Shown here: positions 1-64,000 of the stretch, piece after piece
How positions within the stretch are numbered: the first letter of the stretch is position 1
Layout of the letters: every line of letters begins with the position of its first letter
Virus record (IMG/VR): IMGVR_UViG_3300006141_000001
Reading direction: 5' to 3' (one strand)
DNA length: 64,000 bases
From: a virus
Position numbers and translations under genes: made by a program
Notes under the pieces: generated by a model
What the model saw: only the letters and a program-made list of their open reading frames with translations
Database searches by the model: none
What the model was told of the DNA's origin: nothing

Positions 1-846
1 ACCAAAGCAAGAAGCATAATCACTAATATTCTCTTCTCCGTTTACCAATAAAGATGTACAGTATTTTTCGACATGCTCTGTCATTACCTTTTTAAACGCA
101 TTCAATTTTTCATCTTTGATAATATCTTTTCTATCTGGAGATGTTAAATTGAGAGTTTTGTCACTTACATGTAAATCGCCTTTTAAGTATGGCAATCCTT
201 CTAACGGAACAACCAACCTTCCTTTGTAAAATACATTGACGTTGTTTCCCCAGGAGTAATTATTTCCTAATGCAATCCAACCTTTGCAATTTTCATCATC
301 TACAGAAAATTGATACTTACTGCCATCACCCTCTGTCAGATCCTTTTCTTCAATTAATTCTCCATTATAATAAATGTCTAACTCATGAATATATTTTCCC
401 AGAACTTCTATACGTTCTTGAATTTCATATTCACTTGCTGTATCAAAATCAAAATTTTTAAGAATTAATTTGAATCCGTCATAATACTCATCTATTTCTT
501 CTACTTTGATTTTTGTATTATTGGTAGAAATCATATCTTTTACATCAAATGTGATATATGTATTTCCTGAATGAGCATTGATAAGATTACTGACAGTAAT
601 GTTGCTAAAGAATCCCATACCAAAAGGATTTTCACTATTTCTTACTTCTTCATCCCAATCGCTTTCTGCAATAGAGAATAATGCCTGTGGATTAGTAAGT
701 ATATTACCATTGTTCTCAATAGTAACGCTTCCTTCTCCCCATCTATCAACAGTAACCTTTACTTCTGTTGCTTTTGCTCTCTGAGCATTCTGTACATCTT
801 CATCAAGGAAACAATATATATCTTTAAATGTGCTTTGGCGAAGCAA
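1..846 (-). CDS. Partial CDS running off the window start. Hypothetical protein with an unclear start: an in-frame TAA lies just upstream of a TTG codon.
   Basis: Continuous minus-strand reading frame from about 846 down to position 1 with coding-like composition. It is absent from the ORF track only because it is truncated by the window edge. Confidence 0.35.
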   Translation of the reverse strand, partial: MLRQSTFKDIYCFLDEDVQNAQRAKATEVKVTVDRWGEGSVTIENNGNILTNPQALFSIAESDWDEEVRNSENPFGMGFFSNITVSNLINAHSGNTYITFDVKDMISTNNTKIKVEEIDEYYDGFKLILKNFDFDTASEYEIQERIEVLGKYIHELDIYYNGELIEEKDLTEGDGSKYQFSVDDENCKGWIALGNNYSWGNNVNVFYKGRLVVPLEGLPYLKGDLHVSDKTLNLTSPDRKDIIKDEKLNAFKKVMTEHVEKYCTSLLVNGEENISDYASCFG

Positions 847-938
847 TTTAAGTTAATTTATCACATTCACTTTTAATTCTACTGCCAAATAAACTTACCT
901 CCGTTCCTTCAATCAACCATGAAATCCAGTTTCGAATA

Positions 939-1259
939 TTATTTCCAACTAATACTCCAATACTGCTGAATTTTATAACTAAGTTCTTCTAATCTTTGAG
1001 TTGTTTCATCTTGTAAATAGCCATCACCACTAATAAAAAACTTACCATTTGCGATAGCATCACTAATTCTTTTACTGATTTCTGCCAACTCTTTTGTTGA
1101 ACAATCTTTAATATTATCTACTGTCTTTTTATGTGCTTCACCTGCGGATAATAATGTTGCCGTATCATTTACGATAGTTGAATTTTCGCAGATATTTTTC
1201 TCAGAACACAATATACATGTTTTATAACTTCTATTTTCAACCGGATATTTACAATCCAT
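939..1259 (-). CDS. hypothetical protein
   Basis: ORF track; tightly packed with neighbours on the same strand. Confidence 0.4.
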   Translation of the reverse strand: MDCKYPVENRSYKTCILCSEKNICENSTIVNDTATLLSAGEAHKKTVDNIKDCSTKELAEISKRISDAIANGKFFISGDGYLQDETTQRLEELSYKIQQYWSISWK

Positions 1260-1297
1260 TTACACATTCTCCTTCTATGCTAATATTTAATAAACAT

Positions 1298-1618
1298 CTA
1301 TTCATCCAACGATAGTCCGATATCTGATTGTTTAAACAAAACTGCATATTGATTTGATTCACTTGCAGATTTTCTTATAATATATCCATTATCTTTTAAT
1401 ATTTTAATTGTTCCTTTTGTCAAACCATTAAACCACGTTCCTACAGAGCTTTGATCATAAATGTGATTCACAATATTATACCTAATTTTGTTCATTACTC
1501 GTTTTGCAACTTTTCTATCCGAATAATGTTTATTGAAATCACTAATTGCTCGTTTCACTTTATACATATTTTCACCTCCGACACCCAAGGAAATCGTGCT
1601 TTCGTTATTCCAAAGCAA
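1298..1618 (-). CDS. hypothetical protein
   Basis: ORF track; same-strand operon context. Confidence 0.4.
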   Translation of the reverse strand: MLWNNESTISLGVGGENMYKVKRAISDFNKHYSDRKVAKRVMNKIRYNIVNHIYDQSSVGTWFNGLTKGTIKILKDNGYIIRKSASESNQYAVLFKQSDIGLSLDE

Positions 1619-1682
1619 TTATCGTTCTTTCAGTAACAATATGTTTTGGAATAACCTTATTAAAATTCACATTACTCTTTTT

Positions 1683-2084
1683 TTAATCAATCCTTTTTAC
1701 ATTCACAGGAATCCACATATTTGGGTTAAAATTCAGTGTGTACTTATATTTAGAAACTGCGTTTGCTCCTAAATTCAAATCTTCAATCACATATGTAACA
1801 TTGTCACTTAATCCCACAAAATGTTTTGTATATGTGCCGCCATTTTCTACGATTATTTCAAGCTGATTATCAGACCTATCCGCTTTAATTGACATCCTTC
1901 CAGACATCTGAAATAATATGTCTCCGCCAATACAATTAATTACTGTCAATTGGCGGACTATATTAAAATTATCTGCCTCCTGAGAAATGTTGTATTCTAC
2001 TCTTTGTGCTTCAGTATTACATCCAGCAAACAGACCACACCCTAGGCATCCCGCAAATAATAATCCAACTAATTTCTTCTTCAA
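1683..2084 (-). CDS. putative lipoprotein
   Basis: N-terminus MKKKLVGLLFAGCLGCGLFAGC has a signal peptide with a lipobox-like LFAGC. Confidence 0.5.
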   Translation of the reverse strand: MKKKLVGLLFAGCLGCGLFAGCNTEAQRVEYNISQEADNFNIVRQLTVINCIGGDILFQMSGRMSIKADRSDNQLEIIVENGGTYTKHFVGLSDNVTYVIEDLNLGANAVSKYKYTLNFNPNMWIPVNVKRID

Positions 2085-2111
2085 TATATTACTGTTCCTC
2101 TCTCTGATTTT

Positions 2112-2480
2112 TTAATTATATTCTCCATTTATGCGTTGCTCTAATATTTTTGTTTTTCCTCTTTTGCCCCTATTAGGATTTGATAGTTTCTCTGAAAGAA
2201 TTTCATCAATTACAGAAAACTCTTCCATTGTCTTTAGTCCTGGCACATGGACGGCAATATAATTCGCATCTGTATACAAATCATCATTTTTACCCGTCAT
2301 TTCATTTAAGACCTGAGAAAGCAAACTCAATACGCTGTCTGCGCCTAATTTATAAGCTACTTTTTCTTCACTACTCATACCTGGCTTATCCCCTAATGCA
2401 AAGTTTTCAAAAATTTCTTTCACATAACTATAAATATCAAATCCTACTAAAACCACATCTTTATCTTCCATATTTTTCAT
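2112..2480 (-). CDS. hypothetical protein
   Basis: ORF track. Its start abuts the stop of the upstream DHH gene as TGA-ATG. Confidence 0.45.
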   Translation of the reverse strand: MKNMEDKDVVLVGFDIYSYVKEIFENFALGDKPGMSSEEKVAYKLGADSVLSLLSQVLNEMTGKNDDLYTDANYIAVHVPGLKTMEEFSVIDEILSEKLSNPNRGKRGKTKILEQRINGEYN

Positions 2481-3410
2481 TCACTCCCTATTAAAAATTT
2501 CTTTGATCGTTTTTAGTAATATTTCTTTTGGGAATTGAGATCCTGCTGCTTTAGGATGCCCTCCTCCTCCAAATTGTTTAGCAATTGTTTGCCCTAAATT
2601 CAAGTCTTCTCTAATAGTTCTATATGATACAGTCCCGTCCATATCAATCATTGCAATAAAATCAATTTCAGGATGCATCTTACATAACCTATTCCCAAGT
2701 TCGCTAAAATACTTTTCTGCAAATACACATCCTGCAATCCAACCACATATTGGCAATGTAAATAGCTGTTTATCCTTTTTTTCTATATAATCGTCAATTT
2801 CTTTCTGTATAATGTTTAAGAGGAGTTTATCTGTATCATCCAAATTGAAAGAATCACCACAGAATATTTTCGATATACACCAAGAAATAAATTTTTCTCT
2901 TCCATATAAGTACAATAAATCATTTACCTGCTTACACAAAATTCCTTCATCACCAAGTTCTGCCCATCTCCACGTATCATAATTTCTAACCAATTCTACA
3001 AATACATCTAATAATTTATTATTTTCTAATTCATCATTGAAGCATCCATTCATGCCTAACCAATGATAAAACATTTTTGTCCCTGATGTCTTCAATCCGC
3101 CAGGCTCTTCTACTGTCACTCTACACCAACTATATTTATTTAAGTCCAACGCTGTTGGATGATGATCTAATAATTGAGCATTACCTCTTTTATCTAATAG
3201 TTTTGCCACTTCTTCATTTACGCTGATATCTGTAATGTAAATTAAATTTTTATTATCGTTGTTACTTATATAATCCGATATCTTCTCATTGATTTCATCA
3301 TAATTGCAATATTCGACATCAACATTACCCCGAAAAGCTAATTTTGCTAATATTGCACATCCAATGCCGTCTAAATCTGTATGTGTAAATACTTTAACCA
3401 AACAATCCAT
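2481..3410 (-). CDS. DHH/DHHA1-family phosphoesterase (NrnA- or RecJ-like nuclease or nanoRNase)
   Basis: DHH motifs HTDLDGIGC and LLDHHPT, and the C-terminal DHHA1 motif GGGHPKAAG. Confidence 0.8.
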   Translation of the reverse strand: MDCLVKVFTHTDLDGIGCAILAKLAFRGNVDVEYCNYDEINEKISDYISNNDNKNLIYITDISVNEEVAKLLDKRGNAQLLDHHPTALDLNKYSWCRVTVEEPGGLKTSGTKMFYHWLGMNGCFNDELENNKLLDVFVELVRNYDTWRWAELGDEGILCKQVNDLLYLYGREKFISWCISKIFCGDSFNLDDTDKLLLNIIQKEIDDYIEKKDKQLFTLPICGWIAGCVFAEKYFSELGNRLCKMHPEIDFIAMIDMDGTVSYRTIREDLNLGQTIAKQFGGGGHPKAAGSQFPKEILLKTIKEIFNRE

Positions 3411-3420
3411 CTCCTTTATT

Positions 3421-3624
3421 TCAACTTTTTATACCAAAAAATTTTTCACAGAAGTCCCTAATATCTTTAACGATATCTTCATTCATCTTACCGCTATTAC
3501 ACATATCGAGGACTGCTCCAAGAATACCTGCAGCACCAGCTTTTAATTCTTGAAAACGGACTTCTTCTAAAGTTGATTTAATTTCTCTATTTATTTGCTT
3601 CTCCTGTTTTTTCGTTAATGCCAT
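3421..3624 (-). CDS. hypothetical small protein
   Basis: ORF track. Confidence 0.35.
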   Translation of the reverse strand: MALTKKQEKQINREIKSTLEEVRFQELKAGAAGILGAVLDMCNSGKMNEDIVKDIRDFCEKFFGIKS

Positions 3625-3878
3625 AATACTAACACTCCTTTCATAGAATTATGCGGGTGAAGATTTGCACTTCACATAGTTCTGCCACACTACTCACTTT
3701 CCTATACCAGATTCACCCTTCGGCTACTACAGAACCTTTCCCTAGAGTCTACAATTAAGAAACGCCTAATTATTAGCTGATATCTCGCTCACTTCGGATC
3801 ATGAAGCAGCACTCTATCTGTTTCTTTTTACCATCTGTTTACATAGATGTCTATTCCTCCACCGCATAAAATTCCTTG

Positions 3879-4502
3879 TCATTTTTTTAATTTATTTTTC
3901 TTTGTCGTTTGCACATCCCAATGCTCATCTGTTTGGATATGGTTTTCTCTAACATATTTTGCAACATTATTACAAAAGTCGTTATACATAAAAGAGTCTG
4001 TATTTCTAACCACTATCCCCTCACCCCCTTGTTTGACAATTTCTCTTGCAATTCCAACTGTTTTTTCTATGTCATAAATACCTTTATATAATACAGGAAC
4101 TGTTTCAACCCCTATCATATCGCAAAATTTTTCTGTATCATCCCATGATAAGCATCTATTGCTTTCCCACACTGAAAACACCAGAAAAAACGATTTTAAA
4201 TCAATATATTTTATCGAATGCTGTGCATACAGATATTCTCCACATATCCTATATCCCTCTGGAATTAAATACTGAAAATATCTTATATAATTTAAGAGCC
4301 AAGAATGGTAGTCTTTATGTGATGATTCTATACTTCTTGCATGATAATAATCTTTATAGATAGTCGTATTCTCGCCATCCATTTTTTCTGTTATCACTAC
4401 TTCTTTCCCACGGAATTGGTTATCATTTTTCAATACCTTATCATCACTTGTATGCCCTTTTGAATATGGCAAATGATAAGTTCTTGGATATTTATATCTC
4501 AT
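3879..4502 (-). CDS. ATP-dependent RNA ligase-like nucleotidyltransferase (compact Rnl2-type)
   Basis: Motif I KMDG (VITEKMDGENT). It also has EGIVVRN (motif IV-like), AKYVRENH (motif V-like) and N-terminal YPRTYHL, as in RNA_ligase-family proteins. Confidence 0.6.
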   Translation of the reverse strand: MRYKYPRTYHLPYSKGHTSDDKVLKNDNQFRGKEVVITEKMDGENTTIYKDYYHARSIESSHKDYHSWLLNYIRYFQYLIPEGYRICGEYLYAQHSIKYIDLKSFFLVFSVWESNRCLSWDDTEKFCDMIGVETVPVLYKGIYDIEKTVGIAREIVKQGGEGIVVRNTDSFMYNDFCNNVAKYVRENHIQTDEHWDVQTTKKNKLKK

Positions 4503-4504
4503 AA

Positions 4505-4798
4505 TTATTTTTCTCTTAATTGACTTTTTAGGGGAAAATTGTCTACAGTTTCACTTTTATTTGTATATTTTATTTTATTGCTGGGAACAAAGATAATAGT
4601 ATCGTTGCCACAAAGATAATTTTCTGGTACTGCCAACTTTTCAAATATGTAGTTATCACCAAGTTCCTCTTCTAATTCGGAAAACACATCTATTCCATAT
4701 TGGGAAGAAATGACAGCAACTTCCCCTCTCGGATTACATTTTTCTAATAGTCCTTCTATTACATTTTTTAGTTCACTTATTTTTAACGATTCGACCAT
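4505..4798 (-). CDS. hypothetical protein
   Basis: ORF track. Confidence 0.4.
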   Translation of the reverse strand: MVESLKISELKNVIEGLLEKCNPRGEVAVISSQYGIDVFSELEEELGDNYIFEKLAVPENYLCGNDTIIFVPSNKIKYTNKSETVDNFPLKSQLREK

Positions 4799-5007
4799 AT
4801 TTTTACCTCGATTCTGTTTTCTTATAAACTTCTTTTGCTATTTACTCTAAACATTCTATACAAATATCAAATTTCTTTATTGTAACATCAAAAACAGACT
4901 CATTGTAAAAATCCAATCCCCCTACACTCTAAGGTTGGAAGTTCAATGCTTTCTGTCTTAGAATTTTTCTTGCAAAAATCACAAAAATACTTTACCATAT
5001 GTCTCTC

Positions 5008-5580
5008 CTAATCCATTATTTTATATAATTCTTCATAAATTGCCTTGATAACCTCTGCGTCATAAAGGGCATTATGTTTTTCTCCCTCAATTTGTTGCCC
5101 GCACAGTTCGGAAACAATATCTTCTCTGCTCTTATCAAAGGCTTCTCTGTCAGAAATACCATAATGCTTTGCAATGTCCTGATTGATATCATGGCAAGCC
5201 GCTGACACATTCCCAGGTAAATCAAACGCACCGCCGAAAATATCAATCAGTAAGACAAAATCATAGTGACTCACATCGGACAGAAACTGAATATCTGCAT
5301 ACTGTTGCAGCCATTTTAATAGTTCGCTACGAATTTGTTTTTTTGTTCCGACCGAAACAATAAGATTTTTCATGTTTTGATGCAACTCATAAAGAGTATT
5401 ATTCCCGCCAATCACTGTATTGGTTATTACATTTTTCTTAATCCAATCATCACATTGAGTTTTATCGTAGTCTGTAAATTCTGCATAAAATTTCTTGCCA
5501 TCCTCTGCAATAATTCCCAGGCTGACAAGGGTTGTTCCCTTATACAGTCCTGTAAATTCTGTATCAAAAAATAATTTCAT
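5008..5580 (-). CDS. DEDDh 3'-5' exonuclease (DnaQ or oligoribonuclease-like)
   Basis: Exo I motif FFDTEFTG and the Exo III H-x4-D motif HNALYDAEV. Confidence 0.7.
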   Translation of the reverse strand: MKLFFDTEFTGLYKGTTLVSLGIIAEDGKKFYAEFTDYDKTQCDDWIKKNVITNTVIGGNNTLYELHQNMKNLIVSVGTKKQIRSELLKWLQQYADIQFLSDVSHYDFVLLIDIFGGAFDLPGNVSAACHDINQDIAKHYGISDREAFDKSREDIVSELCGQQIEGEKHNALYDAEVIKAIYEELYKIMD

Positions 5581-6101
5581 GATTTCCTCCTTTTATCGCA
5601 AAATTGTGAAGCCACAAGTTTCTTTTACAAATTCAGGATCTTTAATCTCTATATATTCTTCTTTTGTCCAATCAAATTTAAACCACCATCTATTTACTGC
5701 TGGATTATATAATCCTTCATAGACTTCTTCTATAAGCGCATAATTATAGCATCTCTCATTTATATCACAGCAATTTTCTGTAACTGATGAATAAGCGTTC
5801 TCAAAATTTTGATACCATCCAACAACCTAGGAGCATCCGAACTCAGGAATCTTCATTTTTCGTTAATTTTCAAATTTTCCATCACCACAATCACATATAT
5901 CTTATCCAAATTATTGCCTCCCCTGTTAGCTATTTTCCATTTCTTTTTGAAGGTTGTATTTCTCTAATAGAAAACTCACGTTATGTTCCTTATTATATTT
6001 ATCACACGACTCTTGGGCTTCCTTTTTGTTTGCAAAAACACCTATGCCAGGGTTCTTATTGATTATTAATCCGTAGCCATCATCGTCAGTTGTATATATT
6101 T

Positions 6102-6369
6102 CTAATGATTTTTACTATTTTTTAAACGTATACTGGCTCCAATCTTTATAGGTTTGCTAACTATTTTTTCTATAACTTCTTTATGTTCAAATTCACCTTT
6201 ACATTCAGGACAAGTAAACTTTTTATATCTATACAAAATCTCTCCTGTATTATCGCAATATCCACATTTTCTATGAAAACCAAAGTGGTGTTGTATATTA
6301 TCCTCTAAATATATTGTATGACCAATTTTAAATGTTCCTTCTTCAAATCTACATTCTTTTATTTCCCAT
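6102..6369 (-). CDS. Small zinc-ribbon protein with an apparent +1/-1 frameshift after 5 codons. Possible assembly error.
   Basis: GGAGGG RBS, then ATG GGA AAT AAA AGA, then a frame change into CRFEEGTF...HRKCGYCDNTGEILYRYKKFTCPECKG. The body of the ORF has no start codon of its own. Confidence 0.3.
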
Positions 6370-6407
6370 TACAACATATTTTCCCTCCGTTTTGGAATAA
6401 AACAATC

Positions 6408-7169
6408 TTAGAGCAACCTGCCTTTGTTATATGTAAACAGTTTTTCCATCCTAATATTGGCATCATCCGATTTACTTTTATTGCAGTCTAAAAGGGTCTT
6501 TGTTTCTTTAGACCAGATACAGGTAAATTCCTCTGGCATTGAATATTCGCTTATCAATACAACATTATTTTCACTCGCCGATTTAACCCAGTCATAAAAT
6601 TCTTCGTATGAAAATATTTCTGTTTTATATTTCGTGGTTCCACGATAAGGAATATCGCAATAAATAACATAGTCTTTTATCTTCTCTAAAGGCAAATCTT
6701 TAAAATCACATTGTCCAAATTTTATGCCTTTTAAATTCGGAATCTGTTTTATCGTATTATTATATGCTTCTAAAGAATAATTTCTTTTCCCAGTTTTATC
6801 CCTTCGATAACCTCCAAACCATTTGCTGCCATATGATAATTGAAATCCTACGTAACCAACTAAATAATCTGGATATTTCTCTTTGTTAAATTGTATTTCT
6901 CTATATTCCTCTTCTGTAAATTCCTTTGGAGGGATCCAGCCTCTTTCTATTTTTTTTAAAACTGCAATTAAATATTTATGGATATCTGTGCCAATCTTAT
7001 GATTACATTGAATTTTATCAATCATATTAGCACCGCCTACGAATGGTTCTAAATATCCTTTTGTATCTTCTGTAATATAAGATTGGATAATCGGCACTAA
7101 ATGTTTTGCTAATCTATTTTTACTACCAACGTATTTTATTTTGTTCACCAGAAAGTCCATATGGTTCAC
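6408..7169 (-). CDS. dam: DNA N6-adenine methyltransferase (Dam family)
   Basis: Motifs KYVGSKNRL, EPFVGGA (FxGxG) and DIPY (DPPY variant). Confidence 0.8.
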   Translation of the reverse strand: MNHMDFLVNKIKYVGSKNRLAKHLVPIIQSYITEDTKGYLEPFVGGANMIDKIQCNHKIGTDIHKYLIAVLKKIERGWIPPKEFTEEEYREIQFNKEKYPDYLVGYVGFQLSYGSKWFGGYRRDKTGKRNYSLEAYNNTIKQIPNLKGIKFGQCDFKDLPLEKIKDYVIYCDIPYRGTTKYKTEIFSYEEFYDWVKSASENNVVLISEYSMPEEFTCIWSKETKTLLDCNKSKSDDANIRMEKLFTYNKGRLL

Positions 7170-7241
7170 AGTAGCTACACTTTGTTTTCCTTTCTGATTT
7201 TATATTCTTTTTTAATAAGTTGTCCTGTTGAAATTAACCTT

Positions 7242-7799
7242 TCAAAGCCTTTTACAGAACACCAACTTGGGTTTTAATTCATCCGGCTTTGTATTCCACA
7301 CTCTTTTCCCACCAGTAAATACACCTATCTCATGTCCTGGAACCCTCCTACATGTAAACCCCTTAGTCTGTCCTATTAAAGTCCAGTTATCAGCTTTGTA
7401 TATAGCACCCGTCCTTGGCAATTCTACAAGACTTTCAAAACCAATTACTTTATCTTTATACCTCTCCTCCCAATCAAGTACTACTTGTTTTCTCCATTTA
7501 GATAACACCTTTGTTCCTAAATTTCTATCTCCATGATTGTCTATCAAATGAAAGAAATTGTTATTAATAATTCCATTTATGTAATAATCTTCTTCAAAAA
7601 ACTCATTTCTGTTTGGTAAGTGTAATGTTGCTGATCCACCAACAATAACACCAACAAATTCATTTTCGTCAAAAATATTATAAATTAACTGTCTACCTAC
7701 AAATCCTTTTGGATGTGAATAATGAATAGACATTAAATATTGCACATCTTTATCAGATTTCTTTTCTCTCTTCAGTTCTATCAAATTTATCAGGAGCAA
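7242..7799 (-). CDS. hypothetical protein
   Basis: ORF track; no recognised motifs. Confidence 0.45.
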   Translation of the reverse strand: MLLINLIELKREKKSDKDVQYLMSIHYSHPKGFVGRQLIYNIFDENEFVGVIVGGSATLHLPNRNEFFEEDYYINGIINNNFFHLIDNHGDRNLGTKVLSKWRKQVVLDWEERYKDKVIGFESLVELPRTGAIYKADNWTLIGQTKGFTCRRVPGHEIGVFTGGKRVWNTKPDELKPKLVFCKRL

Positions 7800-7879
7800 A
7801 GTATACTTTACGACATGTCAAATCTCTTTTCCTCCTTAAAATTTTTCTAATTTACCGATGAATCTCTGGTTTTGTTACC

Positions 7880-8359
7880 TCACATATAATCTTTGATTCT
7901 ATTTTCATTTGAATCAATCAGATATAAATCTACCAATTTTGTGCCTTCAGACAATGTATAGTTATATCTGCATGGACGCTCATCAAAAAACTTTTTGATT
8001 CTTCTAATAACAATTTCTTCCCAGTACTCATTTAAGGGTTTTACCAACTGAATTGCTAATGAATTACACTCATCTGTCATATGATAAAATGTCATCTGTT
8101 CCCAATCATCAACATCTTGATATGTTTCCATTAAATATTCGTCTTTTAACTCATAATCATCATAGTAATCTTTTCTTTTAGAACTGAATTCCTCTTCCCA
8201 AAACAAATCCATTTCATAATCGCCATGAAAATTACCCATTTCCATCTGGACATTATCAAGCGTTCCCAAGGCATAACTTATTAGTTCTCTTTCAAAATTT
8301 CCCGTATAACTGTTTGTCTTTATAATTAATTCATAATTCGGAATCTGTTGCACTCTCAT
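7880..8359 (-). CDS. hypothetical protein
   Basis: ORF track. Confidence 0.45.
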   Translation of the reverse strand: MRVQQIPNYELIIKTNSYTGNFERELISYALGTLDNVQMEMGNFHGDYEMDLFWEEEFSSKRKDYYDDYELKDEYLMETYQDVDDWEQMTFYHMTDECNSLAIQLVKPLNEYWEEIVIRRIKKFFDERPCRYNYTLSEGTKLVDLYLIDSNENRIKDYM

Positions 8360-8739
8360 AATTTTTCCTCCAATATCTGATCATTCAAAATCCATAAATT
8401 TCATATCAAAATATTTCTTTGCCAACTCAGGAATATCTTTTTCAACTTGTTTCAAATATCTCATTTCGGAACATTCTTTTTGGTGCCTTGACTGTTGATA
8501 TTTAACAAATTCTTTATATGACTTCTTCTTAAATGCAGATGGTTGATTACACCATGCAGCTAGATTTATATATGTACCTCTATATGGAGATTCTTCATAT
8601 CGGTTTCAATACTATTTCCGTTCTAAACTTTCTGCATATTCCTTGATTTTATCTACATTACTTTTCTTTGTTTTAATACAAATTTCTACATATGAGTCAA
8701 CATTTTTTAAATACTCTTCTACATCTTCAATATCTTTAT

Positions 8740-9012
8740 CTAAATCCAAACTTCTATATCATTGCTTTTGTCTTTCTTCTGGTAATTACAATTTCCATAA
8801 TTTCCATTCAAATAATAAACATGGTATTTCTCCTTCCATTGCTCTAATATTGGGTTATAATACTTTAAATTATTACTTAATGCAAATTTAACCCTCTTAG
8901 TATTAAGAAAATCTAATAATTTTAAAAGTTCCTGTTCATTTTTCTCATTCCATTGATTATTCTCATTATAGCGGCATAATTTGAGACAATAACTTGTATT
9001 TTCCACCAACAT
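8740..9012 (-). CDS. hypothetical protein
   Basis: ORF track. Confidence 0.3.
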   Translation of the reverse strand: MLVENTSYCLKLCRYNENNQWNEKNEQELLKLLDFLNTKRVKFALSNNLKYYNPILEQWKEKYHVYYLNGNYGNCNYQKKDKSNDIEVWI

Positions 9013-9114
9013 AGTTTACGGCGATTTTATATATTCATTTCCCATATATGATTTAGGAGTAAATGCGCATTTAACTGGTATACCAAACCTCATCCCTCCT
9101 CTATTTATTCTAAA

Positions 9115-18788: not shown

Positions 18789-20120
18789 TTATAATCAACT
18801 CCTCCGCTTCTTCCATATCTGGGGCATCTGCACTGTCTTTAATAATTCCTTCAAGGACTTTAAAGCTAAAATTTTTATGTTTATATGCCTTAAATGTTTC
18901 CCTATTGTCAATCCTCACTACAACACCTTCCCTTACATGTGTCTTTCCAATCGGGTCTTCCCCATCATAATATTTTTCTACACGTTCCATTAAATCTTCC
19001 CATGTAGTAAAGACAAACTTTTCAAATGTGGGAACGCATTTAACTCCTAATTTCTCACATTCAATTTGAACTTGTTCCCATGGAATTTCTACAGTAAACC
19101 CATCTTCTCCTGTCATAGTCATACGATACACATAAATATCGTTTTCTCCTGGCTTACATCCATATGAAAATACCGTTTCTTTCCCATACTTCTTCTCAAA
19201 TTCCTTATCTTTTACTTTTTTATTGGAACATCTTCCCATTATTGTTTGGTCGCCTTCTGTATACCCAACAATTTCATAGAATATTTCTACTCCCTTGGGA
19301 AGCTTGTCTTTGAAGAAATTCTGATATTTTTCCCTGAATTTATTACTCCCATAAAATCCACCATTATAATCTTTTAAAACTTTCCTTCTAGTTCCGCTAA
19401 CAATCTTAAACTTACGAATTTCTTTATCATTCAGTTTGAATACTTTTTTTAGGAAAAGATTTCTTTTTCTTTTTTTCACCTCAATAGCATTCGCCGTGCG
19501 ATTCGATGTTCCATGCATCTTCAGCGTTATATAGCAAGTATCTCCTGGCTTGAATGCATTTTTATTATATGCAAGTTGCTCTGTGTCGCTATGTTCTTTA
19601 AAGAATGGATACGAAATTATTTCCTTTTCATCTTTTCTCTTCTTTTTCTTGTTATCGTGTGTGGCATTACTTCTTCTATTTGTCTTTGGAATATACTTCC
19701 TGCAAATCTCATGTCCATTCAGGACAGAAACTTTATCACCGTCAGATAAGGTTTCAATATCCACATATTTTCCCAACCTTTCGATTGGCAATACCAATCC
19801 ATCTGATTTCTCACCCCTTAATTTTAAAGCAGTAATATTCCTTTTGTTGGGGTCAAGATAACCACCAACATTATTCCCATCTCATCTTTTAACCTGACAA
19901 GATTATTCTCAATGGCAAATTCTTCACTTAACTGCCCATCTACAGGGAAATAGACTACTCTTTGTCCTTCTTTATACGATAAATCTACGATTACGTTATT
20001 TCCAAAAACTGTTGCGCATAACAACCTATCTGCATTACTATGCTTTCTAAGTTCTTTAATTGTTGTTATGTATCCACAATACCCATTGATAATATTCTGT
20101 TCCATTTCGCTTACCATCAT
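18781..20120 (-). CDS. ATP-dependent RNA ligase (Rnl2 or nick-sealing type) with an N-terminal OB-like module. It is interrupted by a 1-nt frameshift near 19840.
   Basis: Downstream ORF: motif I LKMHGTS (KxHGT as in T4 Rnl2), IFYEIVGY, EGVVVRID and KAYKHKNFSFK (motifs IV and V). Upstream 98-aa ORF: ITTIKELRKHSNADRL..GQRVVYFPVDGQLS, resembling the N-domain of some RNA ligases. The frames join as ...KDEMG/NNVGGYLDPNKR... Confidence 0.6.
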
Positions 20121-20171
20121 AAGCCGTGCGCACTTTTCACCTATAGGAACTTCCGATTTTTCCTTTCTTTT

Positions 20172-20450
20172 TTAATATGAATTCAGAAATCTGATTTTCG
20201 TTATATCTGATGGAATTTTGGTCAAATCTACCTCAAAATATTCTCTACAGCTATCGTCAGAGTATTCTCTAATCGCTTCTTTTGGCAATTCCGCTACAAT
20301 TCCATCTTCGCATATTTCTCCATCAAAGAAACTTAATAGTTCTTTAGGTTGAGATATGCCAATTTCTTCACATGCTTTCCAAATATGTAATTTCTTTTCA
20401 TATTCTTCTGTTTTTGGTTTTAATCCCTGTATATAAGAATACATACCCAT
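20172..20450 (-). CDS. hypothetical protein
   Basis: ORF track. Confidence 0.4.
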   Translation of the reverse strand: MGMYSYIQGLKPKTEEYEKKLHIWKACEEIGISQPKELLSFFDGEICEDGIVAELPKEAIREYSDDSCREYFEVDLTKIPSDITKIRFLNSY

Positions 20451-20685
20451 AATTCCCCTCCATTTTCTTGACTTTATCTATATTATATACTGTTTTTGTC
20501 CCTTGGTAGACACCAGGCAAAGATCCAAATAGAGATAGTGATAGCATCATGGGACATTTTATTCACTATTCGTAAAGGAGGTGTTGCCTATAGTAGCAGA
20601 TATTGCAACTATTGTTTCATTCGCTTCACTAGTACTTATGAAACTTGATTGTTTACGTTATCTTAGCCTGGTAGCCTACTTCGGA

Positions 20686-21393
20686 TTAACGAATATAAAC
20701 TGTATTTCCTTTTTCTTGGTTACAACAAACACACATTGTCTGAAAATTTTCCAATTTATTTTTCCCGCCTTTGCTCGTTGGGATTATATGGTCTTTTGTC
20801 ATTAACACTTCATTTCCGTTATTATCTATACCATATAAGTTCAAATGATACGATATATCACCTTCTGTTCTTTCTTTCGCAAAATATTTCCCCTCAATTC
20901 CACAGGATACACATTTCATCCCTTTTGTAAAAAACAATTGATATCTTTTAGAATTCCCTTTTATCAAATCTCCATCTAACTCTACTTTTGCATTTTGCTT
21001 AAATTTTTCAAATAACACATCTTTCGTTAATTCTCTTATTTCATCTATAGAATGGATTGATTTTCTTTCATATTTCTGATGTGTTTTCTTACTTTTATGT
21101 GGATTACCAACAGTAATATTATTGCTTGTAATTAAGCATTCTCCTAATAGGATTTTCTTCAAATCTGAAATGGTTTTTACATTTTTATTTATGTCAGCAA
21201 CATACCAATTCCAAGTCACATTAAAAATTTCAGTATCGTATGTAGGAGACAATGAGTTATTATTTTTGGGGAAATCAGTTTCCAAAAAATCTATTATCGT
21301 TGGAAATTTATCCATGAGGGCTTCTGTCCTTTTTTGAACCCTATAATTAAATCTCAGTCCCCTAAACCGATTTGTTAGTGCTTTTCTTCCCAT
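20686..21393 (-). CDS. HNH endonuclease
   Basis: C-terminal CVSCG...LMTKDHIIPTSKGGKNKLENFQTMCVCCNQEKG (HNH/zinc-finger motif). Confidence 0.75.
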   Translation of the reverse strand: MGRKALTNRFRGLRFNYRVQKRTEALMDKFPTIIDFLETDFPKNNNSLSPTYDTEIFNVTWNWYVADINKNVKTISDLKKILLGECLITSNNITVGNPHKSKKTHQKYERKSIHSIDEIRELTKDVLFEKFKQNAKVELDGDLIKGNSKRYQLFFTKGMKCVSCGIEGKYFAKERTEGDISYHLNLYGIDNNGNEVLMTKDHIIPTSKGGKNKLENFQTMCVCCNQEKGNTVYIR

Positions 21394-21424
21394 TACCCAT
21401 ATCCCTCCCTATCAATTTAGATAA

Positions 21425-21779
21425 TTATTCTACATTTCTTCTATCTTCGCAGTTATACCCATAACAAATTTCATATATTTCTGGCTTATGGATTTCCAGA
21501 TATTCCATGATTCTTTTAATTAAAACAATCTCTCCCAATGTAATCCCAAATTCTTGCGTCCTGAACCCATCTTTCAATTCATTATCTGGAATATATGAGA
21601 TCTTCTGATGCTTCATAAAAAATTGGAATAATACAAGCCTTCCTATGCTCTTGATTTGGGTCATAATCTAAGTATATCTTAACACCCTCATAAGATACTT
21701 CCACTTTTAAATGGTGTTCTCTATCATCATACATAAGTTCTTTTAAATCTCTTAAAATGTCCAAACATTTTTCCTCCAA
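21425..21779 (-). CDS. Hypothetical protein. Two overlapping ORFs in different frames; a possible frameshifted single gene.
   Basis: The 65-aa and 79-aa ORFs overlap by 83 nt. Confidence 0.3.
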
Positions 21780-21799
21780 AATAATAATTTTTTACTTTC

Positions 21800-22768
21800 T
21801 TATACTATGTCCTTCAAAGTTTTTACATCCATATTCACTTCTATTTTAGGTATCTCAATAAATTTCGAAAGCAACCCTTCGTGATAAAATACCTTGTCAT
21901 TATCAGTAATTTCTTCACCTAAAAACTTTCTCATTACAAATGGCAGCATATAATTATCTAAACATTTGAACTCAATTTTATTATTTTTGTCATGCCTTAT
22001 GATTTCTTTGCAGTATCCGTCAGTCCCAAAAATCTTATGGAGCGAAAATAACTCTGTTTTTAATGGAATAGGCATGTTTTCCATACCAAAAGAAATTTCA
22101 CACACAAGCCATTTCCTTTTCTCTTTATCCATATCTGATACATCAATCACAATTTCATCATTAGAAAAAAATACAACTCTTTTTGTTGAAATAATCGTCT
22201 CTTCTAAATATGATAAAACTCCATCCATAATGTATTTTTCATATGTAATGTGTCTCTTCGGATTACAGTTCCCTAAAATGACCTGCCTAATATACTTACT
22301 TTCAATAATATGCCTATTGTCTGTGAAATTCTCAATAAACTCCTCCCAAGTTTTTGCCTTGCCAAAAATATCCTGACTGTAATGATATAATGACGAAAAA
22401 TTTGCCTTTCTCATATCTATGCTAATAAAAAATTTCCCGTCATTAGATTCTTTAAATATATCCTTGTTTGGCAGCCCCATATGGGAAACGGTAAACTTAT
22501 TCATGTCCTCATTATTAAAGTCTTGATATGCTTCAGTATTTTTAATTCTTGAAATAGCATTATCTTTTATACTGTTATATTCTTCAAAATAATCCTGTTC
22601 ACACCTATATTTCTGCATTTCGTTCAAATATTTACGCCATTTTTTAGAAGTCCCGTAAAATCTGTCATATAGCAATATTCTGTCTAAAAAATATGGTTCT
22701 TGGAACAACCTAATTGGAATGTTGCAATCTTTGCAAAATCTTTCTTTAGCCTTGAGAGAAACTTCCAC
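21800..22768 (-). CDS. Hypothetical protein, possibly a partner of the upstream nucleotidyltransferase
   Basis: Start is 1 nt after the NTase stop. No confident motif, though FISIDMRKANFS is noted. Confidence 0.45.
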   Translation of the reverse strand: MEVSLKAKERFCKDCNIPIRLFQEPYFLDRILLYDRFYGTSKKWRKYLNEMQKYRCEQDYFEEYNSIKDNAISRIKNTEAYQDFNNEDMNKFTVSHMGLPNKDIFKESNDGKFFISIDMRKANFSSLYHYSQDIFGKAKTWEEFIENFTDNRHIIESKYIRQVILGNCNPKRHITYEKYIMDGVLSYLEETIISTKRVVFFSNDEIVIDVSDMDKEKRKWLVCEISFGMENMPIPLKTELFSLHKIFGTDGYCKEIIRHDKNNKIEFKCLDNYMLPFVMRKFLGEEITDNDKVFYHEGLLSKFIEIPKIEVNMDVKTLKDIV

Positions 22769-22769
22769 A

Positions 22770-23795
22770 TTAAACTCCTTTCACAATTCGCTCATTTACA
22801 TACATTTTGAACTCATTGATTTTCTTATAGTCTGGAAAATCTGGAAGAGATGTGTTGTTTTTTGCATATTCAAACTTCTTCTCATACCCATCCAGTAAAT
22901 CATAAAACGCAGATGTAGGCTGCCTATTCTCATCAAGAAATTCACCATTCCTAATTCTCATAAGTAAATCATGCTCGTCTGCTCTATATGTGATGATTTC
23001 TTCTTTTTCGAGAATGTCAATGCACATCATGTAAAGCCGGATCAAATGTGCTGAATGTTTCCCTAATTTATCATGTGATATCGCTTTTTCATTTCGCTTC
23101 CCAATTTTATTATAACTGCTTACAATGGCCTTCATCTCGTTACACATTCCTGCCCAGTCCCTCAACGGATAATGCCTTAACCTTGCATCAATGAAAATTT
23201 CACTATCGTACCCTTCATGTTCTGATTTATCAATATAAAGTTTCACCCTGCTGTTGCTTTGCGGGTAATACCTATTCTTAAAATCATACTTCGCATTTTT
23301 TATGCTTTTAAGGATATATGCTTCATTTTGTGCCTGCCCTACTAACCTGGCCGATTTATTGCCCAACCTACGGAGCTGGGACTGGGCATACCCGCCGAAT
23401 GTATGGATGCAGATTTTGGAAAGAAACATTCTTTTGTTACCTAGAAGTTCTTTCCCAATATCAGATAAATATAGATAATGTTCCGGAAGGGAACCCAAAC
23501 ATTCGATTACATTAGGGTTGCATTTTGTAAGTAGCTCAATCATTTTATTAAATGAATACATCACGGTATCTGTTTCTGTATCTACAACCTGCCCAAAATC
23601 AGTCCCCAATAGGATATCTTTCTTAGAATTTAACGCAATCCCTCTTACATCCAAATCAGACCCTTCCTTTTCCATCCCATAAGCATGGCTTCCTCCTACT
23701 GTTAAAAGAATAATATTGCTACCTAAATTTTTATCTTTCTTCAAAAAAGCATACTCATCTGATTTTATTTTTTCTTTTATTTGCCCAATGTTCAT
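22770..23795 (-). CDS. Pol-beta-superfamily nucleotidyltransferase
   Basis: TVGGSHAYGMEKEGSDLDVRG matches the G[GS]-x(9-13)-DxD NTase signature. Confidence 0.65.
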   Translation of the reverse strand: MNIGQIKEKIKSDEYAFLKKDKNLGSNIILLTVGGSHAYGMEKEGSDLDVRGIALNSKKDILLGTDFGQVVDTETDTVMYSFNKMIELLTKCNPNVIECLGSLPEHYLYLSDIGKELLGNKRMFLSKICIHTFGGYAQSQLRRLGNKSARLVGQAQNEAYILKSIKNAKYDFKNRYYPQSNSRVKLYIDKSEHEGYDSEIFIDARLRHYPLRDWAGMCNEMKAIVSSYNKIGKRNEKAISHDKLGKHSAHLIRLYMMCIDILEKEEIITYRADEHDLLMRIRNGEFLDENRQPTSAFYDLLDGYEKKFEYAKNNTSLPDFPDYKKINEFKMYVNERIVKGV

Positions 23796-23856
23796 TTTTT
23801 ACCCTCAAATTCTTCTTTGCCAGATTATGGATAAGTCTGTTCTCTTTCTAATAATT

Positions 23857-24516
23857 CTATAACGTCTTCATATGGCGCACCTGCATCAATTTTGTTTCCA
23901 TTCCTAGTTCATTCAATCGTTTCTGAGCCGTTTCAATTCTACTTTTTAATTCCTTAATTTCTTTTTCTTTATCTTCCCTTTCTTTTTTCTCTGCAAGTTC
24001 TTTATCGCTCTTATAGAATTCATCTTCAAAATCCCAATAATCATGCTCATCACCTTGCCAAGAACCAGAAACGATATGTAAAACTTTGTGTAGAGAAAAT
24101 CTACAAAAATCTGCATCGCATCCATGCCCGCAGCAATCCTTGTCTTTTCTATAATCTGCCATATCTGGTGTACACTCGCAATAACCATAATTCCTTGTAT
24201 CATATGTAAATTGCAATTGATAGTCATGACTTATCTTCAAAATTATATCAACATCAATAATCCCATTACATTCACATTCTTTTTTACCATCCGAAATATC
24301 AAACCAGTAGTCTGTAGAATGCTCTAGATCACTGATAAAATCACTGTATTTGCTTATTTCTTTATGAAAACTCTGGTATAAGCTTGAAATAATAAAAGGG
24401 ATATCTATTTCTTTTTCGTTATATAGTTTTCTATTTTCATTTTCATATTTTAAATGCTCAACAAAATTATCTAAAAATTTCTGCAATGTACTATTCTCTA
24501 ATTTCTTCATCATCAA
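23857..24516 (-). CDS. hypothetical Cys-rich protein
   Basis: CECNG...CECTPDMADYRKDKDCCGHGCDADFC cluster and a C-terminal coiled coil. Confidence 0.4.
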   Translation of the reverse strand: MMMKKLENSTLQKFLDNFVEHLKYENENRKLYNEKEIDIPFIISSLYQSFHKEISKYSDFISDLEHSTDYWFDISDGKKECECNGIIDVDIILKISHDYQLQFTYDTRNYGYCECTPDMADYRKDKDCCGHGCDADFCRFSLHKVLHIVSGSWQGDEHDYWDFEDEFYKSDKELAEKKEREDKEKEIKELKSRIETAQKRLNELGMETKLMQVRHMKTL

Positions 24517-24907
24517 ACCTCACAATATATACTTCCAGATTGTTCTTTTTTGCCAAATCAATCATGTGTTTTGTACCTTTGCTTTTGCCATCCCAAAACG
24601 CAATTAACACGCCATAATTTCCATTCGCCACAGCATATTTCGCCATTTCTGTATTTCTTACATAGCCTGCCTTCTTCCCTAATCCATTCCAGTCAGGATA
24701 GAATTTTGTTACTTCATATCCGGCAATCTTTGCATATTGTTCTCCTAATTGATCTGCTCCTTTAGCTGTACCACTGACAACCCTAATCTTGTCCAAATCA
24801 TTTCTTCTATTTATAATATCTGATAATATATTCGCACAGCTACTTATAAGTTTTGGCAAATCGTCAAAATCTCTACTACCAGCAATTACTACTCTTAATT
24901 CTTTCAT
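24491..24907 (-). CDS. SLOG-superfamily Rossmann protein (DprA/LOG-like, DUF2493-type)
   Basis: VVIAGSRDF, VVSGTAKGADQLGEQYA and GVLIAFWDGKSKGTKHMIDLA. Confidence 0.55.
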   Translation of the reverse strand: MKELRVVIAGSRDFDDLPKLISSCANILSDIINRRNDLDKIRVVSGTAKGADQLGEQYAKIAGYEVTKFYPDWNGLGKKAGYVRNTEMAKYAVANGNYGVLIAFWDGKSKGTKHMIDLAKKNNLEVYIVRFDDEEIRE

Positions 24908-25053
24908 TATTCCCCATCCTGTTTTTGTAGTTTTAATCCCATCCTCATCTGTAGCACATCTTCTTCAATCTGTTCTGTACTTGCTTTGATTTCCCTTCCA
25001 AAAGCGTTTCTGATAATAATATTGATATCTTCCATATCTTTTCCCCTATCATC

Positions 25054-25930
25054 CTACATTCTCGCAATCTTATATAAATCTTCATCTAAATATTTTCTTA
25101 AAATCTGTTCCTCGTCAAAACCAGTACCATGATAAAATTCTTCTGCAATCCCACCACCAATAGCACACAAGGTATCCATGTCACAAGGAAGTGAATAAAC
25201 ATTCCGCAAAAAGGACTCATAGTCTTCACTGTCCAAAAAACATCTAATTGCTACTGGCACACTCCCTTGGCAAGTAGCATCCCATCTATACACTTCTCTA
25301 TATTCATCTAATCCATACTCAACACTGTATTTATAAGACTCAACTGGATATTGTTTTTTCGCATAATTGGATATATCCGTCTTGGACGCTCCTGTCTTTG
25401 CCATGAAAATGCACATAGAAGTTGCGACAGCTCCTTTGATTCCTTCAGGATGATTATGTGTACAATTTGCTGATTTTGTTGCCCATTCTATTACTTCTTT
25501 TTCTGTATCAAAATATTCTCCAATATATGAACACCTCATAGCAGATCCATTACCAAAACTATTGTATGCCTTTTCATCATCCCATCTCAGCCAAGAATCA
25601 AAATTAGTTCATGGAAAATCATAAAAAATGCTCGTCATCTGTCTTATAATATAAACCCACATCAAAGTCATCATGAATATTTATCCTTATTATAATCATG
25701 TTTGCTTCTCTCCATTTATCAGACCCCTTCTTCCTTTGCCGATAAACTGACATAAGGCATCCAACAGAATATAAAATTATAATCACCAAAATCTATATAT
25801 GAATGTACGCGTAAGCAATTAAGAAACCATTTTTTCAATCCTCATATAATACTAAAACCCTCCTGTAAACCAAGGGGCGTAATGCCCCTCAGTTTTACCT
25901 ATCACTCATTCCTTTGTTATGTAATTGATT
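25054..25930 (-). pseudogene. ADP-ribosylglycohydrolase (ARH/DraG family). The C-terminal 161 aa are intact; the N-terminal half is disrupted by stops and frameshifts.
   Basis: Intact part: NCTHNHPEG and DTLCAIGGGIAEEFY. An in-frame TGA sits at 25609 directly before SFGNGSAMR (GNGAAMR motif). Upstream frames hold remnants such as YKTDDEHFL (compare ITDDTEM). Confidence 0.55.
25873..25889 (-). terminator. GC-rich hairpin (aggggc-gtaat-gcccct), candidate intrinsic terminator downstream of the 25931..26461 gene
   Basis: A perfect 6-bp GC stem in an AT-rich context, followed on the minus strand by TGGTTTA. Confidence 0.3.
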
Positions 25931-26461
25931 TTACTGATTTTGATTTTTCTTTTCTTCCAGATATTCCATTGCCCTAATATACGCTTCTTTTTGAATCTCA
26001 ATCTGCTTTTCCTTTTCAATAGCGGCTTTTCTAGCTAATCTTCTTTCTTTTTGAATACGCTTTTTCTTTCGCTTTCTTTCAATAATTTCCTGCTTCTTCT
26101 TTTCTTCGTTTCTTTCTTCAATCTTTTTATTGTATACTTTTAGGCCCTGCCTAACGGCCTTGTTATAAGCATTAGTACCGCCCATAATTTTCTTAGAGAT
26201 ACAAATAGAAATCGCCATTTCCAAACTAAATTTATCTGTCTTATCGCACACTGCCTTCTCTTTTGTCCCATCAGCAAAAGTCACTTCCACTACCTTGTTA
26301 GGAACAATAATTTTTACATCTGATATATTTATTCTTAGTTTTTCTAAAGTGATTTTAATAGGCATAGGTTCTATTCCAACCAACTTATTCCACGCATTAC
26401 AAGCCGATGCCGGTGCAAATCTTGATGTTTCTTTTAGAGTGTTTAAATTATTTTCTTGCAT
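25931..26461 (-). CDS. hypothetical protein with a K/E-rich C-terminal tail
   Basis: ORF track; RKRKKKRIQKERRLARK. Confidence 0.45.
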   Translation of the reverse strand: MQENNLNTLKETSRFAPASACNAWNKLVGIEPMPIKITLEKLRINISDVKIIVPNKVVEVTFADGTKEKAVCDKTDKFSLEMAISICISKKIMGGTNAYNKAVRQGLKVYNKKIEERNEEKKKQEIIERKRKKKRIQKERRLARKAAIEKEKQIEIQKEAYIRAMEYLEEKKNQNQ

Positions 26462-26497
26462 ATCTATTCCTCCATTTTCTTTTATTTATAATTAATT

Positions 26498-26680
26498 TTA
26501 AAAATTATTGTTTTTAATCAAATACAAACCTGAATATCCTCCCAATCCTCCTCCTTGTGTAGTTAACGCACAGGCAATTCCATCAGAATCATACACACGA
26601 TATCCTTGTTTATAATTTCTGGACAAATCCTTCCCATTGTCCAACCACTTATTGCTTTCTATCCCGCCAACAAATATCAA
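26498..26680 (-). CDS. C5-methyltransferase TRD-end-like fragment (TTG start, overlapping the upstream stop). Possibly a remnant or a frameshifted extension.
   Basis: NYKQGYRVYDSDGIACALTTQGGGLGGYSGLYLI resembles the conserved end of C5-MTase target-recognition domains. Confidence 0.3.
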   Translation of the reverse strand: MIFVGGIESNKWLDNGKDLSRNYKQGYRVYDSDGIACALTTQGGGLGGYSGLYLIKNNNF

Positions 26681-28500
26681 TTCATTGGCAGTTTCTGAAA
26701 ATTTTCTACAACTAAACTATCTTTTGGAGCTGTGGTGATGGCATTTGACAATCCATCATTCCGTATTTCTATTTTTTGTTTTATTTCTTCATTTGAATTA
26801 TACCTTCCACGCATAGCAGCACCAACACCATCTAATATAGCTGATTTATGTTCACAACAAATAGACTCATCTACATGTTGTTGAATAAAACTTTCTTGGA
26901 GTTTTTCATCGGTACATATATATGTATCATCATATTGAGCCTTATATAAATGCTCCGCTAATAACGCACAGCAATTTGTGATTATTCCATTCCCTGCTTG
27001 TTTATATAGATGTGTATTCGCAATACCTATTTCTGCAGCTTTATCACAATCTTCGAAAGTCAATCCCATGAGTTTATAACATTCTTTCGGAGTTAATTTA
27101 CGGATTCTAATTGTTTTATATAATCCGTTAATCACGGCATTTGTTGGTTGATTTCCAAATCCTTTATGATCTCTAGCAAGTAATGTACATGCAAAATCTA
27201 TTTCTTTCTCAGATTTAGTCCCTTGATTTGAAACTAAGACCGTAATATCTGGAATTTCAAGAACAGCCGTTCCTTCTTTTTTCCTATTGCTTGATCCCCG
27301 ATTTTCACTTGCAGTTATACAATTTGCATTTTCAATTATCTTAGGGTTGTTGGTTGTTTTATCTATTCCACATATGATTTTAGCATTATTACCATGTCCT
27401 GCCGTATGTGTTGGTGATATTCCTTCTGGTGATACGACTATTCCGTCTTGCGAGGAATTAATCTCTCCAACTTTCAAAATATTATTTTCTGTTAAGTACC
27501 ATCCAGTTTTTGCACCGCCTCCACCGGCCTCGGATTTTAACGTCCTGCTAATATTATCTGAATACACCCTATTTGCATCCCCGTTATAATTATTGATATA
27601 CCCTACTTGATGGAGTTCATTATCAATCCTGAAAATTTTTTCTAAATCAATAGTTTTTAGAAATTTTTTTACTTTTTCGTCTGGTAAATAATATTTTTCA
27701 TCAACTTCTTTTTCTAAAATATCTTTTAGGCGTATACCAGTATCGAATGGTTTAGGAAATACATATTTACCTTTATCAATATCTTTCCTAATAGATATTA
27801 CAAAAACCCTTTCTCTTGATTGCGGGACTCCACAATTTTTCCCGTTGATTATCGAGTAATAAGAATTAAACCCCAACCCATCTAATATTCCTAACAAATC
27901 ATTAAAATTATTGATAAATTTTTTACTCACAAGATTTTTGACATTTTCAAACATTATGTATTTTGGAAGGGAATTACTATCTTTTGCTTTCTTGAGCAAT
28001 CTTATGTTTTCCCATAGCAGGCTACTTCTTGTACCACTATCAGGATTTAACCCTTTCATTTTTCCGCAAACGCTGATATCCGTGCAAGGAAAAGAACATG
28101 TCCATAAATCTGCATATGGCAATTCTTCAATTTTACTTATATCCCCTAAATTATGCGTCAGTTTACAAGCCAACCAATATTTCTCCAGATCCTTCTTCTT
28201 TCTCTTCACTAATTTAAGCCAATCGGACTTCTTGCCTTTCTCAGGATCATAGCCCAAATTTATATCCATTAAGTGCTGAGCCATCTCTTCCTTGGACGGA
28301 TACCCCTTATATGAAATAACCATTCCATCCGTCAAGCCACAATGGATAGCAGCATATGATAACACAGATTCTTTGCTTATTTCTGATGTATTTACTACTT
28401 CAATGTCAAATACTCCTGAGTCCCTAAATCCTCTTGTTTGACATCCTATTCCTGAAAATAATTCGTTTACTGTTAATTTTATTTTCTTATTTTCTTCCAA
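26677..28500 (-). CDS. DNA (cytosine-5)-methyltransferase with repeated TRD-like segments. Possibly multispecific.
   Basis: Motif I FSGIGC, IV SFPCTDIS, VI MFENVKNL and VIII QSRERVFVI. Several target-recognition-domain-end-like stretches (ANRVYSDNISRTLKSEAGGGG, GIVVSPEGISPTHTAGHG). Motif IX is RKLTPKECYKLMGL and motif X is LYKQAGNGIITN, followed by a roughly 100-aa extension. Confidence 0.85.
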   Translation of the reverse strand: MEENKKIKLTVNELFSGIGCQTRGFRDSGVFDIEVVNTSEISKESVLSYAAIHCGLTDGMVISYKGYPSKEEMAQHLMDINLGYDPEKGKKSDWLKLVKRKKKDLEKYWLACKLTHNLGDISKIEELPYADLWTCSFPCTDISVCGKMKGLNPDSGTRSSLLWENIRLLKKAKDSNSLPKYIMFENVKNLVSKKFINNFNDLLGILDGLGFNSYYSIINGKNCGVPQSRERVFVISIRKDIDKGKYVFPKPFDTGIRLKDILEKEVDEKYYLPDEKVKKFLKTIDLEKIFRIDNELHQVGYINNYNGDANRVYSDNISRTLKSEAGGGGAKTGWYLTENNILKVGEINSSQDGIVVSPEGISPTHTAGHGNNAKIICGIDKTTNNPKIIENANCITASENRGSSNRKKEGTAVLEIPDITVLVSNQGTKSEKEIDFACTLLARDHKGFGNQPTNAVINGLYKTIRIRKLTPKECYKLMGLTFEDCDKAAEIGIANTHLYKQAGNGIITNCCALLAEHLYKAQYDDTYICTDEKLQESFIQQHVDESICCEHKSAILDGVGAAMRGRYNSNEEIKQKIEIRNDGLSNAITTAPKDSLVVENFQKLPMN

Positions 28501-28640
28501 TTATTCTTAGAGCAAAAGACTGTCTTTTCTTGCTGGCCAGCAAAATCCCTTACTCCTTTCGTTATTCTAAAATTTCAATAGTTTTTTAGTACCTGCACAG
28601 GTTTGCCTCATAAGAGTATTGTCCTTTCTTATGTTTTCTC

Positions 28641-28847
28641 TTATAATTCTTCAAATTCCTTATTTAATTTTGCAATTTCCCCTAATAATAACATATATAA
28701 AGTATTCTCGACTTCAGTAGAAATCTTCACACTATCTGACATATGCATACCACTTGCAAGAATATAAATATTTTTATTTGCTTCAATACATTCTTTAACT
28801 CTATTTAATTGGGATACCCTTTCTTGAATTTCATTCGCCCCTTTCAA
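28641..28847 (-). CDS. hypothetical protein
   Basis: ORF track. Confidence 0.35.
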   Translation of the reverse strand: MKGANEIQERVSQLNRVKECIEANKNIYILASGMHMSDSVKISTEVENTLYMLLLGEIAKLNKEFEEL

Positions 28848-28951
28848 ATTGTTCTGTATTCATAATATCTCCTTATTTAAATAATATTCTTAAGTTTGAC
28901 AGGTATGAATTTCCATCATACTGGTTGTTACACACCCGCCTAGGTATGGAA

Positions 28952-29596
28952 TTATCCATATGTATCCTTGCTATATCGTCTATATATCTCCCCATTAAGT
29001 TTCTCTATTTCCATCCGTGCGCCATTACCCATTGGAATTTCAATAAATTTCCCATATGAATCCTCGTCATACTTATCTCCAAAACAACATAAACTGTTAC
29101 TTATATGTATCCCATACTTTCTACAATAACTATCATACAACAACACACCAATGTACTCCCCATATCTAATATCATCCCCTACAGAAAGACGATTCCCGTT
29201 TTTATCCATTAAATTTAATTCAAGTCCTATTTTACTTTCTTTATATTTAACTAGATTATTTCTTTTATTATTCTTTAATATTTTCCTAACCATATGTTTC
29301 TGATTATTTCTTGCCATTACCTGCCCTCTTTTTCCCCCTGGCACAATTTCAATATCATTTACCGCTCTCATAAGCCAGTATTCTTCAAGCACCTTATTTT
29401 CCTCATGTTTTACGGTCACATTATGTAACATTGATTTTTCCTCGCTTTCATTTTCTGATTTTGCATTGCTTTCAACTTCATCTAATGCCGATGTAAGAAG
29501 ATTGATAAATCTTTTTGTTGGCTTAATCAAAACTTCCCTTTCAAGCATTAACGGAGAACTTATCGCCCTCAATTCCTTAATATCTTTTTCTCTCAC
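28952..29596 (-). CDS. hypothetical protein
   Basis: ORF track. Confidence 0.45.
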   Translation of the reverse strand: MREKDIKELRAISSPLMLEREVLIKPTKRFINLLTSALDEVESNAKSENESEEKSMLHNVTVKHEENKVLEEYWLMRAVNDIEIVPGGKRGQVMARNNQKHMVRKILKNNKRNNLVKYKESKIGLELNLMDKNGNRLSVGDDIRYGEYIGVLLYDSYCRKYGIHISNSLCCFGDKYDEDSYGKFIEIPMGNGARMEIEKLNGEIYRRYSKDTYG

Positions 29597-29862
29597 TTCT
29601 TCCCCTCCATTTCTGCCAGCTTATCCTCGGCTTCTTGGCGTGTGAGGAAAACGGTTTTACCGATTTCACTTACTGCAAAAGTTCCTGTAATACTTCCGTT
29701 TGAATTTGTATAATAAACAAAAACTTGGTCTAAAACCTTTTCTTCTTCCCAATCATCATCATTCAAACTCCCAAAAGAAAATCCAGTAACCTCATAACTG
29801 CATGGTCTGCCAAAATCAATATCCCAGACCATGTCGCCAACTTTACAAGGAAATTTCGGCAT
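29593..29862 (-). CDS. small protein, paralogue of 29965..30288
   Basis: Shared C-terminal motif TVFLTRQEAEDKLAEME versus TVFLTKEAAEKALNEME. Confidence 0.45.
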   Translation of the reverse strand: MPKFPCKVGDMVWDIDFGRPCSYEVTGFSFGSLNDDDWEEEKVLDQVFVYYTNSNGSITGTFAVSEIGKTVFLTRQEAEDKLAEMEGKK

Positions 29863-29964
29863 TCCCCCTTGTTCCTCTAAATTTTCGTAATCTCTTAATC
29901 TTTCGTAAATGGCGACATAGCTTGGAAGTTTATCACTATCGTCAAAGCCAATTCTAAAATTTTA

Positions 29965-30288
29965 TCAGTCAATCTCTCCATTCTTCCTATCCTCCATTTC
30001 ATTTAATGCCTTTTCAGCAGCTTCTTTTGTCAGGAAAACGGTTATACTGATTTCTTCTTCGTTAAAAAGTTTAAAAATTCCGTTTTTAGCCACCGAAATA
30101 TAAACAATATCCATACCCTTAATAGACATTTCAACAACTTTATATTTATCAATTACACTGCTGTCATCTACTAAATATACTTCCTGTCCAAAAGATAAAG
30201 ATGTGATGTGAATTTTCCCCTGCTCCTCCATTTCCTCATACCGCTTAACCGCTTCATATGCCTTTTCTAATAATTTAGGACAAGTCAA
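29965..30288 (-). CDS. small protein, paralogue of 29593..29862
   Basis: Shared C-terminal motif (see the paralogue above). Confidence 0.45.
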   Translation of the reverse strand: MTCPKLLEKAYEAVKRYEEMEEQGKIHITSLSFGQEVYLVDDSSVIDKYKVVEMSIKGMDIVYISVAKNGIFKLFNEEEISITVFLTKEAAEKALNEMEDRKNGEID

Positions 30289-30402
30289 TTTCGATTACAT
30301 TTCAAAACAACTGCACTTGCTACATCCGTTCCCCTCCAAGCAATGCCTTAATTCCTCTGATAATTTCTTTTCTGCCATAGGTTCTCTTTTCTGGGCGGTT
30401 GA

Positions 30403-30825
30403 TCAGCTAAAATCAAATACTGACACCCTCAATTCATCAATCCCTACTGGTTTTCTGTTCCACGGGATTTTCTGCTTGCCCCTCTTTTCGTAATATTCAT
30501 CACACTTCCTGCAAGTACCTATTTCTCTATCCCACGGTTTCAAATTCATTCTTACTCCGCAACAATCGCAGTAATTGACGCTATCCATTTTCCGAAACTC
30601 GGCAACCTCCGCGCGCTGCTTCTTATCCCCAACCGCAATTAAAGATTTTCTTTGATGGCCTAAATCAAATTCATCATCTGATTTTATCTGCCGAAATTCT
30701 TTCAAATCCCACGGAAATTTACTGCCAGTAATCATTCCAAGTGTCAATACGCCTAATGCCATATCTTGAAAGAAGTTGCTACGGCTGAATAACTGATTTT
30801 CCGTCAAATCCACATTATTTTTCAT
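30403..30825 (-). CDS. zinc-ribbon protein
   Basis: CDCCGVRMN...CRKCDEYY. Confidence 0.4.
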   Translation of the reverse strand: MKNNVDLTENQLFSRSNFFQDMALGVLTLGMITGSKFPWDLKEFRQIKSDDEFDLGHQRKSLIAVGDKKQRAEVAEFRKMDSVNYCDCCGVRMNLKPWDREIGTCRKCDEYYEKRGKQKIPWNRKPVGIDELRVSVFDFS

Positions 30826-31447
30826 TCCGTTTTCCTTTCAGAAATGTCTTGATGTTCCAGAAAAATGATTTTTTAGGCTCGTTTTGAGTGATGATAAAGG
30901 TATTGTTCCTGCTCTCGAGCGTTCCTAACTGTTCTTTCAACTCTTGAATATCCGCAGGCGTTGAAATGGTCTTGACAATGTTTCTCTTTCCTGCTTTTTC
31001 TGTTTCATTTACCATTTTATCAAGCGTCAAATCGCAGTATTCATCTTCCCAGTCGCCCAAGTAATTGAAACGGTCAATTACAGTCCTGCTTGTCTGATTT
31101 TGGAATGCTCCGAAAAGTATTGGGTCTTTCGCCCTCCGTTCTTTCTGCACTTGCCTTTCAACCTTGCCCGTATAGTCCGTAAAGACAATATACAGTTGGT
31201 CGAATTTATCCCTAACCCTGCCGATAATCTCCACAATTTCATCTGGTATTTCTCTTTCATAATTCTCTAACTCAATGATTTTCACAGTATCTTTTGCAAC
31301 TGTATCTATGTATTCTTCAATGTCATCACGGTAAATAAAAGTCGTTATCCCCATTTTGACAATCTCACGCTCTTTCTCTATGCAGTCAAGATGAAATAGG
31401 AGTTTTCTCATGCCCTTTTTCTGCCCTGTGATTTTGTACTTATTCAA
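30815..31447 (-). CDS. Hypothetical protein. The reading frame continues upstream to an ATG at 31561 through one in-frame TAG.
   Basis: ORF track (TTG start), plus upstream GGAGGGTG-N5-ATG at 31561. Confidence 0.45.
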   Translation of the reverse strand: MNKYKITGQKKGMRKLLFHLDCIEKEREIVKMGITTFIYRDDIEEYIDTVAKDTVKIIELENYEREIPDEIVEIIGRVRDKFDQLYIVFTDYTGKVERQVQKERRAKDPILFGAFQNQTSRTVIDRFNYLGDWEDEYCDLTLDKMVNETEKAGKRNIVKTISTPADIQELKEQLGTLESRNNTFIITQNEPKKSFFWNIKTFLKGKRNEK

Positions 31448-31580
31448 AAGTTCAAGGCAGTTATCATAAACTTTCAGCAGTTCTTCATCTGTGATACTAT
31501 GTTTTCTCTCTTTGACCTGCTAAAAATACTCCTGTGGCGTTAATTCTTTGATTTTTTCCATGATTTCACCCTCCAAATCT

Positions 31581-31844
31581 TTAAAACAATTCATCAAATT
31601 TCTTTTCAATTTCTGCCGTATATTTCTTAACCATCTTATCCCTGACATTGGCGAATACTTCTTTGCGGACATCTTCAAATAAGTCCTCATAGTCGATTAT
31701 GTAATCACACATACTACCAAGGTCACTTTTCAGATAATCCAAAAGAATTTCTGAAATTTCATCCTTTATTTTCTGTGCGTTTTCTTCTCCTAAAAGTTCT
31801 GCGATTTTCAATATCTTTTCCATATATTTCCCTCTCTTTCTCAA
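31581..31844 (-). CDS. hypothetical protein
   Basis: ORF track. Confidence 0.4.
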   Translation of the reverse strand: MRKRGKYMEKILKIAELLGEENAQKIKDEISEILLDYLKSDLGSMCDYIIDYEDLFEDVRKEVFANVRDKMVKKYTAEIEKKFDELF

Positions 31845-31876
31845 AATGGATATTTTGCAATCCTGCCGATATGTAA

Positions 31877-32200
31877 TTAAACAAAACTTCCAAACCGTCC
31901 GAATACATGTTGCAAACTTCTAAAATTATCAATAATTTCATTGATTTTCTTATCCTTTTCGATCAACTGTTTCATATCATCTTCTGACAGTTCCGTATAT
32001 TCAAGAAGCCTATCAATCCATTCTTTCTGTTGGGATATGACAACATCTTTCTCTCTTATGACTTCATTCAGTTCATCAATCTGCTTTTGCTTTTTATTTA
32101 AGCCATCTGTTTGCTTTCTTATTTCAGAACGGAATTTTTCTCTTTCTTTATCAAAAGCTATATCCTTTGCTGATTTCTTGTAGTTACTCAAAAATCTCAC
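31877..32200 (-). CDS. hypothetical coiled-coil protein
   Basis: ORF track; heptad-like charged sequence. Confidence 0.4.
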   Translation of the reverse strand: MRFLSNYKKSAKDIAFDKEREKFRSEIRKQTDGLNKKQKQIDELNEVIREKDVVISQQKEWIDRLLEYTELSEDDMKQLIEKDKKINEIIDNFRSLQHVFGRFGSFV

Positions 32201-32594
32201 CGCCTTTCAAAATCCCATAAGCCTTATTCAGCATATCCATGTCAAAATATCCGAAATGACATTCTTCAACCGGAATATTCAGCTTAACCGCCAAATCTGC
32301 ATACGCTTTCTTCCTTGCAATTCGCCTTTTCGCTTGCGTTTTCTCGTTCTTCCACTGTCGGTCGAATAATTCATGGCACTTCATTTTCATTTCACGCATT
32401 TCAGCGTTTCCCAAAATTCCTAATGCTTCTCTTGGTCGTGGCTTGTGCGTTCCGACATAAGCACCGCAGCTTGTACAGTAATAGCATTTTCCACTGCCAT
32501 ATTCCCTGCCATAGATTTTAGAATTGCTTATGTAGACTACCGCACCGCCACATAGATTGCATTTTGTAGGGTATAAATCTATCAAAATGGACAC
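32184..32594 (-). CDS. Lar-like zinc-ribbon protein (GTG or TTG start)
   Basis: PTKCNLCGG...YYCTSCGAYVGTHK. Confidence 0.45.
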   Translation of the reverse strand: MSILIDLYPTKCNLCGGAVVYISNSKIYGREYGSGKCYYCTSCGAYVGTHKPRPREALGILGNAEMREMKMKCHELFDRQWKNEKTQAKRRIARKKAYADLAVKLNIPVEECHFGYFDMDMLNKAYGILKGGEIFE

Positions 32595-32621
32595 CTGCTT
32601 TCTTTCAATTCAACCTCTTTT

Positions 32622-32933
32622 CTACATCTGTTCCAATTCATACAGCATTTTCTCTAAATATCTTTTAAGTTCCTTTCGCTTTGAATCGCCCGAGCAATAG
32701 CTTATACAGTTTACGGTTATGCCTAACTTTTCCTTTAATTCCTTCACCTTTTCAACGTTCTGGTTCATAAACATCATGGCAAACGCATTAGCTTTGGCTA
32801 TATCCTCGCAAGTAAACTCGATAAAATATCTCCCCTTTTCTGGTATAAATATTGGTATATTTTCTCCGCTCTCCAAACTTTTGTTGATTGTATCTATGTA
32901 ATCCAAATCCTTTTCATCAAATTCTATCTTCAT
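32622..32933 (-). CDS. hypothetical protein
   Basis: ORF track. Confidence 0.4.
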   Translation of the reverse strand: MKIEFDEKDLDYIDTINKSLESGENIPIFIPEKGRYFIEFTCEDIAKANAFAMMFMNQNVEKVKELKEKLGITVNCISYCSGDSKRKELKRYLEKMLYELEQM

Positions 32934-32945
32934 ACAAAAACCTCC

Positions 32946-33641
32946 TTAAAATGGATACAAACTTAATTCAACCGTTTCTCCTGCCGCCGCACAGGCGCAT
33001 TTAACGCCCTCTCCAACGACTTTTTGAACTTCTGACAGACATTCCTCTGGGTTTGCACTATCACCACTTAAATGGCACAATACAATCGTTCTAAGGTCGC
33101 TTGTCATGTTCTCTTTAATGACCTTTTCAATCAGCGTATCAAGCGAACAGTGACCTTTTATCTGGTGGTCGTATTTTGGAGACTCTTTATTCAAATATTC
33201 TTTCTGGTAGTTACATTCTACAATCATATTTGTTAATCTCTTTTTCCTGAACGATACGGGAAGATGTAAATAATCCGTAGCATACAAAATTCTGTGTCCG
33301 TCAACCGTTATGTAAAATCCATAGCAAGGTACTCCGTCATGCGGAACTTTGAACGCCTGTATACTGAAACTGCCATATCTGATTTTGAGAGGGCAAGCCT
33401 TTGTTTCATCATAGGGCTTGAAAACAGGTATTCCCATATTCCCAAAATCATTAACTGCCTTTGAATGGTCGCCGTGCCCGTGGCTGACTAACGCCCCTAC
33501 AACATCAGATACATTAAAGTCAATTCCTTTCAGTATTTCTTTCCTTGCCAAACCCAAATCTAAGAGAAGTATCTTGCCGTCATTGTCATATAAGGCGTAA
33601 CAATTTCCGCTACTACCAGTGCCAATACATCTAACGAACAT
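32946..33641 (-). CDS. metallo-beta-lactamase-fold hydrolase
   Basis: HxHxDH motif ALVSHGHGDHS. Confidence 0.7.
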   Translation of the reverse strand: MFVRCIGTGSSGNCYALYDNDGKILLLDLGLARKEILKGIDFNVSDVVGALVSHGHGDHSKAVNDFGNMGIPVFKPYDETKACPLKIRYGSFSIQAFKVPHDGVPCYGFYITVDGHRILYATDYLHLPVSFRKKRLTNMIVECNYQKEYLNKESPKYDHQIKGHCSLDTLIEKVIKENMTSDLRTIVLCHLSGDSANPEECLSEVQKVVGEGVKCACAAAGETVELSLYPF

Positions 33642-34037
33642 CTAAACCACCTCGCTTTCGTCTGCATATTCCTTAATATTTTATAGTTTTCTTTTTCAAA
33701 CACTTCTTGCACACAAACACCCTCCTAAGTGCTATTGGATATTTATAAAAATTGTCGCTGCTCCATACCCTGATTTCTCCTGATATATCTTCAAACTCAT
33801 GTTTACAAAATAATCTTTTGATAAAATCAAACACTACCGAACCTCCCCAAACACTTCAAAATCAATCAAATCACTTCCTTTTCTACTGCGGCAATACCAC
33901 GCCCAAATAACAGGCTAAAAGCAATAATAAAGTTGCCGATATTACACGCAATACCTTTTCAAGCCTCTTGTTTTCAAACTCAAATGAGAGATAAACAAAT
34001 GCAGGTATTACCATAAATTCACAAATCAGCCTTTCTT

Positions 34038-34457
34038 TCATTCTCCCTCGTTTCCTCCCTCCAAAATCCCATGTATTGCCCTCAACTGCTCTAAGGAAAT
34101 ATCCTTTTGCGAACCATAACTGAACCGCTGTTCAATCTCCTGAAACAGTCTGCTTTTCTCTTGTTTTTCCTCAATCTCCTGTTTTGTGGCATAGAGAACA
34201 TAATTTTTTTCGCTGTAAGCCGATTTCTCAACAAATCTTTCATTATAATCTTGAAATTCAAAAGTAGTTTCAAATCGAAATATTCCGCTTTCTTTCTTGC
34301 AAGCTTTTATGTATTTCCTACCAACAGAAGTAATCTCCCATTCCTCAATGCACTGTTCAGGTGTCTTTCCTCTGCTTGCGTTCCTAGTCAGTTCAACATA
34401 AACCGTCTGACCGACTTTAAAATCTTTTATGTTCATTTGTTTTGTTTCTTTGGTCAT
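34038..34457 (-). CDS. hypothetical protein
   Basis: ORF track. Confidence 0.4.
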   Translation of the reverse strand: MTKETKQMNIKDFKVGQTVYVELTRNASRGKTPEQCIEEWEITSVGRKYIKACKKESGIFRFETTFEFQDYNERFVEKSAYSEKNYVLYATKQEIEEKQEKSRLFQEIEQRFSYGSQKDISLEQLRAIHGILEGGNEGE

Positions 34458-34672
34458 TTCGATACCTCGCTTTCATTCGCACAAATTGTATACTCATAAT
34501 TCTCAAGTTTGAAACCTTTTTGAATTGCAATTCTTGTGCCGTCTGGATTAACAAGATAACAGTCTACCTTGTGATTTTCTGTTTCACTTTCAAGAAAACC
34601 GTTTATAATATCTTCTGCTTTTTGCATTAACCTTCCGTTGCGCATTAGTGCTGTAAATGCGTTCATCTTCAA
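34454..34672 (-). CDS. hypothetical protein
   Basis: ORF track. Confidence 0.35.
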   Translation of the reverse strand: MKMNAFTALMRNGRLMQKAEDIINGFLESETENHKVDCYLVNPDGTRIAIQKGFKLENYEYTICANESEVSK

Positions 34673-35066
34673 AACACCTCCCCATAAAATGTCTCCCTCA
34701 CATTCACAGGCTTTCTAACCCCACTCCATAACTCCTTGTTCTTCAACGCTCCATTCGGTTCAGAACAGATAAAACATCTGCATATCGCCGGACGGACACT
34801 GTAAATCGTGCATTTCTCCGTTTTCTTATCTGTATTGAGGAATGGGCAAGTCATGTCAATAACCGGATTTGCAAGCGGTATTGTATGCTTACACTCTTTG
34901 ATGTGATTTTTCTTTATGCACCGTCTAATAACCTCAATTTCCTTGTCTGTCATTGGCAGAATATTTGAACAGCAGTTGCCGCAACCCGTACATTTCCCGT
35001 GTCGGTCATGTTGTAAACACCATGTTCAAAATCCTTTTGGACTTGTTCTAATGCGGATGTTTTCAT
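34669..35066 (-). CDS. YkgJ-family (CxxCGxCC) Fe/Zn-binding protein with an N-terminal frameshift
   Basis: The in-frame extension upstream of the annotated Met reads HGKCTGCGNCCSNILP (CxxCGxCC motif) but has no start codon. A 38-aa ORF (MKTSALEQVQKDFEHGVYNMTDTGN...) in another frame starts at ATG 35066 and would join the main frame by a 1-nt shift at gggaaat. Confidence 0.45.
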
Positions 35067-35067
35067 G

Positions 35068-35403
35068 TCATACCTCCACTTCGTCATCAGCGGGAAATTG
35101 GAAATAACATTTTTTCAAAACCATGTGTTCTATAAATAATTCAAAGTCTTTCTTTCCTGTGTGCTTAAATCTTCCGTACAAATCATCCATTCTTCTGATG
35201 CTTGGCATTCCTGTGTATTCCTCTCTCAACATCTCCATAGCCTTTCTTGCTTTGGTTTCGTTTTCATATGCAGCAACTTCAATATAATTATCTTCTGCTC
35301 CCCATATATCGCCTTGCGCGAATATCTTTCCGCTATCTGATACCTCTAAACAAACTTTTTCGTATGGAAAATCAATTTTTCCGTCCTGCGATAAAATCCT
35401 CAT
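35068..35403 (-). CDS. hypothetical protein
   Basis: ORF track. Confidence 0.4.
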   Translation of the reverse strand: MRILSQDGKIDFPYEKVCLEVSDSGKIFAQGDIWGAEDNYIEVAAYENETKARKAMEMLREEYTGMPSIRRMDDLYGRFKHTGKKDFELFIEHMVLKKCYFQFPADDEVEV

Positions 35404-35418
35404 ATCGGTTAATCCTCC

Positions 35419-35670
35419 TTAATCATCTTCGTTTTCATATCCGATTGTTGGCATATATTTCTGCTCGTTCCCGAACAATTCAATCAACTGTCTTATAGTT
35501 ATAAACCCATCTTCTTTCTGTTCGGGTTGCAACAGTTTGACAAGTCCGTAATAAGCATCAAGCCATTGCATTTCGAAAATTCCTTTATCATTTACACAAA
35601 GAAATCTTCCGGTGTTATGTCCTTTGTCTTGCGCGTATTTTTGCAATGAATAAATGTTCATAGGTTCCAT
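35419..35670 (-). CDS. hypothetical protein
   Basis: ORF track. Confidence 0.4.
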   Translation of the reverse strand: MEPMNIYSLQKYAQDKGHNTGRFLCVNDKGIFEMQWLDAYYGLVKLLQPEQKEDGFITIRQLIELFGNEQKYMPTIGYENEDD

Positions 35671-35743
35671 TTCTCCAACCCCCTCCTAACTCTCCAAATA
35701 ATAAACATTCTCAAAATTAACAATCACAAAGCGGTTTTTCTCT

Positions 35744-36976
35744 TTAATCAGCTTGCTTTATATCGTTCCTTGCCTTTCCGAATGAGTGATAAATAACGTC
35801 AAATTGCTGTTTTAAGTCCTTTACCTCGAAGCTATCAACCGATTCAAATATTCCAGGAACTTCATTGCTGTGTGTTATGGAAAGAGAAATTTTCCAGCCT
35901 TTCCCATTAGAAAAATCTTTTTGTATTCTGTTTAATAATTCAGAAACATTCATTTTCCCATAACGCATTGTCCCTTGATGTTGGTTCGGTACATTTGTCA
36001 AATCTTCCATATCTGGATTGATTTCTTCTTTTCCGCACTCATTATCAATCCTGCCCGCCCCGTGCCTTGTTAGATATGGTCTTGTGACATAACAGACTTC
36101 AACATTTGAATCTGGAAACAATCTTAAAATCATTTCCGCCGGATTCTTTAATCCGGTGTTGCTTGGTGTCAAATGAGGAAAATATTCTTTATTATTCTGG
36201 TCTAACAGAAGTCCTTGCCCTCCCTCGAAAATAATATTCTGGTATTTTTCGAGTGCGTTTGTATCTCCGCAAACCGTTACATGACTTGCCGTAAATTCCA
36301 AATCTGAAAGAAACTGTTCAATCAACCCATCAGCATTTATTATTTCTTCCCATTCTCTACTTGACCGCATTTTCAATTCGTTAAAGCGTTTTGGCAGATA
36401 TGTATGTTTTATGGCTTTGATTGCATCTTTGTTCCGCTTGCCGCAATTCTCCAATAAAACCCATGCCGGATAACCATAGTTTTCCTCATAACGTTTAATG
36501 GTTTCAAAAATCCCCATGCCACAGCTTCCATGTCGCCCATTAGAACGGTTTTCTTCCAAAATCTGATTGATTATCATATCAAATGGTGTTGTTACTCTGC
36601 ACGAAGGATTCAAATATACTGTTGGTTCATATCCTAATTTCTGCAATTCTTCCCATTCTTGTCTGAATAAAATGGGATTTACAATAAACTCCTTTGATAA
36701 ATAAGTATCTGCTCCTGCAAAAACCCCGGAACCAAAATGGTGGAACACATGGTGCGACCCCTCCGCCGTGTCTACCGTATGCCCTCTTTGTGCGCCACCG
36801 TTATGGCACACTACAATACAGTTTTCACCCCGTAGGGCGGCTTGGTGGCAAAAATAATCTGCCACCAAGCCTTTTCCTTCATCACCAAAGTTTGCACCGA
36901 TTACAACTTTGATGTTTTTCTTTACCACGAAATCATCCCTCCTGCATTTTCTTCTGTTCTTGTTTCTGTCGCCCAC
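35744..36976 (-). CDS. adenylosuccinate-synthetase-family enzyme (divergent PurA/PurZ-like)
   Basis: VVIGANFGDEGKGLVAD (GDEGKG P-loop), NGGAQRGHTV, FEGGQGLLLD and YVTRPYLTRHGAGR. These align with the PurA motifs GDEGKGK, GGHNAGHT, FEGAQGTLLD and STRVGAGPF. Confidence 0.65.
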   Translation of the reverse strand: MGDRNKNRRKCRRDDFVVKKNIKVVIGANFGDEGKGLVADYFCHQAALRGENCIVVCHNGGAQRGHTVDTAEGSHHVFHHFGSGVFAGADTYLSKEFIVNPILFRQEWEELQKLGYEPTVYLNPSCRVTTPFDMIINQILEENRSNGRHGSCGMGIFETIKRYEENYGYPAWVLLENCGKRNKDAIKAIKHTYLPKRFNELKMRSSREWEEIINADGLIEQFLSDLEFTASHVTVCGDTNALEKYQNIIFEGGQGLLLDQNNKEYFPHLTPSNTGLKNPAEMILRLFPDSNVEVCYVTRPYLTRHGAGRIDNECGKEEINPDMEDLTNVPNQHQGTMRYGKMNVSELLNRIQKDFSNGKGWKISLSITHSNEVPGIFESVDSFEVKDLKQQFDVIYHSFGKARNDIKQAD

Positions 36977-37872
36977 GTTCCTGTATTGGTTACGATGTCC
37001 ACAATGGCGTTTGCAATATTATCCATGCTTACAGTACGCAAATGATTTTCGTCAAGATATTTTCCGAATGTTTCTTTGATACCAGATTCGTGGTATCTGT
37101 ATGAAGTCTGCGAATCATTAACTGCAAGGTGGTAAATATCAAATTTTCGGCTTGCTTCTTCGTATAAATCCTTTGTTTCTACATCGCCCTGCAAATTATC
37201 ACCTGTCACTCTGGAAAGTGGAGATTTTGGCAAATAAGGATTAAGTGGCTCATCACCCATAGTAATGACAATTCCTTTCTTGCCACGGTTCCAGCAATCC
37301 AATTTTGTATGCCGCAAGCCGAAATACCATGCCACCGTATATGATTCAAAAGAGTTTCCTCCACCGCCTCCCTCGAAGTAAATCTTATCAAGCTGCTCTG
37401 CAATCCTTATATCTGATTCAAATTGTGAAGCCTGTATTGGCGCATTGTCATAGGCTAAATCCCCAATGCCCATAATCATAAATTCCACATCTGCAACCTT
37501 TTCATAAAGTCTTGTCATAACTACATTCAGCTTCTTTGCGACTTCAACTGCCGCGCCACCCATGCTACCCGTTACATCAAGTCCTAAAATAACAGGAATG
37601 GTGTTCGGGTGTTCTGTTGAATCGCAACACTCACGCATTTTATTCTTTGGGTCTAATTCTGGCGCAATCATTCTCTGTTTGAACATATCCTGTGCATGAT
37701 AATCTCCTGAAATAGACCCGTCAGTTCCTACACTCATTTTCTTTGTTGATGAATAACTTCTGAAGCTATCCCTCGTCCAACTTCCGCTTCCCATATTATT
37801 CTTCCTCGCTTTCTTCGGATTCTTCGGCATTTTCTTCTTCGTCTTCGCCGTCAAAATCAAACATTCCCTCAA
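36922..37872 (-). CDS. von Willebrand factor A domain protein
   Basis: MIDAS motif ILGLDVTGSMGG (DxSxS), plus ITMGDEP. Confidence 0.65.
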   Translation of the reverse strand: MRECLILTAKTKKKMPKNPKKARKNNMGSGSWTRDSFRSYSSTKKMSVGTDGSISGDYHAQDMFKQRMIAPELDPKNKMRECCDSTEHPNTIPVILGLDVTGSMGGAAVEVAKKLNVVMTRLYEKVADVEFMIMGIGDLAYDNAPIQASQFESDIRIAEQLDKIYFEGGGGGNSFESYTVAWYFGLRHTKLDCWNRGKKGIVITMGDEPLNPYLPKSPLSRVTGDNLQGDVETKDLYEEASRKFDIYHLAVNDSQTSYRYHESGIKETFGKYLDENHLRTVSMDNIANAIVDIVTNTGTWATETRTEENAGGMISW

Positions 37873-38395
37873 ACATATTTCCCATGCTGCCGCCCATCAT
37901 CATAAATGGAAGCATTGCACTCATTCCGGATTCTCCGCTGTTCTCATTTCCTTTCATCATTTCTGACATCATCATGTACTGCATGATTTTGTTGGTTCCT
38001 TTCTTGCCCTTAATCATGTCGCTGCCGAACATGGAAACGATTTTCCCATAGAAGTACGTATTGCCCATAAATACATGACGCTCTGGCAGAATGTTCTCCA
38101 CTGTTGAATCCTCGTAGTTGATAACCGTTAGCATATTCTTTTTGGACTCAATAACACATTTCGGCTTTCCGGCAACCAAGATAATGTCGCCAACCTCTGC
38201 TTTGTTGGTTGGAATTACAAAGAAAAATTCCTCCCCAATGTTGAATACGAAGCTATCACAGTTCGTCAGTCTTCCAGATTTTACATTGTAGCTTTTGTAG
38301 CCGTTTGCTGTCTTCACGGCAATGCCGCCACTCATTGACAACCTACACATTCCTGGCTGCACTTTCCCAAACATTCCATTTAACATATTAGTCAT
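37796..38395 (-). CDS. hypothetical protein with a Met/Gly-rich and acidic C-terminus
   Basis: C-terminal MMMSEMMKGNENSGESGMSAMLPFMMMGGSMGNMFEGMFDFDGEDEEENAEESEESEEE. Confidence 0.45.
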   Translation of the reverse strand: MTNMLNGMFGKVQPGMCRLSMSGGIAVKTANGYKSYNVKSGRLTNCDSFVFNIGEEFFFVIPTNKAEVGDIILVAGKPKCVIESKKNMLTVINYEDSTVENILPERHVFMGNTYFYGKIVSMFGSDMIKGKKGTNKIMQYMMMSEMMKGNENSGESGMSAMLPFMMMGGSMGNMFEGMFDFDGEDEEENAEESEESEEE

Positions 38396-38466
38396 CTTAA
38401 AATTCCTCCTATAAAATAAATTTTTATTATTTGCGGACTTCCCACGAAAGAAAGTCCGCTGTGTGG

Positions 38467-38682
38467 CTACCTAAAGAACAAAAGGTATATTGCGCTTGCG
38501 AAAATGCCGATTACATCAAGTAAAAGGAAAAGGATAATCGGATATCCGCTTTTTGGCAGGTAATTCCTGTTAAAGGCTGTCTTCAATGTTTCTTCTGGAT
38601 TGAATTTCAACCACGCTCTCCAAATCCAAATGTATAATGCAGTCACCATAACCGCTAAAACTGTCAATTTTACAATAATCAT
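38467..38682 (-). CDS. small membrane protein
   Basis: Two hydrophobic helices. Confidence 0.45.
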   Translation of the reverse strand: MIIVKLTVLAVMVTALYIWIWRAWLKFNPEETLKTAFNRNYLPKSGYPIILFLLLDVIGIFASAIYLLFFR

Positions 38683-38764
38683 GTTCGCCCTCCCTTAAAA
38701 CGGTGCTTTCTGTTCTTCTGCTTCCTGTTCGTCCTCAAGCCATGCCATAAGGTGTATGGGGAGG

Positions 38765-39178
38765 TTAATCTTTGCTTTGATACCTCTCGTAGTCAATCGT
38801 TTCAAATTCATCAAAGACATTCGGATAAAATATACCCATCCAAAAATCTTTCTGAATACGCTTGTTGTAAACTGCGTCTTGATTCCAGTCTTGAATTTCG
38901 TCTATGATTTCTTTGCTTAACAATCCAAGCTCGTCACGACACGCACCGCTTTCCAGTTTGTATGTAAGTGCCTTGTATTGCTCTTTCCATAACTCAACTT
39001 GTGCGTCTGCGGTACAATGTGTACTGACAATCACAATCAACATGATTGCAGCAACAATTCCGCTGATTACACCAACAATCCAACCGAATAAAGAAAGCAC
39101 ATCAAAGTCATACTCGCAAGCAACTATTCCTCCAGTAACCCCTGCAACCGTTAAAATTACAAAAATCCAAAATATCAT
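38765..39178 (-). CDS. membrane protein
   Basis: N-terminal paired TM helices (IFWIFVILTVAGVTGGIVA, WIVGVISGIVAAIMLIVIV). Confidence 0.5.
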   Translation of the reverse strand: MIFWIFVILTVAGVTGGIVACEYDFDVLSLFGWIVGVISGIVAAIMLIVIVSTHCTADAQVELWKEQYKALTYKLESGACRDELGLLSKEIIDEIQDWNQDAVYNKRIQKDFWMGIFYPNVFDEFETIDYERYQSKD

Positions 39179-39181
39179 TCC

Positions 39182-39484
39182 TCAATCCTCTCTTTCTTCA
39201 TAAATCTGCAATGTTCCGTCTGCGTTGTAGAGTGGGGTAATGCCTGTTCTGTAGCCAGATGTATTGACAAAATATTTTACTTTCGTGTCATTTGCATAGA
39301 CAATTCTATATGTTCCATAACTTCCATCTCCCCACTCGGAAATTGTAGTAAAATACCCATTTCCGAAATCACCGCTTGTATTACTTTCTGTCTGCCCTGT
39401 CGCCTCTTGATATGTAGTGCCGCACCCAACCAGGCAAATCACCATCACAACCGCCAATGCCACAATTAAAATTCGTTTCTTCAT
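39182..39484 (-). CDS. putative lipoprotein
   Basis: Signal peptide with a lipobox (MKKRILIVALAVVMVICLVGC). Confidence 0.5.
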   Translation of the reverse strand: MKKRILIVALAVVMVICLVGCGTTYQEATGQTESNTSGDFGNGYFTTISEWGDGSYGTYRIVYANDTKVKYFVNTSGYRTGITPLYNADGTLQIYEERED

Positions 39485-39789
39485 TTTAAAACCCTCCTAT
39501 TCCATAGCTTAATAACACCAGAACTTGATGAAGAATAAGTCCCGTTAATTGATGCAGTATTCATAAGACATTTAGTGCATTGAATAACAACCCCCTCATC
39601 CCCTCCTATCCTTAGTTCTTGTAAGACATTAATTTCTGCTACTCCGCCACAAAATAGACAGTTCTTTATTTCTGAATTTAACTTATAAACTCTATCCCCT
39701 AATGGGACTCTAAGGTTATCTAAATCCCATTCATTTTTTTCAATTATTTTCCTTGGAATCCAGAACTGCTGACGTAATCCATAATCCAT
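39481..39789 (-). CDS. Lar-family-like zinc-ribbon protein (putative restriction alleviation)
   Basis: CLFCGGVAEI...VIQCTKCLMNT resembles the Lar motif PCPFCGG...C..C. Confidence 0.45.
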   Translation of the reverse strand: MDYGLRQQFWIPRKIIEKNEWDLDNLRVPLGDRVYKLNSEIKNCLFCGGVAEINVLQELRIGGDEGVVIQCTKCLMNTASINGTYSSSSSGVIKLWNRRVLK

Positions 39790-39818
39790 AATTATCCCGT
39801 TTTCATCTTCCCACGCCC

Positions 39819-40013
39819 TTATCGAAAGTTTTCAGCACTCAAATTACAGCCTTCAACTTCTTGTAAAAAATCATTCATTGAAATATTCTGCGATATTCCT
39901 TGCCATTCATACCAAGGAGATACTACGCTATCATTTACTACATCCCTGAAACAAATAACATCAGGATCTCCATCATGGCAAATCCCATTCACCCCTGTAA
40001 TTGTGTAACCCAT
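39819..40013 (-). CDS. hypothetical small protein
   Basis: ORF track. Confidence 0.3.
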   Translation of the reverse strand: MGYTITGVNGICHDGDPDVICFRDVVNDSVVSPWYEWQGISQNISMNDFLQEVEGCNLSAENFR

Positions 40014-40046
40014 TCATCCCACCTCTGCTTTCAATTTTTTACATCT

Positions 40047-40676
40047 TCACTCAGCACATAAATTGGCAAATTTGATTTTTCCAAAATAAGTTAATATCTT
40101 TTCTACTTTCAACCCAACTTCTACATCCCTTATATTGGTTATAATATCTGTGATATTTGTTTCTGAAAGACTCATGACTGTATCATAATTCCCAGAATAC
40201 TTTCCATCTTCAACAATCGGTTCGCTCAATCCATAATAAAAATAAACATCTTCTTTCTCAGCATCAATACTAATTTTACTTAATTCTTTTTTTGAAATTC
40301 CATTATATACAAGCCAAGCATCAAGGGCTTTATTTGCCAGAATATATTCCCCTTGCTTATAAAAATATGGTGACAAAAACTTGTTTTTTAATATTCTTCC
40401 TACGGATTCATCACCTATTTTCACTTTATCAGAGTATAATACAATGTTTTCTCTACCAGATGAGAATCCAATAATCACCTCGCTCCAATACCCTTTTGAC
40501 TCTATAATGGTTTTTATATCTTTTTTATTTGTTATATAACATTTTGAATTGGTAATATCCTTGCATTCAGAAAAAACCCTGGCAAAAATATCATCCTGTT
40601 CTTTATATGTCATATAAAAATCTTTCCCCAACTTATCTAAAATGTCTTTTTCTTTATAGCATCTGTATTGTGTCAT
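40047..40676 (-). CDS. hypothetical protein
   Basis: ORF track. Confidence 0.45.
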   Translation of the reverse strand: MTQYRCYKEKDILDKLGKDFYMTYKEQDDIFARVFSECKDITNSKCYITNKKDIKTIIESKGYWSEVIIGFSSGRENIVLYSDKVKIGDESVGRILKNKFLSPYFYKQGEYILANKALDAWLVYNGISKKELSKISIDAEKEDVYFYYGLSEPIVEDGKYSGNYDTVMSLSETNITDIITNIRDVEVGLKVEKILTYFGKIKFANLCAE

Positions 40677-41200
40677 GGCTTGTCAACTCCTTCCAATATT
40701 TCATTTAGAGTCTTTGGCATAAATCCAATTATATCCACTCCCACATTATAAGCATTCTTAATTTTTGATATATATTGATTAGTGCTATTCTCAAAATTGT
40801 TGTGGATATGTCCATAAAAATGCAATGTATTTCTATAATACCCATCCCACTCCACCATAGGATAATGACAGCATATAATCCGTTTTCCACTGTCATTGAC
40901 CGTTTTTATAAAAGTAACTGATGAGAAATACTTTTCATACTTCTTATTGCTTAATAATTTATTGTCATGGTTCCCTATAATCAAATGTTTCTTCCCTTTC
41001 AATTTTTTAAGGTATGAAATAGGGTCTTGACTTTTATATGCAAAATCTCCTAAGATATAAATATTATCACTGTCTGTTACTCTATTATTCCAATTTTCGA
41101 TAATTGCTTTATCCATTTCTTTTATTGATTCAAATGGTCTTTTTGATAATTTAAGGATATTTTCATGTCCAAAATGAGTATCTGCAATATAATAATTCAT
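40673..41200 (-). CDS. calcineurin-like metallophosphoesterase
   Basis: IADTHFGH, ILGDFAY, GNHDN and GHIH motifs. Confidence 0.75.
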   Translation of the reverse strand: MNYYIADTHFGHENILKLSKRPFESIKEMDKAIIENWNNRVTDSDNIYILGDFAYKSQDPISYLKKLKGKKHLIIGNHDNKLLSNKKYEKYFSSVTFIKTVNDSGKRIICCHYPMVEWDGYYRNTLHFYGHIHNNFENSTNQYISKIKNAYNVGVDIIGFMPKTLNEILEGVDKP

Positions 41201-41246
41201 ACAATCTCCAATCTAATATAAAATTACAATCGTCCTGTCTCTTTTA

Positions 41247-42032
41247 TTAAGAAACAAGACCAACTCCAATGCCAGGATTAAAACTTGGCATAAGCTGTAA
41301 TTTGAATAAGTTTTTCTTATGCATTGTATCAATTTTCTTTTTTACTTCTTGGTCTTCAATTTCACCTGTACGGATGTATCTATCCAACACCTCATAAGTA
41401 AAGCCAAAATTCTCTTCATCTGTCTTTCCGCAAAGCCCATCAGATGGTGTTTTATCAATTAATTTGTCTGGTAACCCCAACACTCTCCCAATCTGTTTAA
41501 TTTCTGTAACCGTAAGGTTAGAAAGCGGACTAAAATCTCCAACTGAATCCCCATACCTCGTACTATATCCTATCCAATCCTCTGACAAATTACATGTATT
41601 TGCCACCCTACCATCCATACTTTGGCTTACAGCATATAAAGTTGCCATACGGATACGAGCAGGAAGATTAATTTCTGCCTGTTCTGTCAAACTATCATTA
41701 TCATCAAAAGCATTGAGAATATCATACTTTAAAGTATTCAAAGTATGTCCAATCGGAACTAAAGCAAAATTAATTCCAAGATACCTGCATAATAAATAAC
41801 TACAGTCAATATCTGTCTGAAGTCCATTTGGCATAAGAACGCCAAACACTCTATCTTTACCAAGTGCCTCTGCACATAGGGCAGCTACTACAGAACTATC
41901 TTTTCCACCTGAAATTCCAATTACTGCTTTACAACCCTTGCCATTATCCTCAAAGCATCCTTTAATCCAATTTACGCATTTATTCTTTACTTCTACTGCG
42001 TTAAAATCATCTATCATTGTCCTAACCTCCAA
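41247..42032 (-). CDS. nadE: NH3-dependent NAD+ synthetase
   Basis: PP-loop VIGISGGKDSSVVAAL. Length and architecture match NadE. Confidence 0.75.
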   Translation of the reverse strand: MEVRTMIDDFNAVEVKNKCVNWIKGCFEDNGKGCKAVIGISGGKDSSVVAALCAEALGKDRVFGVLMPNGLQTDIDCSYLLCRYLGINFALVPIGHTLNTLKYDILNAFDDNDSLTEQAEINLPARIRMATLYAVSQSMDGRVANTCNLSEDWIGYSTRYGDSVGDFSPLSNLTVTEIKQIGRVLGLPDKLIDKTPSDGLCGKTDEENFGFTYEVLDRYIRTGEIEDQEVKKKIDTMHKKNLFKLQLMPSFNPGIGVGLVS

Positions 42033-42228
42033 TCATCAAACATATAGATTTGCTTCTGGCAATATTGAAATATCCATTTTTTTCCTGTAGGCTTACAAGT
42101 TACAATGTCTAATTCAATGCATATAAAAAATATTGGGATTCAATTGTAATCAAATAATATTTATTCCAAATACAATTCTTCTCATTCGATAATAAAGCAC
42201 AATTCTTTGTCCATTACATCACCTCAAT

Positions 42229-42855
42229 TCAAAATCCACTTTTGCGATAAACGTTATCTGTGTTTTCCAGATACTCAAAAACACATTCTGGGACATAATC
42301 CTTAACCGAGCCTAACTGGTTATTGACATACGCCTCCCTTATCTGTGTCGATGATACTTCTTGATATGCCCCTTCAATATATCTAAAATTACCATTATAT
42401 TGCATTAATGATTCATGTAATTTCCCATTGTCATTATTCCTAGTAATCACCAAAAACCTATTATCCCTAACTACCTCTTCTGCTTTATACCATCTGTGGA
42501 TTTCACAAAGTTTGTCTGCCCCAATGCATATAATAGGATCCATTTTTCTATAATACTGGATTGTATTATATGTTTTGCCATCTACTGTCCCATTTATCTC
42601 AATGTTCGATACATGAAAACCGAATTTTTTCACTGCCTCATGTAATAGCAGGAATCTCTTATCTCCATCCAATACCATCCCATCTCCGTACTTTTTCCAG
42701 TCTTTTAAAAATTTATCATTAGATGGAACAAAAACAATATTAGCTGATGGATATACCATCTTGCAACAAATGCCCATATTTATATGGGCATTTGTCACAG
42801 GATTAAAAGCACCAAAAATCAATACTGACTTATTCATACTGCAATCTCCAGTCAA
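42229..42855 (-). CDS. nadD: nicotinate/nicotinamide mononucleotide adenylyltransferase (NadD/NMNAT family)
   Basis: LIFGAFNPVTNAH ((H/T)xGH motif), ICIGADKL, VSSTQIREAY (ISSTxIR) and VPECVFEYL. Confidence 0.65.
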   Translation of the reverse strand: MTGDCSMNKSVLIFGAFNPVTNAHINMGICCKMVYPSANIVFVPSNDKFLKDWKKYGDGMVLDGDKRFLLLHEAVKKFGFHVSNIEINGTVDGKTYNTIQYYRKMDPIICIGADKLCEIHRWYKAEEVVRDNRFLVITRNNDNGKLHESLMQYNGNFRYIEGAYQEVSSTQIREAYVNNQLGSVKDYVPECVFEYLENTDNVYRKSGF

Positions 42856-44035
42856 TACATCTCTGCAAATAGTTTACATAATCGAGGTTCTTGCAAATTC
42901 CTTTCCCAACATCATCTGAAATCTTTGCCACATCTTGTCCATTACATTTTGTAACTTTCATGACAATATTCAACGGCTCCACATCCGTATCATTAGAAAT
43001 ATAAGTCCCTATCCCAAACGCAATCTTTGCCCTTTCTTTAAAATAATGATAGATTTTATCTGCTTTTTCAAAGTTTAAACTGTCACTAAAAAGCAATGTC
43101 TTACTCCTTGGGTCTATCCCTAGATCTTTATAATGGTTAATTATTTTTTCTCCCCATTCATACGGACTGCCACTATCATGTCTCACACCACTGAATAAAG
43201 TGGCATAAGTAAGGTTAAAATCTTTCAAAAAACAATCTGTCCCAATGGTATCTGTAAGAGCCGTCCCATTAAGGATCCCATATTCTCTTACCCAAGCTTC
43301 CATCGCATACCAATTCGAATAAGCAGGATTATGCTTATGGTTCCCTTGGCCTACACACATAATAAACTCATGCGCTTGGGTTCCTGTGGGCATTAAATTA
43401 TACTTCATTGCCAAATAAACGTTAGAAGTCCCAACAAAAACTGAGCAGCAATATTTGATTCCAGATAACTTTTGCACTGCCATTTCTTGAGCTTCGGCAG
43501 AAAGCCTGCGCCTAAGTCCAAATTCACTAAAAGAAGAGAGATAATACCTTCCTTGATATATTCCTAGCCATTCCGCTTTCTCCTCCAATTTTTCTGTAAA
43601 CACTTCCATCAAATGTCTATAATTATGTGCCATTTTAAAATACACTTCATTTACTATTGCTAAAACCGGGATCTCATACATACTTGTGTTAAGCCATGTA
43701 CCTTTAGTTTCAATCACCAGACCACATTTTGAATTAACTGTTATATCAAAATCCTCAAAACGTGGCTGCCATAAACGCAAAAAATCCACATAATTTCCCT
43801 TAATCCAACGAATATTTTTTAAATATTGAAGCTCCTGTTCAGTAAACTTAAGGCTACAATACAATTTAATTTGGCGCTTAATCTCTTGAACCATTTCAGG
43901 CGTAAAAAATATATCTTTATTACGGCATTTAAACGTCCAAGTAGTTTTATAGTCCGAAAATTGATGAAGAATGACTTGCCCCATACTAAATTTGTATAAA
44001 TCATTCTCCAATAAACTATTAATAATCCTATCCAT
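42830..44035 (-). CDS. pncB: nicotinate phosphoribosyltransferase
   Basis: LLENDLYKFSMGQ (compare E. coli PncB LLDTDAYKLHMQQ), GTQAHE, GVRHDSGSPYEWGEK and LNIVMKVTKCNGQDVAKISD. Confidence 0.8.
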   Translation of the reverse strand: MDRIINSLLENDLYKFSMGQVILHQFSDYKTTWTFKCRNKDIFFTPEMVQEIKRQIKLYCSLKFTEQELQYLKNIRWIKGNYVDFLRLWQPRFEDFDITVNSKCGLVIETKGTWLNTSMYEIPVLAIVNEVYFKMAHNYRHLMEVFTEKLEEKAEWLGIYQGRYYLSSFSEFGLRRRLSAEAQEMAVQKLSGIKYCCSVFVGTSNVYLAMKYNLMPTGTQAHEFIMCVGQGNHKHNPAYSNWYAMEAWVREYGILNGTALTDTIGTDCFLKDFNLTYATLFSGVRHDSGSPYEWGEKIINHYKDLGIDPRSKTLLFSDSLNFEKADKIYHYFKERAKIAFGIGTYISNDTDVEPLNIVMKVTKCNGQDVAKISDDVGKGICKNLDYVNYLQRCIDWRLQYE

Positions 44036-44038
44036 ATT

Positions 44039-44581
44039 TCATTCTCCAACTTTCTTTAATCTATTAAAGGCGTTGTTGTCTTCATTCATTATTTTTAACA
44101 TCCATGTATTGATAAAATTTTTGTCATTTACATGCATAGCCATAGGTTTACTCATCCTATTTTTCCACCACATATATTCTTTTTCATATGTAAAATCCTT
44201 ACCGTAATATGCCCTTCCTGCCCCAAGAAAATCGCATAACATTTCTTTTTTATACTTCAATGGCATCTCAATGGCTATTCCGCCATCATCAAAATTATCC
44301 TGCCAGTACTCATAGTGATGCTTATTCCTCCCCTTATGATGCATCCACGCCTTTGACCAGCCATTCTCTTTTTTACAAGCATCAATAGGGCTGGAATTTC
44401 CTTGATAATATTTCACACCCTCCCAAAATTCTACAGAAGAAAATTTTGACATATCATGGAATAGTCCTTGTAAAGGGATTCCCATCTTCCAACAATAGTA
44501 AAATACCCAATATTTATGGACGCAGACCTTCTTAAAATGCTTAAAAATATTCACAATTTTAATCATCCTAATTCTTCCCAC
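44039..44581 (-). CDS. HD-like metal-dependent hydrolase of unknown function, embedded in the NAD module
   Basis: Ordered H / HD / H..H / D pattern: CVHKYW, LFHDMSKF, WMHHKGRNKHHYEYW and DDGGIAIE. Confidence 0.4.
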   Translation of the reverse strand: MGRIRMIKIVNIFKHFKKVCVHKYWVFYYCWKMGIPLQGLFHDMSKFSSVEFWEGVKYYQGNSSPIDACKKENGWSKAWMHHKGRNKHHYEYWQDNFDDGGIAIEMPLKYKKEMLCDFLGAGRAYYGKDFTYEKEYMWWKNRMSKPMAMHVNDKNFINTWMLKIMNEDNNAFNRLKKVGE

Positions 44582-45117
44582 ACCGTTTTTTTATTTACAT
44601 GGATTTGACACATTTTCATAGTCAGCAATGCTGCTTTATGCGCATCCGGAGAAGTGCCTGCACAACAATCCACATCTACAGAAATTTCAATATCTGGGAA
44701 ATTTGCCTTCAACAGCAAAGCGTTTGATACAACACATATGTCCGTACATAATCCAACAATTTCAATTTCTAACCTCTCTTTTCTATCCAAGATCCTTCTT
44801 ATTTCATTTATAAGGCGGGTTGATCCAAACGTTCTTTTCTCAATAATTTTATAATCCTTTCCCACTAATACATCACGGACATCCTTATTCAAAACCCATC
44901 CGTTAGTCATTCTAATACAATGGGCAACTGGTAAATGCTTCCCTTCAAAAGTTTCTAAATAATTGTCATCATGTGTATCCAATGTTGCAAAAATCTTCCC
45001 ATCAAACCCTTTTATTTTATCTACTACATTTCCAACAATGTCTTTTGCTTCCTTTGTTCCGAGTGAGCCGTCAATAAAATCATTTTGCATATCAACCACA
45101 ACCAAAATACTACTCAT
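44563..45117 (-). CDS. pncA: isochorismatase-fold nicotinamidase (PncA-like)
   Basis: N-terminal LVVVDMQNDF signature and Cys in VGLCTDICV. Confidence 0.65.
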   Translation of the reverse strand: MSSILVVVDMQNDFIDGSLGTKEAKDIVGNVVDKIKGFDGKIFATLDTHDDNYLETFEGKHLPVAHCIRMTNGWVLNKDVRDVLVGKDYKIIEKRTFGSTRLINEIRRILDRKERLEIEIVGLCTDICVVSNALLLKANFPDIEISVDVDCCAGTSPDAHKAALLTMKMCQIHVNKKTVWEELG

Positions 45118-45200
45118 AATCTATACCTCCATATTTTACTCATTAATCTCTTTCTCAAATAATCTTTTTTAAATTCACAATCACAAAGCAGTTTTTCTCT

Positions 45201-46220
45201 TTAATCTTCCTCATATGGGCATTCTGGCAATGCTCCGCTCAATATTGCATTTCCACAAGTGATGCGCCCCAAGTCCTCATACTCGCTTGCGATAAACACA
45301 AGCACATCAAATCCGGCTTTCTTCAAATCCTCTTCAATGTGTCGGTATGGATACATGGTTGTATAATCTCCGCTTGTTTCAATACCGTTTTTAAGGGCGG
45401 TATGTGTTTTGTGCATAGGTGTCAACTTGACAAGGAATTTTTCGGGATTGAATAAATCTCTCATCTTCTCTGCATTGACCTCATAATCAGCAACCGCAAA
45501 ATTCAATGTAATTTTTCTTCCCTTTGGCATTTCAAGGCTTCTTCCAATATTTGAAATTTCCTGCAATGTCAGAGAATTTCCGCTAAACATATCCTCTCTT
45601 TCGCTGTCAGAAGTGGAATTGATGGAGAATTGCAATCCGGCATCCCCCGAAAAATCTTTGTTCTTAATCTCCATCCACACTTCAAGATAATCAGCTAATT
45701 TTGTGTTGTTCTTCGGTAACATGGTGGAAACAACGGGATGAATAAGGCTGTCACCGATATATGGTTTTAATTCTTCTCTCATATTCTTTGTAAACTCCAA
45801 AACCGCCCAATTCCATGTAGGCTCTCCCATTCTCGCATAATGCACATTCAAGCGGTTTGTATGAGTGATTTCTGGGTGCAATGATAAGCCGGTTACAATC
45901 TGACTTTTCAAATCATCGTATGTAGCGTTTATGCCTTTTCCGACTTTCGGCACATCACAGAATTTGCAGTTCATGGAGCAACCGTACTGTGTGCTGATTG
46001 TGATTACCCACTTTTCGGAAAGCGGTAACATTTGCTGATGTTCTACATGGTCTATCTCCCTTGTCAAGCCCATGAAATCAGCCTTTAAGTTCGCTTCTTT
46101 CCCATAGTCTCCGATTGACAGACATTCAAGTTTTCCCTTGTCACCCTCAACAATCATAATGTTTCCAGTTGGTACTTTTATATTTCTTAAAATTTTTATT
46201 TCCAAATCCTCCAATCTCAT
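45201..46220 (-). CDS. radical SAM enzyme of the RlmN/Cfr-like family (RNA C-methylating type)
   Basis: ISTQYGCSMNCKFCDV (CxxxCxxC; compare RlmN SSQVGCALECKFCST), ARMGEP (MGMGEP) and C-terminal RITCGNAIL (compare DIDAACGQL). Confidence 0.6.
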   Translation of the reverse strand: MRLEDLEIKILRNIKVPTGNIMIVEGDKGKLECLSIGDYGKEANLKADFMGLTREIDHVEHQQMLPLSEKWVITISTQYGCSMNCKFCDVPKVGKGINATYDDLKSQIVTGLSLHPEITHTNRLNVHYARMGEPTWNWAVLEFTKNMREELKPYIGDSLIHPVVSTMLPKNNTKLADYLEVWMEIKNKDFSGDAGLQFSINSTSDSEREDMFSGNSLTLQEISNIGRSLEMPKGRKITLNFAVADYEVNAEKMRDLFNPEKFLVKLTPMHKTHTALKNGIETSGDYTTMYPYRHIEEDLKKAGFDVLVFIASEYEDLGRITCGNAILSGALPECPYEED

Positions 46221-46273
46221 ATTATTTGCGGACTTCCCATGATAGAAAGTCCGCTGTGTGTCTAAAATGCCAT

Positions 46274-46660
46274 TTACCCTAACTCATCCAACATCTTTTC
46301 AAGTTCCTTAATGGACTTGCCCTGCAATGCCTCATCCCGCTTGCTCGCCAGAATAGACATGATTTTCTGTTTCTGTACTTTACGTTCCTTCGCCATTTCA
46401 GAAGCTTTCTTTTCTTCCAATTTCACAGATACAATATATTTGATAATCTCAATTTGTGCCGTCAGTTCTTCATCTTCGCTGGTCTTAACTTCTAACAGGC
46501 TTTCTTCCTGCACCTGTTTTGCCTTTGCATTCAGCAACTTGTAGATTTTGTCAAGTTCCGTTACGGGTAAATCCCATAAATCCTCAACCGTTACCTGTCC
46601 CCTGTACGGAAATCTCATTTTCTCCCTGCTCGCTTTGATAAACATTTCTTCTCTGCTCAT
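46274..46660 (-). CDS. hypothetical coiled-coil protein
   Basis: ORF track. Confidence 0.4.
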   Translation of the reverse strand: MSREEMFIKASREKMRFPYRGQVTVEDLWDLPVTELDKIYKLLNAKAKQVQEESLLEVKTSEDEELTAQIEIIKYIVSVKLEEKKASEMAKERKVQKQKIMSILASKRDEALQGKSIKELEKMLDELG

Positions 46661-46665
46661 AATTT

Positions 46666-47292
46666 TTATTCCTCGCTTTCTTTTTCAAATTCCAATGCTT
46701 TCTGCTGTAAATTCTCAAGCAGTTTTGGTATGTTCATACGCTTAATGGTGTCAACCGCCAGCTGGTCTTTAAGGTTCTGCTCAAGCGTTTTAATCACGGT
46801 ATCTTCCGCTTCTTTCTGCGCTTTCCGAACCATTTCGCTAACCTGTGCTGATAAAGTTCCATTCAGATATTGCTTTATCTGTCCCTCTGCAATCGAATAT
46901 ACAGCATCAGAACTATACCTTGCCCTTTTAAAATCTCTGTCATAAATCTTCTCTGTCAGATATTCCTCGTACTGTTTCCCGACAAACTCACTGATAGGAA
47001 TAAAATCAACCTCGTCACTCCATGTAGATTTCTTCTTTGGAATCTTGATTTTCTCAATCTGTTTTTCAGTGACAACGGCAATAAAATCCTGAACCCTCTG
47101 TTCGATAATGTCCGTTGCTTCTTCCAGCTTTTCGGCAATAGCAGAATCCAGTTTTTTTAATGTTCCGTCTGTTGCTCTTTTTAGCAGTTCGTCTTTAACT
47201 CCGCTTATTACCTGCTCTCTGATTTCATCATCAATCGAATATTCTTCATCATTGAGCCAGTCCAATTCTACCTCTATATTAAATTTTGCCAT
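46666..47292 (-). CDS. hypothetical coiled-coil protein
   Basis: ORF track. Confidence 0.45.
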   Translation of the reverse strand: MAKFNIEVELDWLNDEEYSIDDEIREQVISGVKDELLKRATDGTLKKLDSAIAEKLEEATDIIEQRVQDFIAVVTEKQIEKIKIPKKKSTWSDEVDFIPISEFVGKQYEEYLTEKIYDRDFKRARYSSDAVYSIAEGQIKQYLNGTLSAQVSEMVRKAQKEAEDTVIKTLEQNLKDQLAVDTIKRMNIPKLLENLQQKALEFEKESEE

Positions 47293-47306
47293 TCTGCACC
47301 ACCTCT

Positions 47307-49385
47307 TTAAAATTTAATTTTAATAATCCTTTCGCTTGCGCCTTTAACTTTTACAAAGATATTATTTCTTTTCGTCATACTGAAACCAACCCCAGAAAGT
47401 TGTTCCTCTGAATCTTCAACATGACACTTAGATCCAAGACCCTCGAAAACCTTTTTATGTTCCAACAACTCATTTTTTAGATATTCGTTATAAAACGAAT
47501 TGGGCTGTTCTGGGTTTTTGCATCCGTTCAAAAAGAAAAATATATGTCTGTGTCCTATGCCCTCTTGTTCATCAAAATAATTTGGGCTATAACTAATAAC
47601 CGATACTGGCACAAACTGATTCGTCTTTACGCCCCAAACCTCGCGAACAGACATATTTGACGGTAACAGTTCTTTGATTGAGAAATTCTCTCCATCAAAT
47701 GTCACTTCTGCAACAGGTACATTCTCATTCTGCCGCAATTCTTTCTGGTAGTCAAAACGATAAATACTCCCATCAAACTCAATTTCTGCACGGAAACCAT
47801 TTTTACCACCACGATTAGTGAACTGATGGACAAAGAAAAGATACTTCCCTTTTTGCATTGTGTTTTTAGTTGCCCATGTGATATTTTCGACTGCTGGAAT
47901 ATTTCTGTCTGGATTAATTATGTCAATATCAAGTTCGCCCCCTGTACGACTTCTCTTATGATTGTACATGATTTCCTCTCCGCTTGGCTCTTTGCAGTGT
48001 GCATCAAGATCATTCTTATCCCAATCCCCCATATCATTCCACTGGATAGAGAACCGCAAAACACCATCTACTTTACCGCCTGCCGACTTTACATTCTTTC
48101 GAATATCGCTATCCGTAATATTGCCTGAATATGCCCATGAAAACCCGTTGTTCCATTTGAACATTGTCGGTGCGTCCATATTTTTCGGGGCAATCAGTGA
48201 TACCATATTTGAAGAATGCCTGTTCTCAAGGAAAACCTCAATCTCCTTTGCCGTAGGAAGTACATTCTTCACAAAATCTTCTGCCGATACTTCCTCAACC
48301 TTTGAGAATTTCTTCGGGTTGACTGCAATATCCTTTTCCATGCTTGCGAATACATCATCTGCATCTGATATGCGCCGCTGTGCATCCTTATTTGAAAAAA
48401 GAATATTGTTGATAGAAATATCATCAAGCGTGGCAAATCTACGCCCTAATGACGACATATAACCCAATTCTTCAATCTTTTTCTTTGCATCCTCCAACAT
48501 CTTTTTTGTAAAAATTGCTTTTGGACGCTTATAGTTTGCAGGAGCCACAATCTGTTCATATTTCTTAACTGCCAAATCCAACTCCATGCCATCACTGATA
48601 TTAACAAGCAAAGTTCCGATGCTATGGTTCCTTATCCTGCCGATAACAACCCCTGCTGCAATTGATTTTTCCCATGCAAAATTTTCTTTTTCTTTTGTTT
48701 CTACTAATTTATCATAGGCTTTCTTATATTTCAAAAACTCTGTTAAAACTGCCTTCCATTCCTCACCCTTATAAAGAGAATTCTGTGAAATCAGTTCTAG
48801 GATAGTCATAATGCTTTCTTCCGTGATTTCATCTAGTGACCGTTTAAATACGTTCCTTGTGTCACGAAATGTCCCTTTAATGTCTCCTGCAGAACGTCTC
48901 TTATCAAAAACAAATTTACTAGGTAATTCCAAATAAAAATGCTCGTAGGTATTGACTTGTCCATTTTCGAGATATTCATAATTCTCTTCTGTACCAATTT
49001 TTCTCTCGTGGCTTACATATACATCTGTTACCATATGATTCTTTACATAGGCTGATAATGCATCTACTACTGGCTGGAATACATCATCTCCCAACTGTAA
49101 ATCCCAAATGGTATATACCACACTATCTTTAATCACAACAGCATTGCCGATAGTTTTAATGAAATGTCTACAACAGTTACAATCATATTCCCTGCGCTCT
49201 CTATAAATTTCATTTGTTCCTGCTGGGAAACTTTCAAGGTACAGATTCCATAATTCATCCTTGTCTACATTAACTTCAAACAAATGTGTTACACTCTTTG
49301 TCATTTCATTGAAATGTTCAATTAACCTGTCCCTCATCTCTGTAAAATTCATAACATAACCTCCTTTTATATGTTGTAAAATCAT
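47307..49385 (-). CDS. large hypothetical protein (692 aa)
   Basis: ORF track; no recognised motif. Confidence 0.5.
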   Translation of the reverse strand: MILQHIKGGYVMNFTEMRDRLIEHFNEMTKSVTHLFEVNVDKDELWNLYLESFPAGTNEIYRERREYDCNCCRHFIKTIGNAVVIKDSVVYTIWDLQLGDDVFQPVVDALSAYVKNHMVTDVYVSHERKIGTEENYEYLENGQVNTYEHFYLELPSKFVFDKRRSAGDIKGTFRDTRNVFKRSLDEITEESIMTILELISQNSLYKGEEWKAVLTEFLKYKKAYDKLVETKEKENFAWEKSIAAGVVIGRIRNHSIGTLLVNISDGMELDLAVKKYEQIVAPANYKRPKAIFTKKMLEDAKKKIEELGYMSSLGRRFATLDDISINNILFSNKDAQRRISDADDVFASMEKDIAVNPKKFSKVEEVSAEDFVKNVLPTAKEIEVFLENRHSSNMVSLIAPKNMDAPTMFKWNNGFSWAYSGNITDSDIRKNVKSAGGKVDGVLRFSIQWNDMGDWDKNDLDAHCKEPSGEEIMYNHKRSRTGGELDIDIINPDRNIPAVENITWATKNTMQKGKYLFFVHQFTNRGGKNGFRAEIEFDGSIYRFDYQKELRQNENVPVAEVTFDGENFSIKELLPSNMSVREVWGVKTNQFVPVSVISYSPNYFDEQEGIGHRHIFFFLNGCKNPEQPNSFYNEYLKNELLEHKKVFEGLGSKCHVEDSEEQLSGVGFSMTKRNNIFVKVKGASERIIKIKF

Positions 49386-49416
49386 TCTATAATACCATTA
49401 TCGAGACTCCATACAC

Positions 49417-50268
49417 TTATTCTTCCAAAGCTTTTATAAGCTGCTCAATATATTCCCTCCCTTCTCCCTTAAAGACAGGAATGTCTTTATCAATAATCCA
49501 AGAACTGATGTTTTGACCCAAATTACGCAACATACATCTCTCTGTCACACTAACCTTCTCTAACATAATTTCATTTTTAACTACACACGTGCCTCTTTTT
49601 TGGTATGTAGGAAAATCATTCCAATTTATTCCTTTTTGGATCATTAACATGTCCTGGATATCATTATTGGTTTTATTCTGTAATTCTTTATGGCTAAAAT
49701 TAGCACGTCCCACCATTTGGACGCTATTTCTGGACGCATCTAACTGCCTCCAATATATATAATTTGTAACTTCCTCTTTGGGAATATTGAATACTCTAGC
49801 ATCAAACATTGCCCCCTTATCCTTTGCTTCATAATATTTTTTTACTAAATACCTATATTCGTGTTCTTCGATATTTTTTGGTTCGAAATTATCAAACTCA
49901 AAAACGTTTTGTTCGAAAATGCGATTAAAAGCTAAAGTCGCCATACTTGCAATAATACTACACATTTTTTGAACTTCATAATCAAACCATGAAGAAGAAT
50001 TAAGCCTTTTATAATCTACCAATACTAAAGAAATCTCATCTGACTGAGTATACCCAAGAACACATCCCTGGACATTCTCGCAAAGATATCTTGTAGTTTT
50101 CTGTATTGTATCAATCAGGACATCATCAAACGGCCTTCTAAAATTTCTGGCAAACGTATGGAACGCCCTCCCATCAACCCTGCATATGACTGGACAACGC
50201 CTCATAAGTTTTGTTTTTGGAATCCGCTCATAAAAAGTTTTCATCCTATCGCCAAGATTATCTCTCAT
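49417..50268 (-). CDS. Thg1-like protein (tRNA 3'-5' nucleotidyltransferase, TLP)
   Basis: N-terminal GDRMKTFYER...VICRVDGRAFHTF matches the Thg1-family signature (KFEYV...RVDGxxFHxF). Length is Thg1-like. Confidence 0.65.
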   Translation of the reverse strand: MRDNLGDRMKTFYERIPKTKLMRRCPVICRVDGRAFHTFARNFRRPFDDVLIDTIQKTTRYLCENVQGCVLGYTQSDEISLVLVDYKRLNSSSWFDYEVQKMCSIIASMATLAFNRIFEQNVFEFDNFEPKNIEEHEYRYLVKKYYEAKDKGAMFDARVFNIPKEEVTNYIYWRQLDASRNSVQMVGRANFSHKELQNKTNNDIQDMLMIQKGINWNDFPTYQKRGTCVVKNEIMLEKVSVTERCMLRNLGQNISSWIIDKDIPVFKGEGREYIEQLIKALEE

Positions 50269-50361
50269 TTTTTCTCCTTTATTTAATTGAATTTATTGGA
50301 ACCTATTTGGGATATAACGGGAATTGCTATTCCTAATTCTTGTTCATCTTCATTATTTAAT

Positions 50362-50612
50362 CAGAAGGAAGGAATAGCATAACCGTCATTTAAAACTTTA
50401 TTGGAAAGAATAATCCTTATAATATTTTTATGCGTTCTATAATTTAGAAGGAAAGGATTATATAGCCAAAAGATATGCCAAGCAGAAATTATGCCGGCTA
50501 TTTCAACCAAAATTTTAGAAGGAAGCCTACATATAGCTGCTTATATTTAATAGGAAACTGCAAATTCTGATACTGTAATTTTTTGAAAACAGAAGGAAGA
50601 ATTTGCATAGCC
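50362..50612. repeat. cluster of four imperfect direct repeats AGAAGGAAG-N9-10-ATAGCC
   Basis: Copies at about 50362, 50444, 50516 and 50590, in the 354-nt intergenic gap downstream of the 705-aa gene. Confidence 0.7.
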
Positions 50613-50622
50613 TGTTAATTCA

Positions 50623-52740
50623 TTACAAATATTCGCCTACAAAAACATCTATATCAAATGGGGTGACGCCAGAATCAATATCAAATATGATATCTGCATC
50701 TTCTTTATTCTCCACCTTTAAACCCCTTGCTCTTATGTGAAGGTCAATCAAATCATACAAATTGGGCTTGCTAATATTAACCATGCTATAACAAGTCGCT
50801 GCCACTCCAGACAGGTTGCTCTCAACATTATTTCCACCGTAATTTCCATGACATCCATCTATCGTTAAATTCATATCACACCAAATCATTTCCCTGTTTA
50901 CACAGTCAAATATCACAGGAATACAAACCATGCTTTGAGATGCTAAATCCATTCTTTGTTCCACTGTTTTTGGTTCATATATCTCCCCTGAATTGACATC
51001 TTCTCTTCCCATCCATCCAAACATTGCATGTGGCAAATCGGAAAATTTCTGACCGGTGTAGCTATACACCTGATACACCACATACCTTGCTCCATATCTG
51101 ATGACAGACTCTATATCCACATCCAAAAATTCTGTTACGCCCTCGCCGTTTACAGAGCCGCCATTAACAATATCCCCCGAATGGCACGAATTGTATTTTT
51201 CAGAATGCAAATTGGTGTACGATATATGTTCCATATAATTCCATTTTTCGTCAAATATCGCTGCCGACAAATCCAAATCTACTATATTCTCCCAATGATA
51301 GTCTCCTTCTTCCATATTTGTCCACCAAACAAATCCCCTTAATGCTTTTATGTTCTTATCTATTGGAAGCCTAGAACCTCTTGTGATGGCCTTCAATGCC
51401 TTACTTGCACTTCTTTGGCTAAATGGGACAACATACCTTTTGAATTCTTCTGATAAATACACATTCCCAAGAAAATCTTTATTCTTATAATTTTCAATTA
51501 ATGCATTTTCACAGATTTTCACAATAGCATTACAGTATTTCTCATCAATATCTGGCAAAGTATTATCAATGCAATGGCATCTTGCCAGGCTTCCTTTTGG
51601 GAAAAATACTCTTGATTCCAGTTTTCCATTCCTATGGATAAAATGTTCCCTAACCTGTAATAAAACAGGGGTTGAAACACTAACTGCCACATTTTTAAAT
51701 GTATTAACTATAGAATCTTTGTCATTTGAACTTCTTAGAAGATGATCCAGCTTTCGGGCAAGCTCACCAGGTCTCTTTCCGAGAAGAGTAAGTGCCTCTT
51801 TGTAATGTTCTGTTTCCATCGCTTTCGTAACTTTCCCAGAAAACGTCTCTATTTTTATCCCATTGCGGAGTTTATTAAATGCAGTGATTACTTTTCCAAA
51901 CTGTGCTTCACTATATTCAGATGGATGAATCCTTTCACCAATACGGATCCATTTATTTTTATATCTGAACATATCCTCTTCAATCTGCCCACAGCCTTGC
52001 AAAAGTTCTAGGAGCATCCTTCTCTCTTTTCTTTTAAAACTCCTAAATTTTGTATTGGCAGCTAAACTAATATCACCATCAGACATTGCTGTAATTAACC
52101 TCAGTACATCCGTTGCTGTCTTAAAATATTTCTGGATTTCTTTTGCTGTCGCCAAAGGGCTACTCTCTAAATATAACTTCCCAATAAGTGCCGCATTTTC
52201 TTTTAATGGGATGTCATCTGGGAATTTAACACACATGTTTTTAAAAATCCATTCCAAATCTTCTTTGTCTGTCTGGGAAATGGAAGTTTTCGACTGGCAC
52301 AAATGATAAAAAATTTCATGCAAATCTTCTATGGAACCAATGTTAATGACCTTTATTTTTGTTTCGTCAAATAAGGGAAGCCGTTCTTTTTTCTCTTCTT
52401 TTGGATACCATGTGCCAAATGACCAATAATGAAGGATGGCATTTACAAACAATTCCATTTCATCAGCTTCCATCACCGATTCTGGAAAATTGGGATACAT
52501 CGGTTTATATACCACATCTGCTCCTACCATATTCTTCAAAATCGGCACTAATTCCAAGTAAAACTCCTGCAATTCTTCTTTATTCAGAGTCTTAAGAATT
52601 TCATATAATTCTTTCGAGAAAGTATACCCTAGTGACTCAATGTTCCTCATTATTGTGAGTGCATATTTGCTGTCGGTATTTTCCTCATTTCCTTTTTGGA
52701 CAATCACTTTATTTTTTCTTCGTAATAGAATCTCATTCAT
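50623..52740 (-). CDS. large hypothetical protein (705 aa)
   Basis: ORF track; no recognised motif. Confidence 0.5.
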   Translation of the reverse strand: MNEILLRRKNKVIVQKGNEENTDSKYALTIMRNIESLGYTFSKELYEILKTLNKEELQEFYLELVPILKNMVGADVVYKPMYPNFPESVMEADEMELFVNAILHYWSFGTWYPKEEKKERLPLFDETKIKVINIGSIEDLHEIFYHLCQSKTSISQTDKEDLEWIFKNMCVKFPDDIPLKENAALIGKLYLESSPLATAKEIQKYFKTATDVLRLITAMSDGDISLAANTKFRSFKRKERRMLLELLQGCGQIEEDMFRYKNKWIRIGERIHPSEYSEAQFGKVITAFNKLRNGIKIETFSGKVTKAMETEHYKEALTLLGKRPGELARKLDHLLRSSNDKDSIVNTFKNVAVSVSTPVLLQVREHFIHRNGKLESRVFFPKGSLARCHCIDNTLPDIDEKYCNAIVKICENALIENYKNKDFLGNVYLSEEFKRYVVPFSQRSASKALKAITRGSRLPIDKNIKALRGFVWWTNMEEGDYHWENIVDLDLSAAIFDEKWNYMEHISYTNLHSEKYNSCHSGDIVNGGSVNGEGVTEFLDVDIESVIRYGARYVVYQVYSYTGQKFSDLPHAMFGWMGREDVNSGEIYEPKTVEQRMDLASQSMVCIPVIFDCVNREMIWCDMNLTIDGCHGNYGGNNVESNLSGVAATCYSMVNISKPNLYDLIDLHIRARGLKVENKEDADIIFDIDSGVTPFDIDVFVGEYL

Positions 52741-52802
52741 GTTTATTCTCCTTTTTTAATGAAATTGGCGATAGTAAAACATATAATTTACAATATCTAA
52801 AA

Positions 52803-53135
52803 TAGAAGGAACTATCGCCATAGCATTGTTTTTGCGGTAATAATAAAACCTATAATTTTTTATTGGTCGCCATCTGAGCTATATCCCCAAGTTGGGAATA
52901 ATCGGACTCGAACCGATGACCCATAAACCCCTAGAATCAGAAGGAAGGTTCTATATAGCCGCAGGTTTCGTTTTTTGTAGGAGATTAAAAGTTCTAAATA
53001 TTAGTAAATTAAGTCTCTTTGTTTTGTAGAAGGAAGAACTTTTTAGCCTACATTTTATACTTAATTAGGAAATCCGCAAAACTAAAACCTTATTCATCAT
53101 TTATAGTAAAAAGAAGGAAGTCTTGCTATAGCCTA
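52803..53135. repeat. second cluster of four AGAAGGAAG-N9-10-ATAGCC-type repeats
   Basis: Copies at about 52803, 52937, 53028 and 53111, upstream of the 705-aa gene. Confidence 0.7.
52861..52935 (-). other. permuted or fragmentary tRNA-like element (3' half followed by 5' half)
   Basis: Minus strand: GGGTCATCGGTTCGAGTCCGATTATTCCCA (T-arm ATCGG/TTCGAGT/CCGAT plus an acceptor 3' strand), then ACTT, then GGGGATATAGCTCAGATGG (acceptor 5' strand plus the start of a D-arm). The acceptor strands can pair. Confidence 0.35.
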
Positions 53136-53177
53136 ATATTGTATACTAATTTTTATTACAAGGCATGTCTGGTACAT

Positions 53178-53624
53178 TTAATGATTAGGGACATGCCCCT
53201 TATCAGTAATCCAGTGTACAAGAACGGTAATCCTACCTTCTTGTTCCAACTGTTCAAATTCTACTACATCTTCTATATCCCAATTGACAGGATACACTCC
53301 GCAATATTCTACAATACAATCTAATGCATCTGTTTCAATCCAAATCTTATCCAAATTCCATGTACCACTGACCGTATCTACATAACGGTAATTTACATGA
53401 TTCTTACTGAGAATTTCTTTAATTCTTTCAATCCTATGGTCTTTACAGACATTTAATCTCCCTAAATTTTGTGGAATTGTAATATAAAATACACATTTTG
53501 TAATTTCTTGCTTTTTTCTTGCATCAATCCATTCTTGGATTGTTTCTGCTCTTTCCACTCTTTCTTTTAACTCCATATTATTCCTCTGAACCCCTTTTTC
53601 TATATTAGCTACTTCATCTTTCAC
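53178..53624 (-). CDS. hypothetical protein
   Basis: ORF track. Confidence 0.45.
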   Translation of the reverse strand: MKDEVANIEKGVQRNNMELKERVERAETIQEWIDARKKQEITKCVFYITIPQNLGRLNVCKDHRIERIKEILSKNHVNYRYVDTVSGTWNLDKIWIETDALDCIVEYCGVYPVNWDIEDVVEFEQLEQEGRITVLVHWITDKGHVPNH

Positions 53625-53887
53625 GTCTCCCTATTTAATGCTTCCATAACCTCATGGATATCCGTTACATATCCACTCCAAACGGTCTTATCAGCATTCT
53701 CTCCAGCATATATCTCCATCTTTCCGTCAAACCATCTTCCTACATCCATCCCATTGTATTTCTGCATTGATGGAAGTAAGAACTCCACATTATAATAATA
53801 AAAATTATCTGTGTCCATGATATCCCATTCTTGCCACTTGAAAATATCTACTCCACAAAATTGTTCTATATAAGTTTCACTGCTCAT
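53621..53887 (-). CDS. hypothetical protein
   Basis: ORF track. Confidence 0.4.
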   Translation of the reverse strand: MSSETYIEQFCGVDIFKWQEWDIMDTDNFYYYNVEFLLPSMQKYNGMDVGRWFDGKMEIYAGENADKTVWSGYVTDIHEVMEALNRET

Positions 53888-53916
53888 AATTTTTCTGTTC
53901 CTTCCTTTTATAAAAA

Positions 53917-54035
53917 TTATTTTTTTGTTTTACTTAGCCTAAAATGCCTAACTGAACTGAACTTAACATAACATAACCCAACTAAACGTAACATAACTCA
54001 ACTCAAAATGCCTAACTTAACTAAACACAACTGAA
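53917..54035. repeat. about 110-nt leader repeat, copy 1 (pentanucleotide-rich AACTn/TAACn)
   Basis: Shares the 52-nt core cttaacataacataacccaactaaacgtaacataactcaactcaaaatgccta with 55362..55475. Confidence 0.75.
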
Positions 54036-54088
54036 CTTAGCCCAGCAGAACACAACTCAACATAACTTAACTCATAATACCTAAACTA

Positions 54089-54307
54089 TTATTTTCTATA
54101 ACACACTGTAAAATATATTATTAAACTGTTTGTAATCCACGATATAAATATTCCTCCAAATACATCTTCATTTAATATCCCAATATTTTTAGATGCAGCA
54201 AACATAAAGATAAGATTTATAATAGAGTAAATAATCCAAGGACGAAGCACTAAATCAAAAACTTGCTGTTCCTCGCTATTTAATATACTTTTTAAAAATT
54301 TAAACAT
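54089..54307 (-). CDS. small membrane protein
   Basis: Hydrophobic helices. Confidence 0.4.
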   Translation of the reverse strand: MFKFLKSILNSEEQQVFDLVLRPWIIYSIINLIFMFAASKNIGILNEDVFGGIFISWITNSLIIYFTVCYRK

Positions 54308-54510
54308 ACGTCACCTCTTATTTTTCTGGTATTGGAATGCGTCTTTCAAAACTATTCTTCATCGTCATCAATAATTTCCTGATATAAACACCAGTCTGGA
54401 AAATTGCATTTTTTATCTCCATTCACTTCTACCTGTTCGCTACAGCAATTATATTTATATTTACAATCCTTTTCCGTATTACAATATTGCATTTTATCAC
54501 CTTGCTTTCT

Positions 54511-54789
54511 TTAACTTTCATCCATCCACTCACAAGACTCATCATAATCAAAATTTGATTGAATAAACTCTTTCTTTAATTTATCCCTCATTTGTGCCAT
54601 CATATCCAATTGCAAATAAGAAATTGTACTTCTAGTTTGTTCTAATGCAACATCATTTTCAGGTATGTAATAAACATAAACAACCGTATCCAAATACCCA
54701 TTAAACTTTGCCCACAATTCTATTTTACTTCCTGATTGTTGTGTTGATATATATTTATAACCTTTTCTAATCATTTCTTGTTTATTCAT
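54511..54789 (-). CDS. hypothetical protein
   Basis: ORF track. Confidence 0.4.
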   Translation of the reverse strand: MNKQEMIRKGYKYISTQQSGSKIELWAKFNGYLDTVVYVYYIPENDVALEQTRSTISYLQLDMMAQMRDKLKKEFIQSNFDYDESCEWMDES

Positions 54790-54878
54790 AATAAACTCCT
54801 TTCATTGAGATTTATGTATGCAAAAATGCCCTATTTTCTTGCATTTTATGCTTGCCAATTTCTGCTCAATATGTATTT

Positions 54879-55334
54879 TCAGATTGATAGCGGGTGTTTC
54901 TTCTGTCCAAGAATTTTTAATTCTACACTTACACCCTTCATGCTCGCAGCCAATATAGTCGTCCTGTCATGGACTCTCCTATAAGCATCCAGGCCTTCTT
55001 TAGACATATGCTCTTTTGGAGCATGTTCCAGAACATCGTAACCTTTCTGCATTTCTTTGAACCCACGCTTATAATGTTTTAAGGAATGATCCACATACTC
55101 ATCAGGATTAACCAACCTATAACCGTCTCCGATAATACTCTCCATCGTTTTGCGATATTTTTTCAAAAGAATCTTCTTTGCTTTCGAAATTTCAGATGAG
55201 TATCTATTTGATGGATATTCTTCATCAATTATAGAAGCAATTCTTCTATGCGAGATAAATTCTCCATAATTTAACTTACTTAACTCCTCTGCTAAAATCT
55301 CTGATTTCTTCCTGTTTTCAATAATTTCATTCAT
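54879..55334 (-). CDS. hypothetical protein
   Basis: ORF track. Confidence 0.45.
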   Translation of the reverse strand: MNEIIENRKKSEILAEELSKLNYGEFISHRRIASIIDEEYPSNRYSSEISKAKKILLKKYRKTMESIIGDGYRLVNPDEYVDHSLKHYKRGFKEMQKGYDVLEHAPKEHMSKEGLDAYRRVHDRTTILAASMKGVSVELKILGQKKHPLSI

Positions 55335-55361
55335 TTTTATTCTCCTCCTTTTTGAGATATA

Positions 55362-55475
55362 AAATTATTTTTTTGTTTTACTTAGCCTAAAATGCCTAAC
55401 TTAACTTAACATAACTGAACTTAACATAACATAACCCAACTAAACGTAACATAACTCAACTCAAAATGCCTAGCC
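55362..55475. repeat. about 110-nt leader repeat, copy 2
   Basis: See copy 1. It sits directly upstream of the 54879..55334 gene. Confidence 0.75.
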
Positions 55476-55508
55476 AAATCACTCCAAATTTTACTTCAAA
55501 ATATCACT

Positions 55509-56087
55509 CTAATCCAATTCTTCAATTATAGCAACAAACTTCCCATATTTCGGGCGGGAATCACAAAGCCCAACATACTGACCTGCATATTCCATTGCAT
55601 TTACAATAGTATCGAGATCAATTTTTCCTTCATCATAGATAAGGTTAAACTCAATACACCACTGGTCAAATCTGGGTCTTGTCCTAAGTAATCTTGACCG
55701 TTGCACAGTCATAACCCTAGTGTCTCTGTATTCATACTTCTGAATAAGTTCTTCTTTAGTAAGATTTTCTCCATAATTGAAAGGAATGTACAAATTTGTG
55801 ACGTTTACATATTTTTGAATGTCTGTCCCCTTTTTGTTCGCTTTTGCTCCATTTCGGATTGTAGCTTCTACATTTTCGGCTGGAATATATAAGCCTAACC
55901 CATCCTTCCAATATGCACCTGCTTCCCATTCTAAATCTGAAATCTTAACAAGATCTTCATCTGTCTTCTTTTTCTTGCTTGTGTATTTCTTTAACTCCTT
56001 CGCAATAGGATGGAGCTGGTTTACACACTGGCAAGAATGCATGATTAACGGGCTGATACCTTTCCAAGTCACTTTTAAATTTTTCAT
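55509..56087 (-). CDS. hypothetical protein
   Basis: ORF track. Confidence 0.45.
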   Translation of the reverse strand: MKNLKVTWKGISPLIMHSCQCVNQLHPIAKELKKYTSKKKKTDEDLVKISDLEWEAGAYWKDGLGLYIPAENVEATIRNGAKANKKGTDIQKYVNVTNLYIPFNYGENLTKEELIQKYEYRDTRVMTVQRSRLLRTRPRFDQWCIEFNLIYDEGKIDLDTIVNAMEYAGQYVGLCDSRPKYGKFVAIIEELD

Positions 56088-56431
56088 AATATCTCTCCTT
56101 TTTTATATTTATTTATCAACACATTTTCGTGTTAATACCTTCTGGAAACATGAAAATAAACTTTCTATTGCATTTTCAAAACTATTGAGTTACAATATAT
56201 ATTAATGGTAGTCGCCAAACATGCTTTGCTCAATTTTTTTGATACACACCTCTAACAGCGGTGAAATTACAACCATAAAGGAGGTGATGAGACATGGGAT
56301 GCACTATTCCTATGGTGCATGTGCGTGCTTACTGGCGTTTCCGCTTTAATAGGTGGGAATTTGTTCGTAAGCACCTGCGTCATTATCCGGTGAGATAGTG
56401 ATGCATTGACGGCTACCAGAAATATCAATCA

Positions 56432-56620
56432 TTACTTCTTTCTATATTTTACTTCTGTATATTCTTCATATCCTTCTTCCACATCATAATGATGACTAAG
56501 TTGCATAACTTCATCTACTTCCTTTTGGATTTCTTCATCTGTTGTATTGTCATCAACAAAAAATTCGAAATCATAACACCCTAATGGCCTTGCACTTACA
56601 TATCCACTTACTTTCTTCAT
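56432..56620 (-). CDS. hypothetical small acidic protein
   Basis: ORF track. Confidence 0.35.
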   Translation of the reverse strand: MKKVSGYVSARPLGCYDFEFFVDDNTTDEEIQKEVDEVMQLSHHYDVEEGYEEYTEVKYRKK

Positions 56621-56871
56621 TTTTATTCACCATCTTTCCGCTCCTGTCCTTCTACTGACTCAAATGCTATTTACAATAACTATTCCATAAAAATTTGTTT
56701 CCGTAATTGATGAACACTGTATACACTTCAATCCTATAGATTCTTCAAACCAGCAAATTTCTCTTATAAAATCTTCTCGAAATTCCTTTTGATTCTTTTT
56801 GTGTTGTGAATATTGTTTCATCATATTTAACCTATCCTTACTGTCTTTTACAGTTTCTATATTATGTCTTT

Positions 56872-57297
56872 CTATAATAGATATGGGATATTTTCCAAAT
56901 ACTTCTTTTTAAGTTCATCTGTTAATGTTTCACTCTGTAATAAATGATCTTTTATATCTGCCATCTTAACCCAATATGCTTCTGGATAGGTAAGATAATT
57001 AGCCTTTATATTTTCTAAATACTCTTTATATGTTTGGGTTTCTTTATCCCTTGCGACTATTTTTAAACTTTGATATAAATGTGTGTCCCACCTGTTGTCT
57101 TCTGTATCTTTTTCGTAATCAAACTCTGTGTCTTCTAACAAGTCATGCATTATCGCCAATATAACACATGTATCCATACAGCATTCTGGAATCATATTGT
57201 TTTCTGTTACAAGCGCAGTAACTCTCATCGCATGATAAAAAGTCTTTTCTTCATAAAACTTTCTTGCCACTCTAATTGCTTCTTCGATTTTTCCCAT
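56872..57297 (-). CDS. small HD-domain phosphohydrolase (small-alarmone-hydrolase or DatZ-like size class)
   Basis: FYHAMRVTALV...LAIMHDLLEDT (H...HD..ED). Confidence 0.55.
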   Translation of the reverse strand: MGKIEEAIRVARKFYEEKTFYHAMRVTALVTENNMIPECCMDTCVILAIMHDLLEDTEFDYEKDTEDNRWDTHLYQSLKIVARDKETQTYKEYLENIKANYLTYPEAYWVKMADIKDHLLQSETLTDELKKKYLENIPYLL

Positions 57298-57314
57298 TTT
57301 TATCCTCCTTAAGT

Positions 57315-58715
57315 TTAAGCAGCATTTTCTTGTATCTTACAATATTTAATAAAATCTTCTTTCATATGAAGATAATTCTTCTTCTGGTCTTTAAAATATG
57401 TATTATTACTTTTCGCATATTGTTCCATCCATGTATCCAAATTTTTATCTGCTTGATGCGAGTATACAACCATTGCTAATAATGATGGACGGTTTTCATC
57501 TTGCAATAATTTTGAATCACATTTTATTGTCCTATCTTCAAGTTCATCTAAGACATCGTTGTAATAATCAATATCATCTCTGATTGTTTTCTTATCAATC
57601 CCTGTATTTTCTATTAAAAATTCATTAATAGAAATAGTATCCTTTCCATCTTTTTCGTCACAAGGTTCTGTGTCAATCCCTAAAAATTCTCTCATCATTC
57701 CTTCCAACATGTCTAATTTAGCAATAATAACCGTCTTATCCTTTGTTGATTTATCTTTATCTATTTCATCAAATAAAAGATTATTTTTATTCTTTCTACA
57801 ATTCCTTAAATTATTTTTAAACTCTAACAGGAACTGCTCAAACTTTATATCTTCTATTCCATAACGAGTGAATCTGTCAAACAGTGTTAAAAATATAAAA
57901 GAATCTTTACTATTAAAAATAATTTTTGTTTCTTCAGAAATAATTTCTTCCAATCTATGTAAGTTGTTTTCAACTTTTTCAAAATCCTCATCTTTTGCAC
58001 AGTTATTCAAATATTTACATGCTAATTTTGCATTTTTCTTCCAATCATCTAAATAATCAGAACACATGATAGTTTCAGCAATTGTTCTTTCAATAACGCC
58101 TTTTATTTTTTCTATTTCCTTAAAATCGCTTTTTTCTATAAAAAATTTACTATTTGTTATTCTACGAACATTTGGTGCAAAATTATATAAATATGTAAAT
58201 GCTTTCTGATTACTATTCATTGAAATATGGTTGTTATATATTTTTACATATTTAGACAACCTTTTCCTGTCGCAGTTTTCATGAATGACAGTCTCTATTT
58301 GGTATTCATCGAATTTTTTCTTTAACTCATCTGGAAGTTTATCATATGTTTTATTTTTTATATCAAACGTCCCATCCTCCCAATGGATTTTTCCGTCTTC
58401 ACTTATTATTTTCTTCTTATAAACTATCTTAGAATCATCTATCGTAGATGTGATTTTATGGTTTCCATATCTAAATTTATCTAATGCCTTTGTCCTACAT
58501 CCGCCATCTACAATATGTAATTGTGAATCATTTTCTTCTCCAAGTATAATTGGCGGGATATAATCATCTGTCAAAACCGTATAAATTAATTCATTGATCT
58601 GCTCATTCTTCCACGCAAAATCCCTCTGTGTGTCTGCATCATTACATATATCCCCATCTTTTGTCTTTGCCAAATACATATCTAATGTATAAGTCTGTTT
58701 TCTTGGTCTCGCCAT
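57315..58715 (-). CDS. DUF262 (ParB/Srx-fold, GmrSD or DndB-like N-domain) protein
   Basis: TQRDFAW (QR..VW motif) and IVDGGCRTKAL (DGQQR-like). Confidence 0.55.
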   Translation of the reverse strand: MARPRKQTYTLDMYLAKTKDGDICNDADTQRDFAWKNEQINELIYTVLTDDYIPPIILGEENDSQLHIVDGGCRTKALDKFRYGNHKITSTIDDSKIVYKKKIISEDGKIHWEDGTFDIKNKTYDKLPDELKKKFDEYQIETVIHENCDRKRLSKYVKIYNNHISMNSNQKAFTYLYNFAPNVRRITNSKFFIEKSDFKEIEKIKGVIERTIAETIMCSDYLDDWKKNAKLACKYLNNCAKDEDFEKVENNLHRLEEIISEETKIIFNSKDSFIFLTLFDRFTRYGIEDIKFEQFLLEFKNNLRNCRKNKNNLLFDEIDKDKSTKDKTVIIAKLDMLEGMMREFLGIDTEPCDEKDGKDTISINEFLIENTGIDKKTIRDDIDYYNDVLDELEDRTIKCDSKLLQDENRPSLLAMVVYSHQADKNLDTWMEQYAKSNNTYFKDQKKNYLHMKEDFIKYCKIQENAA

Positions 58716-58731
58716 TGATAATTCCTCCCAA

Positions 58732-59406
58732 TTATATTAATTTTGAAATATTCCTATATGAATGTATCGCCAAATAACAATTAGAATATTGCTTTTTGCT
58801 AATACCCAACATTTCTACTATCTCGTGAGGATAATAACCATCTGATATAAGAAATAAAACTTTTTTTTGGCAATCTGAAAGCCCGTCTAAATACAGCTTC
58901 ATTTTGTCGCTATATTCCTCTTTTAAATTTTTTAATATTTCTTCTTCTAAATCAAACTTATCTCGGATTATTTCGCCATATGTAATCCCTTCACCATTTT
59001 TAACTGGCGCATCTAACCGAATGTCTTGTATTGGGACACGTTTGGGTTTCCCATTATTTTCAAATATTATATTCCCATTCTCATCTCTATCTTCTATTTT
59101 CATCTTTCTTTTGTCAGCATTCTGTGTTTTATAAAAATCAGATATAATCCTATTCTTAATGGATTTATACAAAAAACCTCCGAAATCCCCTTTTGATGGA
59201 TCGTAACTGTCCTTTAAGACAATTTCAGAAAACACATCATTAGCAATTGAATAAAAGTGATCCAAATCTTTATCTACAACTCCCCCTATTTTTTTATGCA
59301 ATATCCGATGGACAAGATTATGTAATTCTTTCGCATTTTCAGAATAATAATATTCCATTTTTTCATTATAATATGGATTCCATGCATGTCCCATTTTAAT
59401 ACACAT
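58732..59406 (-). CDS. sigma-70/ECF-like sigma factor (region-4 HTH)
   Basis: C-terminal LSDCQKKVLFLISDGYYPHEIVEMLGISKKQYSN resembles sigma region 4. Confidence 0.5.
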   Translation of the reverse strand: MCIKMGHAWNPYYNEKMEYYYSENAKELHNLVHRILHKKIGGVVDKDLDHFYSIANDVFSEIVLKDSYDPSKGDFGGFLYKSIKNRIISDFYKTQNADKRKMKIEDRDENGNIIFENNGKPKRVPIQDIRLDAPVKNGEGITYGEIIRDKFDLEEEILKNLKEEYSDKMKLYLDGLSDCQKKVLFLISDGYYPHEIVEMLGISKKQYSNCYLAIHSYRNISKLI

Positions 59407-59421
59407 CCAATCTGTTCTTAT

Positions 59422-59655
59422 TTACTTTCTTCTCTTTCCACTATCTCCACTTTTCTTCTTTCGCAATTCTTCTTTCAAAAGTTCCTGAAAATTTTCAGAA
59501 TTATTATAAACTTTGTTATGGCAAATAGGGCATTTACAGTATCTTTTATGTATAATATCCTTACTTTCTCCGCTATTTCCGCTATTGTCTTTTTTCTTTT
59601 TCTCATAGGTTGTCCCAGTTATTCCCATTATCACATTACATCTTCTACACCACAT
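59422..59655 (-). CDS. zinc-ribbon small protein
   Basis: CRRCN...CKCPICHNK. Confidence 0.35.
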   Translation of the reverse strand: MWCRRCNVIMGITGTTYEKKKKDNSGNSGESKDIIHKRYCKCPICHNKVYNNSENFQELLKEELRKKKSGDSGKRRK

Positions 59656-60337
59656 CTTTTTTCACCCCCGAACCCAATATTTCTAATGCTAACTGATAAT
59701 ACTCCGTCCTTCCTTGATATTCTGCATATTTTGCCTTCTCAAGTTCAGCCTTCGTCTTTTCAATTGTAAAGCTGTTATTTATCGCATCCTCCAAAACCTG
59801 GATGTATTTTAGACATTGCTTTATATTCTCATGACTTTCCCTTACACCCAAAAGCATATACCCTATTTTTGCCGCTTTGTGTGCAGGAGGCTTCTTCCCA
59901 TCATTCTTCTTCCTATATTCCTGTATGGCATGTTTCACATCAGACTCTGCCGAATCACACTTCGACAACCCTATATTTAGTTTTTCTTTATATATTTTCA
60001 ACTGATTCATATCCCATCCAGCAAGATTGGTAATCTTTTCCGCCTCACCATAAATCTCTCCAATAATAGACTTATCAAATTCAACGTCATTTGCACCAGT
60101 ATAAATTCCTTTATTACCTTTGTAATTTTGTGACATTTCTGCCACTTTCCCAGTGTCTTGGTCAACCATATAATAACTTTTGATCCACGACATTCTTTTA
60201 CTTTTATTCTTCAACAAATTCCTTGCTTGTTTGAAGGTAAATTTTTTCGCCATCGCAGGTGAAGAAGTGCTGATATACACACCATTCGAAACCGGATTCT
60301 CCATAATATAATTCTTTCCGTCTGTAAGAATAAACAT
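59645..60337 (-). CDS. hypothetical protein
   Basis: ORF track. Confidence 0.45.
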   Translation of the reverse strand: MFILTDGKNYIMENPVSNGVYISTSSPAMAKKFTFKQARNLLKNKSKRMSWIKSYYMVDQDTGKVAEMSQNYKGNKGIYTGANDVEFDKSIIGEIYGEAEKITNLAGWDMNQLKIYKEKLNIGLSKCDSAESDVKHAIQEYRKKNDGKKPPAHKAAKIGYMLLGVRESHENIKQCLKYIQVLEDAINNSFTIEKTKAELEKAKYAEYQGRTEYYQLALEILGSGVKKDVV

Positions 60338-60588
60338 AATTTAAAACTCCTTTCATAATATATTTCACCAATTCATGGTGGTCATTATATAGTCTTCAAG
60401 ATTATTTGAGAATTACTTCGCAAAAACACAAAACACATTTTTTTAAAAAACGGTGATATGTACAAAAAATGTAAAAATGAGTACAAAAATTGCATATATG
60501 ACATATAAGCCTATATATGCATACACTTTTCCCCTTATTTTTATGGCAATTAAACCAATGCTTCATCTAATGAAACACTGATTTAATT

Positions 60589-60669
60589 ACGTAGGTTCCT
60601 TTGGGATTCGAACCAAAACTTATCGTTTATGAGGCGATTGGTCTGACCGTTGAACTAGGAGCCTACGCA
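60589..60669 (-). tRNA. tRNA-like element (CAT anticodon-loop-like). Non-canonical and possibly degenerate.
   Basis: Minus strand: acceptor GCGTAGG / CCTACGT (7 bp, one G-U), T-loop signature TTTGG-TTCGAAT-CCCAA, and a CTCATAA loop flanked by ATCG/CGAT. The D-arm and the T-stem to acceptor junction do not fit a standard cloverleaf. Confidence 0.3.
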
Positions 60670-60938
60670 TTATTAAGTTTTTCTCGTGTAGGAAAATTTT
60701 ATAGAATTGCCAAAAACACTTGACTGTTTAGAAAAAAACAAGTACAATACAAGCGTGAGCAATTCTGCTCAAAATTCGTTTAAGGCCTGTCCAATCAAAG
60801 GTGCGCCAACACTGTTTGTATGATTTGGATAGGTCTTTTTATTTTCATTTCCTATCAACAAAACACATTATAGAACAACTGTTTGTATTTGTCAAGCATT
60901 TTACCGAACAAATATTCGACAATTTATCCCATAATATT

Positions 60939-61265
60939 TTATTCTAATTGAGGAACAATTATCATGTCATGTTTTTCTCCCTTCTTTATTATATTAAAAA
61001 TATCTTTTTGGGTATGAGTATACATCGACAATGTTGATATCGGATCTTCGTCAATATCCTTATTTAGCACAAACGTCTTTGTTCTGTCTACTAGATTCAT
61101 TCCCCCAGCATAATCCATTCTCCTTCTCCCCAGAAACGATTCGTTTTCCAAATCATATGATATTAAAAGAAACGTATCCGAATCGCTACTCTGTTTTAAA
61201 ACCTTTAAGTTCTCTTCCATAATTTGTATAGCCGTCTTCTTACTTACTCTCATCAATTTAGCCAT
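60939..61265 (-). CDS. hypothetical protein, possible partner of the MazF-like gene
   Basis: 8-nt overlap with the upstream MazF-like ORF. Confidence 0.4.
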   Translation of the reverse strand: MAKLMRVSKKTAIQIMEENLKVLKQSSDSDTFLLISYDLENESFLGRRRMDYAGGMNLVDRTKTFVLNKDIDEDPISTLSMYTHTQKDIFNIIKKGEKHDMIIVPQLE

Positions 61266-61665
61266 AACTATACTCTCCTAACATTAATTCTTTTAAGTCA
61301 TCATCATCATTTCCATAAGCTGCGCTGTGTATAAAGCATTTAAAAATATTCCTTTGTACATTCCGATCGGAGATATGCCCAATTTTTTTCACATTTTCTT
61401 TATCTATTGCTGTAATCTGTTCAGCTAATAACATTGAGTCTGTTCTAAGTCCATTTTTCCGATCACTTTTCACCAGCATATGTGTCGGCTGGTTTATCTT
61501 TTTTATTCTTGACGTTAGTGGGATCGCTAACAATGTTGGAGAATACTTATTCCCTATGTTATTCTGTATGATAATTCCTGGTCGGTATCCAGATTGTTTG
61601 GAGGAGCCATCACTATCTGGAAATATTCCGTACACCACATCATACTTGTTAAAACTGTTCATCAT
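61258..61665 (-). CDS. PemK/MazF-family endoribonuclease-like protein
   Basis: GYRPGIIIQNN...PTLLAIPLTSRIKKINQPTHMLV (MazF fold signature RP..V...........P.T). Confidence 0.6.
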   Translation of the reverse strand: MMNSFNKYDVVYGIFPDSDGSSKQSGYRPGIIIQNNIGNKYSPTLLAIPLTSRIKKINQPTHMLVKSDRKNGLRTDSMLLAEQITAIDKENVKKIGHISDRNVQRNIFKCFIHSAAYGNDDDDLKELMLGEYSYG

Positions 61666-61721
61666 TTTGTGATACCTCCTTCCTTATGTATCTTACTTTT
61701 TACATCATATCATATACAATA

Positions 61722-61784
61722 CGTATTGTCAACAATATTATCTCATGAAATACGTATTGTTAACAATATTATTGCAAAGAATAC
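61722..61784. promoter_or_regulatory. tandem palindromic operator-like sites in a divergent promoter region
   Basis: ACAATACGTATTGTCAACAATATTAT and AAATACGTATTGTTAACAATATTAT. Each holds the perfect palindromes ACAATACGTATTGT and TTGT(C/T)AACAA. Confidence 0.6.
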
Positions 61785-61829
61785 ATATTTCTGGTAATAT
61801 ATATCTATAAACCATGAAAGGATGAGGAT

Positions 61830-62042
61830 ATGATTGTAAAATTACGTGAAGTCATAAAAAAAAATAATGTATCTATTTACTGGTTAAGCAAGCAAACTGG
61901 AATTACCACTGCCACTATATCTAAACTTTGCAACCAGAAAACAAGCGGGATCCGATTTTACGTGCTTGACAAAATATGCGATGCTCTAAATTGTGAAGTA
62001 TCAGATATTTTAGAGCGTGAAAATGGCGATACTGTAAAATAA
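61830..62042 (+). CDS. XRE-family HTH transcriptional regulator (Cro/CI-like)
   Basis: LSKQTGITTATISKLCN (HTH) and LDKICDALNCEVSDIL. This is the only clear plus-strand gene. RBS AAAGGATGAGG. Confidence 0.7.
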   Translation: MIVKLREVIKKNNVSIYWLSKQTGITTATISKLCNQKTSGIRFYVLDKICDALNCEVSDILERENGDTVK

Positions 62043-62065
62043 GTATCGCCTTACATATCCAACCT

Positions 62066-62620
62066 CTATTTAATTCCTTCAAATATCTCTCCTAAAGTCA
62101 TTTTAATATGCGAAAATGATTTTAAGCAGATTATTTCATCCGCATTGTACTCATCATCTTCTTTGTCATCCTGGAGCATATAACTATGCTCTAATACATA
62201 TTTCCCATCCACCAAATAGTAAACCTCTACCGATCCTTGAGGAGAGACAATCCAATATTCCTCCACCCCAGCATTCTCATAAAATTCTTTCTTTTCTGTC
62301 TTGTCTTTCTTTGCAGTGGACGGGCTTAGAGTTTCCACAATGAATTTAGGGATTCCGCTATAGCTTCCTCCCTTCAAATGTTTACGGTCACAAATCACCA
62401 TAATATCTGGGCAGACATAATCATCATTTACATCTGGCCTAAATTTAAAATCCAAATTTTCCATAAACACCAGACATAGGCTATTTTTCAACCCAGTCGC
62501 TATAATCCTATGGATATTACTATTGATGATTCCATGTTTAAAATCTGGGGCAGGCGACATATCATAAATGACACCATTAATTTTTTCATCTTTTTTTCTT
62601 TCAAATTCTGCTAAACCCAT
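62066..62620 (-). CDS. Uma2-family (DUF820) PD-(D/E)xK endonuclease-like protein
   Basis: CPDIMVIC...IVETLSPST...GVEEYWIV. Confidence 0.65.
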   Translation of the reverse strand: MGLAEFERKKDEKINGVIYDMSPAPDFKHGIINSNIHRIIATGLKNSLCLVFMENLDFKFRPDVNDDYVCPDIMVICDRKHLKGGSYSGIPKFIVETLSPSTAKKDKTEKKEFYENAGVEEYWIVSPQGSVEVYYLVDGKYVLEHSYMLQDDKEDDEYNADEIICLKSFSHIKMTLGEIFEGIK

Positions 62621-62695
62621 ATTATCACATCCTTTCTTTTTTAAATTATAACAAATTTATTTTATTTCTACAACACATAGATTGATTTATTTCTA

Positions 62696-63046
62696 TTATA
62701 TAGGAATTGTACCAGAATATAATTTTTCTTCTTTTAATATCCTTAAAGAATCTATTTGCCTCTTATTCAAATTATCTCCAATGAAAAAATTGTTCCAAAC
62801 GGCACATGCTCCACTAATATAACAAAGCCATTCCATGAAAGCAAAGATATATTCACGTGGGCACATGTCATTTAACTCTTCTCTTGTAACACCTAATTTA
62901 TCACATGCAAGTGTGATGAGTTTTTCTTGATGCGATGGAACTGCATACATAACTTTGCCATTTTCATCTATTATAACTTCTAAATAATTTATGAAAGTTT
63001 CTTTATGTTTTTCTACTGAAAAATCTGAATGTACGTTATATTCCAT
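62696..63046 (-). CDS. hypothetical protein
   Basis: ORF track. Confidence 0.4.
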   Translation of the reverse strand: MEYNVHSDFSVEKHKETFINYLEVIIDENGKVMYAVPSHQEKLITLACDKLGVTREELNDMCPREYIFAFMEWLCYISGACAVWNNFFIGDNLNKRQIDSLRILKEEKLYSGTIPI

Positions 63047-63125
63047 TTTAGTCTCCTTTTTATATACATCTTATTTAATCTGGCCAGCAAATAAAGCTGA
63101 TGCTGGCCATCCACATTTTACATAA

Positions 63126-63890
63126 TCAATCTACCACTGGAATAATGTCTTCATAGTATCCACTTTTTCTAAGCAATTTTCTTACATAATCAAGACCAAT
63201 TTTAGTTCCATATGTAACGCTGCGGATTTTCCCATCATGGCAAGGTGTTTCCTTAACTACAAATTTACCTTCTTTCCTAAATCTCTCATAAGGTATATTC
63301 ACCATATCTTTGTCATAAAAGAATACTTTCTTATTCCTAAGAAAAGCAAATAATTTATATTCTCCAATTCTAAGCTCTTTTGCCATTGTGTTGATACTCA
63401 TAAGGCCTTCAGTATTCATTAAATCATCATAAAACTGCTTCAATTCCCTATTTTGCCTAATTAGATCATTGACCATTTCTGTCTGAACTTCCTTTGAAAA
63501 TGATGGGAAATATTTACTCACCATTTCTTCCTCACGTCCTTCTGTAATTGCTGCACCTGTTAGGCGGATTGACTTAAGATATTGTTTGATTTCTTTTTTC
63601 ATCTGCTTTGCGATAGGTTTTTTAGATTGCATACAGCATTCATACAATCCATCTTCTGTCAGAAACCATGCTTCTGTTTGGTAATTTGAACCGCTCGTAC
63701 AAAATTTACGAGTGGTTTTTTCATCATCGTCTACAGTTTTTAGCATCTTACTTACGTTTGAAATAGAATAATCAATCCATTCTGCAACATCCTTAGCTAA
63801 AAATAACGGATTTTCAATACTATTGTACATTTGAATACTTTTCCCAAGAATTTCAGTTTCTTGAATTACTGTTAAAATTTTTTCTTCCAT
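63126..63890 (-). CDS. phage antirepressor-like protein (Bro-N/KilA-C type)
   Basis: C-terminal INTMAKELRIGEYKLFAFLR (KilA-C-like) and N-terminal NPLFLAKDVAEWIDYS. Confidence 0.55.
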   Translation of the reverse strand: MEEKILTVIQETEILGKSIQMYNSIENPLFLAKDVAEWIDYSISNVSKMLKTVDDDEKTTRKFCTSGSNYQTEAWFLTEDGLYECCMQSKKPIAKQMKKEIKQYLKSIRLTGAAITEGREEEMVSKYFPSFSKEVQTEMVNDLIRQNRELKQFYDDLMNTEGLMSINTMAKELRIGEYKLFAFLRNKKVFFYDKDMVNIPYERFRKEGKFVVKETPCHDGKIRSVTYGTKIGLDYVRKLLRKSGYYEDIIPVVD

Positions 63891-64000
63891 ATTCTATCAT
63901 TTCCTTTCTGTGAATAAATTCTGATCAATAGTTCCAATAACCACTTCTCAAAATTTTCAGCATTATTTCCAAAATTATACATGCGATACTAACTATTTAA

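Follow-up and report, generated by a model that had tools for sequence, protein, structure and literature searches.

A small protein of 207 residues, encoded on the minus strand at positions 3879-4502 of the window (the whole 64,000-nucleotide stretch analysed, which is part of a phage genome), has the fold and the intact catalytic motifs of a ligase. On balance, it is probably an ATP-dependent RNA-type ligase made of the nucleotidyltransferase domain alone, serving as the sealing half of a heal-and-seal pathway together with the phage's Pnk-HD enzyme, and functionally unrelated to its immediate neighbours. We infer an RNA substrate, cooperation with Pnk-HD in trans and a role in the repair of tRNA or other RNAs.

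A sequence-only reading had placed this protein between a DHH/DHHA1 phosphoesterase and a DEDDh exonuclease. The three genes and their motifs proved real, with family matches for each, and all five open reading frames of the region 2481-5580 are borne out on the minus strand:

2481-3410, minus strand: DHH/DHHA1 phosphoesterase (309 aa; phrog_26954 'DHH phosphoesterase', 4.5e-30)
3421-3624, minus strand: orf67, a small protein
3879-4502, minus strand: small RNA-ligase-type nucleotidyltransferase, a lysine adenylyltransferase (207 aa; PF09414 and phrog_34045)
4505-4798, minus strand: orf97, with a TAA stop 2 nt before the ligase ATG
5008-5580, minus strand: DEDDh 3'-5' exonuclease, Rv2179c-like (190 aa; PF16473, 36.2 bits for a cut-off of 27, residues 2-184)

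Across four independent metagenome assemblies, the segment 1500-7500 is gap-free and 99.8-100% identical, and the reading frames are therefore not assembly artefacts. Stop-codon reassignment was rejected as a cause of the short frames, recoding any stop codon giving no convincing gain in length. An Rfam scan of the same segment returned zero matches at E <=1, the predicted fold of the 254-nt gap between orf67 and the ligase gene is no more stable than those of shuffled controls (z = -0.9), and promoter and terminator scans stayed at background level. PADLOC gave no meaningful defence-system match, only a weak match for the DEDDh protein (1e-4) and a spurious CARF fragment. We found no nucleotide similarity to deposited phages.

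Since the orf97 stop lies 2 nt ahead of the ligase start, translational coupling of the two genes is likely. orf97 has no match in Pfam, PHROG or PADLOC and its homologues occur solely in assemblies of the same phage; as none of them adjoins any other ligase, we rejected orf97 as a general ligase partner supplied in trans.

Ligase fold and intact catalytic motifs in a single domain

The 207-residue protein matches PF09414 with an E-value of 7e-32 (111.3 bits, gathering threshold 27), its residues 33-184 covering the profile from end to end (1-171 of 171), and phrog_34045 with 1.5e-75. Its sequence includes the peptides KYPRTYHLPYS, TEKMDGEN, GGEGIVVRN and AKYVRENH, and all motifs of the covalent nucleotidyltransferase superfamily can be placed: the KxDG lysine of motif I (K40-M-D-G-E-N), motif Ia (R56-S57), motif III (G88-E89), motif IIIa (F109..W112), motif IV (E161-G-I-V-V-R166) and motif V (K182-Y-V-R185). 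Among 87 stand-alone representatives of the family, selected at a mutual identity of <=50%, residues K40, D42, G43, E44, R56, S57, E89, E161, G162, V164, R166 and K182 are at least 95% conserved, motif IIIa being less conserved than the remaining motifs. An N-terminal peptide, K4-Y-P-R-T-x-H-L-P, is conserved too, and the C-terminal tail is basic. The AF2 model (pLDDT 90.8, pTM 0.88) displays the nucleotidyltransferase fold of the superfamily. With 32 residues ahead of motif I, an end only 22 residues past motif V and no second domain in the model, the protein is indeed a nucleotidyltransferase domain and nothing else, as had been claimed from the sequence.

A single-sequence search of the PDB gave no significant match, and the family profile reached a single ligase among solved structures, the Rnl3-like Aquifex protein 3qwu, weakly (E 0.006). 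Foldseek, which had been suggested as a check, recovered a ligase fold, with archaeal Rnl3 ligases on top (MthRnl, Pab1020 and Palaeococcus Rnl, along with Aquifex 3qwu; E 3e-7, 20% identity). In the alignment with 3qwu, EKVDGYN faces EKMDGEN, EGVVFK faces EGIVVR, and AKY is common to both. However, the N-terminal, dimerisation and C-terminal domains of Rnl3 are missing (207 residues versus 375-381 in the solved Rnl3 chains), and the Rnl3 model TIGR01209 scores 30.1 bits over the nucleotidyltransferase part only, far below its cut-off of 136.9. The N-terminal OB-like domain that defines Rnl5 (DraRnl, NgrRnl) is absent as well (TIGR02306, 15.2 bits for a cut-off of 151). T4 Rnl2 is a protein of 334 aa. 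The Rnl2 family, which includes T4 Rnl2 and trypanosome REL1, is defined by a C-terminal domain added to the nucleotidyltransferase core (PMC6379707). This helical domain, required by T4 Rnl2 for full nick sealing, is lacking in our protein, whose identity to the Rnl2 family is only about 18%.

Relatives of this compact protein make up a very large family, spread over phages (large or jumbo ones in particular) and many bacteria. We counted 3,066 clusters at 90% identity and 2,141 representatives at 50% identity, with members in 331 IMG/VR contigs and at least 465 GTDB species. The gene is annotated as 'RNA ligase' in 33 deposited phages, nearly all of 234-735 kb, and one source labels a relative 'ATP-dependent RNA circularization protein'; neither the existence nor the annotation of the family is new, and the 207-residue protein is a typical member. 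The description 'unusually small' holds against characterised ligases but not within the family, where the usual length is about 207-220 aa. To our knowledge, no smaller ligase-type proteins than those of this family are known. Some members (P0155, P0192) are fused to a C-terminal AAA_33 kinase.

Conserved linkage to end-healing genes in bacteria

The sequence-only reading had tied the small ligase to RNA repair through genes located further along the phage genome, and bacterial genomes strengthen this link: in 60 of 80 bacterial loci a gene combining an AAA_33 kinase and an HD domain (Pnk-HD or HD-Pnk) directly adjoins the family ligase. This conserved linkage is found in two gene orders and at least five lineages. 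In about 40 loci of Paenibacillaceae, Pnk-HD is immediately upstream of the small-ligase gene, while in 20 loci of other phyla (Myxococcota, Gammaproteobacteria, Verrucomicrobiota, Trueperaceae, Neisseria) an HD-Pnk gene encoding 411-448 aa lies 4-10 nt downstream of it. The latter order is that of the Runella slithyformis ligase/HD-Pnk cassette, which in addition contains Tpt1 (AEI48611) and an MTase-HIT gene, not seen here (the Tpt1 search was crude and used an approximate query). In viruses, 7 of 79 small-ligase loci have a T4-type Pnkp within 8 kb, and 8 of 79 have Rnl1.

The repair genes of the phage itself, including the two cited in the earlier reading (Pnk-HD and a second PF09414 ligase), are the following:

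17874-18788, minus strand: Pnk-HD, an N-terminal P-loop polynucleotide kinase with a C-terminal HD phosphoesterase (AAA_33, 3.7e-24; HD, 2.7e-4)
18781-20120, minus strand: second ligase of the DraRnl/NgrRnl (Rnl5) type, an N-terminal OB-like domain (PF21189) with PF09414
22770-23795, minus strand: RlaP, RNA-ligase-associated Pol-beta nucleotidyltransferase (PF10127, 1.2e-20)

Pnk-HD matches phrog_505, 'polynucleotide kinase', and is 28-34% identical to its homologues at the ~40 Paenibacillaceae ligase loci (E down to 1e-38), the longest alignments spanning residues 7-303. Unlike the Runella cassette, the small ligase of this phage does not adjoin Pnk-HD, which is located about 13.4 kb away; nor is a Pnk gene present in the vicinity of the closest relatives of the ligase, which share 60-73% identity with it and come from Clostridia MAGs and phage contigs. 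The Pnk-HD gene is coupled instead to the Rnl5-type ligase, which overlaps its start by 8 nt (the overlap reads ATGAATGA). Even so, the small ligase probably has Pnk-HD as its partner, which would act in trans.

Does the phage carry redundant ligases, as was proposed? A second ligase gene is there (phrog_968, 3e-40), but in the window a 1-nt deletion within a run of G, near position 19,870, breaks it into frames of 98 aa and 338 aa, the latter at 18781-19797. Three sister assemblies have an intact frame of 445 aa, with GGGG where the window has GGG. The two ligases of the phage have no significant blastp similarity to each other, and several RNA ligases in one phage have been viewed as specialised rather than redundant (PMC7824862). 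RlaP, whose role is described in the same work, belongs to the RNA-repair gene set of the phage.

Proposed sealing by a lone nucleotidyltransferase domain

In the pathway that we favour, Lys40 of motif I would attack ATP to form ligase-AMP, with the help of Glu89 (motif III), Glu161 (motif IV), Lys182 (motif V) and Arg56/Ser57 (motif Ia). The AMP would pass to the 5'-phosphate end of an RNA, and the attack of a 3'-OH on the adenylylated end would close the break. Ends fit for ligation would be made by a kinase/phosphatase. Pnk-HD (17874-18788) is the most likely candidate: it would add phosphates to 5'-OH ends and clear away the 2',3'-cyclic or 3'-phosphates left by host RNases, for example anticodon nucleases. 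With ends supplied in this way, the small ligase would carry out the sealing step of heal-and-seal RNA repair. The logic is shared with tRNA anticodon-loop repair by T4 Pnkp and Rnl1, where a kinase/phosphatase heals and a ligase seals, undoing the attack of a host RNase. The players differ: T4 Rnl1 belongs to another ligase clade and has a tRNA-specific C domain, and the T4 phosphatase is of the HAD type, against HD in this phage.

In the literature searched, we found no published sealing activity or substrate for any member of the family. Taken on their own, the nucleotidyltransferase domains of T4 Rnl2 and NgrRnl reportedly carry out the last ligation step only (PMC4408790), so that a ligase without further domains may depend on a partner or on an unusual substrate. 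Alternatively, the protein may be an adenylyltransferase of the ligase type which leaves ordinary 3'-OH/5'-PO4 breaks open and instead acts on non-standard ends (such as a 2'-phosphate), relies on a nucleic-acid-binding partner, or just adenylylates 5'-phosphates. The retention of step 3 alone by isolated domains would fit this alternative, as would the absence of an appended domain, each characterised RNA ligase family being defined by one (PMC6379707). The ligase of the Runella cassette, whose architecture is that of the bacterial ligase/HD-Pnk loci and which may belong to the family, self-adenylylates but gave no sealing with any of the standard 3'-OH/5'-PO4 substrates tried (PMC6097658). 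The strong conservation of the N-terminal peptide and of a C-terminal region with H188, W195 and the basic tail points in the same direction, and a complex would be consistent with the tight operon that includes HD-Pnk. However, the catalytic motifs of the three-step pathway are all intact, and thousands of copies stand alone, with no conserved neighbour in phages. A Tpt1/KptA homologue was found neither in the window nor beside relatives, to which we attach little weight given the crude search and approximate query. We thus regard a non-sealing adenylyltransferase as rather unlikely, and sealing by the small ligase, with ends healed by Pnk-HD, as the better account.

A broader proposal, which we put forward tentatively as one possibility, is that the small ligases constitute a seventh RNA ligase clade, devoid of appended domains and close to the stand-alone nucleotidyltransferase proposed as ancestor of all ligases. 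Such enzymes would leave ordinary breaks unsealed when alone, and would act on special ends or in complex with an HD/Pnk protein supplying substrate binding in trans.

The DHH and DEDDh neighbours, and two remaining alternatives

The DHH protein contains HTDLDG, ITDIS, LLDHHP and GGGGHP, so that the DxD, D, DHH and GGGH motifs are all there, although its Pfam scores fall just short of the cut-offs (PF01368, 25.5 versus 28.1 bits; PF02272, 23 versus 25.9). The probable start codon of its gene is the TTG at 3401, which would shorten the protein to 306 aa. The best solved relatives are 6mtz and archaeal RecJ2, and the protein may be a nanoRNase, a RecJ-like enzyme or a cyclic-nucleotide phosphodiesterase. 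orf67 travels with it: at two other loci (L091 and L092), the DHH homologue has an orf67 homologue with 80-82% identity immediately upstream. The exonuclease includes FFDTEF and HNALYDAE, with D6/E8 and H178...D183 in place; it matches phrog_2259 (3e-44) and its N-terminus aligns to Rv2179c structures (E 1e-8). Against the RNase AS equivalog NF033638, a poly(A)-specific exoribonuclease, it scores 66.2 bits for a cut-off of 200, and it is therefore a family member rather than an RNase AS orthologue.

Do the three genes form one RNA-end-processing module, with nucleases that prepare ends by trimming or cleaning them and a ligase that joins these ends? They are co-oriented within 3.1 kb, and each of the families is capable of acting on RNA ends, Rv2179c being a 3'-5' exoribonuclease and DHH relatives including nanoRNases and RecJ2. 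In viruses, 6 of 79 ligase loci also have another DEDDh exonuclease, of the RNase_T family, within 8 kb. However, the genes are set apart by two unrelated small ORFs and by gaps of 254 and 209 nt, and the cluster claimed in the sequence-only reading does not recur in other phages, whichever gene is used as a probe. Neither this DHH gene nor this exonuclease occurs within 8 kb of the ligase in any of 80 IMG/VR loci or 2 other metagenomic relatives; neither the ligase nor the exonuclease lies near the DHH gene at 5 loci from other phage contigs; and neither the ligase nor the DHH gene occurs within 8 kb of the exonuclease at the 80 loci examined, out of 176 IMG/VR contigs with relatives. In those five contigs, the DHH gene sits near Mu Gam, a PD-(D/E)XK nuclease, a DNA methylase, TnpB and an adenylosuccinate-synthetase homologue, that is, among DNA recombination and modification genes, while the exonuclease elsewhere occupies the early region of a temperate gut-phage clade. 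The ligase thus lacks any conserved linkage to either gene, and the cluster looks like chance adjacency, in this phage lineage, of the ligase and two independently mobile accessory genes; a joint module is very unlikely.

A minimal DNA ligase serving phage DNA replication, recombination or repair has, if anything, slightly poorer prospects. The protein scores 111 bits against PF09414 but 13 bits against PF01068, RNA ligases rank above DNA ligases by structure too, there is no OB domain, carrier phages often possess a DNA ligase already, and the partners with conserved linkage, the Pnk/HD enzymes, heal RNA/DNA ends. An mRNA capping-type guanylyltransferase or other non-ligase nucleotidyltransferase, suggested by the common superfamily and the KxDG motif, can practically be dismissed: an OB domain carrying motif VI is missing, and the closest structural similarity of the protein is not to guanylyltransferases.

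The repair set of this phage is thus made of one end-healing enzyme (Pnk-HD), two unrelated sealing enzymes and RlaP. As equipment for RNA repair in the face of host RNases, this set is typical; it is not a novel machine combining DHH, ligase and exonuclease activities. The 207-aa family, abundant in jumbo phages and many bacteria, is a reasonable target of biochemistry for RNA-repair specialists. Should the small ligases indeed form a seventh clade, the phage ligase and Pnk-HD would provide a compact two-protein system for finding the natural substrate of the bacterial ligase/HD-Pnk cassettes.

Identity and spread of the 207-aa ligase

The window is low in GC (30-41% GC), has a negative GC skew throughout and carries essentially all its genes on the minus strand. 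The five open reading frames (ORFs) that a sequence-only reading had described at 2481-5580 are all there exactly as described, and every motif it quoted is found in the translations.

Genes of the ligase locus (ORFs; motifs in translation where marked)
2481-3410, minus: DHH/DHHA1 protein (motifs)
3421-3624, minus: 67-aa ORF (orf67)
3879-4502, minus: 207-aa ligase-like protein, the small ligase (motifs)
4505-4798, minus: 97-aa ORF (orf97)
5008-5580, minus: DEDDh exonuclease (motifs)

In other samples, a 73-kb contig and three shorter ones carry an identical small ligase flanked by the same genes, and 1500-7500 aligns without gaps at 99.8-100% identity across these four assemblies. We found no nucleotide-level similarity between the window and deposited phages.

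The assignment of the 207-aa protein as a ligase is upheld by a match covering the whole PF09414 (RNA_ligase) profile (E 7e-32), end-to-end matches to two PHROG families, all six ligase motifs and a confident single-domain AlphaFold2 model (20 homologues; pLDDT 90.8, pTM 0.88). A Foldseek comparison of this model, a check that the sequence-only reading had suggested, ranks Rnl3 enzymes first and rules out a non-ligase fold. Among 87 stand-alone relatives of at most 50% mutual identity, the key residues of the motifs, motif IIIa excepted, are at least 95% conserved, as are K4, S14 and D21 of the N-terminal peptide and the C-terminal tryptophan W195; Y5-P6-x-T8-x-H10-x-P12 is 85-95% conserved. 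Each of the six named RNA ligase clades takes its definition from a domain attached to the nucleotidyltransferase core (PMC6379707). The core of the small ligase resembles those of Rnl2, Rnl3 and Rnl5, but their appended domains are absent from it and from its family, which thus falls in none of these three clades.

The protein had been called unusually small, which is true beside characterised enzymes but not within its own family, where this length is normal. A search of 5.8 billion proteins returned 3,066 clusters, the best 120 of which span 207-239 aa (one truncated fragment excepted) at 56-73% identity, under source names such as 'RNA ligase family protein' or 'ATP-dependent RNA circularization protein'. 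An exhaustive representative search gave 2,141 families at E <=1e-3, and 86 of the best 150 representatives have at most 240 aa. The extra length of longer forms comes in some from a C-terminal AAA_33 kinase, an intein or a topoisomerase IB domain, and in others from an N-terminal extension that is HNH nuclease-like by eye; HNH fusions of 'Rnl2 family' phage ligases were described by Iyer et al. (PMC7824862). Members of unusual architecture are P0130, whose ligase domain holds an intein with a LAGLIDADG endonuclease, P0128, fused to a eukaryotic-type topoisomerase IB, and P0121, a 2,792-aa protein with an N-terminal ligase domain. The family is present on 331 IMG/VR contigs and in at least 465 bacterial and archaeal species. 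Deposited phage genomes with a member number 33, nearly all of them 234-735 kb long (XacN1, Atu_ph07, Caulobacter Ccr phages, ME3, Phosso, Lak and other huge phages); their annotations label it 'RNA ligase', '2'-5' RNA ligase' or 'hypothetical'. Sequence and family-profile searches found no solved structure belonging to it, and a literature search no paper on its activity. The 207-aa protein thus joins a known, widely annotated and biochemically unexplored family.

Association with kinase/HD end-healing genes

The window has three further RNA-repair genes.

17874-18788, minus: Pnk-HD (kinase and HD domains)
18781-20120, minus: second ligase (PF09414 plus N-terminal OB-like domain; DraRnl/NgrRnl, or Rnl5, type; domain matches)
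22770-23795, minus: RlaP (domain match)

The link proposed between the small ligase and Pnk-HD holds, the decisive evidence being from cellular genomes: of 80 loci there, 60 have the small ligase directly beside a gene that joins a P-loop polynucleotide kinase to an HD phosphoesterase. In about 40 Paenibacillaceae loci (L198 and L203 have this order) a 322-aa Pnk-HD lies immediately upstream, with 28-34% identity to that of the window and longest alignments spanning residues 7-303. Myxococcota, Gammaproteobacteria, Verrucomicrobiota, Trueperaceae and Neisseria instead have, in 20 loci, an HD-Pnk of 411-448 aa that starts 4-10 nt past the ligase stop; examples are L197, L218, L225 and L237 (ligase at about 6001-6620) and L232 (3043-3681). 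Both domain and gene orders are opposite between the two-gene operons of Paenibacillaceae and those of other phyla. The occurrence of two gene orders across several phyla points to a functional pair that would heal ends and then seal them. RNA repair is the likely role. Near viral copies (79 loci) we found an ATP-dependent DNA ligase in 17, an Rnl1-type RNA ligase in 8, a T4-type Pnkp in 7, an HD protein in 7 and an RNase_T exonuclease in 6.

The model we favour, with some reserve, is that Pnk-HD would first heal broken RNA ends, which the small ligase would then seal by the classic three-step ATP-dependent reaction, the adjacent DHH and DEDDh genes taking no part. Its main rival, which we find unlikely yet worth weighing, is an enzyme that, devoid of an appended domain, could not complete the reaction on ordinary ends and would depend on either a partner or an unusual terminus. 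In its favour are the way isolated nucleotidyltransferase domains behave (PMC4408790) and the strong conservation of the small ligase's terminal peptides. A third point is the ligase-like protein of Runella slithyformis, which formed an enzyme-AMP adduct but failed to seal any standard 3'-OH/5'-PO4 substrate tried (PMC6097658). The Runella cassette, studied in Shuman's laboratory, is likened by arrangement alone to the 20 multi-phylum loci, sharing their ligase-then-HD-Pnk order; the parallel may serve as a lead.

The DHH and DEDDh neighbours and other genes of the window

The three-gene DHH-ligase-exonuclease module of the sequence-only reading was examined with each gene in turn as probe. 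With 8-kb flanks, 80 viral ligase loci showed no homologue of the window's DHH or exonuclease, and neither did two other metagenomic relatives of the small ligase. DHH relatives lie on five viral contigs (44-82% identity), all five without ligase or exonuclease; their neighbours include Mu Gam, a PD-(D/E)XK nuclease, a DNA methylase, TnpB and an adenylosuccinate-synthetase homologue. Exonuclease relatives lie on 176 viral contigs, mostly from one temperate gut-phage clade that has the gene in its early region, and the 80 contigs examined had neither ligase nor DHH gene. In the window the three genes do not abut: the gaps measure 254 and 209 nt, unrelated small ORFs intervene, and searches turned up neither an RNA element nor a clear regulatory signal uniting them. 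These observations indicate an adjacency specific to this phage lineage and give no support for joint function; such a module seems improbable. We give still less credence to a DNA ligase role, and a capping role, against which the Foldseek ranking argues, is hardly credible.

An orf67 homologue is kept directly upstream of DHH in two of the five contigs, so the two genes form a unit. An unrelated 121-kb viral contig (L150) has an orf67 homologue (6887-7057, 46% identity) some 950 nt upstream of an exonuclease homologue, the only cross-link seen between any flanking genes. At the DHH gene (3395-3410 region), the annotated ATG directly abuts the Shine-Dalgarno sequence; the TTG at 3401, 8 nt after AAAGGAG, is more likely the start, and homologue alignments start at residue 4-5.

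Two small minus-strand regions hold CxxC...CxxC proteins. At 4799-5007, a zinc-ribbon-like gene is apparently split, a 32-aa ORF stopping at TGA with the C-terminal half in the +1 frame past a G5 run; independent assemblies covering the region agree exactly, so random error is not the cause. At 6100-6407, a good Shine-Dalgarno (GGAGGG) is followed by ATG TTG TAA and then by an 86-codon open frame without its own 5' start codon; a sister contig has no gene called in the corresponding 827-bp gap, and the sequence is conserved across assemblies. The Phage_VG64-family protein at 1683-2084, labelled 'recombination directionality factor' in PHROGs, has a typical lipoprotein signal peptide at its N-terminus, MKKKLVGLLFAGCLGCGLFAGC. 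The phage of relative P0004 (L005) has another Phage_VG64 member immediately downstream of its ligase, and Acinetobacter phage ME3 has an 'RDF'-annotated gene 2.6 kb downstream of its ligase. A TerF-type vWA protein adjoins an SPFH/Band 7 protein at 14933-16658, a pair kept downstream of Pnk-HD in sister contigs. A dense DNA-modification set (6408-7799, 9115-10161, 12532-13608, 26677-28500) comprises a D12 adenine methylase and Mom/DruA-like, PAPS-reductase-like and SPASM radical-SAM-type proteins, with a 607-aa DNA methyltransferase. Two further genes have PHROG matches.

35744-36976: 410-aa PurZ-like protein (phrog_1211 'aminoadenylosuccinate synthetase', 1.8e-66)
42830-44035: nicotinamide phosphoribosyltransferase-like protein (phrog_448, 1e-18)

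The former is a hint of DNA synthesis with 2-aminoadenine (Z-base); on L092 (8437-9537), too, there is an adenylosuccinate-synthetase homologue, 2.5 kb away from the DHH homologue. The latter may replenish NAD+ against NAD-depleting defences.

Two ligases in one phage

The start of Pnk-HD overlaps the end of the second ligase by 8 nt. The second ligase is split in the window into ORFs of 98 and 338 aa and intact (445 aa) in three sister assemblies with an identical Pnk-HD; relative to these, the window has a 1-nt deletion (GGGG to GGG) at about 19,870. This is either a homopolymer error in the window's contig or a real frameshift, and thus a pseudogene, in this isolate. A true frameshift would leave the small ligase as the window's one intact sealing enzyme. 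A blastp comparison of the two ligases gave no significant similarity, so the pair did not arise by recent duplication. Multiple phage RNA ligases are seen as specialised rather than redundant (PMC7824862), and the presence of two dissimilar ligases in this phage fits that view.

Follow-up and report, generated by a model that had tools for sequence, protein, structure and literature searches.

The window analysed here, a 64-kb stretch of DNA from a large virus of gut Clostridia, encodes a diverged relative of adenylosuccinate synthetase beside a von Willebrand factor A (vWA) gene and a Met/Gly-rich acidic protein gene. Phage homologues of adenylosuccinate synthetase (PurA) are currently split into two groups, being called either "PurZ", in connection with 2-aminoadenine DNA, or "just PurA". 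The locus raises the question of which of these the enzyme is, if either, and what its neighbors have to do with it.

Locus and gene organization

The region from 35744 to 38395 is a translationally coupled three-gene phage operon, in which the Met-rich gene is followed by the vWA/MIDAS gene and then by the gene of the PurA-like enzyme (Table 1).

Table 1. Features of the operon and its upstream region in the 64-kb window.
Feature	Position	Strand	Remarks
Adenylosuccinate-synthetase-family enzyme (PurA-like)	35744-36928	minus	394 aa, from GTG 36928
vWA/MIDAS protein	36922-37794	minus	290 aa, N-terminus MGSGSW
Met/Gly-rich acidic protein	37796-38395	minus	199 aa, first gene of the operon
RNA hairpin	38433-38459	minus	11-bp stem, 5-nt loop
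Membrane proteins (two)	38467-38682 and 38765-39178		not conserved with the module
DUF6440 lipoprotein	39182-39484		not conserved with the module

The mechanical open reading frame of the PurA-like enzyme extends to 36976 (35744-36976, minus strand). The start is most likely the GTG given in Table 1, giving a protein that begins with MVKKNIKV; an AGGAGG lies 9 nt upstream of this codon, and homologues are 382-394 aa long. The GDEGKG, GHT, FEGGQGLLLD, and TRHGAG motifs described in an earlier, sequence-only reading of this DNA are all present, but the length of 410 aa given there is not retained. The vWA protein starts at its ATG (37794) in the window and at the same place in all close homologues. 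With the corrected starts, the overlap between the vWA and enzyme genes, itself correctly noted before, is therefore 7 nt rather than 55 nt: the vWA stop codon overlaps the GTG start within GTGGTAA. The stop codon of the Met-rich gene lies 1 nt ahead of the vWA ATG, and the odd M/G-rich protein with an acidic tail that had been remarked on is indeed encoded there.

The sequence-only reading also coupled the enzyme to membrane proteins. This part does not hold, as the genes between 38467 and 39484, including the DUF6440 lipoprotein, occur in at most 2 of 89 related loci; the true unit is therefore the three-gene operon, and the membrane proteins were rejected as components of the system. The stable hairpin lies within the 71 nt that precede the Met-rich gene; A/T-rich sequence comes after it, and then the AGGAGG of that gene. 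Its minimum free energy is -18.7 kcal/mol (z = -4.13, 200 shuffles). The transcription unit probably has its 5' boundary here, a role that we infer, since the hairpin was missed by the consensus terminator scan. The consensus promoter and terminator scan of the region was otherwise uninformative, megablast found no match among GenBank phages for a 15-kb query, and none of the three proteins matched a PADLOC defense-system model at E ≤ 0.1.

A phage-specific clade of the adenylosuccinate synthetase superfamily

The enzyme matches PF00709 with 116.6 bits (gathering cut-off 27, E = 1.6e-33) and phrog_1211 with E = 1.8e-66, and bacterial PurA gives its best matches in both the PDB and NCBIfam. Its scores on the PurA equivalog models nevertheless fall far below their cut-offs (TIGR00184, 82.4 vs 395.55; NF002223, 92.3 vs 402; NF010355, 62 vs 445; NF010357, 68.8 vs 700; NF003295, 51.1 vs 368), while the E. 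coli PurA control reached 697 and 688 bits. On the PurZ model NF038379 the enzyme likewise scored 46.6 bits, where the cut-off is 300 and the phiVC8 and S-2L controls reach 397 and 350 bits. The enzyme is thus shown to belong to a third, phage-specific clade of the superfamily, neither PurA nor PurZ, which bears out the earlier description of a divergent, non-canonical member.

The clade enzymes share with bacterial PurA (E. coli; TIGR00184/NF002223) the PF00709 superfamily, the P-loop GDEGKG, and the FEGxQG, TRxGxG, and C-terminal SxGxxR motifs. Across about 210 sequences of the clade, the equivalents of Asp13, Lys16, His41, and Gln224 do not vary, nor do those of G40, L228, and T239. Residue conservation thus shows that the clade retains the full predicted catalytic set for phosphorylating the 6-oxo group of a purine with an NTP and then replacing it with an amine.

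The differences from bacterial PurA concern substrate recognition and overall architecture. The guanine-recognition motif (N/T)KxD, which is TKLD in PurA (Lys331, Asp333), is replaced by THxN in the clade (K331 to H in 208 of 211 sequences, D333 to N in 196 of 211), and V273 has become His in 211/211. The aspartate loop G298-R305 is shortened in all members, with no counterpart of R303 or R305 and only the R306 equivalent kept. Among the ligands of the IMP 5'-phosphate, T239 is kept, N38 is replaced by Gln, and T129 by Cys. New invariant His, His, and Gln residues appear around the active site, and the C-terminal domain lacks about 40 aa. The loss of Arg143', a further ligand of the IMP 5'-phosphate, was rejected as firm evidence because two alignments disagree, one showing a conserved Arg and the other none. 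Lacking the guanine-specific motif, the enzyme would probably use ATP rather than GTP. Given the absent R303/R305 counterparts and the changes at T129 and N38, IMP and aspartate may not be the substrates.

The best database matches and the conserved catalytic residues would fit an ordinary, diverged adenylosuccinate synthetase carried as an auxiliary gene, with the vWA and Met-rich genes as unrelated neighbors, and surveys class non-PurZ phage homologues with PurA (10.1101/2025.10.22.683976). However, scores of 82-145 bits (82-92 for the window enzyme on TIGR00184 and NF002223) against cut-offs near 400 put the clade at least as far from PurA as PurZ itself is. PurA also has no obligate vWA partner gene, whereas the clade enzyme always has one: the linkage was unbroken in 159 of 159 loci from phages with 27-38% identity, and the stop and start codons overlap. 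An ordinary PurA therefore seems improbable.

The enzyme is not a PurZ

The sequence-only reading had raised PurZ and 2-aminoadenine synthesis as a lead, while correctly remarking that MazZ, DatZ, and DpoZ were not evident. PurZ and PurZ0 (phiVC8, S-2L, Gordonia phage Archimedes) do resemble the clade enzyme, being phage-encoded PurA paralogues without guanine-specific NTP recognition and shorter than bacterial PurA. The match to phrog_1211, labelled "2-aminooxy adenylosuccinate synthetase", and the same label on RefSeq records of related phages would also agree with an enzyme making 2-aminoadenine precursors for a Z-genome. However, Ser stands at the Asp13 position in 100% of phage PurZ/PurZ0 (n = 147; PMC12884076), whereas Asp13 is kept in the GDEGKG of the window enzyme and in 210/210 clade members, and the NF038379 score is far too low. 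PurZ clusters with DatZ/MazZ/DpoZ or DutZ/DmtZ, whereas the clade enzyme has a vWA gene as its neighbor; tblastn, run for DatZ, MazZ, and DpoZ, found none of them in the window or in the 176-kb relative MT835469. Phages carrying DatZ or PurZ also form a different set from those carrying the module. A PurZ-type function can scarcely be credited, and the PurZ labels on several RefSeq records are wrong by the present tests.

Linkage and distribution of the module

The vWA gene lies immediately upstream of the enzyme gene on the same strand in 89/89 scorable viral loci when the search begins with the enzyme, and in 70/70 when it begins with the vWA protein. The functional coupling of the enzyme to the vWA and Met/Gly-rich genes described earlier is thereby supported, the first pair being linked in all 159 scorable loci. 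In 159 of 177 loci the gene directly ahead of the vWA gene is the Met-rich one; the vWA partner is thus always present with the enzyme, and the Met-rich protein usually. The enzyme-vWA arrangement recurs in phages of Clostridia, Mycobacterium, Rhizobium, and Vibrio at only 27-38% identity. Among GenBank phages, about 230 records contain the enzyme, roughly 200 of them from cluster C mycobacteriophages that can be cultivated. The vWA partner family alone comprises 2408 clusters at 50% identity, and the module is present in thousands of phages.

The nearest annotated, cultivable members of the clade are the cluster C mycobacteriophage genes called "PurA-like adenylosuccinate synthetase" (e.g., Pleione gp268, with gp266 upstream), which have the same order of vWA gene and then enzyme gene. 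Their identity to the window proteins is 27% for the enzyme and 33% for the vWA protein, and they differ in that a J-domain and protein-kinase-like upstream partner replaces the Met-rich protein. Across loci the upstream partner is one or the other, never both; a tblastn search with the J-domain protein found nothing in GenBank phages. No functional study of the mycobacteriophage genes was found in the searched literature, nor any experimental study of the module in literature on PurA-like and vWA proteins, mycobacteriophages, or anti-defense.

The vWA and Met-rich partner proteins

The vWA protein carries what is predicted from its sequence to be a strictly conserved MIDAS-like site, whose DxSxS and Asp elements are nearly invariant in the family (D73 and T/S75, 384/384; S77, 383/384; D181, 382/384). 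This conservation, together with an intein that one mycobacteriophage orthologue carries just ahead of the GDE motif, would favor a functional metal site. An AlphaFold prediction made from an alignment of 78 sequences gave a vWA fold, and all top structural matches were non-enzymatic vWA domains. No Pfam or NCBIfam model matched the protein at threshold (CobT_C alone appeared, at E 0.05-0.09), and a PDB sequence search with the vWA profile gave nothing meaningful.

The Met-rich protein begins with a globular domain, continues with a segment rich in Met and a repeated (M/V)FD-G-MFDFD motif in the C-terminal part, and ends in a poly-acidic tail. Of the three proteins it is conserved best, with 84% identity in one locus, L016, against 71% and 55% for the others. 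Probable distant homologues occupy the same position in phages of Vibrio, Rhizobium, and other hosts (hhalign E = 2.5e-4, probability 43%). No significant match was found in Pfam, NCBIfam, or PADLOC, PHROGs holds no family for these proteins, and a PDB sequence search with their profile gave nothing meaningful.

A MIDAS vWA gene beside a P-loop, NTP-using partner, with presumed joint working of the two proteins, recalls the MoxR-vWA pairs (CbbQ-CbbO, RavA-ViaA), the chelatase BchI-BchD, and CobS-CobT, as does the weak CobT_C match. The partner here is a PurA-fold synthetase, however, not an AAA+ ATPase; no AAA+ gene is conserved beside the module in the loci compared, where the constant partner is the PurA-like gene. 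vWA proteins are classical adaptors for ATPases, and the module could by analogy be a non-catalytic machine in which the PurA-like protein is an NTP switch, the vWA protein binds a target protein, and the Met-rich or J-domain protein connects the pair to chaperones, which the alternation of these two upstream partners would suit. The substrate-contacting residues D13, H41, Q224, and T239 are nevertheless invariant and would be needless for a mere switch, which makes this reading very improbable.

The vWA-like protein might instead be an enzyme itself, such as a metal-dependent lyase or phosphatase whose substrate is the dicarboxylate made by the PurA-like enzyme, so that the phage would complete the conversion without host PurB. 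MIDAS sites bind aspartyl carboxylates, and adenylosuccinate has an aspartyl group; the invariant residues around the MIDAS, most of them charged (R54, E55, D73, D112, E126, E150, Y152, D181, and E182), are unusually many for an adaptor, and one mycobacteriophage orthologue has an intein directly before the GDE motif. We know of no vWA domain that acts as a lyase, however, and the top structural matches, all of them non-enzymatic, speak against it. PurZ phages, moreover, rely on host PurB (10.1101/2025.10.22.683976). Such a two-step pathway is highly unlikely.

NAD+ salvage genes near the module

In the window, genes for PncA, NAPRT, NMNAT, and NadE lie 4-8 kb upstream of the module. NAD salvage genes occur in the flanks of 49 of 177 loci (28%), in four lineages, and the enzymes differ by lineage, being either of the PncA/NadE type or of the NAMPT plus NMNAT-Nudix type. 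The fetched flanks of the remaining 72% of loci hold no NAD gene, and the actinophage lineage has none, so the link could just reflect clustering of accessory genes. The wider setting of the module is an accessory/counter-defense one, with NADAR, Macro, Lar, and RNA-repair genes. By comparison with the 28% of module loci, NARP1 plus NARP2 are carried by about 5% of phage genomes (bioRxiv 10.1101/2024.02.11.579819). NARP2 (Nampt and Nmnat) or Preiss-Handler modules are frequent neighbors in the four lineages, plausibly sharing the same accessory/counter-defense context. The NARP1, NARP2, and NARP3 enzymes nonetheless have no homology to the module; the pathways as published do not include it, and only position links it to them. 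NARP3, which consists of PnuC and NadR, was rejected as a related system.

Possible function

The reading that we favor, tentatively and at somewhat less than even chances, is an NTP-driven purine-nucleotide aminating complex that supports the supply of adenylate or NAD during infection. The enzyme and the vWA protein would work as a complex, contact among the three proteins being something we infer from gene linkage only. A carboxylate or phosphate ligand may sit at the metal site of the vWA protein, and this could be the FD motif or acidic tail of the Met-rich protein. The most likely job would be making AMP-type from IMP-type nucleotides during infection, and the product would feed the adenylate pool consumed by the neighboring NAD+ salvage enzymes, which points to an auxiliary-metabolism/counter-defense module and not to DNA-base replacement. 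This adenylate-supply idea leaves the need for the vWA and Met-rich proteins unexplained.

A nucleotide-modification or signalling role, as put forward in the sequence-only reading, is possible, if speculative. In an unlikely alternative, the enzyme would have a new ligase chemistry, in which some amine different from free L-aspartate is attached to an activated purine nucleotide or a non-IMP nucleotide is used (e.g., ITP/dITP or a dinucleotide). The product could be a novel nucleotide, a signal, an inhibitor, or a protein-nucleotide conjugate, for which the invariant N-terminal Gly of the vWA partner is a candidate acceptor; the protein begins with MG in 143 of 150 family representatives (consensus MG[GS]G[SR][WYF]), and the strict gene coupling would give one-to-one expression. 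The shortened aspartate loop, the absence of R303/R305, the new invariant His/His/Gln, and the accessory/counter-defense context also favor such chemistry. However, PurZ is variable at this loop as well despite using aspartate, so the loop change alone is no proof of a new substrate, no specialized downstream enzyme is conserved with the module, and to our knowledge protein "purinylation" has no precedent. It is quite unlikely that the clade, with its shortened loop and MIDAS partner, makes no free adenylosuccinate and either couples an activated 6-oxopurine nucleotide to another amine, such as that N-terminal Gly, or takes ITP/dITP from ATP-deaminating defenses; if so, large phages would counter immunity aimed at NAD or ATP by means of a novel nucleotide conjugate or a novel repair reaction.

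Implications

Beside PurZ and PurA, phages thus have a third, very large group of PurA homologues, always encoded with a protein bearing a predicted vWA metal site. The module is present in phages of Mycobacterium smegmatis, Vibrio, and Rhizobium that can be grown in culture, so its function is open to direct test. The repeated adjacency to NAD+ salvage genes suggests that it may be a new element in how phages respond to immunity that depletes metabolites.

Operon structure and linkage of the module genes

The Met-rich, vWA and PurA-like proteins are encoded in a conserved three-gene operon. The ORF 35744-36976 (minus strand) matches phrog_1211 and the Pfam family Adenylsucc_synt (E 1.6e-33; residues 24-317 aligned to positions 1-279 of the 416 in the model), which upholds the PurA-like assignment of the sequence-only reading but not its length of 410 aa: with the probable start at GTG 36928, which follows an AGGAGG, the enzyme has 394 aa, begins with MVKKNIKV and fits the 382-394 aa of the homologues. 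The overlap with the vWA gene proposed in that reading is real, as the GTG start and the stop of the upstream vWA ORF overlap as GTGGTAA. The vWA ORF encodes 290 aa from ATG 37794, as in all close homologues, and the stop of the Met/Gly-rich gene is 1 nt ahead of this ATG. Together with a stable hairpin upstream of the Met-rich gene, this overlap and spacing indicate that the three genes form a tightly coupled unit. The membrane protein genes, which had also been considered coupled to the enzyme, and the lipoprotein gene are not conserved alongside the module. Just upstream of them lies the gene for a Lar-like restriction-alleviation protein (PF14354), and in the related loci L016 and L018 a Lar-like gene is found ~4.5 kb downstream from the module.

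The vWA gene is located directly upstream of the enzyme gene, on the same strand, in 89/89 viral loci whose upstream sequence was long enough to judge, and a search of bacterial and archaeal genomes with the vWA protein found the enzyme gene directly downstream in 70/70 usable loci. The two genes are adjacent in Rhizobium phage Y65 and separated by one small ORF in Vibrio phage pv27 and Mycobacterium phage Pleione, where identity to the window proteins is only 27-39%. Linkage this strict at such divergence, between genes whose stop and start codons overlap, argues strongly that the enzyme and the vWA protein share a function, in line with the coupling noted earlier, and suggests that the two form a physical complex.

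Coupling to the Met/Gly-rich acidic-tail protein also holds, since its gene is upstream in 159 of 177 loci. Of the three proteins, it shows the highest conservation among close relatives (84% identity vs 71% and 55% for the other two), and in gut phages its C-terminus has the sequence ...MMMGG.MG.MFDGMFDFD ahead of an acidic tail. In proteobacterial-type phages, this position is occupied by a protein of ~220-260 aa with a similar N-terminal domain and a Met-rich C-terminal part ending in [F/Y/H]FD; profile comparison between the two is only suggestive of homology (E 2.5e-4, probability 43%). Seven loci, including cluster C mycobacteriophages, lack the Met-rich gene; directly upstream of vWA they encode a protein that joins an N-terminal J-domain (HPD motif; DnaJ E 3e-8) to a C-terminal region resembling protein kinases (Pkinase E 9e-9). 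No locus has both types of partner within its fetched flanks. The Rhizobium phage lineage has a small HIRAN-domain protein (Y65 gp017) between the Met-rich and vWA genes.

Coordinates of features in the window and in related loci (L numbers)
Feature	Position	Strand	Remark
PurA-like enzyme	35744-36928	-	394 aa
vWA protein	36922-37794	-	
Met/Gly-rich protein	37796-38395	-	
Hairpin	38433-38459		-18.7 kcal/mol, z -4.1
Lar-like protein	39481-39789	-	
Calcineurin-like phosphoesterase	40673-41200	-	next after NAD+ salvage set
NadE	41247-42032	-	
NMNAT(-like)	42229-42855	-	
NAPRT	42830-44035	-	
DUF5662 protein	44039-44581	-	
PncA	44563-45117	-	isochorismatase-type
PAPS-reductase-domain protein	9115-10161	-	
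SPASM-domain protein	12532-13608	-	
AAA_33 kinase + HD domain protein	17874-18788	-	polynucleotide-kinase-like
RNA ligase	18781-19797	-	
RlaP nucleotidyltransferase	22770-23795	-	
C5 cytosine DNA methylase	26677-28500	-	
Protein with radical-SAM match	45201-46220	-	match sub-threshold
Thg1-like 3'-5' polymerase	49417-50268	-	
GmrSD_N-domain protein	57315-58715	-	phage-encoded
tRNA-Met (CAT)	60591-60664	-	sole tRNA in 64 kb
J-domain/kinase-like protein	L003:3556-4686, L065:2984-3988, L076:3062-4063, L096:1087-2118, L183:6919-7980		directly upstream of vWA
HIRAN-domain protein	L001:4664-4981		
NADAR/Macro-domain genes	L181:11396-11833, L182:16054-16743		few kb downstream of module, next to NAMPT

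The enzyme is distinct from PurA and PurZ

By its sequence, the enzyme represents a third clade of the PurA superfamily with intact catalytic residues. The description as a divergent PurA/PurZ-family member is well founded, as the family match is retained and the cut-offs of both subfamilies are missed. An ordinary PurA is rejected by scores of 82-92 bits on the PurA equivalog models (cut-offs near 400; E. coli PurA ~690), no better than those of PurZ on the same models. In the PDB, bacterial PurAs match best, at E 1e-13 only, and no closer solved structure exists.

Identity as PurZ is also rejected, and the earlier 2-aminoadenine lead is not supported. All phage PurZ/PurZ0 sequences have Ser in place of Asp13 (PMC12884076), whereas the equivalent residue is Asp in 210/210 members of the window enzyme's clade. 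On the NCBI PurZ model (cut-off 300), the enzyme reaches 46.6 bits, compared to 397 for phiVC8 PurZ and 350 for S-2L PurZ. Searches by tblastn with the DatZ, MazZ, DpoZ and PrimPol of phiVC8 and S-2L gave no match in the 64-kb window, where the first three had already been read as not evident, or in MT835469, a 176-kb relative with all three module genes. The phage range differs as well: DatZ (94 records) and PurZ (201) occur mainly in Vibrio, Aeromonas, Acinetobacter, Arthrobacter and Microbacterium phages, whereas the enzyme (231 records) is found mainly in those of Mycobacterium (202) and Rhizobium (10) and in a separate set of ~191-kb Vibrio phages (6).

The PurZ name "2-aminooxy adenylosuccinate synthetase" is nevertheless attached to clade members in RefSeq (Pleione NC_023737 gp268; Rhizobium Y65 NC_070967 gp019) and GenBank (Vibrio pv27 OR413349 CDS0145). 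Because these proteins keep Asp13 and fail the PurZ model, the label is likely an annotation error, over-transferred from the shared phrog_1211. Our literature search found no paper describing the PurA-like/vWA pairing. A 2026 survey assigned 147 of 481 phage PF00709 proteins to PurZ/PurZ0 and left the remainder uncharacterised (PMC12884076), and another study simply placed non-Z homologues with PurA (10.1101/2025.10.22.683976).

Alignment to E. coli PurA, tallied over ~210 clade members, shows that the P-loop, Asp13, Lys16, Gly40/His41, Gln224, Leu228, Thr239 and the TRxGxG motif are invariant. Asn38 is replaced by Gln and Thr129 by Cys throughout the clade, Val273 by His (211/211), Lys331 by His (208/211) and Asp333 by Asn (196/211), and the Asp loop Gly298-Arg305 is shortened, without equivalents of Arg303 and Arg305. 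Arg143 is kept or lost according to the alignment used, and no inference is drawn from it. In PurA, the retained residues serve phosphoryl transfer to purine O6, and the changed ones recognize the guanine of GTP and bind L-aspartate. Because the former are retained and the latter changed, the enzyme would keep PurA-type chemistry but has probably lost its specificity for GTP as phosphate donor, and it may use a different amine substrate or bind it in another way. Alternatively, the enzyme may act on a new amine or nucleotide substrate.

The vWA protein

The vWA protein is not recognized by any curated sequence model (best CobT_C, E 0.05-0.09). AlphaFold performed poorly on a shallow alignment (pLDDT 55); a 78-sequence alignment with distant relatives gave pLDDT 86.8 and pTM 0.87. 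Over 384 family members, there is essentially no variation in the MIDAS-type residues D73, T/S75, S77 and D181, in line with the initial vWA (MIDAS) assignment, or in R54, E55, D112, F125, E126, E150, Y152 and the N-terminal Met-Gly. The protein is an obligately linked partner with an invariant putative metal site, and it may itself be enzymatic.

In a library that keeps a single representative of each 50%-identity cluster, 2408 clusters belong to the family at E 1e-3 or better. Of the 150 representatives listed, nearly all are stand-alone proteins of ~280-350 aa, and 143 start with MG. The mycobacteriophage orthologue P0370 (595 aa) is split between KGY and IFIGDE by an intein-like insertion of ~290 aa, immediately before the MIDAS Asp and just ahead of the GDE motif; inteins are typically located at functionally critical sites. 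Another representative, P0411 (409 aa), has a C-terminal U-box-like sequence, CPISHEVMEDPVIAEDGFTYER, and is the only fusion identified, on reading two longer sequences of this set of 150.

Genomic context and NAD+ salvage

The window, AT-rich (~31-41% G+C) with strongly negative GC skew, represents an accessory region of a large phage, and all its credible genes are on the minus strand. No close DNA match was found among GenBank phages. Protein-level relatives occur on viral contigs of ~90-215 kb, as well as on contigs attributed to Clostridia, among them Lachnospiraceae and Ruminococcus; the latter contigs include isolate genomes, and therefore at least some relatives are prophages. RNA-repair-type genes are present in the window, namely those for the polynucleotide-kinase-like protein, the RNA ligase, RlaP and the Thg1-like polymerase, and RlaP and PNK-type genes are also near the module in the actinophage-type loci L003 and L183.

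A complete nicotinamide-to-NAD (Preiss-Handler) salvage route is encoded 4-8 kb upstream of the module (41247-45117, minus strand). NAD salvage genes occur in the fetched flanks of 49 of 177 module loci, spanning four lineages with different enzymes: a PncA/NadE set in the gut-phage lineage, a phosphoribosyltransferase-like gene and NMNAT/Nudix in Rhizobium phages, and, in two further lineages, NAMPT directly upstream of the module with NADAR or Macro-domain genes nearby. The NADAR and Macro families are generally known for reversal of ADP-ribosylation; such genes were located in L181 and L182, of two proteobacterial-type lineages. As NARP1 plus NARP2 are reported in ~5% of phage genomes (10.1101/2024.02.11.579819), the association of the module with NAD salvage looks real, although shared ancestry of the loci and clustering of accessory genes could inflate it.

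Proposed function

The enzyme, vWA and Met-rich proteins may act together, with the enzyme carrying out an NTP-driven amination of a purine nucleotide, as its retained residues suggest. This proposal leaves the requirement for the vWA and Met-rich or J-domain proteins unaccounted for. The enzyme could instead act as a non-catalytic switch. Through purine nucleotide amination, the module would support adenylate and NAD supply, or may otherwise counter metabolite-targeting defence.

Follow-up and report, generated by a model that had tools for sequence, protein, structure and literature searches.

A probable operon for deamidating NAD+ salvage in a large Firmicutes-type gut phage, with a possible role in counter-defence

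Introduction

Complete salvage or Preiss-Handler pathways have been reported in 174 of 668 gut jumbo phages, in which NAD synthesis is proposed to complement host pathways and to feed NAD-consuming phage enzymes (Li et al., 2024, Microbiome, PMC11662467). The 'NAD-jumbo phages' of that study, such as Kuafu_71, carry pncB, nadD and nadE in a cluster; phage pncA is mentioned, and counter-defence or a 'survival strategy' is suggested on in silico evidence only (Li et al., 2024). Isolated jumbo phages, e.g. Atu_ph07, likewise have genes annotated as PncB.

Three phage NAD+ pathways, NARP1 to NARP3, have been demonstrated experimentally, and rebuilding NAD+ defeats NAD-depleting defences. NARP1 (Adps and Namat) reuses ADP-ribose via ADPR-PP, and its operon can gain an accessory hydrolase (Macro-phosphatase, Adpp). 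NARP2 (Nampt and Nmnat; Osterman et al., 2024) follows an amidated route, in two steps via NMN, whereas NARP3 (Sci Adv 2026, PMC13464706) combines a PnuC-like transporter with a NadR-like enzyme, importing nicotinamide riboside, which is then phosphorylated and adenylylated. Our literature search found no paper testing a deamidating phage NAD+ route. In bacteria, pyridine nucleotide cycle operons are chromosomal and serve housekeeping or regulated salvage, and in Gram-positives the HD-domain diphosphatase YqeK is fused to or clustered with NadD, with roles in proofreading of wrong dinucleotides and Ap4A hydrolysis (PMC9426524).

The present study characterised a five-gene cassette in a 64,000-nucleotide stretch of viral DNA (hereafter the window; IMG/VR record IMGVR_UViG_3300006141_000001) and compared it with these systems.

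Results

Gene content and comparison with described systems

Minus-strand positions 41247-45117 of the window hold five closely packed genes, encoding a PncA-type nicotinamidase, a DUF5662 protein, PncB, a NadD-type adenylyltransferase and an NH3-dependent NadE (Table 1). An earlier note on this DNA had proposed such a gene set: the five open reading frames are present, every motif it quoted is found in the translations, and its four enzyme assignments are correct, the Pfam families Isochorismatase, NAPRTase_N + NAPRTase, CTP_transf_like and NAD_synthase all being matched and the catalytic residues being intact when aligned to solved enzymes. The gene that it called HD-like gave no HD family match, its Pfam match being DUF5662 instead.

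Table 1. Features of the cassette, listed in the order of transcription.
Feature	Position	Strand	Length	Evidence
PncA-type nicotinamidase, isochorismatase-like cysteine hydrolase	44563..45117	-	184 aa	Pfam Isochorismatase 7e-24
DUF5662 protein	44039..44566 (ATG) or to 44581 (GTG)	-	175 aa from ATG; 180 aa from GTG	Pfam DUF5662 4e-30
PncB, nicotinate phosphoribosyltransferase, E. coli/Pseudomonas type	42830..44035	-	401 aa	Pfam NAPRTase_N + NAPRTase
NadD-type NaMN/NMN adenylyltransferase	42229..42855	-	202 aa from ATG at 42837; 208 aa from TTG at 42855	Pfam CTP_transf_like 1.7e-9
nadD-nadE spacer	42018..42228	-	~211 nt	No feature identified
NadE, NH3-dependent NAD+ synthetase	41247..42032	-	256 aa from ATG at 42017	Pfam NAD_synthase 8.6e-51
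Weak terminator-like hairpin over nadE stop	41232..41260	-		Pattern scan only

With ATG starts taken from gene calls on identical contigs, PncA and DUF5662 overlap by 4 nt, DUF5662 and PncB are 3 nt apart, and PncB and NadD overlap by 8 nt; NadD and NadE are separated by 211 nt, unlike in related cassettes, where the two genes almost abut. This spacer, in which a GGAGG precedes the nadE ATG by 8 nt, gave no Rfam match at E ≤ 1 and yielded nothing convincing in a promoter/terminator scan. The hairpin over the nadE stop is a possible operon end, a weak call because the number of terminator-like sites found by pattern scan in the region did not exceed shuffled expectation.

Like the NAD-jumbo phages, the locus belongs to a gut phage with a contig of more than 200 kb and combines clustered pncB-nadD-nadE with a complete NAD+ route, so that the wording 'apparently undescribed' in the earlier note was overstated (Li et al., 2024). 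In that study, however, nicotinate is the entry substrate, a fixed pncA and DUF5662 are not discussed, and Bacteroidota are named as hosts of the Kuafu clade; the flanking genes here resemble Firmicutes myoviruses instead. Unlike in those jumbo phages, the cassette described here is also found, often, on contigs of ~150 kb, under the jumbo threshold, and on a different element, beside RtcB and Rep3. With NARP1 it shares a phage operon that would rebuild NAD+ from NADase products, but it has no PRPS-like or Nampt-family gene, and its accessory hydrolase is DUF5662, not a Macro domain. Like NARP2, it is phage-encoded and would convert nicotinamide, PRPP and ATP into NAD+, although in four deamidated steps, with nicotinate, NaMN and NaAD as intermediates and a PncB equivalog as phosphoribosyltransferase in place of Nampt; NARP2 has been shown to counter NAD-depleting defences, as the present cassette may do. 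NARP3 is likewise an NAD+-restoring module drawn from canonical bacterial salvage enzymes, but the cassette lacks both transporter and NadR. That NARP1 and NARP2 use other enzymes, as had been stated, thus holds for NARP3 too. The P. aeruginosa operon pncA-pncB1-nadE (PA4918-4920) offers the same enzymes and chemistry; the cassette differs from such bacterial operons in its viral clade and in DUF5662.

Enzymes of the predicted route

The closest solved relative of the PncA-type protein is the P. horikoshii pyrazinamidase/nicotinamidase (1im5/1ilw, 9e-9), with D9 and C128 aligning to the catalytic Asp10 and Cys133, and D47, H49 and H66 to the Zn ligands Asp52, His54 and His71. K94 is the lysine conserved in the family, and these six residues are at least 95% conserved among 77 unique viral homologs; against the E. 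coli-type PncA equivalog of NCBIfam the protein scores 25.5 bits, far below the cut-off of 174. PncB scores 409 bits against TIGR01514 (cut-off 270) and 475 bits against NF003704 (cut-off 379), matches 1yir (P. aeruginosa PncB2, 42% identity; 5e-87) and 3os4 (3e-76) in the PDB, and carries H222 within the conserved GT(M/Q)AHE motif, here GTQAHE (at least 95% conserved, n = 86 viral homologs). The top NCBIfam models for the NadD-type protein are all NadD, TIGR00482 giving 85 bits, under its cut-off of 112, and S. aureus NadD (2h29, 4.7e-8) is its closest PDB relative. In its two motifs, T21, N22, A23 and H24 of GAFNPVTNAH, where HxGH takes the variant form T-x-x-H, and S168, S169 and R173 of SSTQIR are conserved (n = 45 homologs). 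Since this protein and PncA fall below the equivalog cut-offs, their substrate specificity is assigned from motifs and context. NadE reaches 177 bits against TIGR00552 (cut-off 64) and 2e-62 against phrog_11189 'NAD synthetase'; its PP-loop S41-G-G-x-D-S46 is conserved, it has no glutaminase domain, and its best PDB matches are all single-domain NH3-dependent enzymes (2e18, 3.7e-32). Overall, comparison with 45-86 unique viral homologs of every enzyme gave at least 95% conservation at the catalytic and metal-binding positions.

As had been proposed, the route is complete on paper. PncA would hydrolyse nicotinamide to nicotinate and NH3, PncB would join nicotinate to PRPP, with ATP, to give NaMN, the NadD-type enzyme would adenylylate NaMN with ATP to NaAD, and NadE would amidate NaAD with ATP to NAD+, possibly reusing the ammonia freed by PncA. 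The cassette very probably encodes a working nicotinamide-to-NAD+ pathway.

DUF5662 is predicted to be an enzyme that binds metal and has an all-alpha fold distantly resembling HD proteins; an HD-type motif pattern is present, and the closest structural matches are cyclic-dinucleotide phosphodiesterases, HD-GYP and PgpH. It may be an accessory nucleotide (di)phosphohydrolase acting with the adenylyltransferase step, for which YqeK with NadD and the Nudix ADP-ribose pyrophosphatase with NadM would serve as models. New here is its tie to NAD adenylyltransferases through a shared operon, fusion to a NadD-like domain and neighbourhood (an NMNAT-type gene in locus L007), which recalls NadD-YqeK; as in NadD-YqeK and NadM-Nudix/KVP40 NatV, a putative metal-dependent nucleotide diphosphatase is coupled to an NAD adenylyltransferase by operon and fusion. 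In Atu_ph07, a Nudix ADPR pyrophosphatase adjoins a cytidyltransferase near PncB.

Recurrence across viral loci

Among the 80 closest IMG/VR DUF5662 loci, PncA and DUF5662 stand in the same order in 68 and all five genes do so in 62, while PncA, PncB and NadE accompany an adenylyltransferase, again in this order, in most of the 35 loci retrieved through PncB; given this recurrence, the genes do not lie together merely by chance. Gut phages commonly carry the module. PncA, PncB and NadE are constant, and the adenylyltransferase slot is filled by a non-orthologous NadD-, NadM- or NadR-type enzyme, the last replacing NadD in some related cassettes (e.g. L022). The conserved order and the interchangeable slot indicate that the pathway is under selection as a unit. 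Viral PncB proteins form their own clade, with 49-75% identity among them. The fixed membership of PncA is new here and sets the start of the route at nicotinamide.

Genomic setting and alternative explanations

The element carrying the cassette is a large phage related to Firmicutes myoviruses, and a 243 kb contig carries the exact DUF5662 protein. In this Firmicutes-type gut phage the cassette is an inserted accessory module; the equivalent site in TsarBomba holds no NAD genes. It is very improbable that the genes belong to host core metabolism or come from mis-binning of a bacterial contig, in agreement with the phage-borne status claimed before, even though bacterial pncA-pncB-nadE operons exist, DUF5662 is common in Clostridia genomes, and in one 'phage' record (Acinetobacter phage MD-2021a) PncB lies amid bacterial housekeeping genes. 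All open reading frames of at least 100 aa in the window lie on one strand and belong mostly to PHROG-only families, a flanking DUF8224 protein shares 62% identity with proteins of Bacillus Herelleviridae, the window has no rRNA genes and one tRNA only, and close syntenic relatives occur on IMG/VR contigs of 100-416 kb. Moreover, bacterial DUF5662 proteins are only 37-57% identical and lack linkage to NAD genes, the distant homologs in gut Clostridia genomes not adjoining such genes in 78 of 80 cases.

The cassette could be an ordinary auxiliary metabolic gene set that raises NAD+ supply for replication (e.g. for an NAD-dependent ligase, ADP-ribosylation or redox demand) or complements a host without nicotinamide/nicotinate salvage. 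This accords with the complementation argued for jumbo phages (Li et al., 2024), with single PncB genes annotated as metabolic in unrelated isolated phages, with the up-regulation of host pncA-pncB1-nadE during PA5oct infection, which suggests a general NAD demand, and with the PADLOC search, which found nothing, the cassette having no defence-specific component. Nevertheless, we consider it unlikely as the main explanation: with PncA fixed, the route starts at nicotinamide, the direct NADase product, and not at nicotinate from the environment, the cassette is an accessory module that moves from one element to another, it sits among anti-restriction and repair genes (a Lar-like protein, a C5 methylase, a PurZ-like enzyme, an RNA-repair set and an MBL hydrolase), and no NAD-dependent ligase or ADP-ribosyltransferase was found in the window. 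The two explanations do not differ in chemistry, and both may hold. It is less likely still that PncA and DUF5662 are a separate two-gene unit merely co-located with PncB, NadD and NadE, either removing nicotinamide for its own sake or acting as an amidase and an HD-GYP-like phosphodiesterase that hydrolyse an NAD-derived or cyclic-nucleotide immune signal. The structural matches of DUF5662 and the low equivalog score of PncA favour such a unit, as do the occurrence of the pair without PncB, NadD and NadE in locus L010 (protein cluster of 1573 members) and, in Phass-1, the PncA-like gene that precedes a NARP1-like Adps/Namat pair.

Discussion

Taken as a whole, the locus is probably a functional, accessory phage operon for deamidating NAD+ salvage with a counter-defence role. 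The narrower claim, with counter-defence as the main benefit, is more tentative, at somewhat less than even likelihood; NAD+-depleting defences release nicotinamide, exactly the start of a route in which PncA is fixed. Several considerations weigh against the reading as a whole. PncA and the NadD-type protein fall short of their equivalog cut-offs, and the more distant DUF5662 homologs of gut Clostridia mostly lack NAD genes as neighbours (78 of 80). Each NAD+ made by the route consumes PRPP and as many as three ATP, fresh NAD+ would face the same NADase, and no reuse of ADP-ribose, which NADases also release, is obvious. A different role is also conceivable for the phage PncA-like protein, which occurs with DUF5662 alone in L010 and which, as a nicotinamidase, would compete with the NARP1-like pair of Phass-1 for nicotinamide. 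Within the window, the only NAD-consuming or NADase-related partner identified is a truncated ADP-ribosylglycohydrolase (25054-25539), noted before as a remnant and comprising the C-terminal half only (Pfam positions 127-275), with no N-terminal open reading frame upstream; the SLOG-family protein also noted earlier is SLOG (YAcAr) at 24491-24907.

On the favoured reading as a salvage operon, the cassette would raise or restore NAD+ in the infected cell, and the likeliest selective benefit to the phage would be resistance to NAD+-depleting defences.

Architecture and active sites of the cassette

Five consecutive ORFs occupy positions 41247-45117 on the minus strand, and every motif quoted for them in the earlier note was found in their translations. 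Profile searches bore out the assignment of four of the products to PncA, PncB, NadD and NadE, with matches to the Isochorismatase, NAPRT, CTP_transf-like and NAD synthetase families, whereas the gene described as "HD-like" encodes a DUF5662 protein with no HD-clan match. With gene starts placed at the ATGs used by gene calls on identical contigs, the PncA and DUF5662 genes overlap by 4 nt, 3 nt separate DUF5662 from PncB, PncB and NadD overlap by 8 nt, and 211 nt lie between NadD and NadE; from PncA to NadD the genes show the tight translational packing of an operon. The non-coding nadD-nadE spacer is peculiar to this phage, the two genes abutting or lying less than about 50 nt apart in related cassettes. 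It contained no Rfam family (NAD riboswitches included) at E ≤ 1, no ORF, and no convincing promoter or terminator. Two flanking genes were rejected as cassette members by tblastn: the metallophosphoesterase gene co-occurs only on contigs of the same phage, and the radical-SAM-like gene accompanies the cassette in one other locus, L063. PADLOC returned zero matches for all cassette proteins.

PncB was matched at equivalog level, both NCBIfam models being above cut-off. In the PncA-type protein, an Isochorismatase-fold domain (PF00857, 7.3e-24) spans residues 3-170, and the score is below the curated equivalog cut-off (NF008623, 25.5 bits vs 174); judged by its sequence, the protein, at 184 aa, is a short and divergent PncA that resembles archaeal/Firmicute forms. 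The NadD-type protein is likewise under the equivalog cut-offs (TIGR00482, 84.9 bits vs 112.45; NF000840, 81.5 vs 150). NadE consists of a single synthetase domain (256-261 aa, PF02540 alone), without the glutaminase (CN-hydrolase) domain, and its closest solved relatives in a PDB search are NH3-dependent enzymes.

Features of the window and of related loci
Feature	Sequence	Coordinates	Strand	Basis or remark
PncA-type gene	Window	44563-45117	minus	Isochorismatase family, 7e-24 (profile search)
DUF5662 gene	Window	44039-44581	minus	Pfam DUF5662 4e-30, no HD family match
PncB gene	Window	42830-44035	minus	TIGR01514 409 bits (cut-off 270); NF003704 475 (cut-off 379)
NadD-type gene	Window	42229-42855	minus	Cytidylyltransferase-like; best NCBIfam models all NadD
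nadD-nadE spacer	Window	42018-42228
NadE gene	Window	41247-42032	minus	TIGR00552 177 bits (cut-off 64); phrog_11189 "NAD synthetase"
Metallophosphoesterase gene	Window	40673-41200
Radical-SAM-like gene	Window	45201-46220
PAPS-reductase-like protein	Window	9115-10161
SPASM-domain protein	Window	12532-13608
Kinase/HD (Pnkp-like), RNA repair	Window	17874-18788	minus
RNA ligase, RNA repair	Window	18781-19797	minus
RlaP nucleotidyltransferase, RNA repair	Window	22770-23795	minus
Thg1-like tRNA-His guanylyltransferase, RNA repair	Window	49417-50268	minus
SLOG (YAcAr) protein	Window	24491-24907	minus	Immediately downstream of ADP-ribosylglycohydrolase remnant
ADP-ribosylglycohydrolase, C-terminal half only	Window	25054-25539	minus	PF03747 positions 127-275
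C5 cytosine methylase	Window	26677-28500		607 aa, large insertion
Metallo-beta-lactamase-fold hydrolase	Window	32946-33641	minus	phrog_392, 1e-52
PurZ-like adenylosuccinate synthetase	Window	35744-36976	minus	phrog_1211 "2-aminooxy adenylosuccinate synthetase" 1.8e-66; Pfam Adenylsucc_synt
Lar-like restriction alleviation protein	Window	39481-39789
GmrSD_N-domain protein	Window	57315-58715	minus	466 aa; weak PADLOC NsnA match, 1e-8
tRNA-Met	Window	60591-60664		Only tRNA in window
Five-gene cassette	L008 and L009	5444-9138		DUF5662, PncB 70-73% identity
Adenylyltransferase, NadD type	L008	7745-8374
Adenylyltransferase, NadM/archaeal type	L017	4797-5396
Adenylyltransferase, NadM/archaeal type	L029	7176-7733
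Adenylyltransferase, NadR type	L022	5467-5979
Isochorismatase-DUF5662 pair	L010	5490-6555		Overlapping genes
Phage Phass-1 region	L208 (OQ749652)	5992-9094		Genetic code 15

Alignment to solved enzymes indicated that the active sites are intact. The catalytic and metal residues listed below are at least 95% conserved across the unique homologs from the fetched viral loci (PncA 77, PncB 86, NadD 45, NadE 69; identity floors of 40%, 49%, 28% and 25%, respectively), so the objection that catalytic residues might be missing does not hold. In PncA, D9 and C128 lie opposite the catalytic Asp10 and Cys133 of P. horikoshii PncA (1im5), and D47, H49 and H66 opposite its Zn ligands Asp52, His54 and His71; an Asp/His/His metal site sets nicotinamidases apart from other isochorismatase-like hydrolases. 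K94 is the family-invariant lysine and pairs with the "DK"-motif lysine of the cysteine hydrolase 6kua, while the pairwise alignment with 1im5 shifts the catalytic-lysine loop and puts K87 opposite Lys94. The predicted Asp-Lys-Cys triad is present as D9, K94 and C128. PncB shares 42% identity with P. aeruginosa PncB2 (1yir, 5e-87), and H222 in its GTQAHE motif aligns to the GTMAHE/GTQAHE motifs of 1yir and 3os4; in Salmonella PncB the histidine of this GT(x)AHE motif is the site of ATP-driven phosphorylation (phosphohistidine). The NadD-type protein carries GAFNPVTNAH, a T-x-A-H variant of HxGH, and VSSTQIR (SSTxxR), both of which align with the nearest solved relative, S. aureus NadD (2h29). 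That it would prefer NaMN to NMN is suggested solely by the presence of NadE in the cassette, an enzyme that requires NaAD. The PP-loop SGGxDS of NadE corresponds to S41-G-G-K-D-S46.

Phage setting

All ORFs of at least 100 aa lie on the minus strand, GC content is about 33% throughout the 64 kb, and most proteins match phage protein families alone (e.g., phrog_1735, 907 bits; phrog_24834, 451 bits; phrog_33734). The same PncB sequence recurs on 14 metagenome contigs, with the gene order unchanged; the exact DUF5662 protein was found on a 243,188-bp contig and the exact PncB on one of the 0.2-1 Mb size class. A flanking DUF8224 protein (692 aa) shares about 62% identity with proteins from Bacillus Herelleviridae and from a Clostridioides phage, and at the equivalent site of Bacillus phage TsarBomba the NAD genes are absent. 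The strand bias, phage families, large contigs, DUF8224 protein and TsarBomba site thus show the cassette to be an insertion of accessory genes in a large phage of Firmicutes type; the view of the region as a mobile element rather than host core metabolism is upheld. A DNA-level search of GenBank phages retrieved only fragmentary human-faecal phage contigs.

The recognisable functions of the window are typical of large-phage accessory regions. The PurZ-like gene hints that 2-aminoadenine may replace adenine in the phage DNA; the scanned neighbours (including 36922-37872 and 37796-38395) yielded no recognisable DatZ- or MazZ-like partner. The ADP-ribosylglycohydrolase remnant and SLOG-family protein noticed earlier were both recovered, the former as a gene that looks truncated, since its N-terminal half has no ORF in 25540-25930. 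The RNA-repair set could counter anticodon-nuclease defences; another RNA ligase, RtcB, follows the NAD cassette in L008 and L009. The metallo-beta-lactamase-fold hydrolase, which has a faint Anti-Pycsar Apyc1 match on identical contigs (precomputed Pfam table), could degrade cyclic nucleotides. The GmrSD_N protein is a defence-type nuclease domain carried by the phage.

Distribution and variants of the cassette

Scanning IMG/VR with PncB yielded 35 viral contigs, with identities of 49-75% and, in several cases, lengths of 200-416 kb; PncA and NadE adjoin PncB in most of them, and by an iterated profile search the majority also have an adenylyltransferase. With the DUF5662 alignment as query, more than 537 viral contigs were obtained, the 80 best of which were analysed. 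The exact order PncA>DUF5662>PncB>NadD>NadE is present in 62 of these 80, and at least PncA>DUF5662 in 68; because the sample is skewed to close relatives and one metagenome supplied many of the contigs, these counts do not represent independent events. Many of the 80 are about 150-160 kb long, under the "jumbo" threshold.

In L008 and L009 the same five genes are found on a different element, where RtcB and a Rep3-type replication gene come after them and PcfJ, DUF932, a PIF1 helicase and IS605 OrfB lie upstream. This element looks like a plasmid or phage-plasmid, and the module therefore moves between mobile elements. In the adenylyltransferase slot non-orthologous enzymes of NadD, NadM/archaeal and NadR type swap in, while PncA, PncB and NadE stay throughout, which is the pattern expected from selection on the pathway as a unit.

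The gut phage Phass-1 carries a PncA-like "nicotinamidase" (41.5% identical), and the gene for it overlaps with the beginning of a divergent PRPS-like gene. A Nampt-family gene comes next, which gives the Adps/Namat layout of NARP1 with a PncA-like gene added. A plain nicotinamidase role is difficult to square with this arrangement, since such an enzyme would compete for nicotinamide. A PncB match in L207 (CAKLQH020000008.1, "Acinetobacter phage MD-2021a") was discounted: it is surrounded by the bacterial housekeeping genes serB, dtd, psd and phoR/phoB, and the record looks like bacterial sequence filed as phage.

The DUF5662 protein

DUF5662 is an unusually conserved family with 2,663 word-indexed matches and 3,754 representatives at 50% identity, and is mentioned in no paper found in the searchable literature. 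Direct assignment to the HD families by sequence failed, as a Pfam search of 48 members at E ≤ 10 matched only PF18907. The family profile gave zero matches in the PDB, single-sequence phmmer retrieved nothing other than DUF5662, and Foldseek found no significant match in the PDB or BFVD. A candidate H...HD...D metal-ligand pattern is discernible in the invariant H10/H17, H37-D38, H76/H77, H83/H84 and D112.

Three ties, independent of one another, connect DUF5662 with NAD adenylyltransferases: its operon position, a natural fusion (P0179) to a NadD-like domain that carries the motifs GSLNPITTGH and SSTIAR, and a NadM-type NMNAT a few genes away in locus L007. Other homologs are fused to a 2-thiouracil desulfurase (P0205 and P0221), an RNA-repair HAD (P0180), a nucleoside deoxyribosyltransferase-like domain (P0214) and DMP19 (P0198); DMP19 apart, all fusion partners are nucleotide or nucleoside enzymes. 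Distant members in gut Clostridia genomes (37-57% identity) stand alone, and no recurrent neighbour emerged from 80 bacterial genome loci, alanyl-tRNA synthetase or asparagine synthase being near DUF5662 in a few lineages and uninformative. The isochorismatase-DUF5662 pair of L010 lies on a 91 kb phage-like contig without PncB, NadD or NadE, and its DUF5662 protein stands for a cluster of 1573 sequences.

In function, the closest parallel is YqeK, an HD diphosphatase that occurs as a fusion with NadD or in a gene cluster with it; YqeK hydrolyses mis-made NaAD analogues and Ap4A (PMC9426524). Another parallel is offered by NadM-type enzymes, to which a Nudix ADP-ribose pyrophosphatase is coupled; in phage Atu_ph07 a Nudix gene of this kind lies beside a cytidyltransferase, near PncB. 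On account of the adenylyltransferase ties and these analogies, we infer that DUF5662 may be a nucleotide (di)phosphohydrolase aiding the adenylylation step or disposing of ADP-ribose.

Relation to known systems

The published NAD+ reconstitution pathways use other enzymes, as had been stated, and the components of none of them form the cassette. Unlike NARP1 (Adps and Namat), it has no PRPS-like or Nampt-family protein, its phosphoribosyltransferase being a PncB equivalog; unlike NARP2 (Nampt and Nmnat), it has PncB, not Nampt, and its adenylyltransferase is present but together with NadE. The PnuC-like transporter and NadR-like enzyme of NARP3 are absent from the cassette and its immediate flanks.

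To call the cassette "apparently undescribed" was too strong. In the text of their article, Li et al. (2024; PMC11662467) identified in silico complete salvage or Preiss-Handler pathways in 174 of 668 gut jumbo phages, explicitly reported clustered pncB-nadD-nadE (e.g., Kuafu_71), touched briefly on phage pncA, and raised counter-defence as a possible role on the same in silico basis. By the definitions in that text, the cassette shows the pncB, nadD, nadE clustering of a "NAD-jumbo phage", and the contig with the exact DUF5662 protein exceeds the >200 kb limit. PncB is annotated in isolated phages too. Within the searchable literature, including the main text of Li et al. (2024), we found no account of PncA as a constant first gene, by which nicotinamide becomes the starting substrate, or of the conserved DUF5662 gene and its adenylyltransferase links. 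The interchangeable adenylyltransferase slot and the spread beyond jumbo phages are likewise absent from the searchable literature, which holds no experiment on any deamidating phage route.

Possible role of the cassette

By established biochemistry, PncA, PncB, NadD and NadE lead from nicotinamide to NAD+ at the expense of PRPP and ATP; ammonia released by PncA would be a substrate for the NH3-dependent NadE. Since NAD+-depleting defences release nicotinamide, and rebuilding NAD+ was shown to defeat such defences for NARP1, NARP2 and NARP3, a counter-defence role is plausible by analogy, and the accessory, anti-restriction-rich setting fits it. The main rival is the general NAD+ supply function proposed by Li et al. 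(2024), and several observations weigh against counter-defence: the ATP and PRPP cost of the deamidating route is high, ADP-ribose is left without obvious recycling, the PncA-DUF5662 pair occurs without the other cassette genes in L010, and the PncA-like gene of Phass-1 lies directly upstream of a NARP1-like pair, where a nicotinamidase would compete for nicotinamide.

A more specific form of the counter-defence reading, which we put forward tentatively and consider rather unlikely in full, is that the cassette constitutes a fourth, deamidating reconstitution pathway ("NARP4") against Thoeris/DSR/SIR2-type depletion, with DUF5662 as its dedicated new HD-like diphosphatase. DUF5662 could then split ADP-ribose into AMP and ribose-5-phosphate, so that both NADase products would reach PncB via PRPP; alternatively, it might proofread the adenylyltransferase products.

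Significance

NAD+ depletion is among the commonest bacterial antiviral strategies. Three phage pathways for rebuilding NAD+ have been demonstrated since 2024, none of which includes a deamidating route. Here, the classical PncA-PncB-NadD-NadE route forms an operon that is both fixed and mobile and that occurs on hundreds of viral contigs from the gut, among them those of sub-jumbo phages and of a plasmid-like element. Should this operon protect against NADase defences, it would add to the known counter-defences and offer a further tool for the engineering of therapeutic phages directed at Firmicutes-rich gut communities. For DUF5662, a large and highly conserved family shared by gut Clostridia and their phages, a first functional lead comes from its close links by operon, fusion and neighbourhood.

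Follow-up and report, generated by a model that had tools for sequence, protein, structure and literature searches.

A phage radical-SAM protein related to RlmN and Cfr that has the methyl-carrier cysteine and lacks the resolving one

RlmN is a dual-specificity methyltransferase that acts on C2 of A2503 in 23S rRNA and of A37 in tRNA, and Cfr modifies C8 of A2503. The class A radical-SAM methylases are now defined by these two enzymes and by their two-cysteine mechanism. Two conserved cysteine residues characterize the class (PMC9692996), and one of them, C118 in RlmN and C105 in Cfr, is indispensable for turnover, as it resolves the crosslink between protein and RNA; the C118A variant of RlmN remains covalently crosslinked to tRNA (PMC9692996). 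RlmN itself begins with a helical accessory domain at the N terminus, which is followed by extra beta strands (PMC9692996).

Here we analyse a gene in a 64,000-nucleotide stretch of viral DNA (IMG/VR record IMGVR_UViG_3300006141_000001; this whole stretch is referred to as the window). The gene, which lies within a long run of minus-strand genes, is uninterrupted over its 339 codons, and the true start may be a few codons 3′ of the annotated ATG because close homologues begin at residue 8 of the protein (hereafter the query). PHROG matches throughout the window, together with relatives on IMG/VR contigs, support the phage origin proposed in the initial annotation, which had also described the product as an N-terminally shortened, RlmN/Cfr-like RNA methyltransferase encoded next to genes of NAD metabolism.

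A large family beside RlmN and Cfr

The query matches phrog_24834, a PHROG family with no assigned function, at E=3.1e-135 and 451.5 bits, with residues 9–338 covering profile positions 2–333 of 336. More than 7,300 proteins of the family were found at E<=1e-3 in a collection of 5.8 billion proteins. They form 625 clusters at 50% identity, and relatives are encoded on at least 492 IMG/VR stretches. The nearest isolated phage is Bacteroides phage Versailles, the protein of which is 58% identical to the query, and no genome near-identical to this phage occurs among GenBank phages. Members are named in their source databases either ‘radical SAM protein’ or, by automatic KO assignment, ‘23S rRNA (adenine2503-C2)-methyltransferase’ or rlmN. 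Our literature searches (RlmN-like proteins, phage radical SAM proteins and the operon combination described below) returned nothing relevant on any characterized member. The family has been catalogued already but is uncharacterized.

Searches with the query alone gave low scores. Pfam Radical_SAM matched at 21.8 bits, under its gathering score of 29.5, the NCBIfam RlmN model TIGR00048 at 33.0 bits against a cut-off of 290, and the Cfr-type equivalogs TIGR04432 and NF000424 at 24.5 bits against 550 and 26.5 bits against 530, respectively (24–26 bits against cut-offs of 468–550 over the Cfr models). These NCBIfam matches span only the N-terminal half of the query. In a phmmer search of the PDB, the top match to the single sequence was an RlmN (E=6.5e-5). 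A profile of 37 diverse family members (alignment A1) matched the solved structures of RlmN (E=4.9e-23) and Cfr (E=5.3e-21) over the full length, whereas all other solved radical-SAM enzymes had E>0.03. The closest solved fold is likewise that of RlmN and Cfr, with approximately 18% identity over 267 aligned residues to RlmN 6fz6. RlmN and Cfr are therefore the nearest characterized relatives by both sequence profile and fold, a match far beyond chance, and to this extent the initial assignment stands. Its family assignment and the substrate that it implied do not, given scores of 24–33 bits against cut-offs of 290–550.

The shortening at the N terminus was also described correctly: alignments of the query with RlmN begin near RlmN residue 90–106, and the N-terminal helical domain of RlmN is absent from the query in both alignments and the predicted model, in which only three beta strands and a loop precede beta-1. 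The query has a pI of 5.3, compared with 8.1 for the RlmN core, and its C-terminal tail is acidic too.

On the evidence of sequence, we place the query in the phage branch of a large family, so far unnamed, that forms a sister group to the class A methylases RlmN and Cfr. It is not orthologous to either enzyme, because its scores fall under the cut-offs, no cysteine occurs at the position of C118 and the N-terminal helical domain is missing. The automated label ‘23S rRNA (adenine2503-C2)-methyltransferase’ is unjustified for members of this family.

One catalytic cysteine conserved and one absent

The motifs quoted in the initial annotation are all present: ISTQYGCSMNCKFCDV, which holds C81, C85 and C88, RMGEP at residues 130–134, and the C-terminal RITCGNAIL, which contains C322 (coordinates in Table 1). 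Escherichia coli RlmN (NC_000913) reads CVSSQVGCALECKFCST, GMGEP and AACGQL at the matching places, and the parallels drawn with this enzyme are genuine. The segment from S76 to D89 aligns without gaps with RlmN S120–S133, which sets the three cluster cysteines on RlmN C125, C129 and C132; these cysteines, and D89 likewise, are invariant in 102 of 102 sequences.

Table 1. Features of the radical-SAM gene and of its upstream region, in window coordinates
Feature	Position	Strand	Basis or assignment
Complete ORF, 339 aa plus stop	45201..46220	(-)	Radical-SAM enzyme of phrog_24834
S76–D89, STQYGCSMNCKFCD: CX3CX2C (C81, C85, C88), predicted [4Fe-4S] site, followed by family-specific Asp89	45954..45995	(-)	RlmN alignment
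Thr74, at the position of the resolving cysteine (RlmN C118, Cfr C105)	45999..46001	(-)	Ungapped block
R130–P134, RMGEP: SAM-binding motif (RlmN GMGEP)	45819..45833	(-)	Invariant or near-invariant
I320–N324, ITCGN: Cys322-Gly323, equivalent to methyl-carrier Cys355-Gly356 of RlmN and C338 of Cfr	45249..45263	(-)	MAFFT and HMM
Glu32, in strand ahead of beta-1; probable match to the Glu of RlmN/Cfr ‘VETV’ (RlmN E105)	46125..46127	(-)	HMM alignment
Residues 37–62, phage-clade insertion, GDYGK..N.KA.F	46035..46112	(-)	Clade alignments
12-bp hairpin in a conserved ~43-nt element, 8 nt upstream of the ATG	46228..46254	(-)	RNA fold

The residues that surround SAM and its cleavage product are similarly retained. 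G132, E133 and P134 are invariant in the family alignments, the Met of RMGEP belongs to the 5′-deoxyadenosine pocket, and the pocket residues F118, C119, M155, C338 and G339 of Cfr correspond to F87, C88, M131, C322 and G323 of the query. At the C terminus, ITCGN was aligned with AACGQ of RlmN by MAFFT and with the CGQ of both RlmN and Cfr by HMM, and C322 and G323 are invariant in alignment A1 (37/37) and in alignment A3 (102/102). These comparisons show the cluster site, the SAM/5′-deoxyadenosine pocket and the C-terminal Cys-Gly to be retained on what is predicted to be an RlmN-type fold.

The position of the resolving cysteine differs. The initial annotation had proposed checking the equivalents of both Cys118 and Cys355; the latter is present as the invariant C322, and the former is Thr74, which precedes the first cluster cysteine by 7 residues in a block that aligns with RlmN without gaps. 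Position 74 is Thr in 119 of 119 phage-clade proteins and Ile, Val, Leu or Met in 119 of 120 proteins of the prokaryotic clade, and among the 337 family members with a recognizable motif, none has Cys there. Nor is any other cysteine kept across the family that could stand in the place of C118. Conservation of Cys33 and Cys334 is confined to the closest subclade; Cys33, next to Glu32, occurs in 31 of 31 proteins at >=75% identity and is replaced by V, T or W in more distant phage members. It might serve as a substitute resolving cysteine within that subclade. The second catalytic cysteine, the lack of which had been named in advance as evidence against the assignment, is thus missing, and the protein is not of the strict RlmN/Cfr type: the family is, in effect, a variant of the class A radical-SAM enzymes that has only one of the two cysteines.

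Two further features lie near the N terminus. Glu32 is invariant in alignments A1 (37/37) and A4 (10/10), and HMM alignment sets the family ‘vEfv’ on ‘rvEtv’ of Cfr, but alignment A3 sets Glu32 elsewhere; its equivalence to RlmN E105 is accordingly probable rather than certain. The insertion at residues 37–62 is gapped in the prokaryotic operon clade and contains nine positions that are invariant in the phage clade (G37, D38, Y39, G40, K41, N44, K46, A47 and F49); the AF2 model has a pLDDT of <50 over residues 40–61.

Gene neighbourhoods in phages and cells

Five genes lie directly downstream, encoding an isochorismatase/PncA-type hydrolase, a DUF5662 protein, an NAPRTase, an NMNAT-type cytidylyltransferase and an NAD synthase, so the adjacency to an NAD module was correctly noted. 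The hairpin element upstream of the gene has a predicted RNA fold of -18.2 kcal/mol (z=-4.7), and a second copy at 38433–38459 closes a 7.8-kb block that holds both the radical-SAM gene and the NAD module. Two copies of the element occur in the 64 kb, against 0 expected, and their flanks are conserved. The element of about 43 nt is also found on five other IMG/VR viral contigs, including one that shares DNA with the window, in which the element is next to sequence absent from the window. The repeated hairpin is the only local hint of co-expression with the NAD genes.

Across 80 other phage loci, neither the link to the NAD module nor one to tRNA repair, both of which had been suggested for this gene, is conserved. 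Clustering of the neighbours at 80 viral loci gave no conserved neighbour; the commonest neighbour family is present at 24 of the 80, all from a single Versailles-like sublineage. A replication/recombination module surrounds the gene in Bacteroides phage Versailles and in some 20 related contigs, where the next gene encodes a 134-aa protein that by eye, with no family scan, resembles DUF4406 or nucleoside 2-deoxyribosyltransferases. NAD or isochorismatase genes are near the gene in 0 of 80 other phage loci and accompany none of the homologues that are 84–88% identical. The 84%-identical homologue, on a 394-kb contig, is located between a peptidase/unknown pair and a metallophosphoesterase, with a gene for a Tpt1-type RNA 2′-phosphotransferase two genes away. 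Of 46 phage-clade loci, 6 have a tRNA gene at a distance of 8 kb or less, and in none is it adjacent. The window itself also encodes an RNA ligase, an RlaP nucleotidyltransferase and a Thg1-like protein. A DNA methyltransferase and a PurZ/PurA-like gene are further constituents of the window. Neither the protein nor its relatives and neighbours matched a defence system in PADLOC, and we rejected a role as a known anti-phage defence component.

Cellular relatives have a different setting, a conserved operon. A genome scan for the prokaryotic subfamily, limited to one genome per species and followed by clustering of all neighbouring ORFs, returned 80 loci from many uncultured anaerobic lineages of bacteria and archaea, including Anaerolineales, Thermoplasmata, Zixibacteria and Planctomycetota. 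The cultured Thermotoga sp. SG1/KOL6 also carries a homologue. A flavoprotein of about 300 aa that resembles thioredoxin reductase (TrxR) is encoded beside the radical-SAM gene in 67 of these 80 loci and an isochorismatase-like hydrolase of about 223 aa in 48, usually in the fixed order hydrolase, flavoprotein, radical-SAM enzyme; no other neighbour occurs in more than 8 of the 80. The flavoprotein is likely to be a dedicated electron donor, given that it is TrxR-like and that the one representative read is without a CxxC motif. The hydrolase belongs to the isochorismatase superfamily of cysteine hydrolases, with cysteine hydrolases and isochorismatases as its best matches. An HMM built from 74 radical-SAM ORFs in 73 of the 80 genome loci recognizes the query at 188 bits (E=2.7e-57).

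The same partners also occur as fusions, of the radical-SAM domain with an isochorismatase domain (P0207 and P0233) or with a TrxR-like domain (P0232 and P0265). In a third type (P0150, P0152 and P0163), an ECF-S/QueT-like membrane domain is joined to the radical-SAM domain, in some cases together with an MTA/SAH nucleosidase; this fusion clade is the nearest to the phage proteins, at 34–37% identity, and has the TCGN motif of the query. The operon and fusion clades are only 26–37% identical to the phage protein, a point against the main reading given below, and the MTA/SAH nucleosidase and TrxR-like partners might be useful to any radical-SAM enzyme as a means of clearing by-products and providing electrons.

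The hydrolase in the window is of another kind. Its best solved relative is Pyrococcus horikoshii PncA (1ilw), and the HMM of the operon-type hydrolase gives it only 25.7 bits. We assign it to the canonical nicotinamidase type, belonging with the NAPRT, NMNAT and NadE genes and not as the usual partner of the family. The window has no TrxR-like ORF. We rejected the isochorismatase gene as a conserved functional bridge between the radical-SAM gene and the NAD module, as the hydrolase is PncA-like and no such association occurs at the 80 loci. With less confidence, we infer that the position of the gene beside NAD-salvage genes is an accident of cassette organization rather than a conserved functional link.

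Candidate chemistry and comparison with known enzymes

We hypothesize that the query performs class A radical methylation in a one-cysteine form, as a stand-alone enzyme in phages and probably on a substrate other than rRNA, and give this reading a probability of slightly under one half (about 0.45). One SAM would methylate Cys322, and the 5′-deoxyadenosyl radical from cleavage of a second would take a hydrogen from the S-methyl group. The thiomethylene radical thus formed would attack a heteroaromatic substrate at an electron-poor sp2 carbon. The product would then be released with the help of a non-cysteine base or by another electron or proton route, and candidates to replace the resolving cysteine are family-specific invariant polar residues, for example Asp89 or Glu315. 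The phage enzyme would act alone, with electrons from host flavodoxin or ferredoxin, and the family has either lost the N-terminal RNA-recognition domain and the resolving cysteine or never had them. That RlmN-type chemistry is still performed is what the retained residues suggest; we are less confident that the substrate is a nucleotide or a small heteroaromatic metabolite, and not A2503 of 23S rRNA or A37 of tRNA. Four observations favour such a substrate: the cellular partners, among which hydrolases and transporter-like domains suit a small molecule or nucleotide better than the ribosome, the absence of an RNA-recognition domain, the acidity of the protein and phage-clade loci that show no linkage to RNA-related genes.

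A serious though less probable alternative is a minimal RlmN or Cfr that acts during infection to place m2A or m8A on tRNA or rRNA: RlmN and Cfr are nearest in sequence and fold, all characterized relatives act on RNA, and the methyl-carrier cysteine and a Glu matching the VETV strand are conserved. In one version of this alternative, the enzyme might re-modify repaired tRNA or shield tRNA from anticodon nucleases, with a non-cysteine base resolving the crosslink; the RNA ligase, RlaP and Thg1-like genes of the window, the Tpt1 gene near the 84%-identical homologue and the occurrence of more distant phage homologues among tRNA genes are in keeping with an RNA target. However, the equivalent of C118 is absent in all 337 proteins, and RlmN C118A is stuck on tRNA; the N-terminal helical domain is absent and the protein is acidic, as is its C-terminal tail; only 6 of the 46 phage-clade loci have a tRNA gene within 8 kb, and none has one adjacent; and the cellular relatives are paired with hydrolases or transporter-like domains and not with RNA genes. 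The homologue embedded among tRNA genes in a Stenotrophomonas phage belongs to another clade, which has Cys at the C118 position. The loss of one of the two class A cysteines could instead indicate an RlmN scaffold turned to other radical chemistry, such as that of a lyase, an isomerase or an enzyme forming C–S or C–C bonds, in which Cys322 would be a hydrogen-atom donor or thiyl radical. Single catalytic cysteines are so used elsewhere, for example in spore photoproduct lyase, and many active-site positions are now occupied by family-specific polar residues (D89, R130, K186, Q197, K236, K265 and E315). This is unlikely in our view, as the Cys-Gly and the pocket place the cysteine by 5′-deoxyadenosine exactly as in RlmN and Cfr, and the fusion to MTA/SAH nucleosidase fits an enzyme that produces SAH and 5′-deoxyadenosine, although it would also fit 5′-deoxyadenosine alone.

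Modification of DNA, through C-methylation of adenine in the genome or in a deoxynucleotide precursor as a means of genome protection, seems improbable. The Versailles-type loci, with their replication/recombination module and neighbouring DUF4406-like gene (so judged by eye), and the DNA methyltransferase and PurZ/PurA-like gene of the window are compatible with it, but the 80 phage loci have no conserved DNA-modification partner, no DNA enzymes are near the prokaryotic operon clade and such a modification is, to our knowledge, without precedent. We regard as quite improbable that the gene is a working part of the NAD-salvage module, in which it might act with the adjacent hydrolase of the isochorismatase family to modify a pyridine or adenine nucleotide. 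Its place directly upstream of the PncA–NAPRT–NMNAT–NadE genes, the two hairpin elements that bracket it with them and the radical-SAM–isochorismatase fusions and operons of cellular relatives are set against a hydrolase that is PncA-like (25.7 bits on the partner HMM), the lack of a TrxR-like gene in the window and the absence of NAD or isochorismatase genes from the surroundings of the gene in all 80 other phage loci and in the 84–88% homologues. A queuosine-salvage enzyme of the queuine-lyase type (QueL) was suggested by the layout of fusions P0152 and P0163, which parallels the QueK–QrtT–QueL operon of Clostridioides difficile; like the query, QueL is a radical-SAM enzyme, and some relatives resemble that operon in their fusion partners. 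There is no sequence or fold similarity to the solved QueL (6p78), which effectively refutes homology and makes this reading exceedingly improbable.

The one-cysteine variant of radical methylation can also be stated more broadly. Its branch of the family may place a C-methyl group or a covalent tag on a target other than rRNA, such as a nucleotide (adenine or pyridine), a cofactor or DNA, with cellular members working alongside a dedicated flavoprotein reductase and a cysteine hydrolase, and gut phages having captured the catalytic subunit as a stand-alone gene for host takeover or counter-defence; we offer this fuller account tentatively, as a possibility. In a more extreme version of it, an enzyme with no resolving cysteine would stay crosslinked to a nucleic-acid target, by analogy with RlmN C118A. 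Beside the two-cysteine enzymes stands a sister family of thousands of proteins, which occurs very commonly in phages of the gut type and is spread widely among uncultured anaerobic bacteria and archaea. The family keeps the methyl-carrier cysteine and never the resolving one, and its cellular members lie in a conserved three-gene operon. If these proteins are active methylases, they would have a second way to finish the reaction, probably on a new class of substrate, and a nucleotide or nucleic-acid target would make this a new phage-encoded modification. The family is therefore of relevance to radical-SAM enzymology as well as to the auxiliary functions of phages.

The cellular clade shares with the query the invariant residues D89, R130, K186, Q197, T203, K236, K265, T267, T272 and E315. 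All of these differ from RlmN, and as family-specific residues held in common they suggest related chemistry throughout the family. The phage clade differs in lacking both partner genes, in its 26-residue insertion (37–62), in having CGN rather than CGQ and in carrying Thr74 in place of a hydrophobic residue. With RlmN, the query has in common the S-x-Q-x-G-C-x3-C-x-F-C cluster motif, MGEP, the extra N-terminal beta strands and the C-terminal Cys-Gly (C355 matching C322), and Glu105 probably corresponds to E32. It differs from RlmN in having no N-terminal helical domain, in Thr74 where RlmN has Cys118, in its acidity, in its gene contexts and in the family-specific residues at many active-site positions. 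The equivalent of Cfr C105 is similarly missing, and nothing points to a role in antibiotic resistance. Among short phage proteins, that of Stenotrophomonas phage ANB28 (XMQ95057.1), annotated ‘ribosomal RNA large subunit methyltransferase N’, is 24% identical over 74% of the query and likewise lacks the long N-terminal domain, but it has Cys at the C118 position (VICCSTQSGC) and sits among tRNA genes. The ANB28 clade is a better candidate for a true phage RNA methylase than the query.

NAD module and repeated hairpin element

The genes directly downstream of the radical-SAM gene encode a complete Preiss–Handler-type NAD route in the order PncA-like nicotinamidase (top PDB match, 1ilw), DUF5662, NAPRTase, NMNAT-type cytidylyltransferase and NAD synthase, followed by a metallophosphoesterase. 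Those relatives that are closest to the radical-SAM gene lack this route. In the window, gene and module lie together inside a 7.8-kb block flanked by two copies of a conserved element, which folds into a 12-bp hairpin (-18.2 kcal/mol, z=-4.7); a gene starts directly downstream of each copy. The same element is carried by 5 further IMG/VR contigs, and on the one among them that shares DNA with the window it adjoins sequence that is absent from the window. The element may be a phage promoter, a terminator or a cassette boundary.

Features of the window, and related loci in other phages and in cellular genomes
Feature	Location	Strand	Details
PAPS-reductase-like protein	9115-10161	-	phrog_424
RNA ligase	18781-19797	-	PF09414, phrog_968
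RlaP 'RNA repair pathway' nucleotidyltransferase	22770-23795	-	PF10127
DNA methyltransferase	26677-28500	-	607 aa; phrog_116
Adenylosuccinate-synthetase-family protein	35744-36976	-	410 aa; Pfam Adenylsucc_synt 116.6 bits; phrog_1211 E=1.8e-66
Hairpin element, copy 2	38433-38459	minus	CACACAGCGGACTTTCTNTCNTGGGAAGTCCGCAAATAATA, ~43 nt, conserved
Preiss–Handler-type NAD route	40673-45117	-	complete; all genes on one strand
Hairpin element, copy 1	46228-46254	minus	CACACAGCGGACTTTCTNTCNTGGGAAGTCCGCAAATAATA, ~43 nt, conserved
Thg1-like tRNA-His guanylyltransferase	49417-50268	-	PF04446, phrog_4717
Short RlmN-like protein, crAss-like Kehishuvirus 'tikkala'	L002 5836-6758		no Cys at C118 position
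Short RlmN-like protein, Stenotrophomonas phage ANB28	L003 4881-5840		Cys at C118 position
Three-gene operon, example	L019 488-3010

RNA-repair-type genes and others in the window

Three RNA-repair-type genes (RNA ligase, RlaP and Thg1-like) are dispersed across 30 kb of the window. Because the adenylosuccinate-synthetase-family protein matches the PHROG in which PurZ-type enzymes are grouped, it might serve the phage in making 2-aminoadenine (Z-base) DNA or in raising purine synthesis. The DNA methyltransferase and PAPS-reductase-like genes both lie within one single-strand gene array.

Cellular and phage relatives of the radical-SAM protein

Bacterial and archaeal metagenome-assembled genomes (loci L023-L102) carry a strictly conserved operon of an isochorismatase-like cysteine hydrolase, a TrxR-like flavoprotein (inspection of a single representative by eye showed no CxxC) and an RlmN-like radical-SAM protein. 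Its carriers include many uncultured anaerobes and Thermotoga spp., pairwise fusions of the same parts also occur, and the operon has apparently not been described so far.

A close homologue, P0040 (376 aa, 84% identity), has a cysteine-rich C-terminal extension (CDTCKYAYPECP...ICECKACE) that the window protein lacks; this extension could be a fused zinc ribbon or the product of read-through into the ORF that follows. The family of the window protein is distinct from other short RlmN-like proteins of phages: the ANB28 gene, surrounded by tRNA genes, retains the cysteine at the position of the RlmN resolving cysteine (C118), and the 'tikkala' copy is divided over two ORFs, one of them carrying the C-terminal CGQ piece on its own.

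Follow-up and report, generated by a model that had tools for sequence, protein, structure and literature searches.

The founding activity of the Thg1 family is the addition of G-1, and the Thg1-like proteins (TLPs) recognise tRNA acceptor stems. The conserved carboxylates of the family are D30, D75 and E76 in the Bacillus thuringiensis TLP (BtTLP) and D29, D76 and E77 in hTHG1, and the BtTLP residues E12, R28, K43, S74, R131 and R147 function in nucleotide binding and activation (PMC3701042). TLPs occur sporadically among jumbo phages (PMC7824862). The literature searched contained no biochemical study of a phage TLP.

The second system relevant here is the Ro60/Rsr–Y RNA ribonucleoprotein. 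In Deinococcus, a Y RNA tethers Ro60 to PNPase, and what Ro60 and Y RNAs do, and what bacterial Y RNAs use their tRNA-like domain for, are open questions. The published Rsr-binding motif, GNCGAAN0-1G, is located in the stem of the RNA (PMC4201824). Bacterial Y RNAs are known to be processed from operon transcripts, and in Mycobacterium smegmatis, RNase P cleaves YrlA, which has a 7-bp stem, and CCA is added to it (PMC4201824). Chen et al. warned that YrlA can be mimicked by adjacent tRNAs in which a T-arm precedes a D-arm (PMC4201824). Ro60 is also encoded by a phage, phiLo (PMC12135203).

The present analysis concerns a 64,000-nucleotide stretch of viral DNA (IMG/VR record IMGVR_UViG_3300006141_000001), referred to below as the window, which belongs to a large phage, probably with a Lachnospiraceae host. 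The reading favored here, at a probability of roughly 60%, is that the window encodes a free-standing TLP for tRNA maintenance and, separately, a Ro60-like ribonucleoprotein module that consists of a 705-aa protein and small RNAs. A megablast search of the 47–53 kb part of the window against deposited phages revealed no close DNA relative.

The TLP gene occupies positions 49417..50268 on the minus strand and encodes 283 aa from ATG to stop, exactly where an earlier note, made from the sequence alone, had placed a Thg1-like ORF with the RVDGRAFHTF signature. The N-terminus of the translation reads MRDNLGDRMKTFYER...RVDGRAFHTF. The family membership that the note proposed is confirmed by Pfam Thg1 (PF04446; 99 bits, cutoff 29.2, with residues 7–163 matching model positions 2–130 of 130), by PHROG 4717 ('tRNA-His guanylyltransferase'; E=1.8e-89) and by the BtTLP structure (PDB 4KGK; E=4.8e-60), whose alignment covers both halves of the protein. 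Of the two Pfam models that the note had named, only PF04446 exceeds its cutoff; the Thg1 C-terminal domain (PF14413) reaches 22.7 bits, under the cutoff of 26.3. In the 4KGK comparison, TLP residues 152–278 pair with BtTLP residues 125–237 (100 bits).

The palm carboxylates on which the earlier note had made its proposal depend (D32, D77 and E78) are all retained in the window TLP and in 13 related phage TLPs. Residues E14, R30, S76, R158 and R174 and the TLP-type M185 are likewise invariant in these proteins, and H37 is also found in the window TLP. The RQLDASRNSVQMVG segment of the window TLP aligns with RQQDASKNSISMVA of BtTLP, in which M158 is equivalent to M185. The HINNLYN motif of eukaryotic Thg1 is absent. 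Arg45 occupies the position of the activation-step residue K43 of BtTLP, a position that varies between lysine and arginine across the clade, and a clade-specific insert of ~30 aa spans residues 121–151. By these sequence features, the ORF encodes a bona fide bacterial-type TLP with intact catalytic residues.

The TLP gene is flanked by two long minus-strand ORFs of 692 aa (47307–49385) and 705 aa (50623–52740), as the earlier note had described. A Pfam search of the 692-aa protein for TROVE and vWA domains gave no match. The 692-aa family is very widespread in phages (557 records) and is seldom found near the module, and a paralogous relationship between the 692-aa and 705-aa proteins was rejected because no similarity was found between them. 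PADLOC matched neither of these proteins nor the TLP to a defence system.

The 705-aa protein, the putative partner of the RNAs that flank its gene (50623..52740, minus strand), is predicted by AF2 with a pLDDT of 92.6. The model consists of a helical Ro60/TROVE-like region (residues ~1–440), a TerD β-sandwich (residues ~460–625) and a short helical C-terminal part. The helical N-terminal region superposes on Ro60 over ~300 residues, and the model matches a TROVE protein of a phage in a Foldseek search (E=5.6e-5); against the PDB, Foldseek returned the TerD domain as its only match. TerD is evident from both the β-sandwich fold and the sequence signature. The TROVE and vWA signatures, for which the earlier note had proposed searching both large neighbors, are missing here as in the 692-aa protein: Pfam TROVE (PF05731) does not match the window 705-aa protein even at E up to 10, TROVE is detected by sequence in 0 of 52 diverse family members, a profile of the family searched against the PDB did not retrieve Ro60, and no vWA sequence signature with a MIDAS was detected, the second domain being TerD. 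The Ro60/Rsr analogy, which the note called speculative, gained support for the 705-aa protein, whose model resembles the Ro60/TROVE fold and whose gene is accompanied by covarying Y RNA-like units and a YrlA-like tRNA mimic; the 692-aa protein belongs to another, unrelated family. No paper on SCO0854/MXAN_6230 or on a TROVE–TerD protein was found in the literature searched, and the 705-aa protein and its flanking RNAs apparently form an undescribed module.

The repeat arrays that the earlier note had seen on both sides of the 705-aa gene resolve into four plus four structured RNA units, one set in each intergenic flank. The minus strand of the window contains eight copies of TTCCTTCT, and all eight are located in these flanks. 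Each unit is built from an outer helix, a CUAU/AAUUU internal loop, a 9-bp inner helix and a loop that opens with UCCUUCU, and the conserved elements are a 5' GGCUAU, a 3' RAUUUCC (AAUUUCC) and the loop UCCUUCU. All units lie on the minus strand and were scored with the covariance model R1. The upstream set consists of UP1 (53064..53137; 62 bits, E=9e-13, with a fold), UP2 (52976..53052; 64.4 bits, fold z=-2.7), UP3 (52834..52962; a partial match of 17 bits) and UP4 (52756..52829; 64.3 bits). The downstream set consists of DN1 (50549..50616; 60.6 bits, fold z=-5.1), DN2 (50480..50542; 43.2 bits), DN3 (50399..50471; 63.5 bits) and DN4 (50315..50388; 63.7 bits, fold z=-4.4), which stops 46 nt short of the TLP start codon on its upstream side.

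The helices of the units covary extensively. A perfect 9/9 complementary arm accompanies 221 of 407 TTCCTTCT sites in related loci, compared with 9 of 407 in the shuffled control, and the sites carry 166 distinct arm sequences. Pairing extends to 92% of cells, with a covariation score of 0.90 (slid controls, 0.13–0.19). The outer helix covaries as well, although it was not used for selecting units. At the non-Watson-Crick positions of the inner helix, G.U outnumbers A.C (79 vs 29; p=1.6e-6), which indicates that selection acts on an RNA structure made from the coding strand. CRISPR-like or ToxI-like arrays, iterons and promoter or terminator repeats were rejected as readings of the units: the stems vary from copy to copy yet still pair, G.U outnumbers A.C on the coding strand, and neither promoters nor terminators are in excess.

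The RNA units and the 705-aa protein occur together. R1 finds eight matches in the window, all within the two intergenic regions around the 705-aa gene, and 320 matches in 79 related loci, all on the protein-coding strand and beside the 705-aa homolog. Units accompany 705-aa homologs in every clade tested, including the cultured phages Xoo-sp13 and XacN1, where the protein identity is ~27%. The linkage between RNA and protein holds across one family from 24% to 80% protein identity. In many loci, the units share a strand with neighboring tRNA arrays, and the module often sits inside such arrays.

The module most likely forms a ribonucleoprotein in which the conserved helix and internal loop would serve as the protein-binding site, and the RNAs would be stable molecules bound by the 705-aa protein. 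A rather unlikely alternative is that the eight units act in cis as elements of the transcript, that is, as autoregulatory operators for the 705-aa protein, as RNase 'punctuation' in tRNA operons or as mRNA stabilizers, and not as stable trans-acting Y-like RNAs. The position of UP4, which ends immediately before the Shine-Dalgarno sequence from which the 705-aa protein would be translated, is consistent with a cis-acting element, as is its stem sequence, the best conserved among close relatives. The common strand of the units and adjacent tRNA arrays fits transcript elements too, and no promoters or terminators specific to the units were detected. However, the 705-aa gene is followed by four of the units, and in that position they cannot control its translation. 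Moreover, divergent copies with conserved single-stranded motifs and optional tRNA-like domains resemble sets of Y RNAs and not operators, and processing from operon transcripts is equally a property of bacterial Y RNAs (PMC4201824).

UP3, at 129 nt, differs from the other units in that its loop holds a permuted tRNA-like module. On the minus strand, this module comprises a T-arm (52901–52917), the acceptor 3' strand UAUUCCC (52894–52900) followed by a 5-nt closing loop, the acceptor 5' strand GGGGAUA (52882–52888), which completes a closed 7-bp stem, and a D-arm region (52865–52879) with a degenerate stem of 3/4 pairs. The best Rfam match of UP3 is YrlA (RF02553), over the full model, at 19.8 bits (E=0.8). 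The best of the complete tRNA-like units of related loci reach 36–39 bits (E=4e-5 to 2e-4) against YrlA, and UP3 and all related units remain well under the gathering score of 69 bits. A tRNA-like module is present in at least one unit of 28 of 69 loci; a loop of 4–6 nt links its two complementary acceptor strands, and the acceptor-stem changes between loci are compensatory. A permuted tRNA gene, a decayed tRNA pair and an attP remnant were each rejected as explanations of the tRNA-like piece: it lies inside the covarying stem of the unit, its acceptor stem is closed, and it recurs at other loci with compensatory changes. The units are built like Y RNAs, and one of them resembles bacterial YrlA in carrying a tRNA-like domain in permuted order.

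The TLP and the module are not an obligate pair. A TLP gene lies within 4 kb of the module in 6 of 48 dereplicated module lineages and is missing from that distance in the other 42, and the module is present at 4 of the 80 closest TLP loci and absent from 76. These forward and reciprocal neighborhood counts argue against a conserved operon of the TLP, 705-aa and 692-aa genes, the unit that the earlier note had thought could be functional. Direct adjacency of the TLP gene and the module, with no tRNA genes in between, occurs in two lineages and on opposite sides, the TLP gene being downstream of the module in the window and upstream in L007-type loci. The TLP gene and the module are separated by tRNA genes in four of the six lineages that link them, so a common tRNA island is sufficient to explain their proximity. 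Cooperation between the TLP and the module is possible and is required by neither partner.

One form of such cooperation would be a tether, in which the tRNA-like domain of a Y-like RNA recruits the TLP to the Ro60-like protein to create an RNA-repair machine, analogous to the Deinococcus arrangement, or the TLP acts on the tRNA-like RNA once RNase P has cleaved it, to maintain its 5' end. This proposal is considered improbable. It accords with the direct adjacency in two lineages on opposite sides, with the four further lineages in which the TLP gene is no more than 4 kb away and with the lack of a predicted terminator between DN4 and the TLP gene. The closed 7-bp acceptor stem and T-arm of UP3 would also fit it, given the M. 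smegmatis YrlA precedent (PMC4201824). Against it stand the 42 module lineages and the 76 TLP loci in which the partner is missing, the intervening tRNA genes in most linked lineages and the distribution of the 705-aa family, which is encoded in 12 phage records that do not include Bacillus phages or most other TLP-bearing groups.

In the favored reading, the TLP is most likely a free-standing accessory enzyme of tRNA maintenance. By homology, it would activate the 5' end of an RNA with ATP or GTP and then extend that end by 3'-to-5' nucleotide addition, templated by the 3' strand of the tRNA acceptor stem, and 5'-truncated tRNAs would be rebuilt. Repair of tRNA 5' ends against host immunity, the role suggested in the earlier note, would likewise be a prediction from homology. 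The gene, immediately downstream of the module, is probably carried on one transcript with it. The TLP would complement a separate repair cluster of the phage, as the window encodes an RNA ligase, a kinase–HD (Pnkp-like) protein and a RlaP nucleotidyltransferase elsewhere. These genes bear out most of the RNA-repair set listed in the earlier note; its RlmN-like radical SAM enzyme is weakly supported (33 bits vs a cutoff of 290).

A narrower role for the TLP, in which it chiefly adds or restores G-1 on tRNA-His of the phage or host instead of performing general 5'-end repair, is unlikely. Such a role would match the founding activity of the family and the public annotation 'tRNA-His guanylyltransferase'. 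tRNA-His genes are found in related phages, in some cases near a TLP gene (L027 and L033), and A73 is present in two of the four phage tRNA-His genes examined; with A73, bacterial RNase P is expected to remove an encoded G-1. However, all four of these genes encode G at position -1, which led to the rejection of G-1 addition as a necessity, and the window protein displays TLP-type features (Met185 in place of Asn, without HINNLYN). In addition, no tRNA-His gene lies within 6 kb at any of the 80 closest TLP loci. The 64-kb window itself contains no tRNA-His, and its sole tRNA gene encodes tRNA-Met, so no candidate phage substrate of the TLP is visible locally.

The present data argue strongly against a non-functional origin of the repeats and the tRNA-like piece, whether from tRNA genes that are decayed or dimeric, from the remnant of an attP site or from repeats at the DNA level (for example iterons or recombination sites): the frequent location of the module within tRNA arrays, the YrlA mimicry by adjacent T-arms and D-arms described by Chen et al. 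(PMC4201824) and the absence of ARAGORN calls and of Rfam calls at the gathering threshold at this piece and the units would all agree with such an origin, but a covarying 9-bp unit helix encloses the tRNA-like segment, the acceptor strands are complementary across a 4–6-nt loop with compensatory changes between loci, covariation of the units is massive, G.U exceeds A.C on the coding strand, and a single protein family is linked to the units from 24% to 80% identity.

The TLP gene is ordinary in itself and adds little because phage TLPs are already widely annotated (PHROG 4717). They are encoded in 162 phage records and, within IMG/VR, in at least 583 stretches, and their most frequent neighboring gene family occurs at no more than 7 of 53 dereplicated TLP loci. 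Even so, a phage TLP with a tRNA-mimic RNA as its natural neighbor would offer a practical starting point for phage TLP biochemistry. The 705-aa module matters more, as a second family that is not detectable as TROVE by sequence and appears to have its own multi-copy covarying RNA partners. There is an even chance that the 705-aa protein and its four plus four RNAs represent a new, widespread class of phage ribonucleoprotein parallel to Ro60–Y RNA, in which a TROVE-like protein with TerD binds interchangeable RNAs that share a GGCUAU...AAUUUCC platform and a UCCUUCU loop and differ in their stems and loop cargo. Some of these RNAs would carry a tRNA mimic that possibly recruits tRNA enzymes, such as the adjacent TLP, or acts as a decoy for tRNA-targeting host nucleases, and the class would extend across phages of Firmicutes, Proteobacteria and Actinobacteria, usually in tRNA arrays. 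If true, it would provide an independent comparative system for Ro60–Y RNA, in which over 3,000 proteins and several hundred RNA units could be compared, and a plausible role for a large group of 'hypothetical' or 'TerD family' proteins and for the long gene-free stretches of phage tRNA islands. The question is experimentally testable because the module is present in the cultured Xanthomonas phages XacN1 and Xoo-sp13 and the Rhodococcus phage Weasels2.

Compared with known systems, the window TLP belongs to the same family as the annotated phage TLPs of PHROG 4717 (among them those of Fusobacterium phage Fnu1 and Bacillus phages BCP78, Bcp1 and TsarBomba), with 40–55% full-length identity, but it adjoins a Ro60-like module, an arrangement of few lineages. 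Its alignment to BtTLP (PDB 4KGK/4KGM) is near full-length, and besides the three carboxylates, the two proteins share Arg, Ser and His residues that bind the nucleotide and the TLP-type Met of the activation site (PMC3701042). BtTLP lacks the variable insert and carries Lys43 where the window TLP has Arg45, and the window protein is phage-encoded, with a predicted activity. In contrast to the TerD proteins of tellurite-resistance (Ter) systems (PDB 2KXT and 2QZ7), TerD is one domain of the 705-aa protein, which adds a large helical N-terminal region and dedicated RNAs, and no further Ter genes adjoin the 705-aa gene. Residues 294–676 of the 705-aa protein match NCBIfam NF041916 (MXAN_6230/SCO0854 family RING domain-containing protein) at E=4.5e-129, but the score of 432 bits is under the family cutoff of 600, and the best-matching stretch starts at model position 383 of 842, leaving the N-terminal part of the model uncovered by that stretch.

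The module differs from Ro60/Rsr–Y RNA in that the 705-aa protein has no detectable TROVE sequence signature and contains TerD in place of vWA/MIDAS. The RNA units lack the Rsr-binding motif GNCGAAN0-1G and display GGCUAU, UCCUUCU and AAUUUCC instead, up to eight copies are distributed on both sides of the gene, and the YrlA scores stay under the gathering threshold. In both systems, a helical N-terminal region, here modelled, precedes a second domain, probably metal-binding in the 705-aa protein. Several small RNAs that combine a terminal stem with a conserved internal loop and a large loop are encoded beside the protein gene, and often one RNA per locus contains a permuted T-arm, a closed acceptor stem and a D-arm, as in YrlA. 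As with Ro60/Rsr, RNA-repair or tRNA genes are often located close to the 705-aa module.

The Thg1-like protein (TLP) is encoded by a 283-residue ORF (49417-50268) with the N-terminal sequence MRDNLGDRMKTFYER...RVDGRAFHTF and lies on the minus strand, as do all genes in the window (GC 30-41%). The earlier note had assigned it to the Thg1/TLP family on condition of a Thg1-family match and of intact palm-domain carboxylates. The protein matches the full-length Pfam Thg1 model (99 bits; cutoff 29.2), PHROG 4717 'tRNA-His guanylyltransferase' (E=1.8e-89) and the structure of the Bacillus thuringiensis TLP (BtTLP; PDB 4KGK; E=4.8e-60), the last in two blocks that together span nearly the entire protein, and these matches bear out the assignment. 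Residue roles were assigned by mapping the residues established as important in BtTLP by Hyde et al. (PMC3701042) onto the window protein. All three carboxylates (D32, D77 and E78) are present, and E14, R30, H37, S76, R158 and R174 are kept as in BtTLP. At position 185 the protein has Met, as in TLPs, where eukaryotic enzymes have Asn, and the residue comparison with BtTLP finds no eukaryotic HINNLYN motif in the window TLP. The carboxylates, the residues shared with BtTLP and Met185 are invariant across 13 related phage TLPs. The window TLP differs from BtTLP in that the activation-step lysine K43 is replaced by Arg45, at a position occupied by K or R within the clade, and in that a variable insert of ~30 residues is found at 121-151. 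By homology, the TLP would act on tRNA acceptor stems as a template-dependent 3'-5' polymerase, and it most likely rebuilds 5'-truncated acceptor stems during infection.

Addition of G-1 is less likely to be the main role of the TLP because G-1 is already encoded in related phage tRNA-His genes and because the enzyme is TLP-type. G at position -1 is encoded in all four phage tRNA-His genes found in related loci (L027:3575-3649, L033:8507-8580, L043:3257-3330 and L031:2829-2902), two of which have C73 and two A73. Three of the four contain U.U mismatches at acceptor positions 4:69 and 5:68. Such mismatches are unusual in a tRNA acceptor stem, and those of the phage tRNA-His might bear on templated editing of 5' ends by TLPs. 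The window itself contains a single tRNA gene, tRNA-Met (60591-60664), and no tRNA-His.

TLPs were detected by tblastn in 162 deposited phage records, including Bacillus, Prevotella Lak, Caulobacter, Mycobacterium, Erwinia and other phages, and the majority of these records are already annotated as tRNA-His guanylyltransferase. At least 583 IMG/VR stretches also match the TLP. The window TLP is therefore a known kind of gene, one more member of an established phage TLP group. Thg1 has been described as sporadic in jumbo phages, as a 5'-end restoration enzyme (PMC7824862); a biochemical study of any phage TLP was not found in the literature searched.

An RNA-repair cluster is located ~27 kb from the TLP gene on the minus strand (14933-23795). 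The cluster encodes, all on that strand, an RlaP nucleotidyltransferase (22770-23795), an RNA ligase (PF09414; 18781-19797), a Pnkp-like kinase and HD phosphatase (17874-18788), an SPFH/Band-7 protein (15732-16658) and a vWA-TerF-like protein (14933-15691); it also holds a 322-aa protein with no assigned function. The ligase and Pnk cited by the earlier note are thus present, and its 'RlmN-like' enzyme (45201-46220) is a radical SAM protein with only weak RlmN/Cfr similarity (33 bits versus a cutoff of 290). A minus-strand NAD salvage and synthesis cluster (41247-45117) comprises an NAD synthase (41247-42032), a nicotinate phosphoribosyltransferase (42830-44035), a DUF5662 protein (44039-44581) and an isochorismatase/nicotinamidase-like protein (44563-45117), and could counteract NAD-depleting host defences. 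An adenylosuccinate-synthetase homolog of 410 aa (35744-36976, minus strand; PF00709, E=1.6e-33) lies in the 30-40 kb stretch, where local GC climbs to 0.37-0.41. Phage homologs of this enzyme can be PurZ, the maker of 2-aminoadenine (Z) genomes. Two minus-strand DNA methyltransferases (26677-28500 and 6408-7169), one C5-cytosine and one D12-class N6-adenine, and a PAPS-reductase-domain protein (9115-10161) are also encoded.

The 705-aa protein upstream of the TLP gene (50623-52740, minus strand) has no Pfam match up to E=10 and gives a strong but sub-threshold match to NCBIfam NF041916 (MXAN_6230/SCO0854 family). Its relatives in public data exceed 3,000, a few of them named 'TerD family protein' by their sources. 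An AlphaFold model built from a 96-sequence alignment is confident (pLDDT 92.6, pTM 0.90), and a Foldseek search of viral models with it retrieves a phage 'TROVE domain-containing protein' (E=5.6e-5). Among 52 diverse family members, 11 match Pfam TerD and none matches Pfam TROVE. The Ro60/Rsr analogy raised earlier thus gains support from the predicted structure but not from Pfam TROVE matches, and the protein is described as Ro60/TROVE-like in modelled fold, with TerD where Ro60 has vWA, and is not classed as a TROVE member.

The 'repeat arrays' reported to bracket the 705-aa gene are real, and all eight minus-strand TTCCTTCT copies fall within the two intergenic regions bordering it. Each copy starts a loop closed by a 9-bp helix whose sequence varies from copy to copy. 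Beyond this helix come an internal loop, with CUAU on its 5' side and RAUUU on its 3' side, and then a 4-6-bp outer helix that ends in GG/CC. In related loci, a perfect 9/9 complementary arm is found at 221 of 407 unselected TCCTTCT sites (9 in the shuffled control), with 166 distinct arm sequences and conserved GGCUAU and RAUUUCC flanks. An alignment of 47 units has 92% paired cells and a covariation score of 0.90, versus 0.13-0.19 in slid controls. These units were picked for perfect inner-helix pairing, and the inner-helix value of 98.8% thus arises partly by construction. The outer helix, which played no role in choosing the units, shows 85-100% pairing and many double changes at its four inner pairs. 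Where the inner helix departs from Watson-Crick pairing, G.U outnumbers A.C (79 versus 29; p=1.6e-6), and selection thus acts on the structure as coding-strand RNA. The arrays are structured RNAs.

R1, a covariance model of the units, yields eight matches over the entire window with filters off, all at the TTCCTTCT sites. In 79 loci, it yields 320 matches, all on the protein-coding strand adjoining a 705-aa homolog. Matches also occur upstream of homologs in two cultured Xanthomonas phages, Xoo-sp13 and XacN1, at a protein identity of only ~27%, and weakly in Rhodococcus phage Weasels2. Promoter-like and terminator-like sites between 49300 and 53700 occur at chance level only, consistent with a single transcript that would be processed into small RNAs. 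An imperfect tandem repeat of ~140 bp (53949-54087; TAACT-like pentamers with apparent periods of 5, 15 and 20) occupies an intergenic gap ~800 bp upstream of the units.

The 705-aa homologs reside on large phage contigs (100-480 kb; an identical protein on a 243-kb JGI contig), in most loci within same-strand tRNA arrays and often directly after tRNA-Gln or tRNA-Lys. The Weasels2 homolog belongs to a tRNA array and is followed, 3 kb downstream, by an RtcB gene. Lachnospiraceae bins contain close relatives, and a Coprococcus aceti isolate genome contains one, which suggests the host range. Other elements share these surroundings: a 'skipping-rope' RNA (RF02924; L013:3478-3548; 48.3 bits, gathering score 36.7) directly upstream of tRNA-Gln and the first unit, and a phage-encoded tmRNA (ARAGORN; L043:1463-1862) in the tRNA array upstream of the module. 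A 466-aa GmrSD_N-domain protein (57315-58715, minus strand; PADLOC NsnA, E=1.1e-8), a phage-borne nuclease of a kind known from defence or exclusion systems, has similar genes upstream of the module in L004 and L005.

The third upstream unit (UP3; 52834-52962) contains a tRNA-like segment inside its loop. The segment consists of a T-arm (AUCGG-UUCGAGU-CCGAU), an acceptor 3' strand (UAUUCCC), a 5-nt closing loop, a complementary acceptor 5' strand (GGGGAUA), and UA followed by a D-arm region with a degenerate stem. This is the permuted tRNA-like layout of bacterial YrlA Y RNAs (PMC4201824), and YrlA is the top permissive Rfam match, covering the full model at only 19.8 bits (E=0.8). Fuller versions occur in at least one unit at 28 of 69 related loci, with a complete D-arm (GCUC-AGUCGGUA-GAGC), an anticodon-stem-like helix and compensatory acceptor stems across loci (for example CACCCUC/GAGGGUG, CAACUAC/GUAGUUG and CGCCUCG/CGAGGCG). 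They match YrlA at E=4e-5 to 2e-4, well under the 69-bit gathering score. The host unit varies by locus (DN1, the first downstream unit, in L002 and L006). Chen et al. cautioned that two adjacent tRNAs can imitate YrlA (PMC4201824); this explanation is ruled out because the unit's own helix encloses the segment and a short loop closes the acceptor stem.

A TLP gene lies within 4 kb of the module (the 705-aa gene and its RNA units) at 17 of 76 viral loci; after dereplication, this holds for only 6 of 48 lineages. Direct adjacency with no intervening tRNA genes is limited to two lineages and occurs on opposite sides, with the TLP downstream of the module in the window and upstream in L007-type loci. 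Conversely, the module is present at only four of the 80 closest TLP loci, all contigs already seen; a tRNA gene lies within 6 kb at ten of the 80 and tRNA-His at none. Among 53 dereplicated TLP loci, no neighbouring gene family is shared by more than 7. With co-occurrence low in both directions and no widely recurrent neighbour, the TLP is therefore a free-standing, mobile accessory gene; its adjacency to the module in the window is suggestive, but the partnership is not conserved. The 692-aa neighbour (47307-49385, minus strand) belongs to PHROG 1735 (557 phage records, mostly annotated hypothetical), is found near the module only in the window, L034 and L069, and has no detected similarity to the 705-aa protein. 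A unit of the TLP with both large neighbours is not borne out by these counts. PHROG 1735 includes Vi1-like Salmonella phages, Klebsiella phages and Bacillus phage TsarBomba (62% identity), and a few of its records are labelled 'putative DNA-directed RNA polymerase'. Recruitment of the TLP to the particle by the tRNA mimic, as Y RNA tethers Ro60 to PNPase, is an attractive model but an unlikely one, with comparative support from only a minority of lineages.

Apart from the TLP, the module most likely assembles into a Ro60-like RNP whose protein would be bound by the conserved helix and internal loop. Variation in the stems and in the loop cargo, the tRNA mimic among it, may widen the range of partners that the particle recruits or imitates. 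A description of the module was not found in the literature available, and the units fall below the gathering score of every Rfam 15 family. The protein-RNA module is a new variation on the Ro60-Y RNA theme, in which the protein carries TerD in place of the vWA domain of Ro60.
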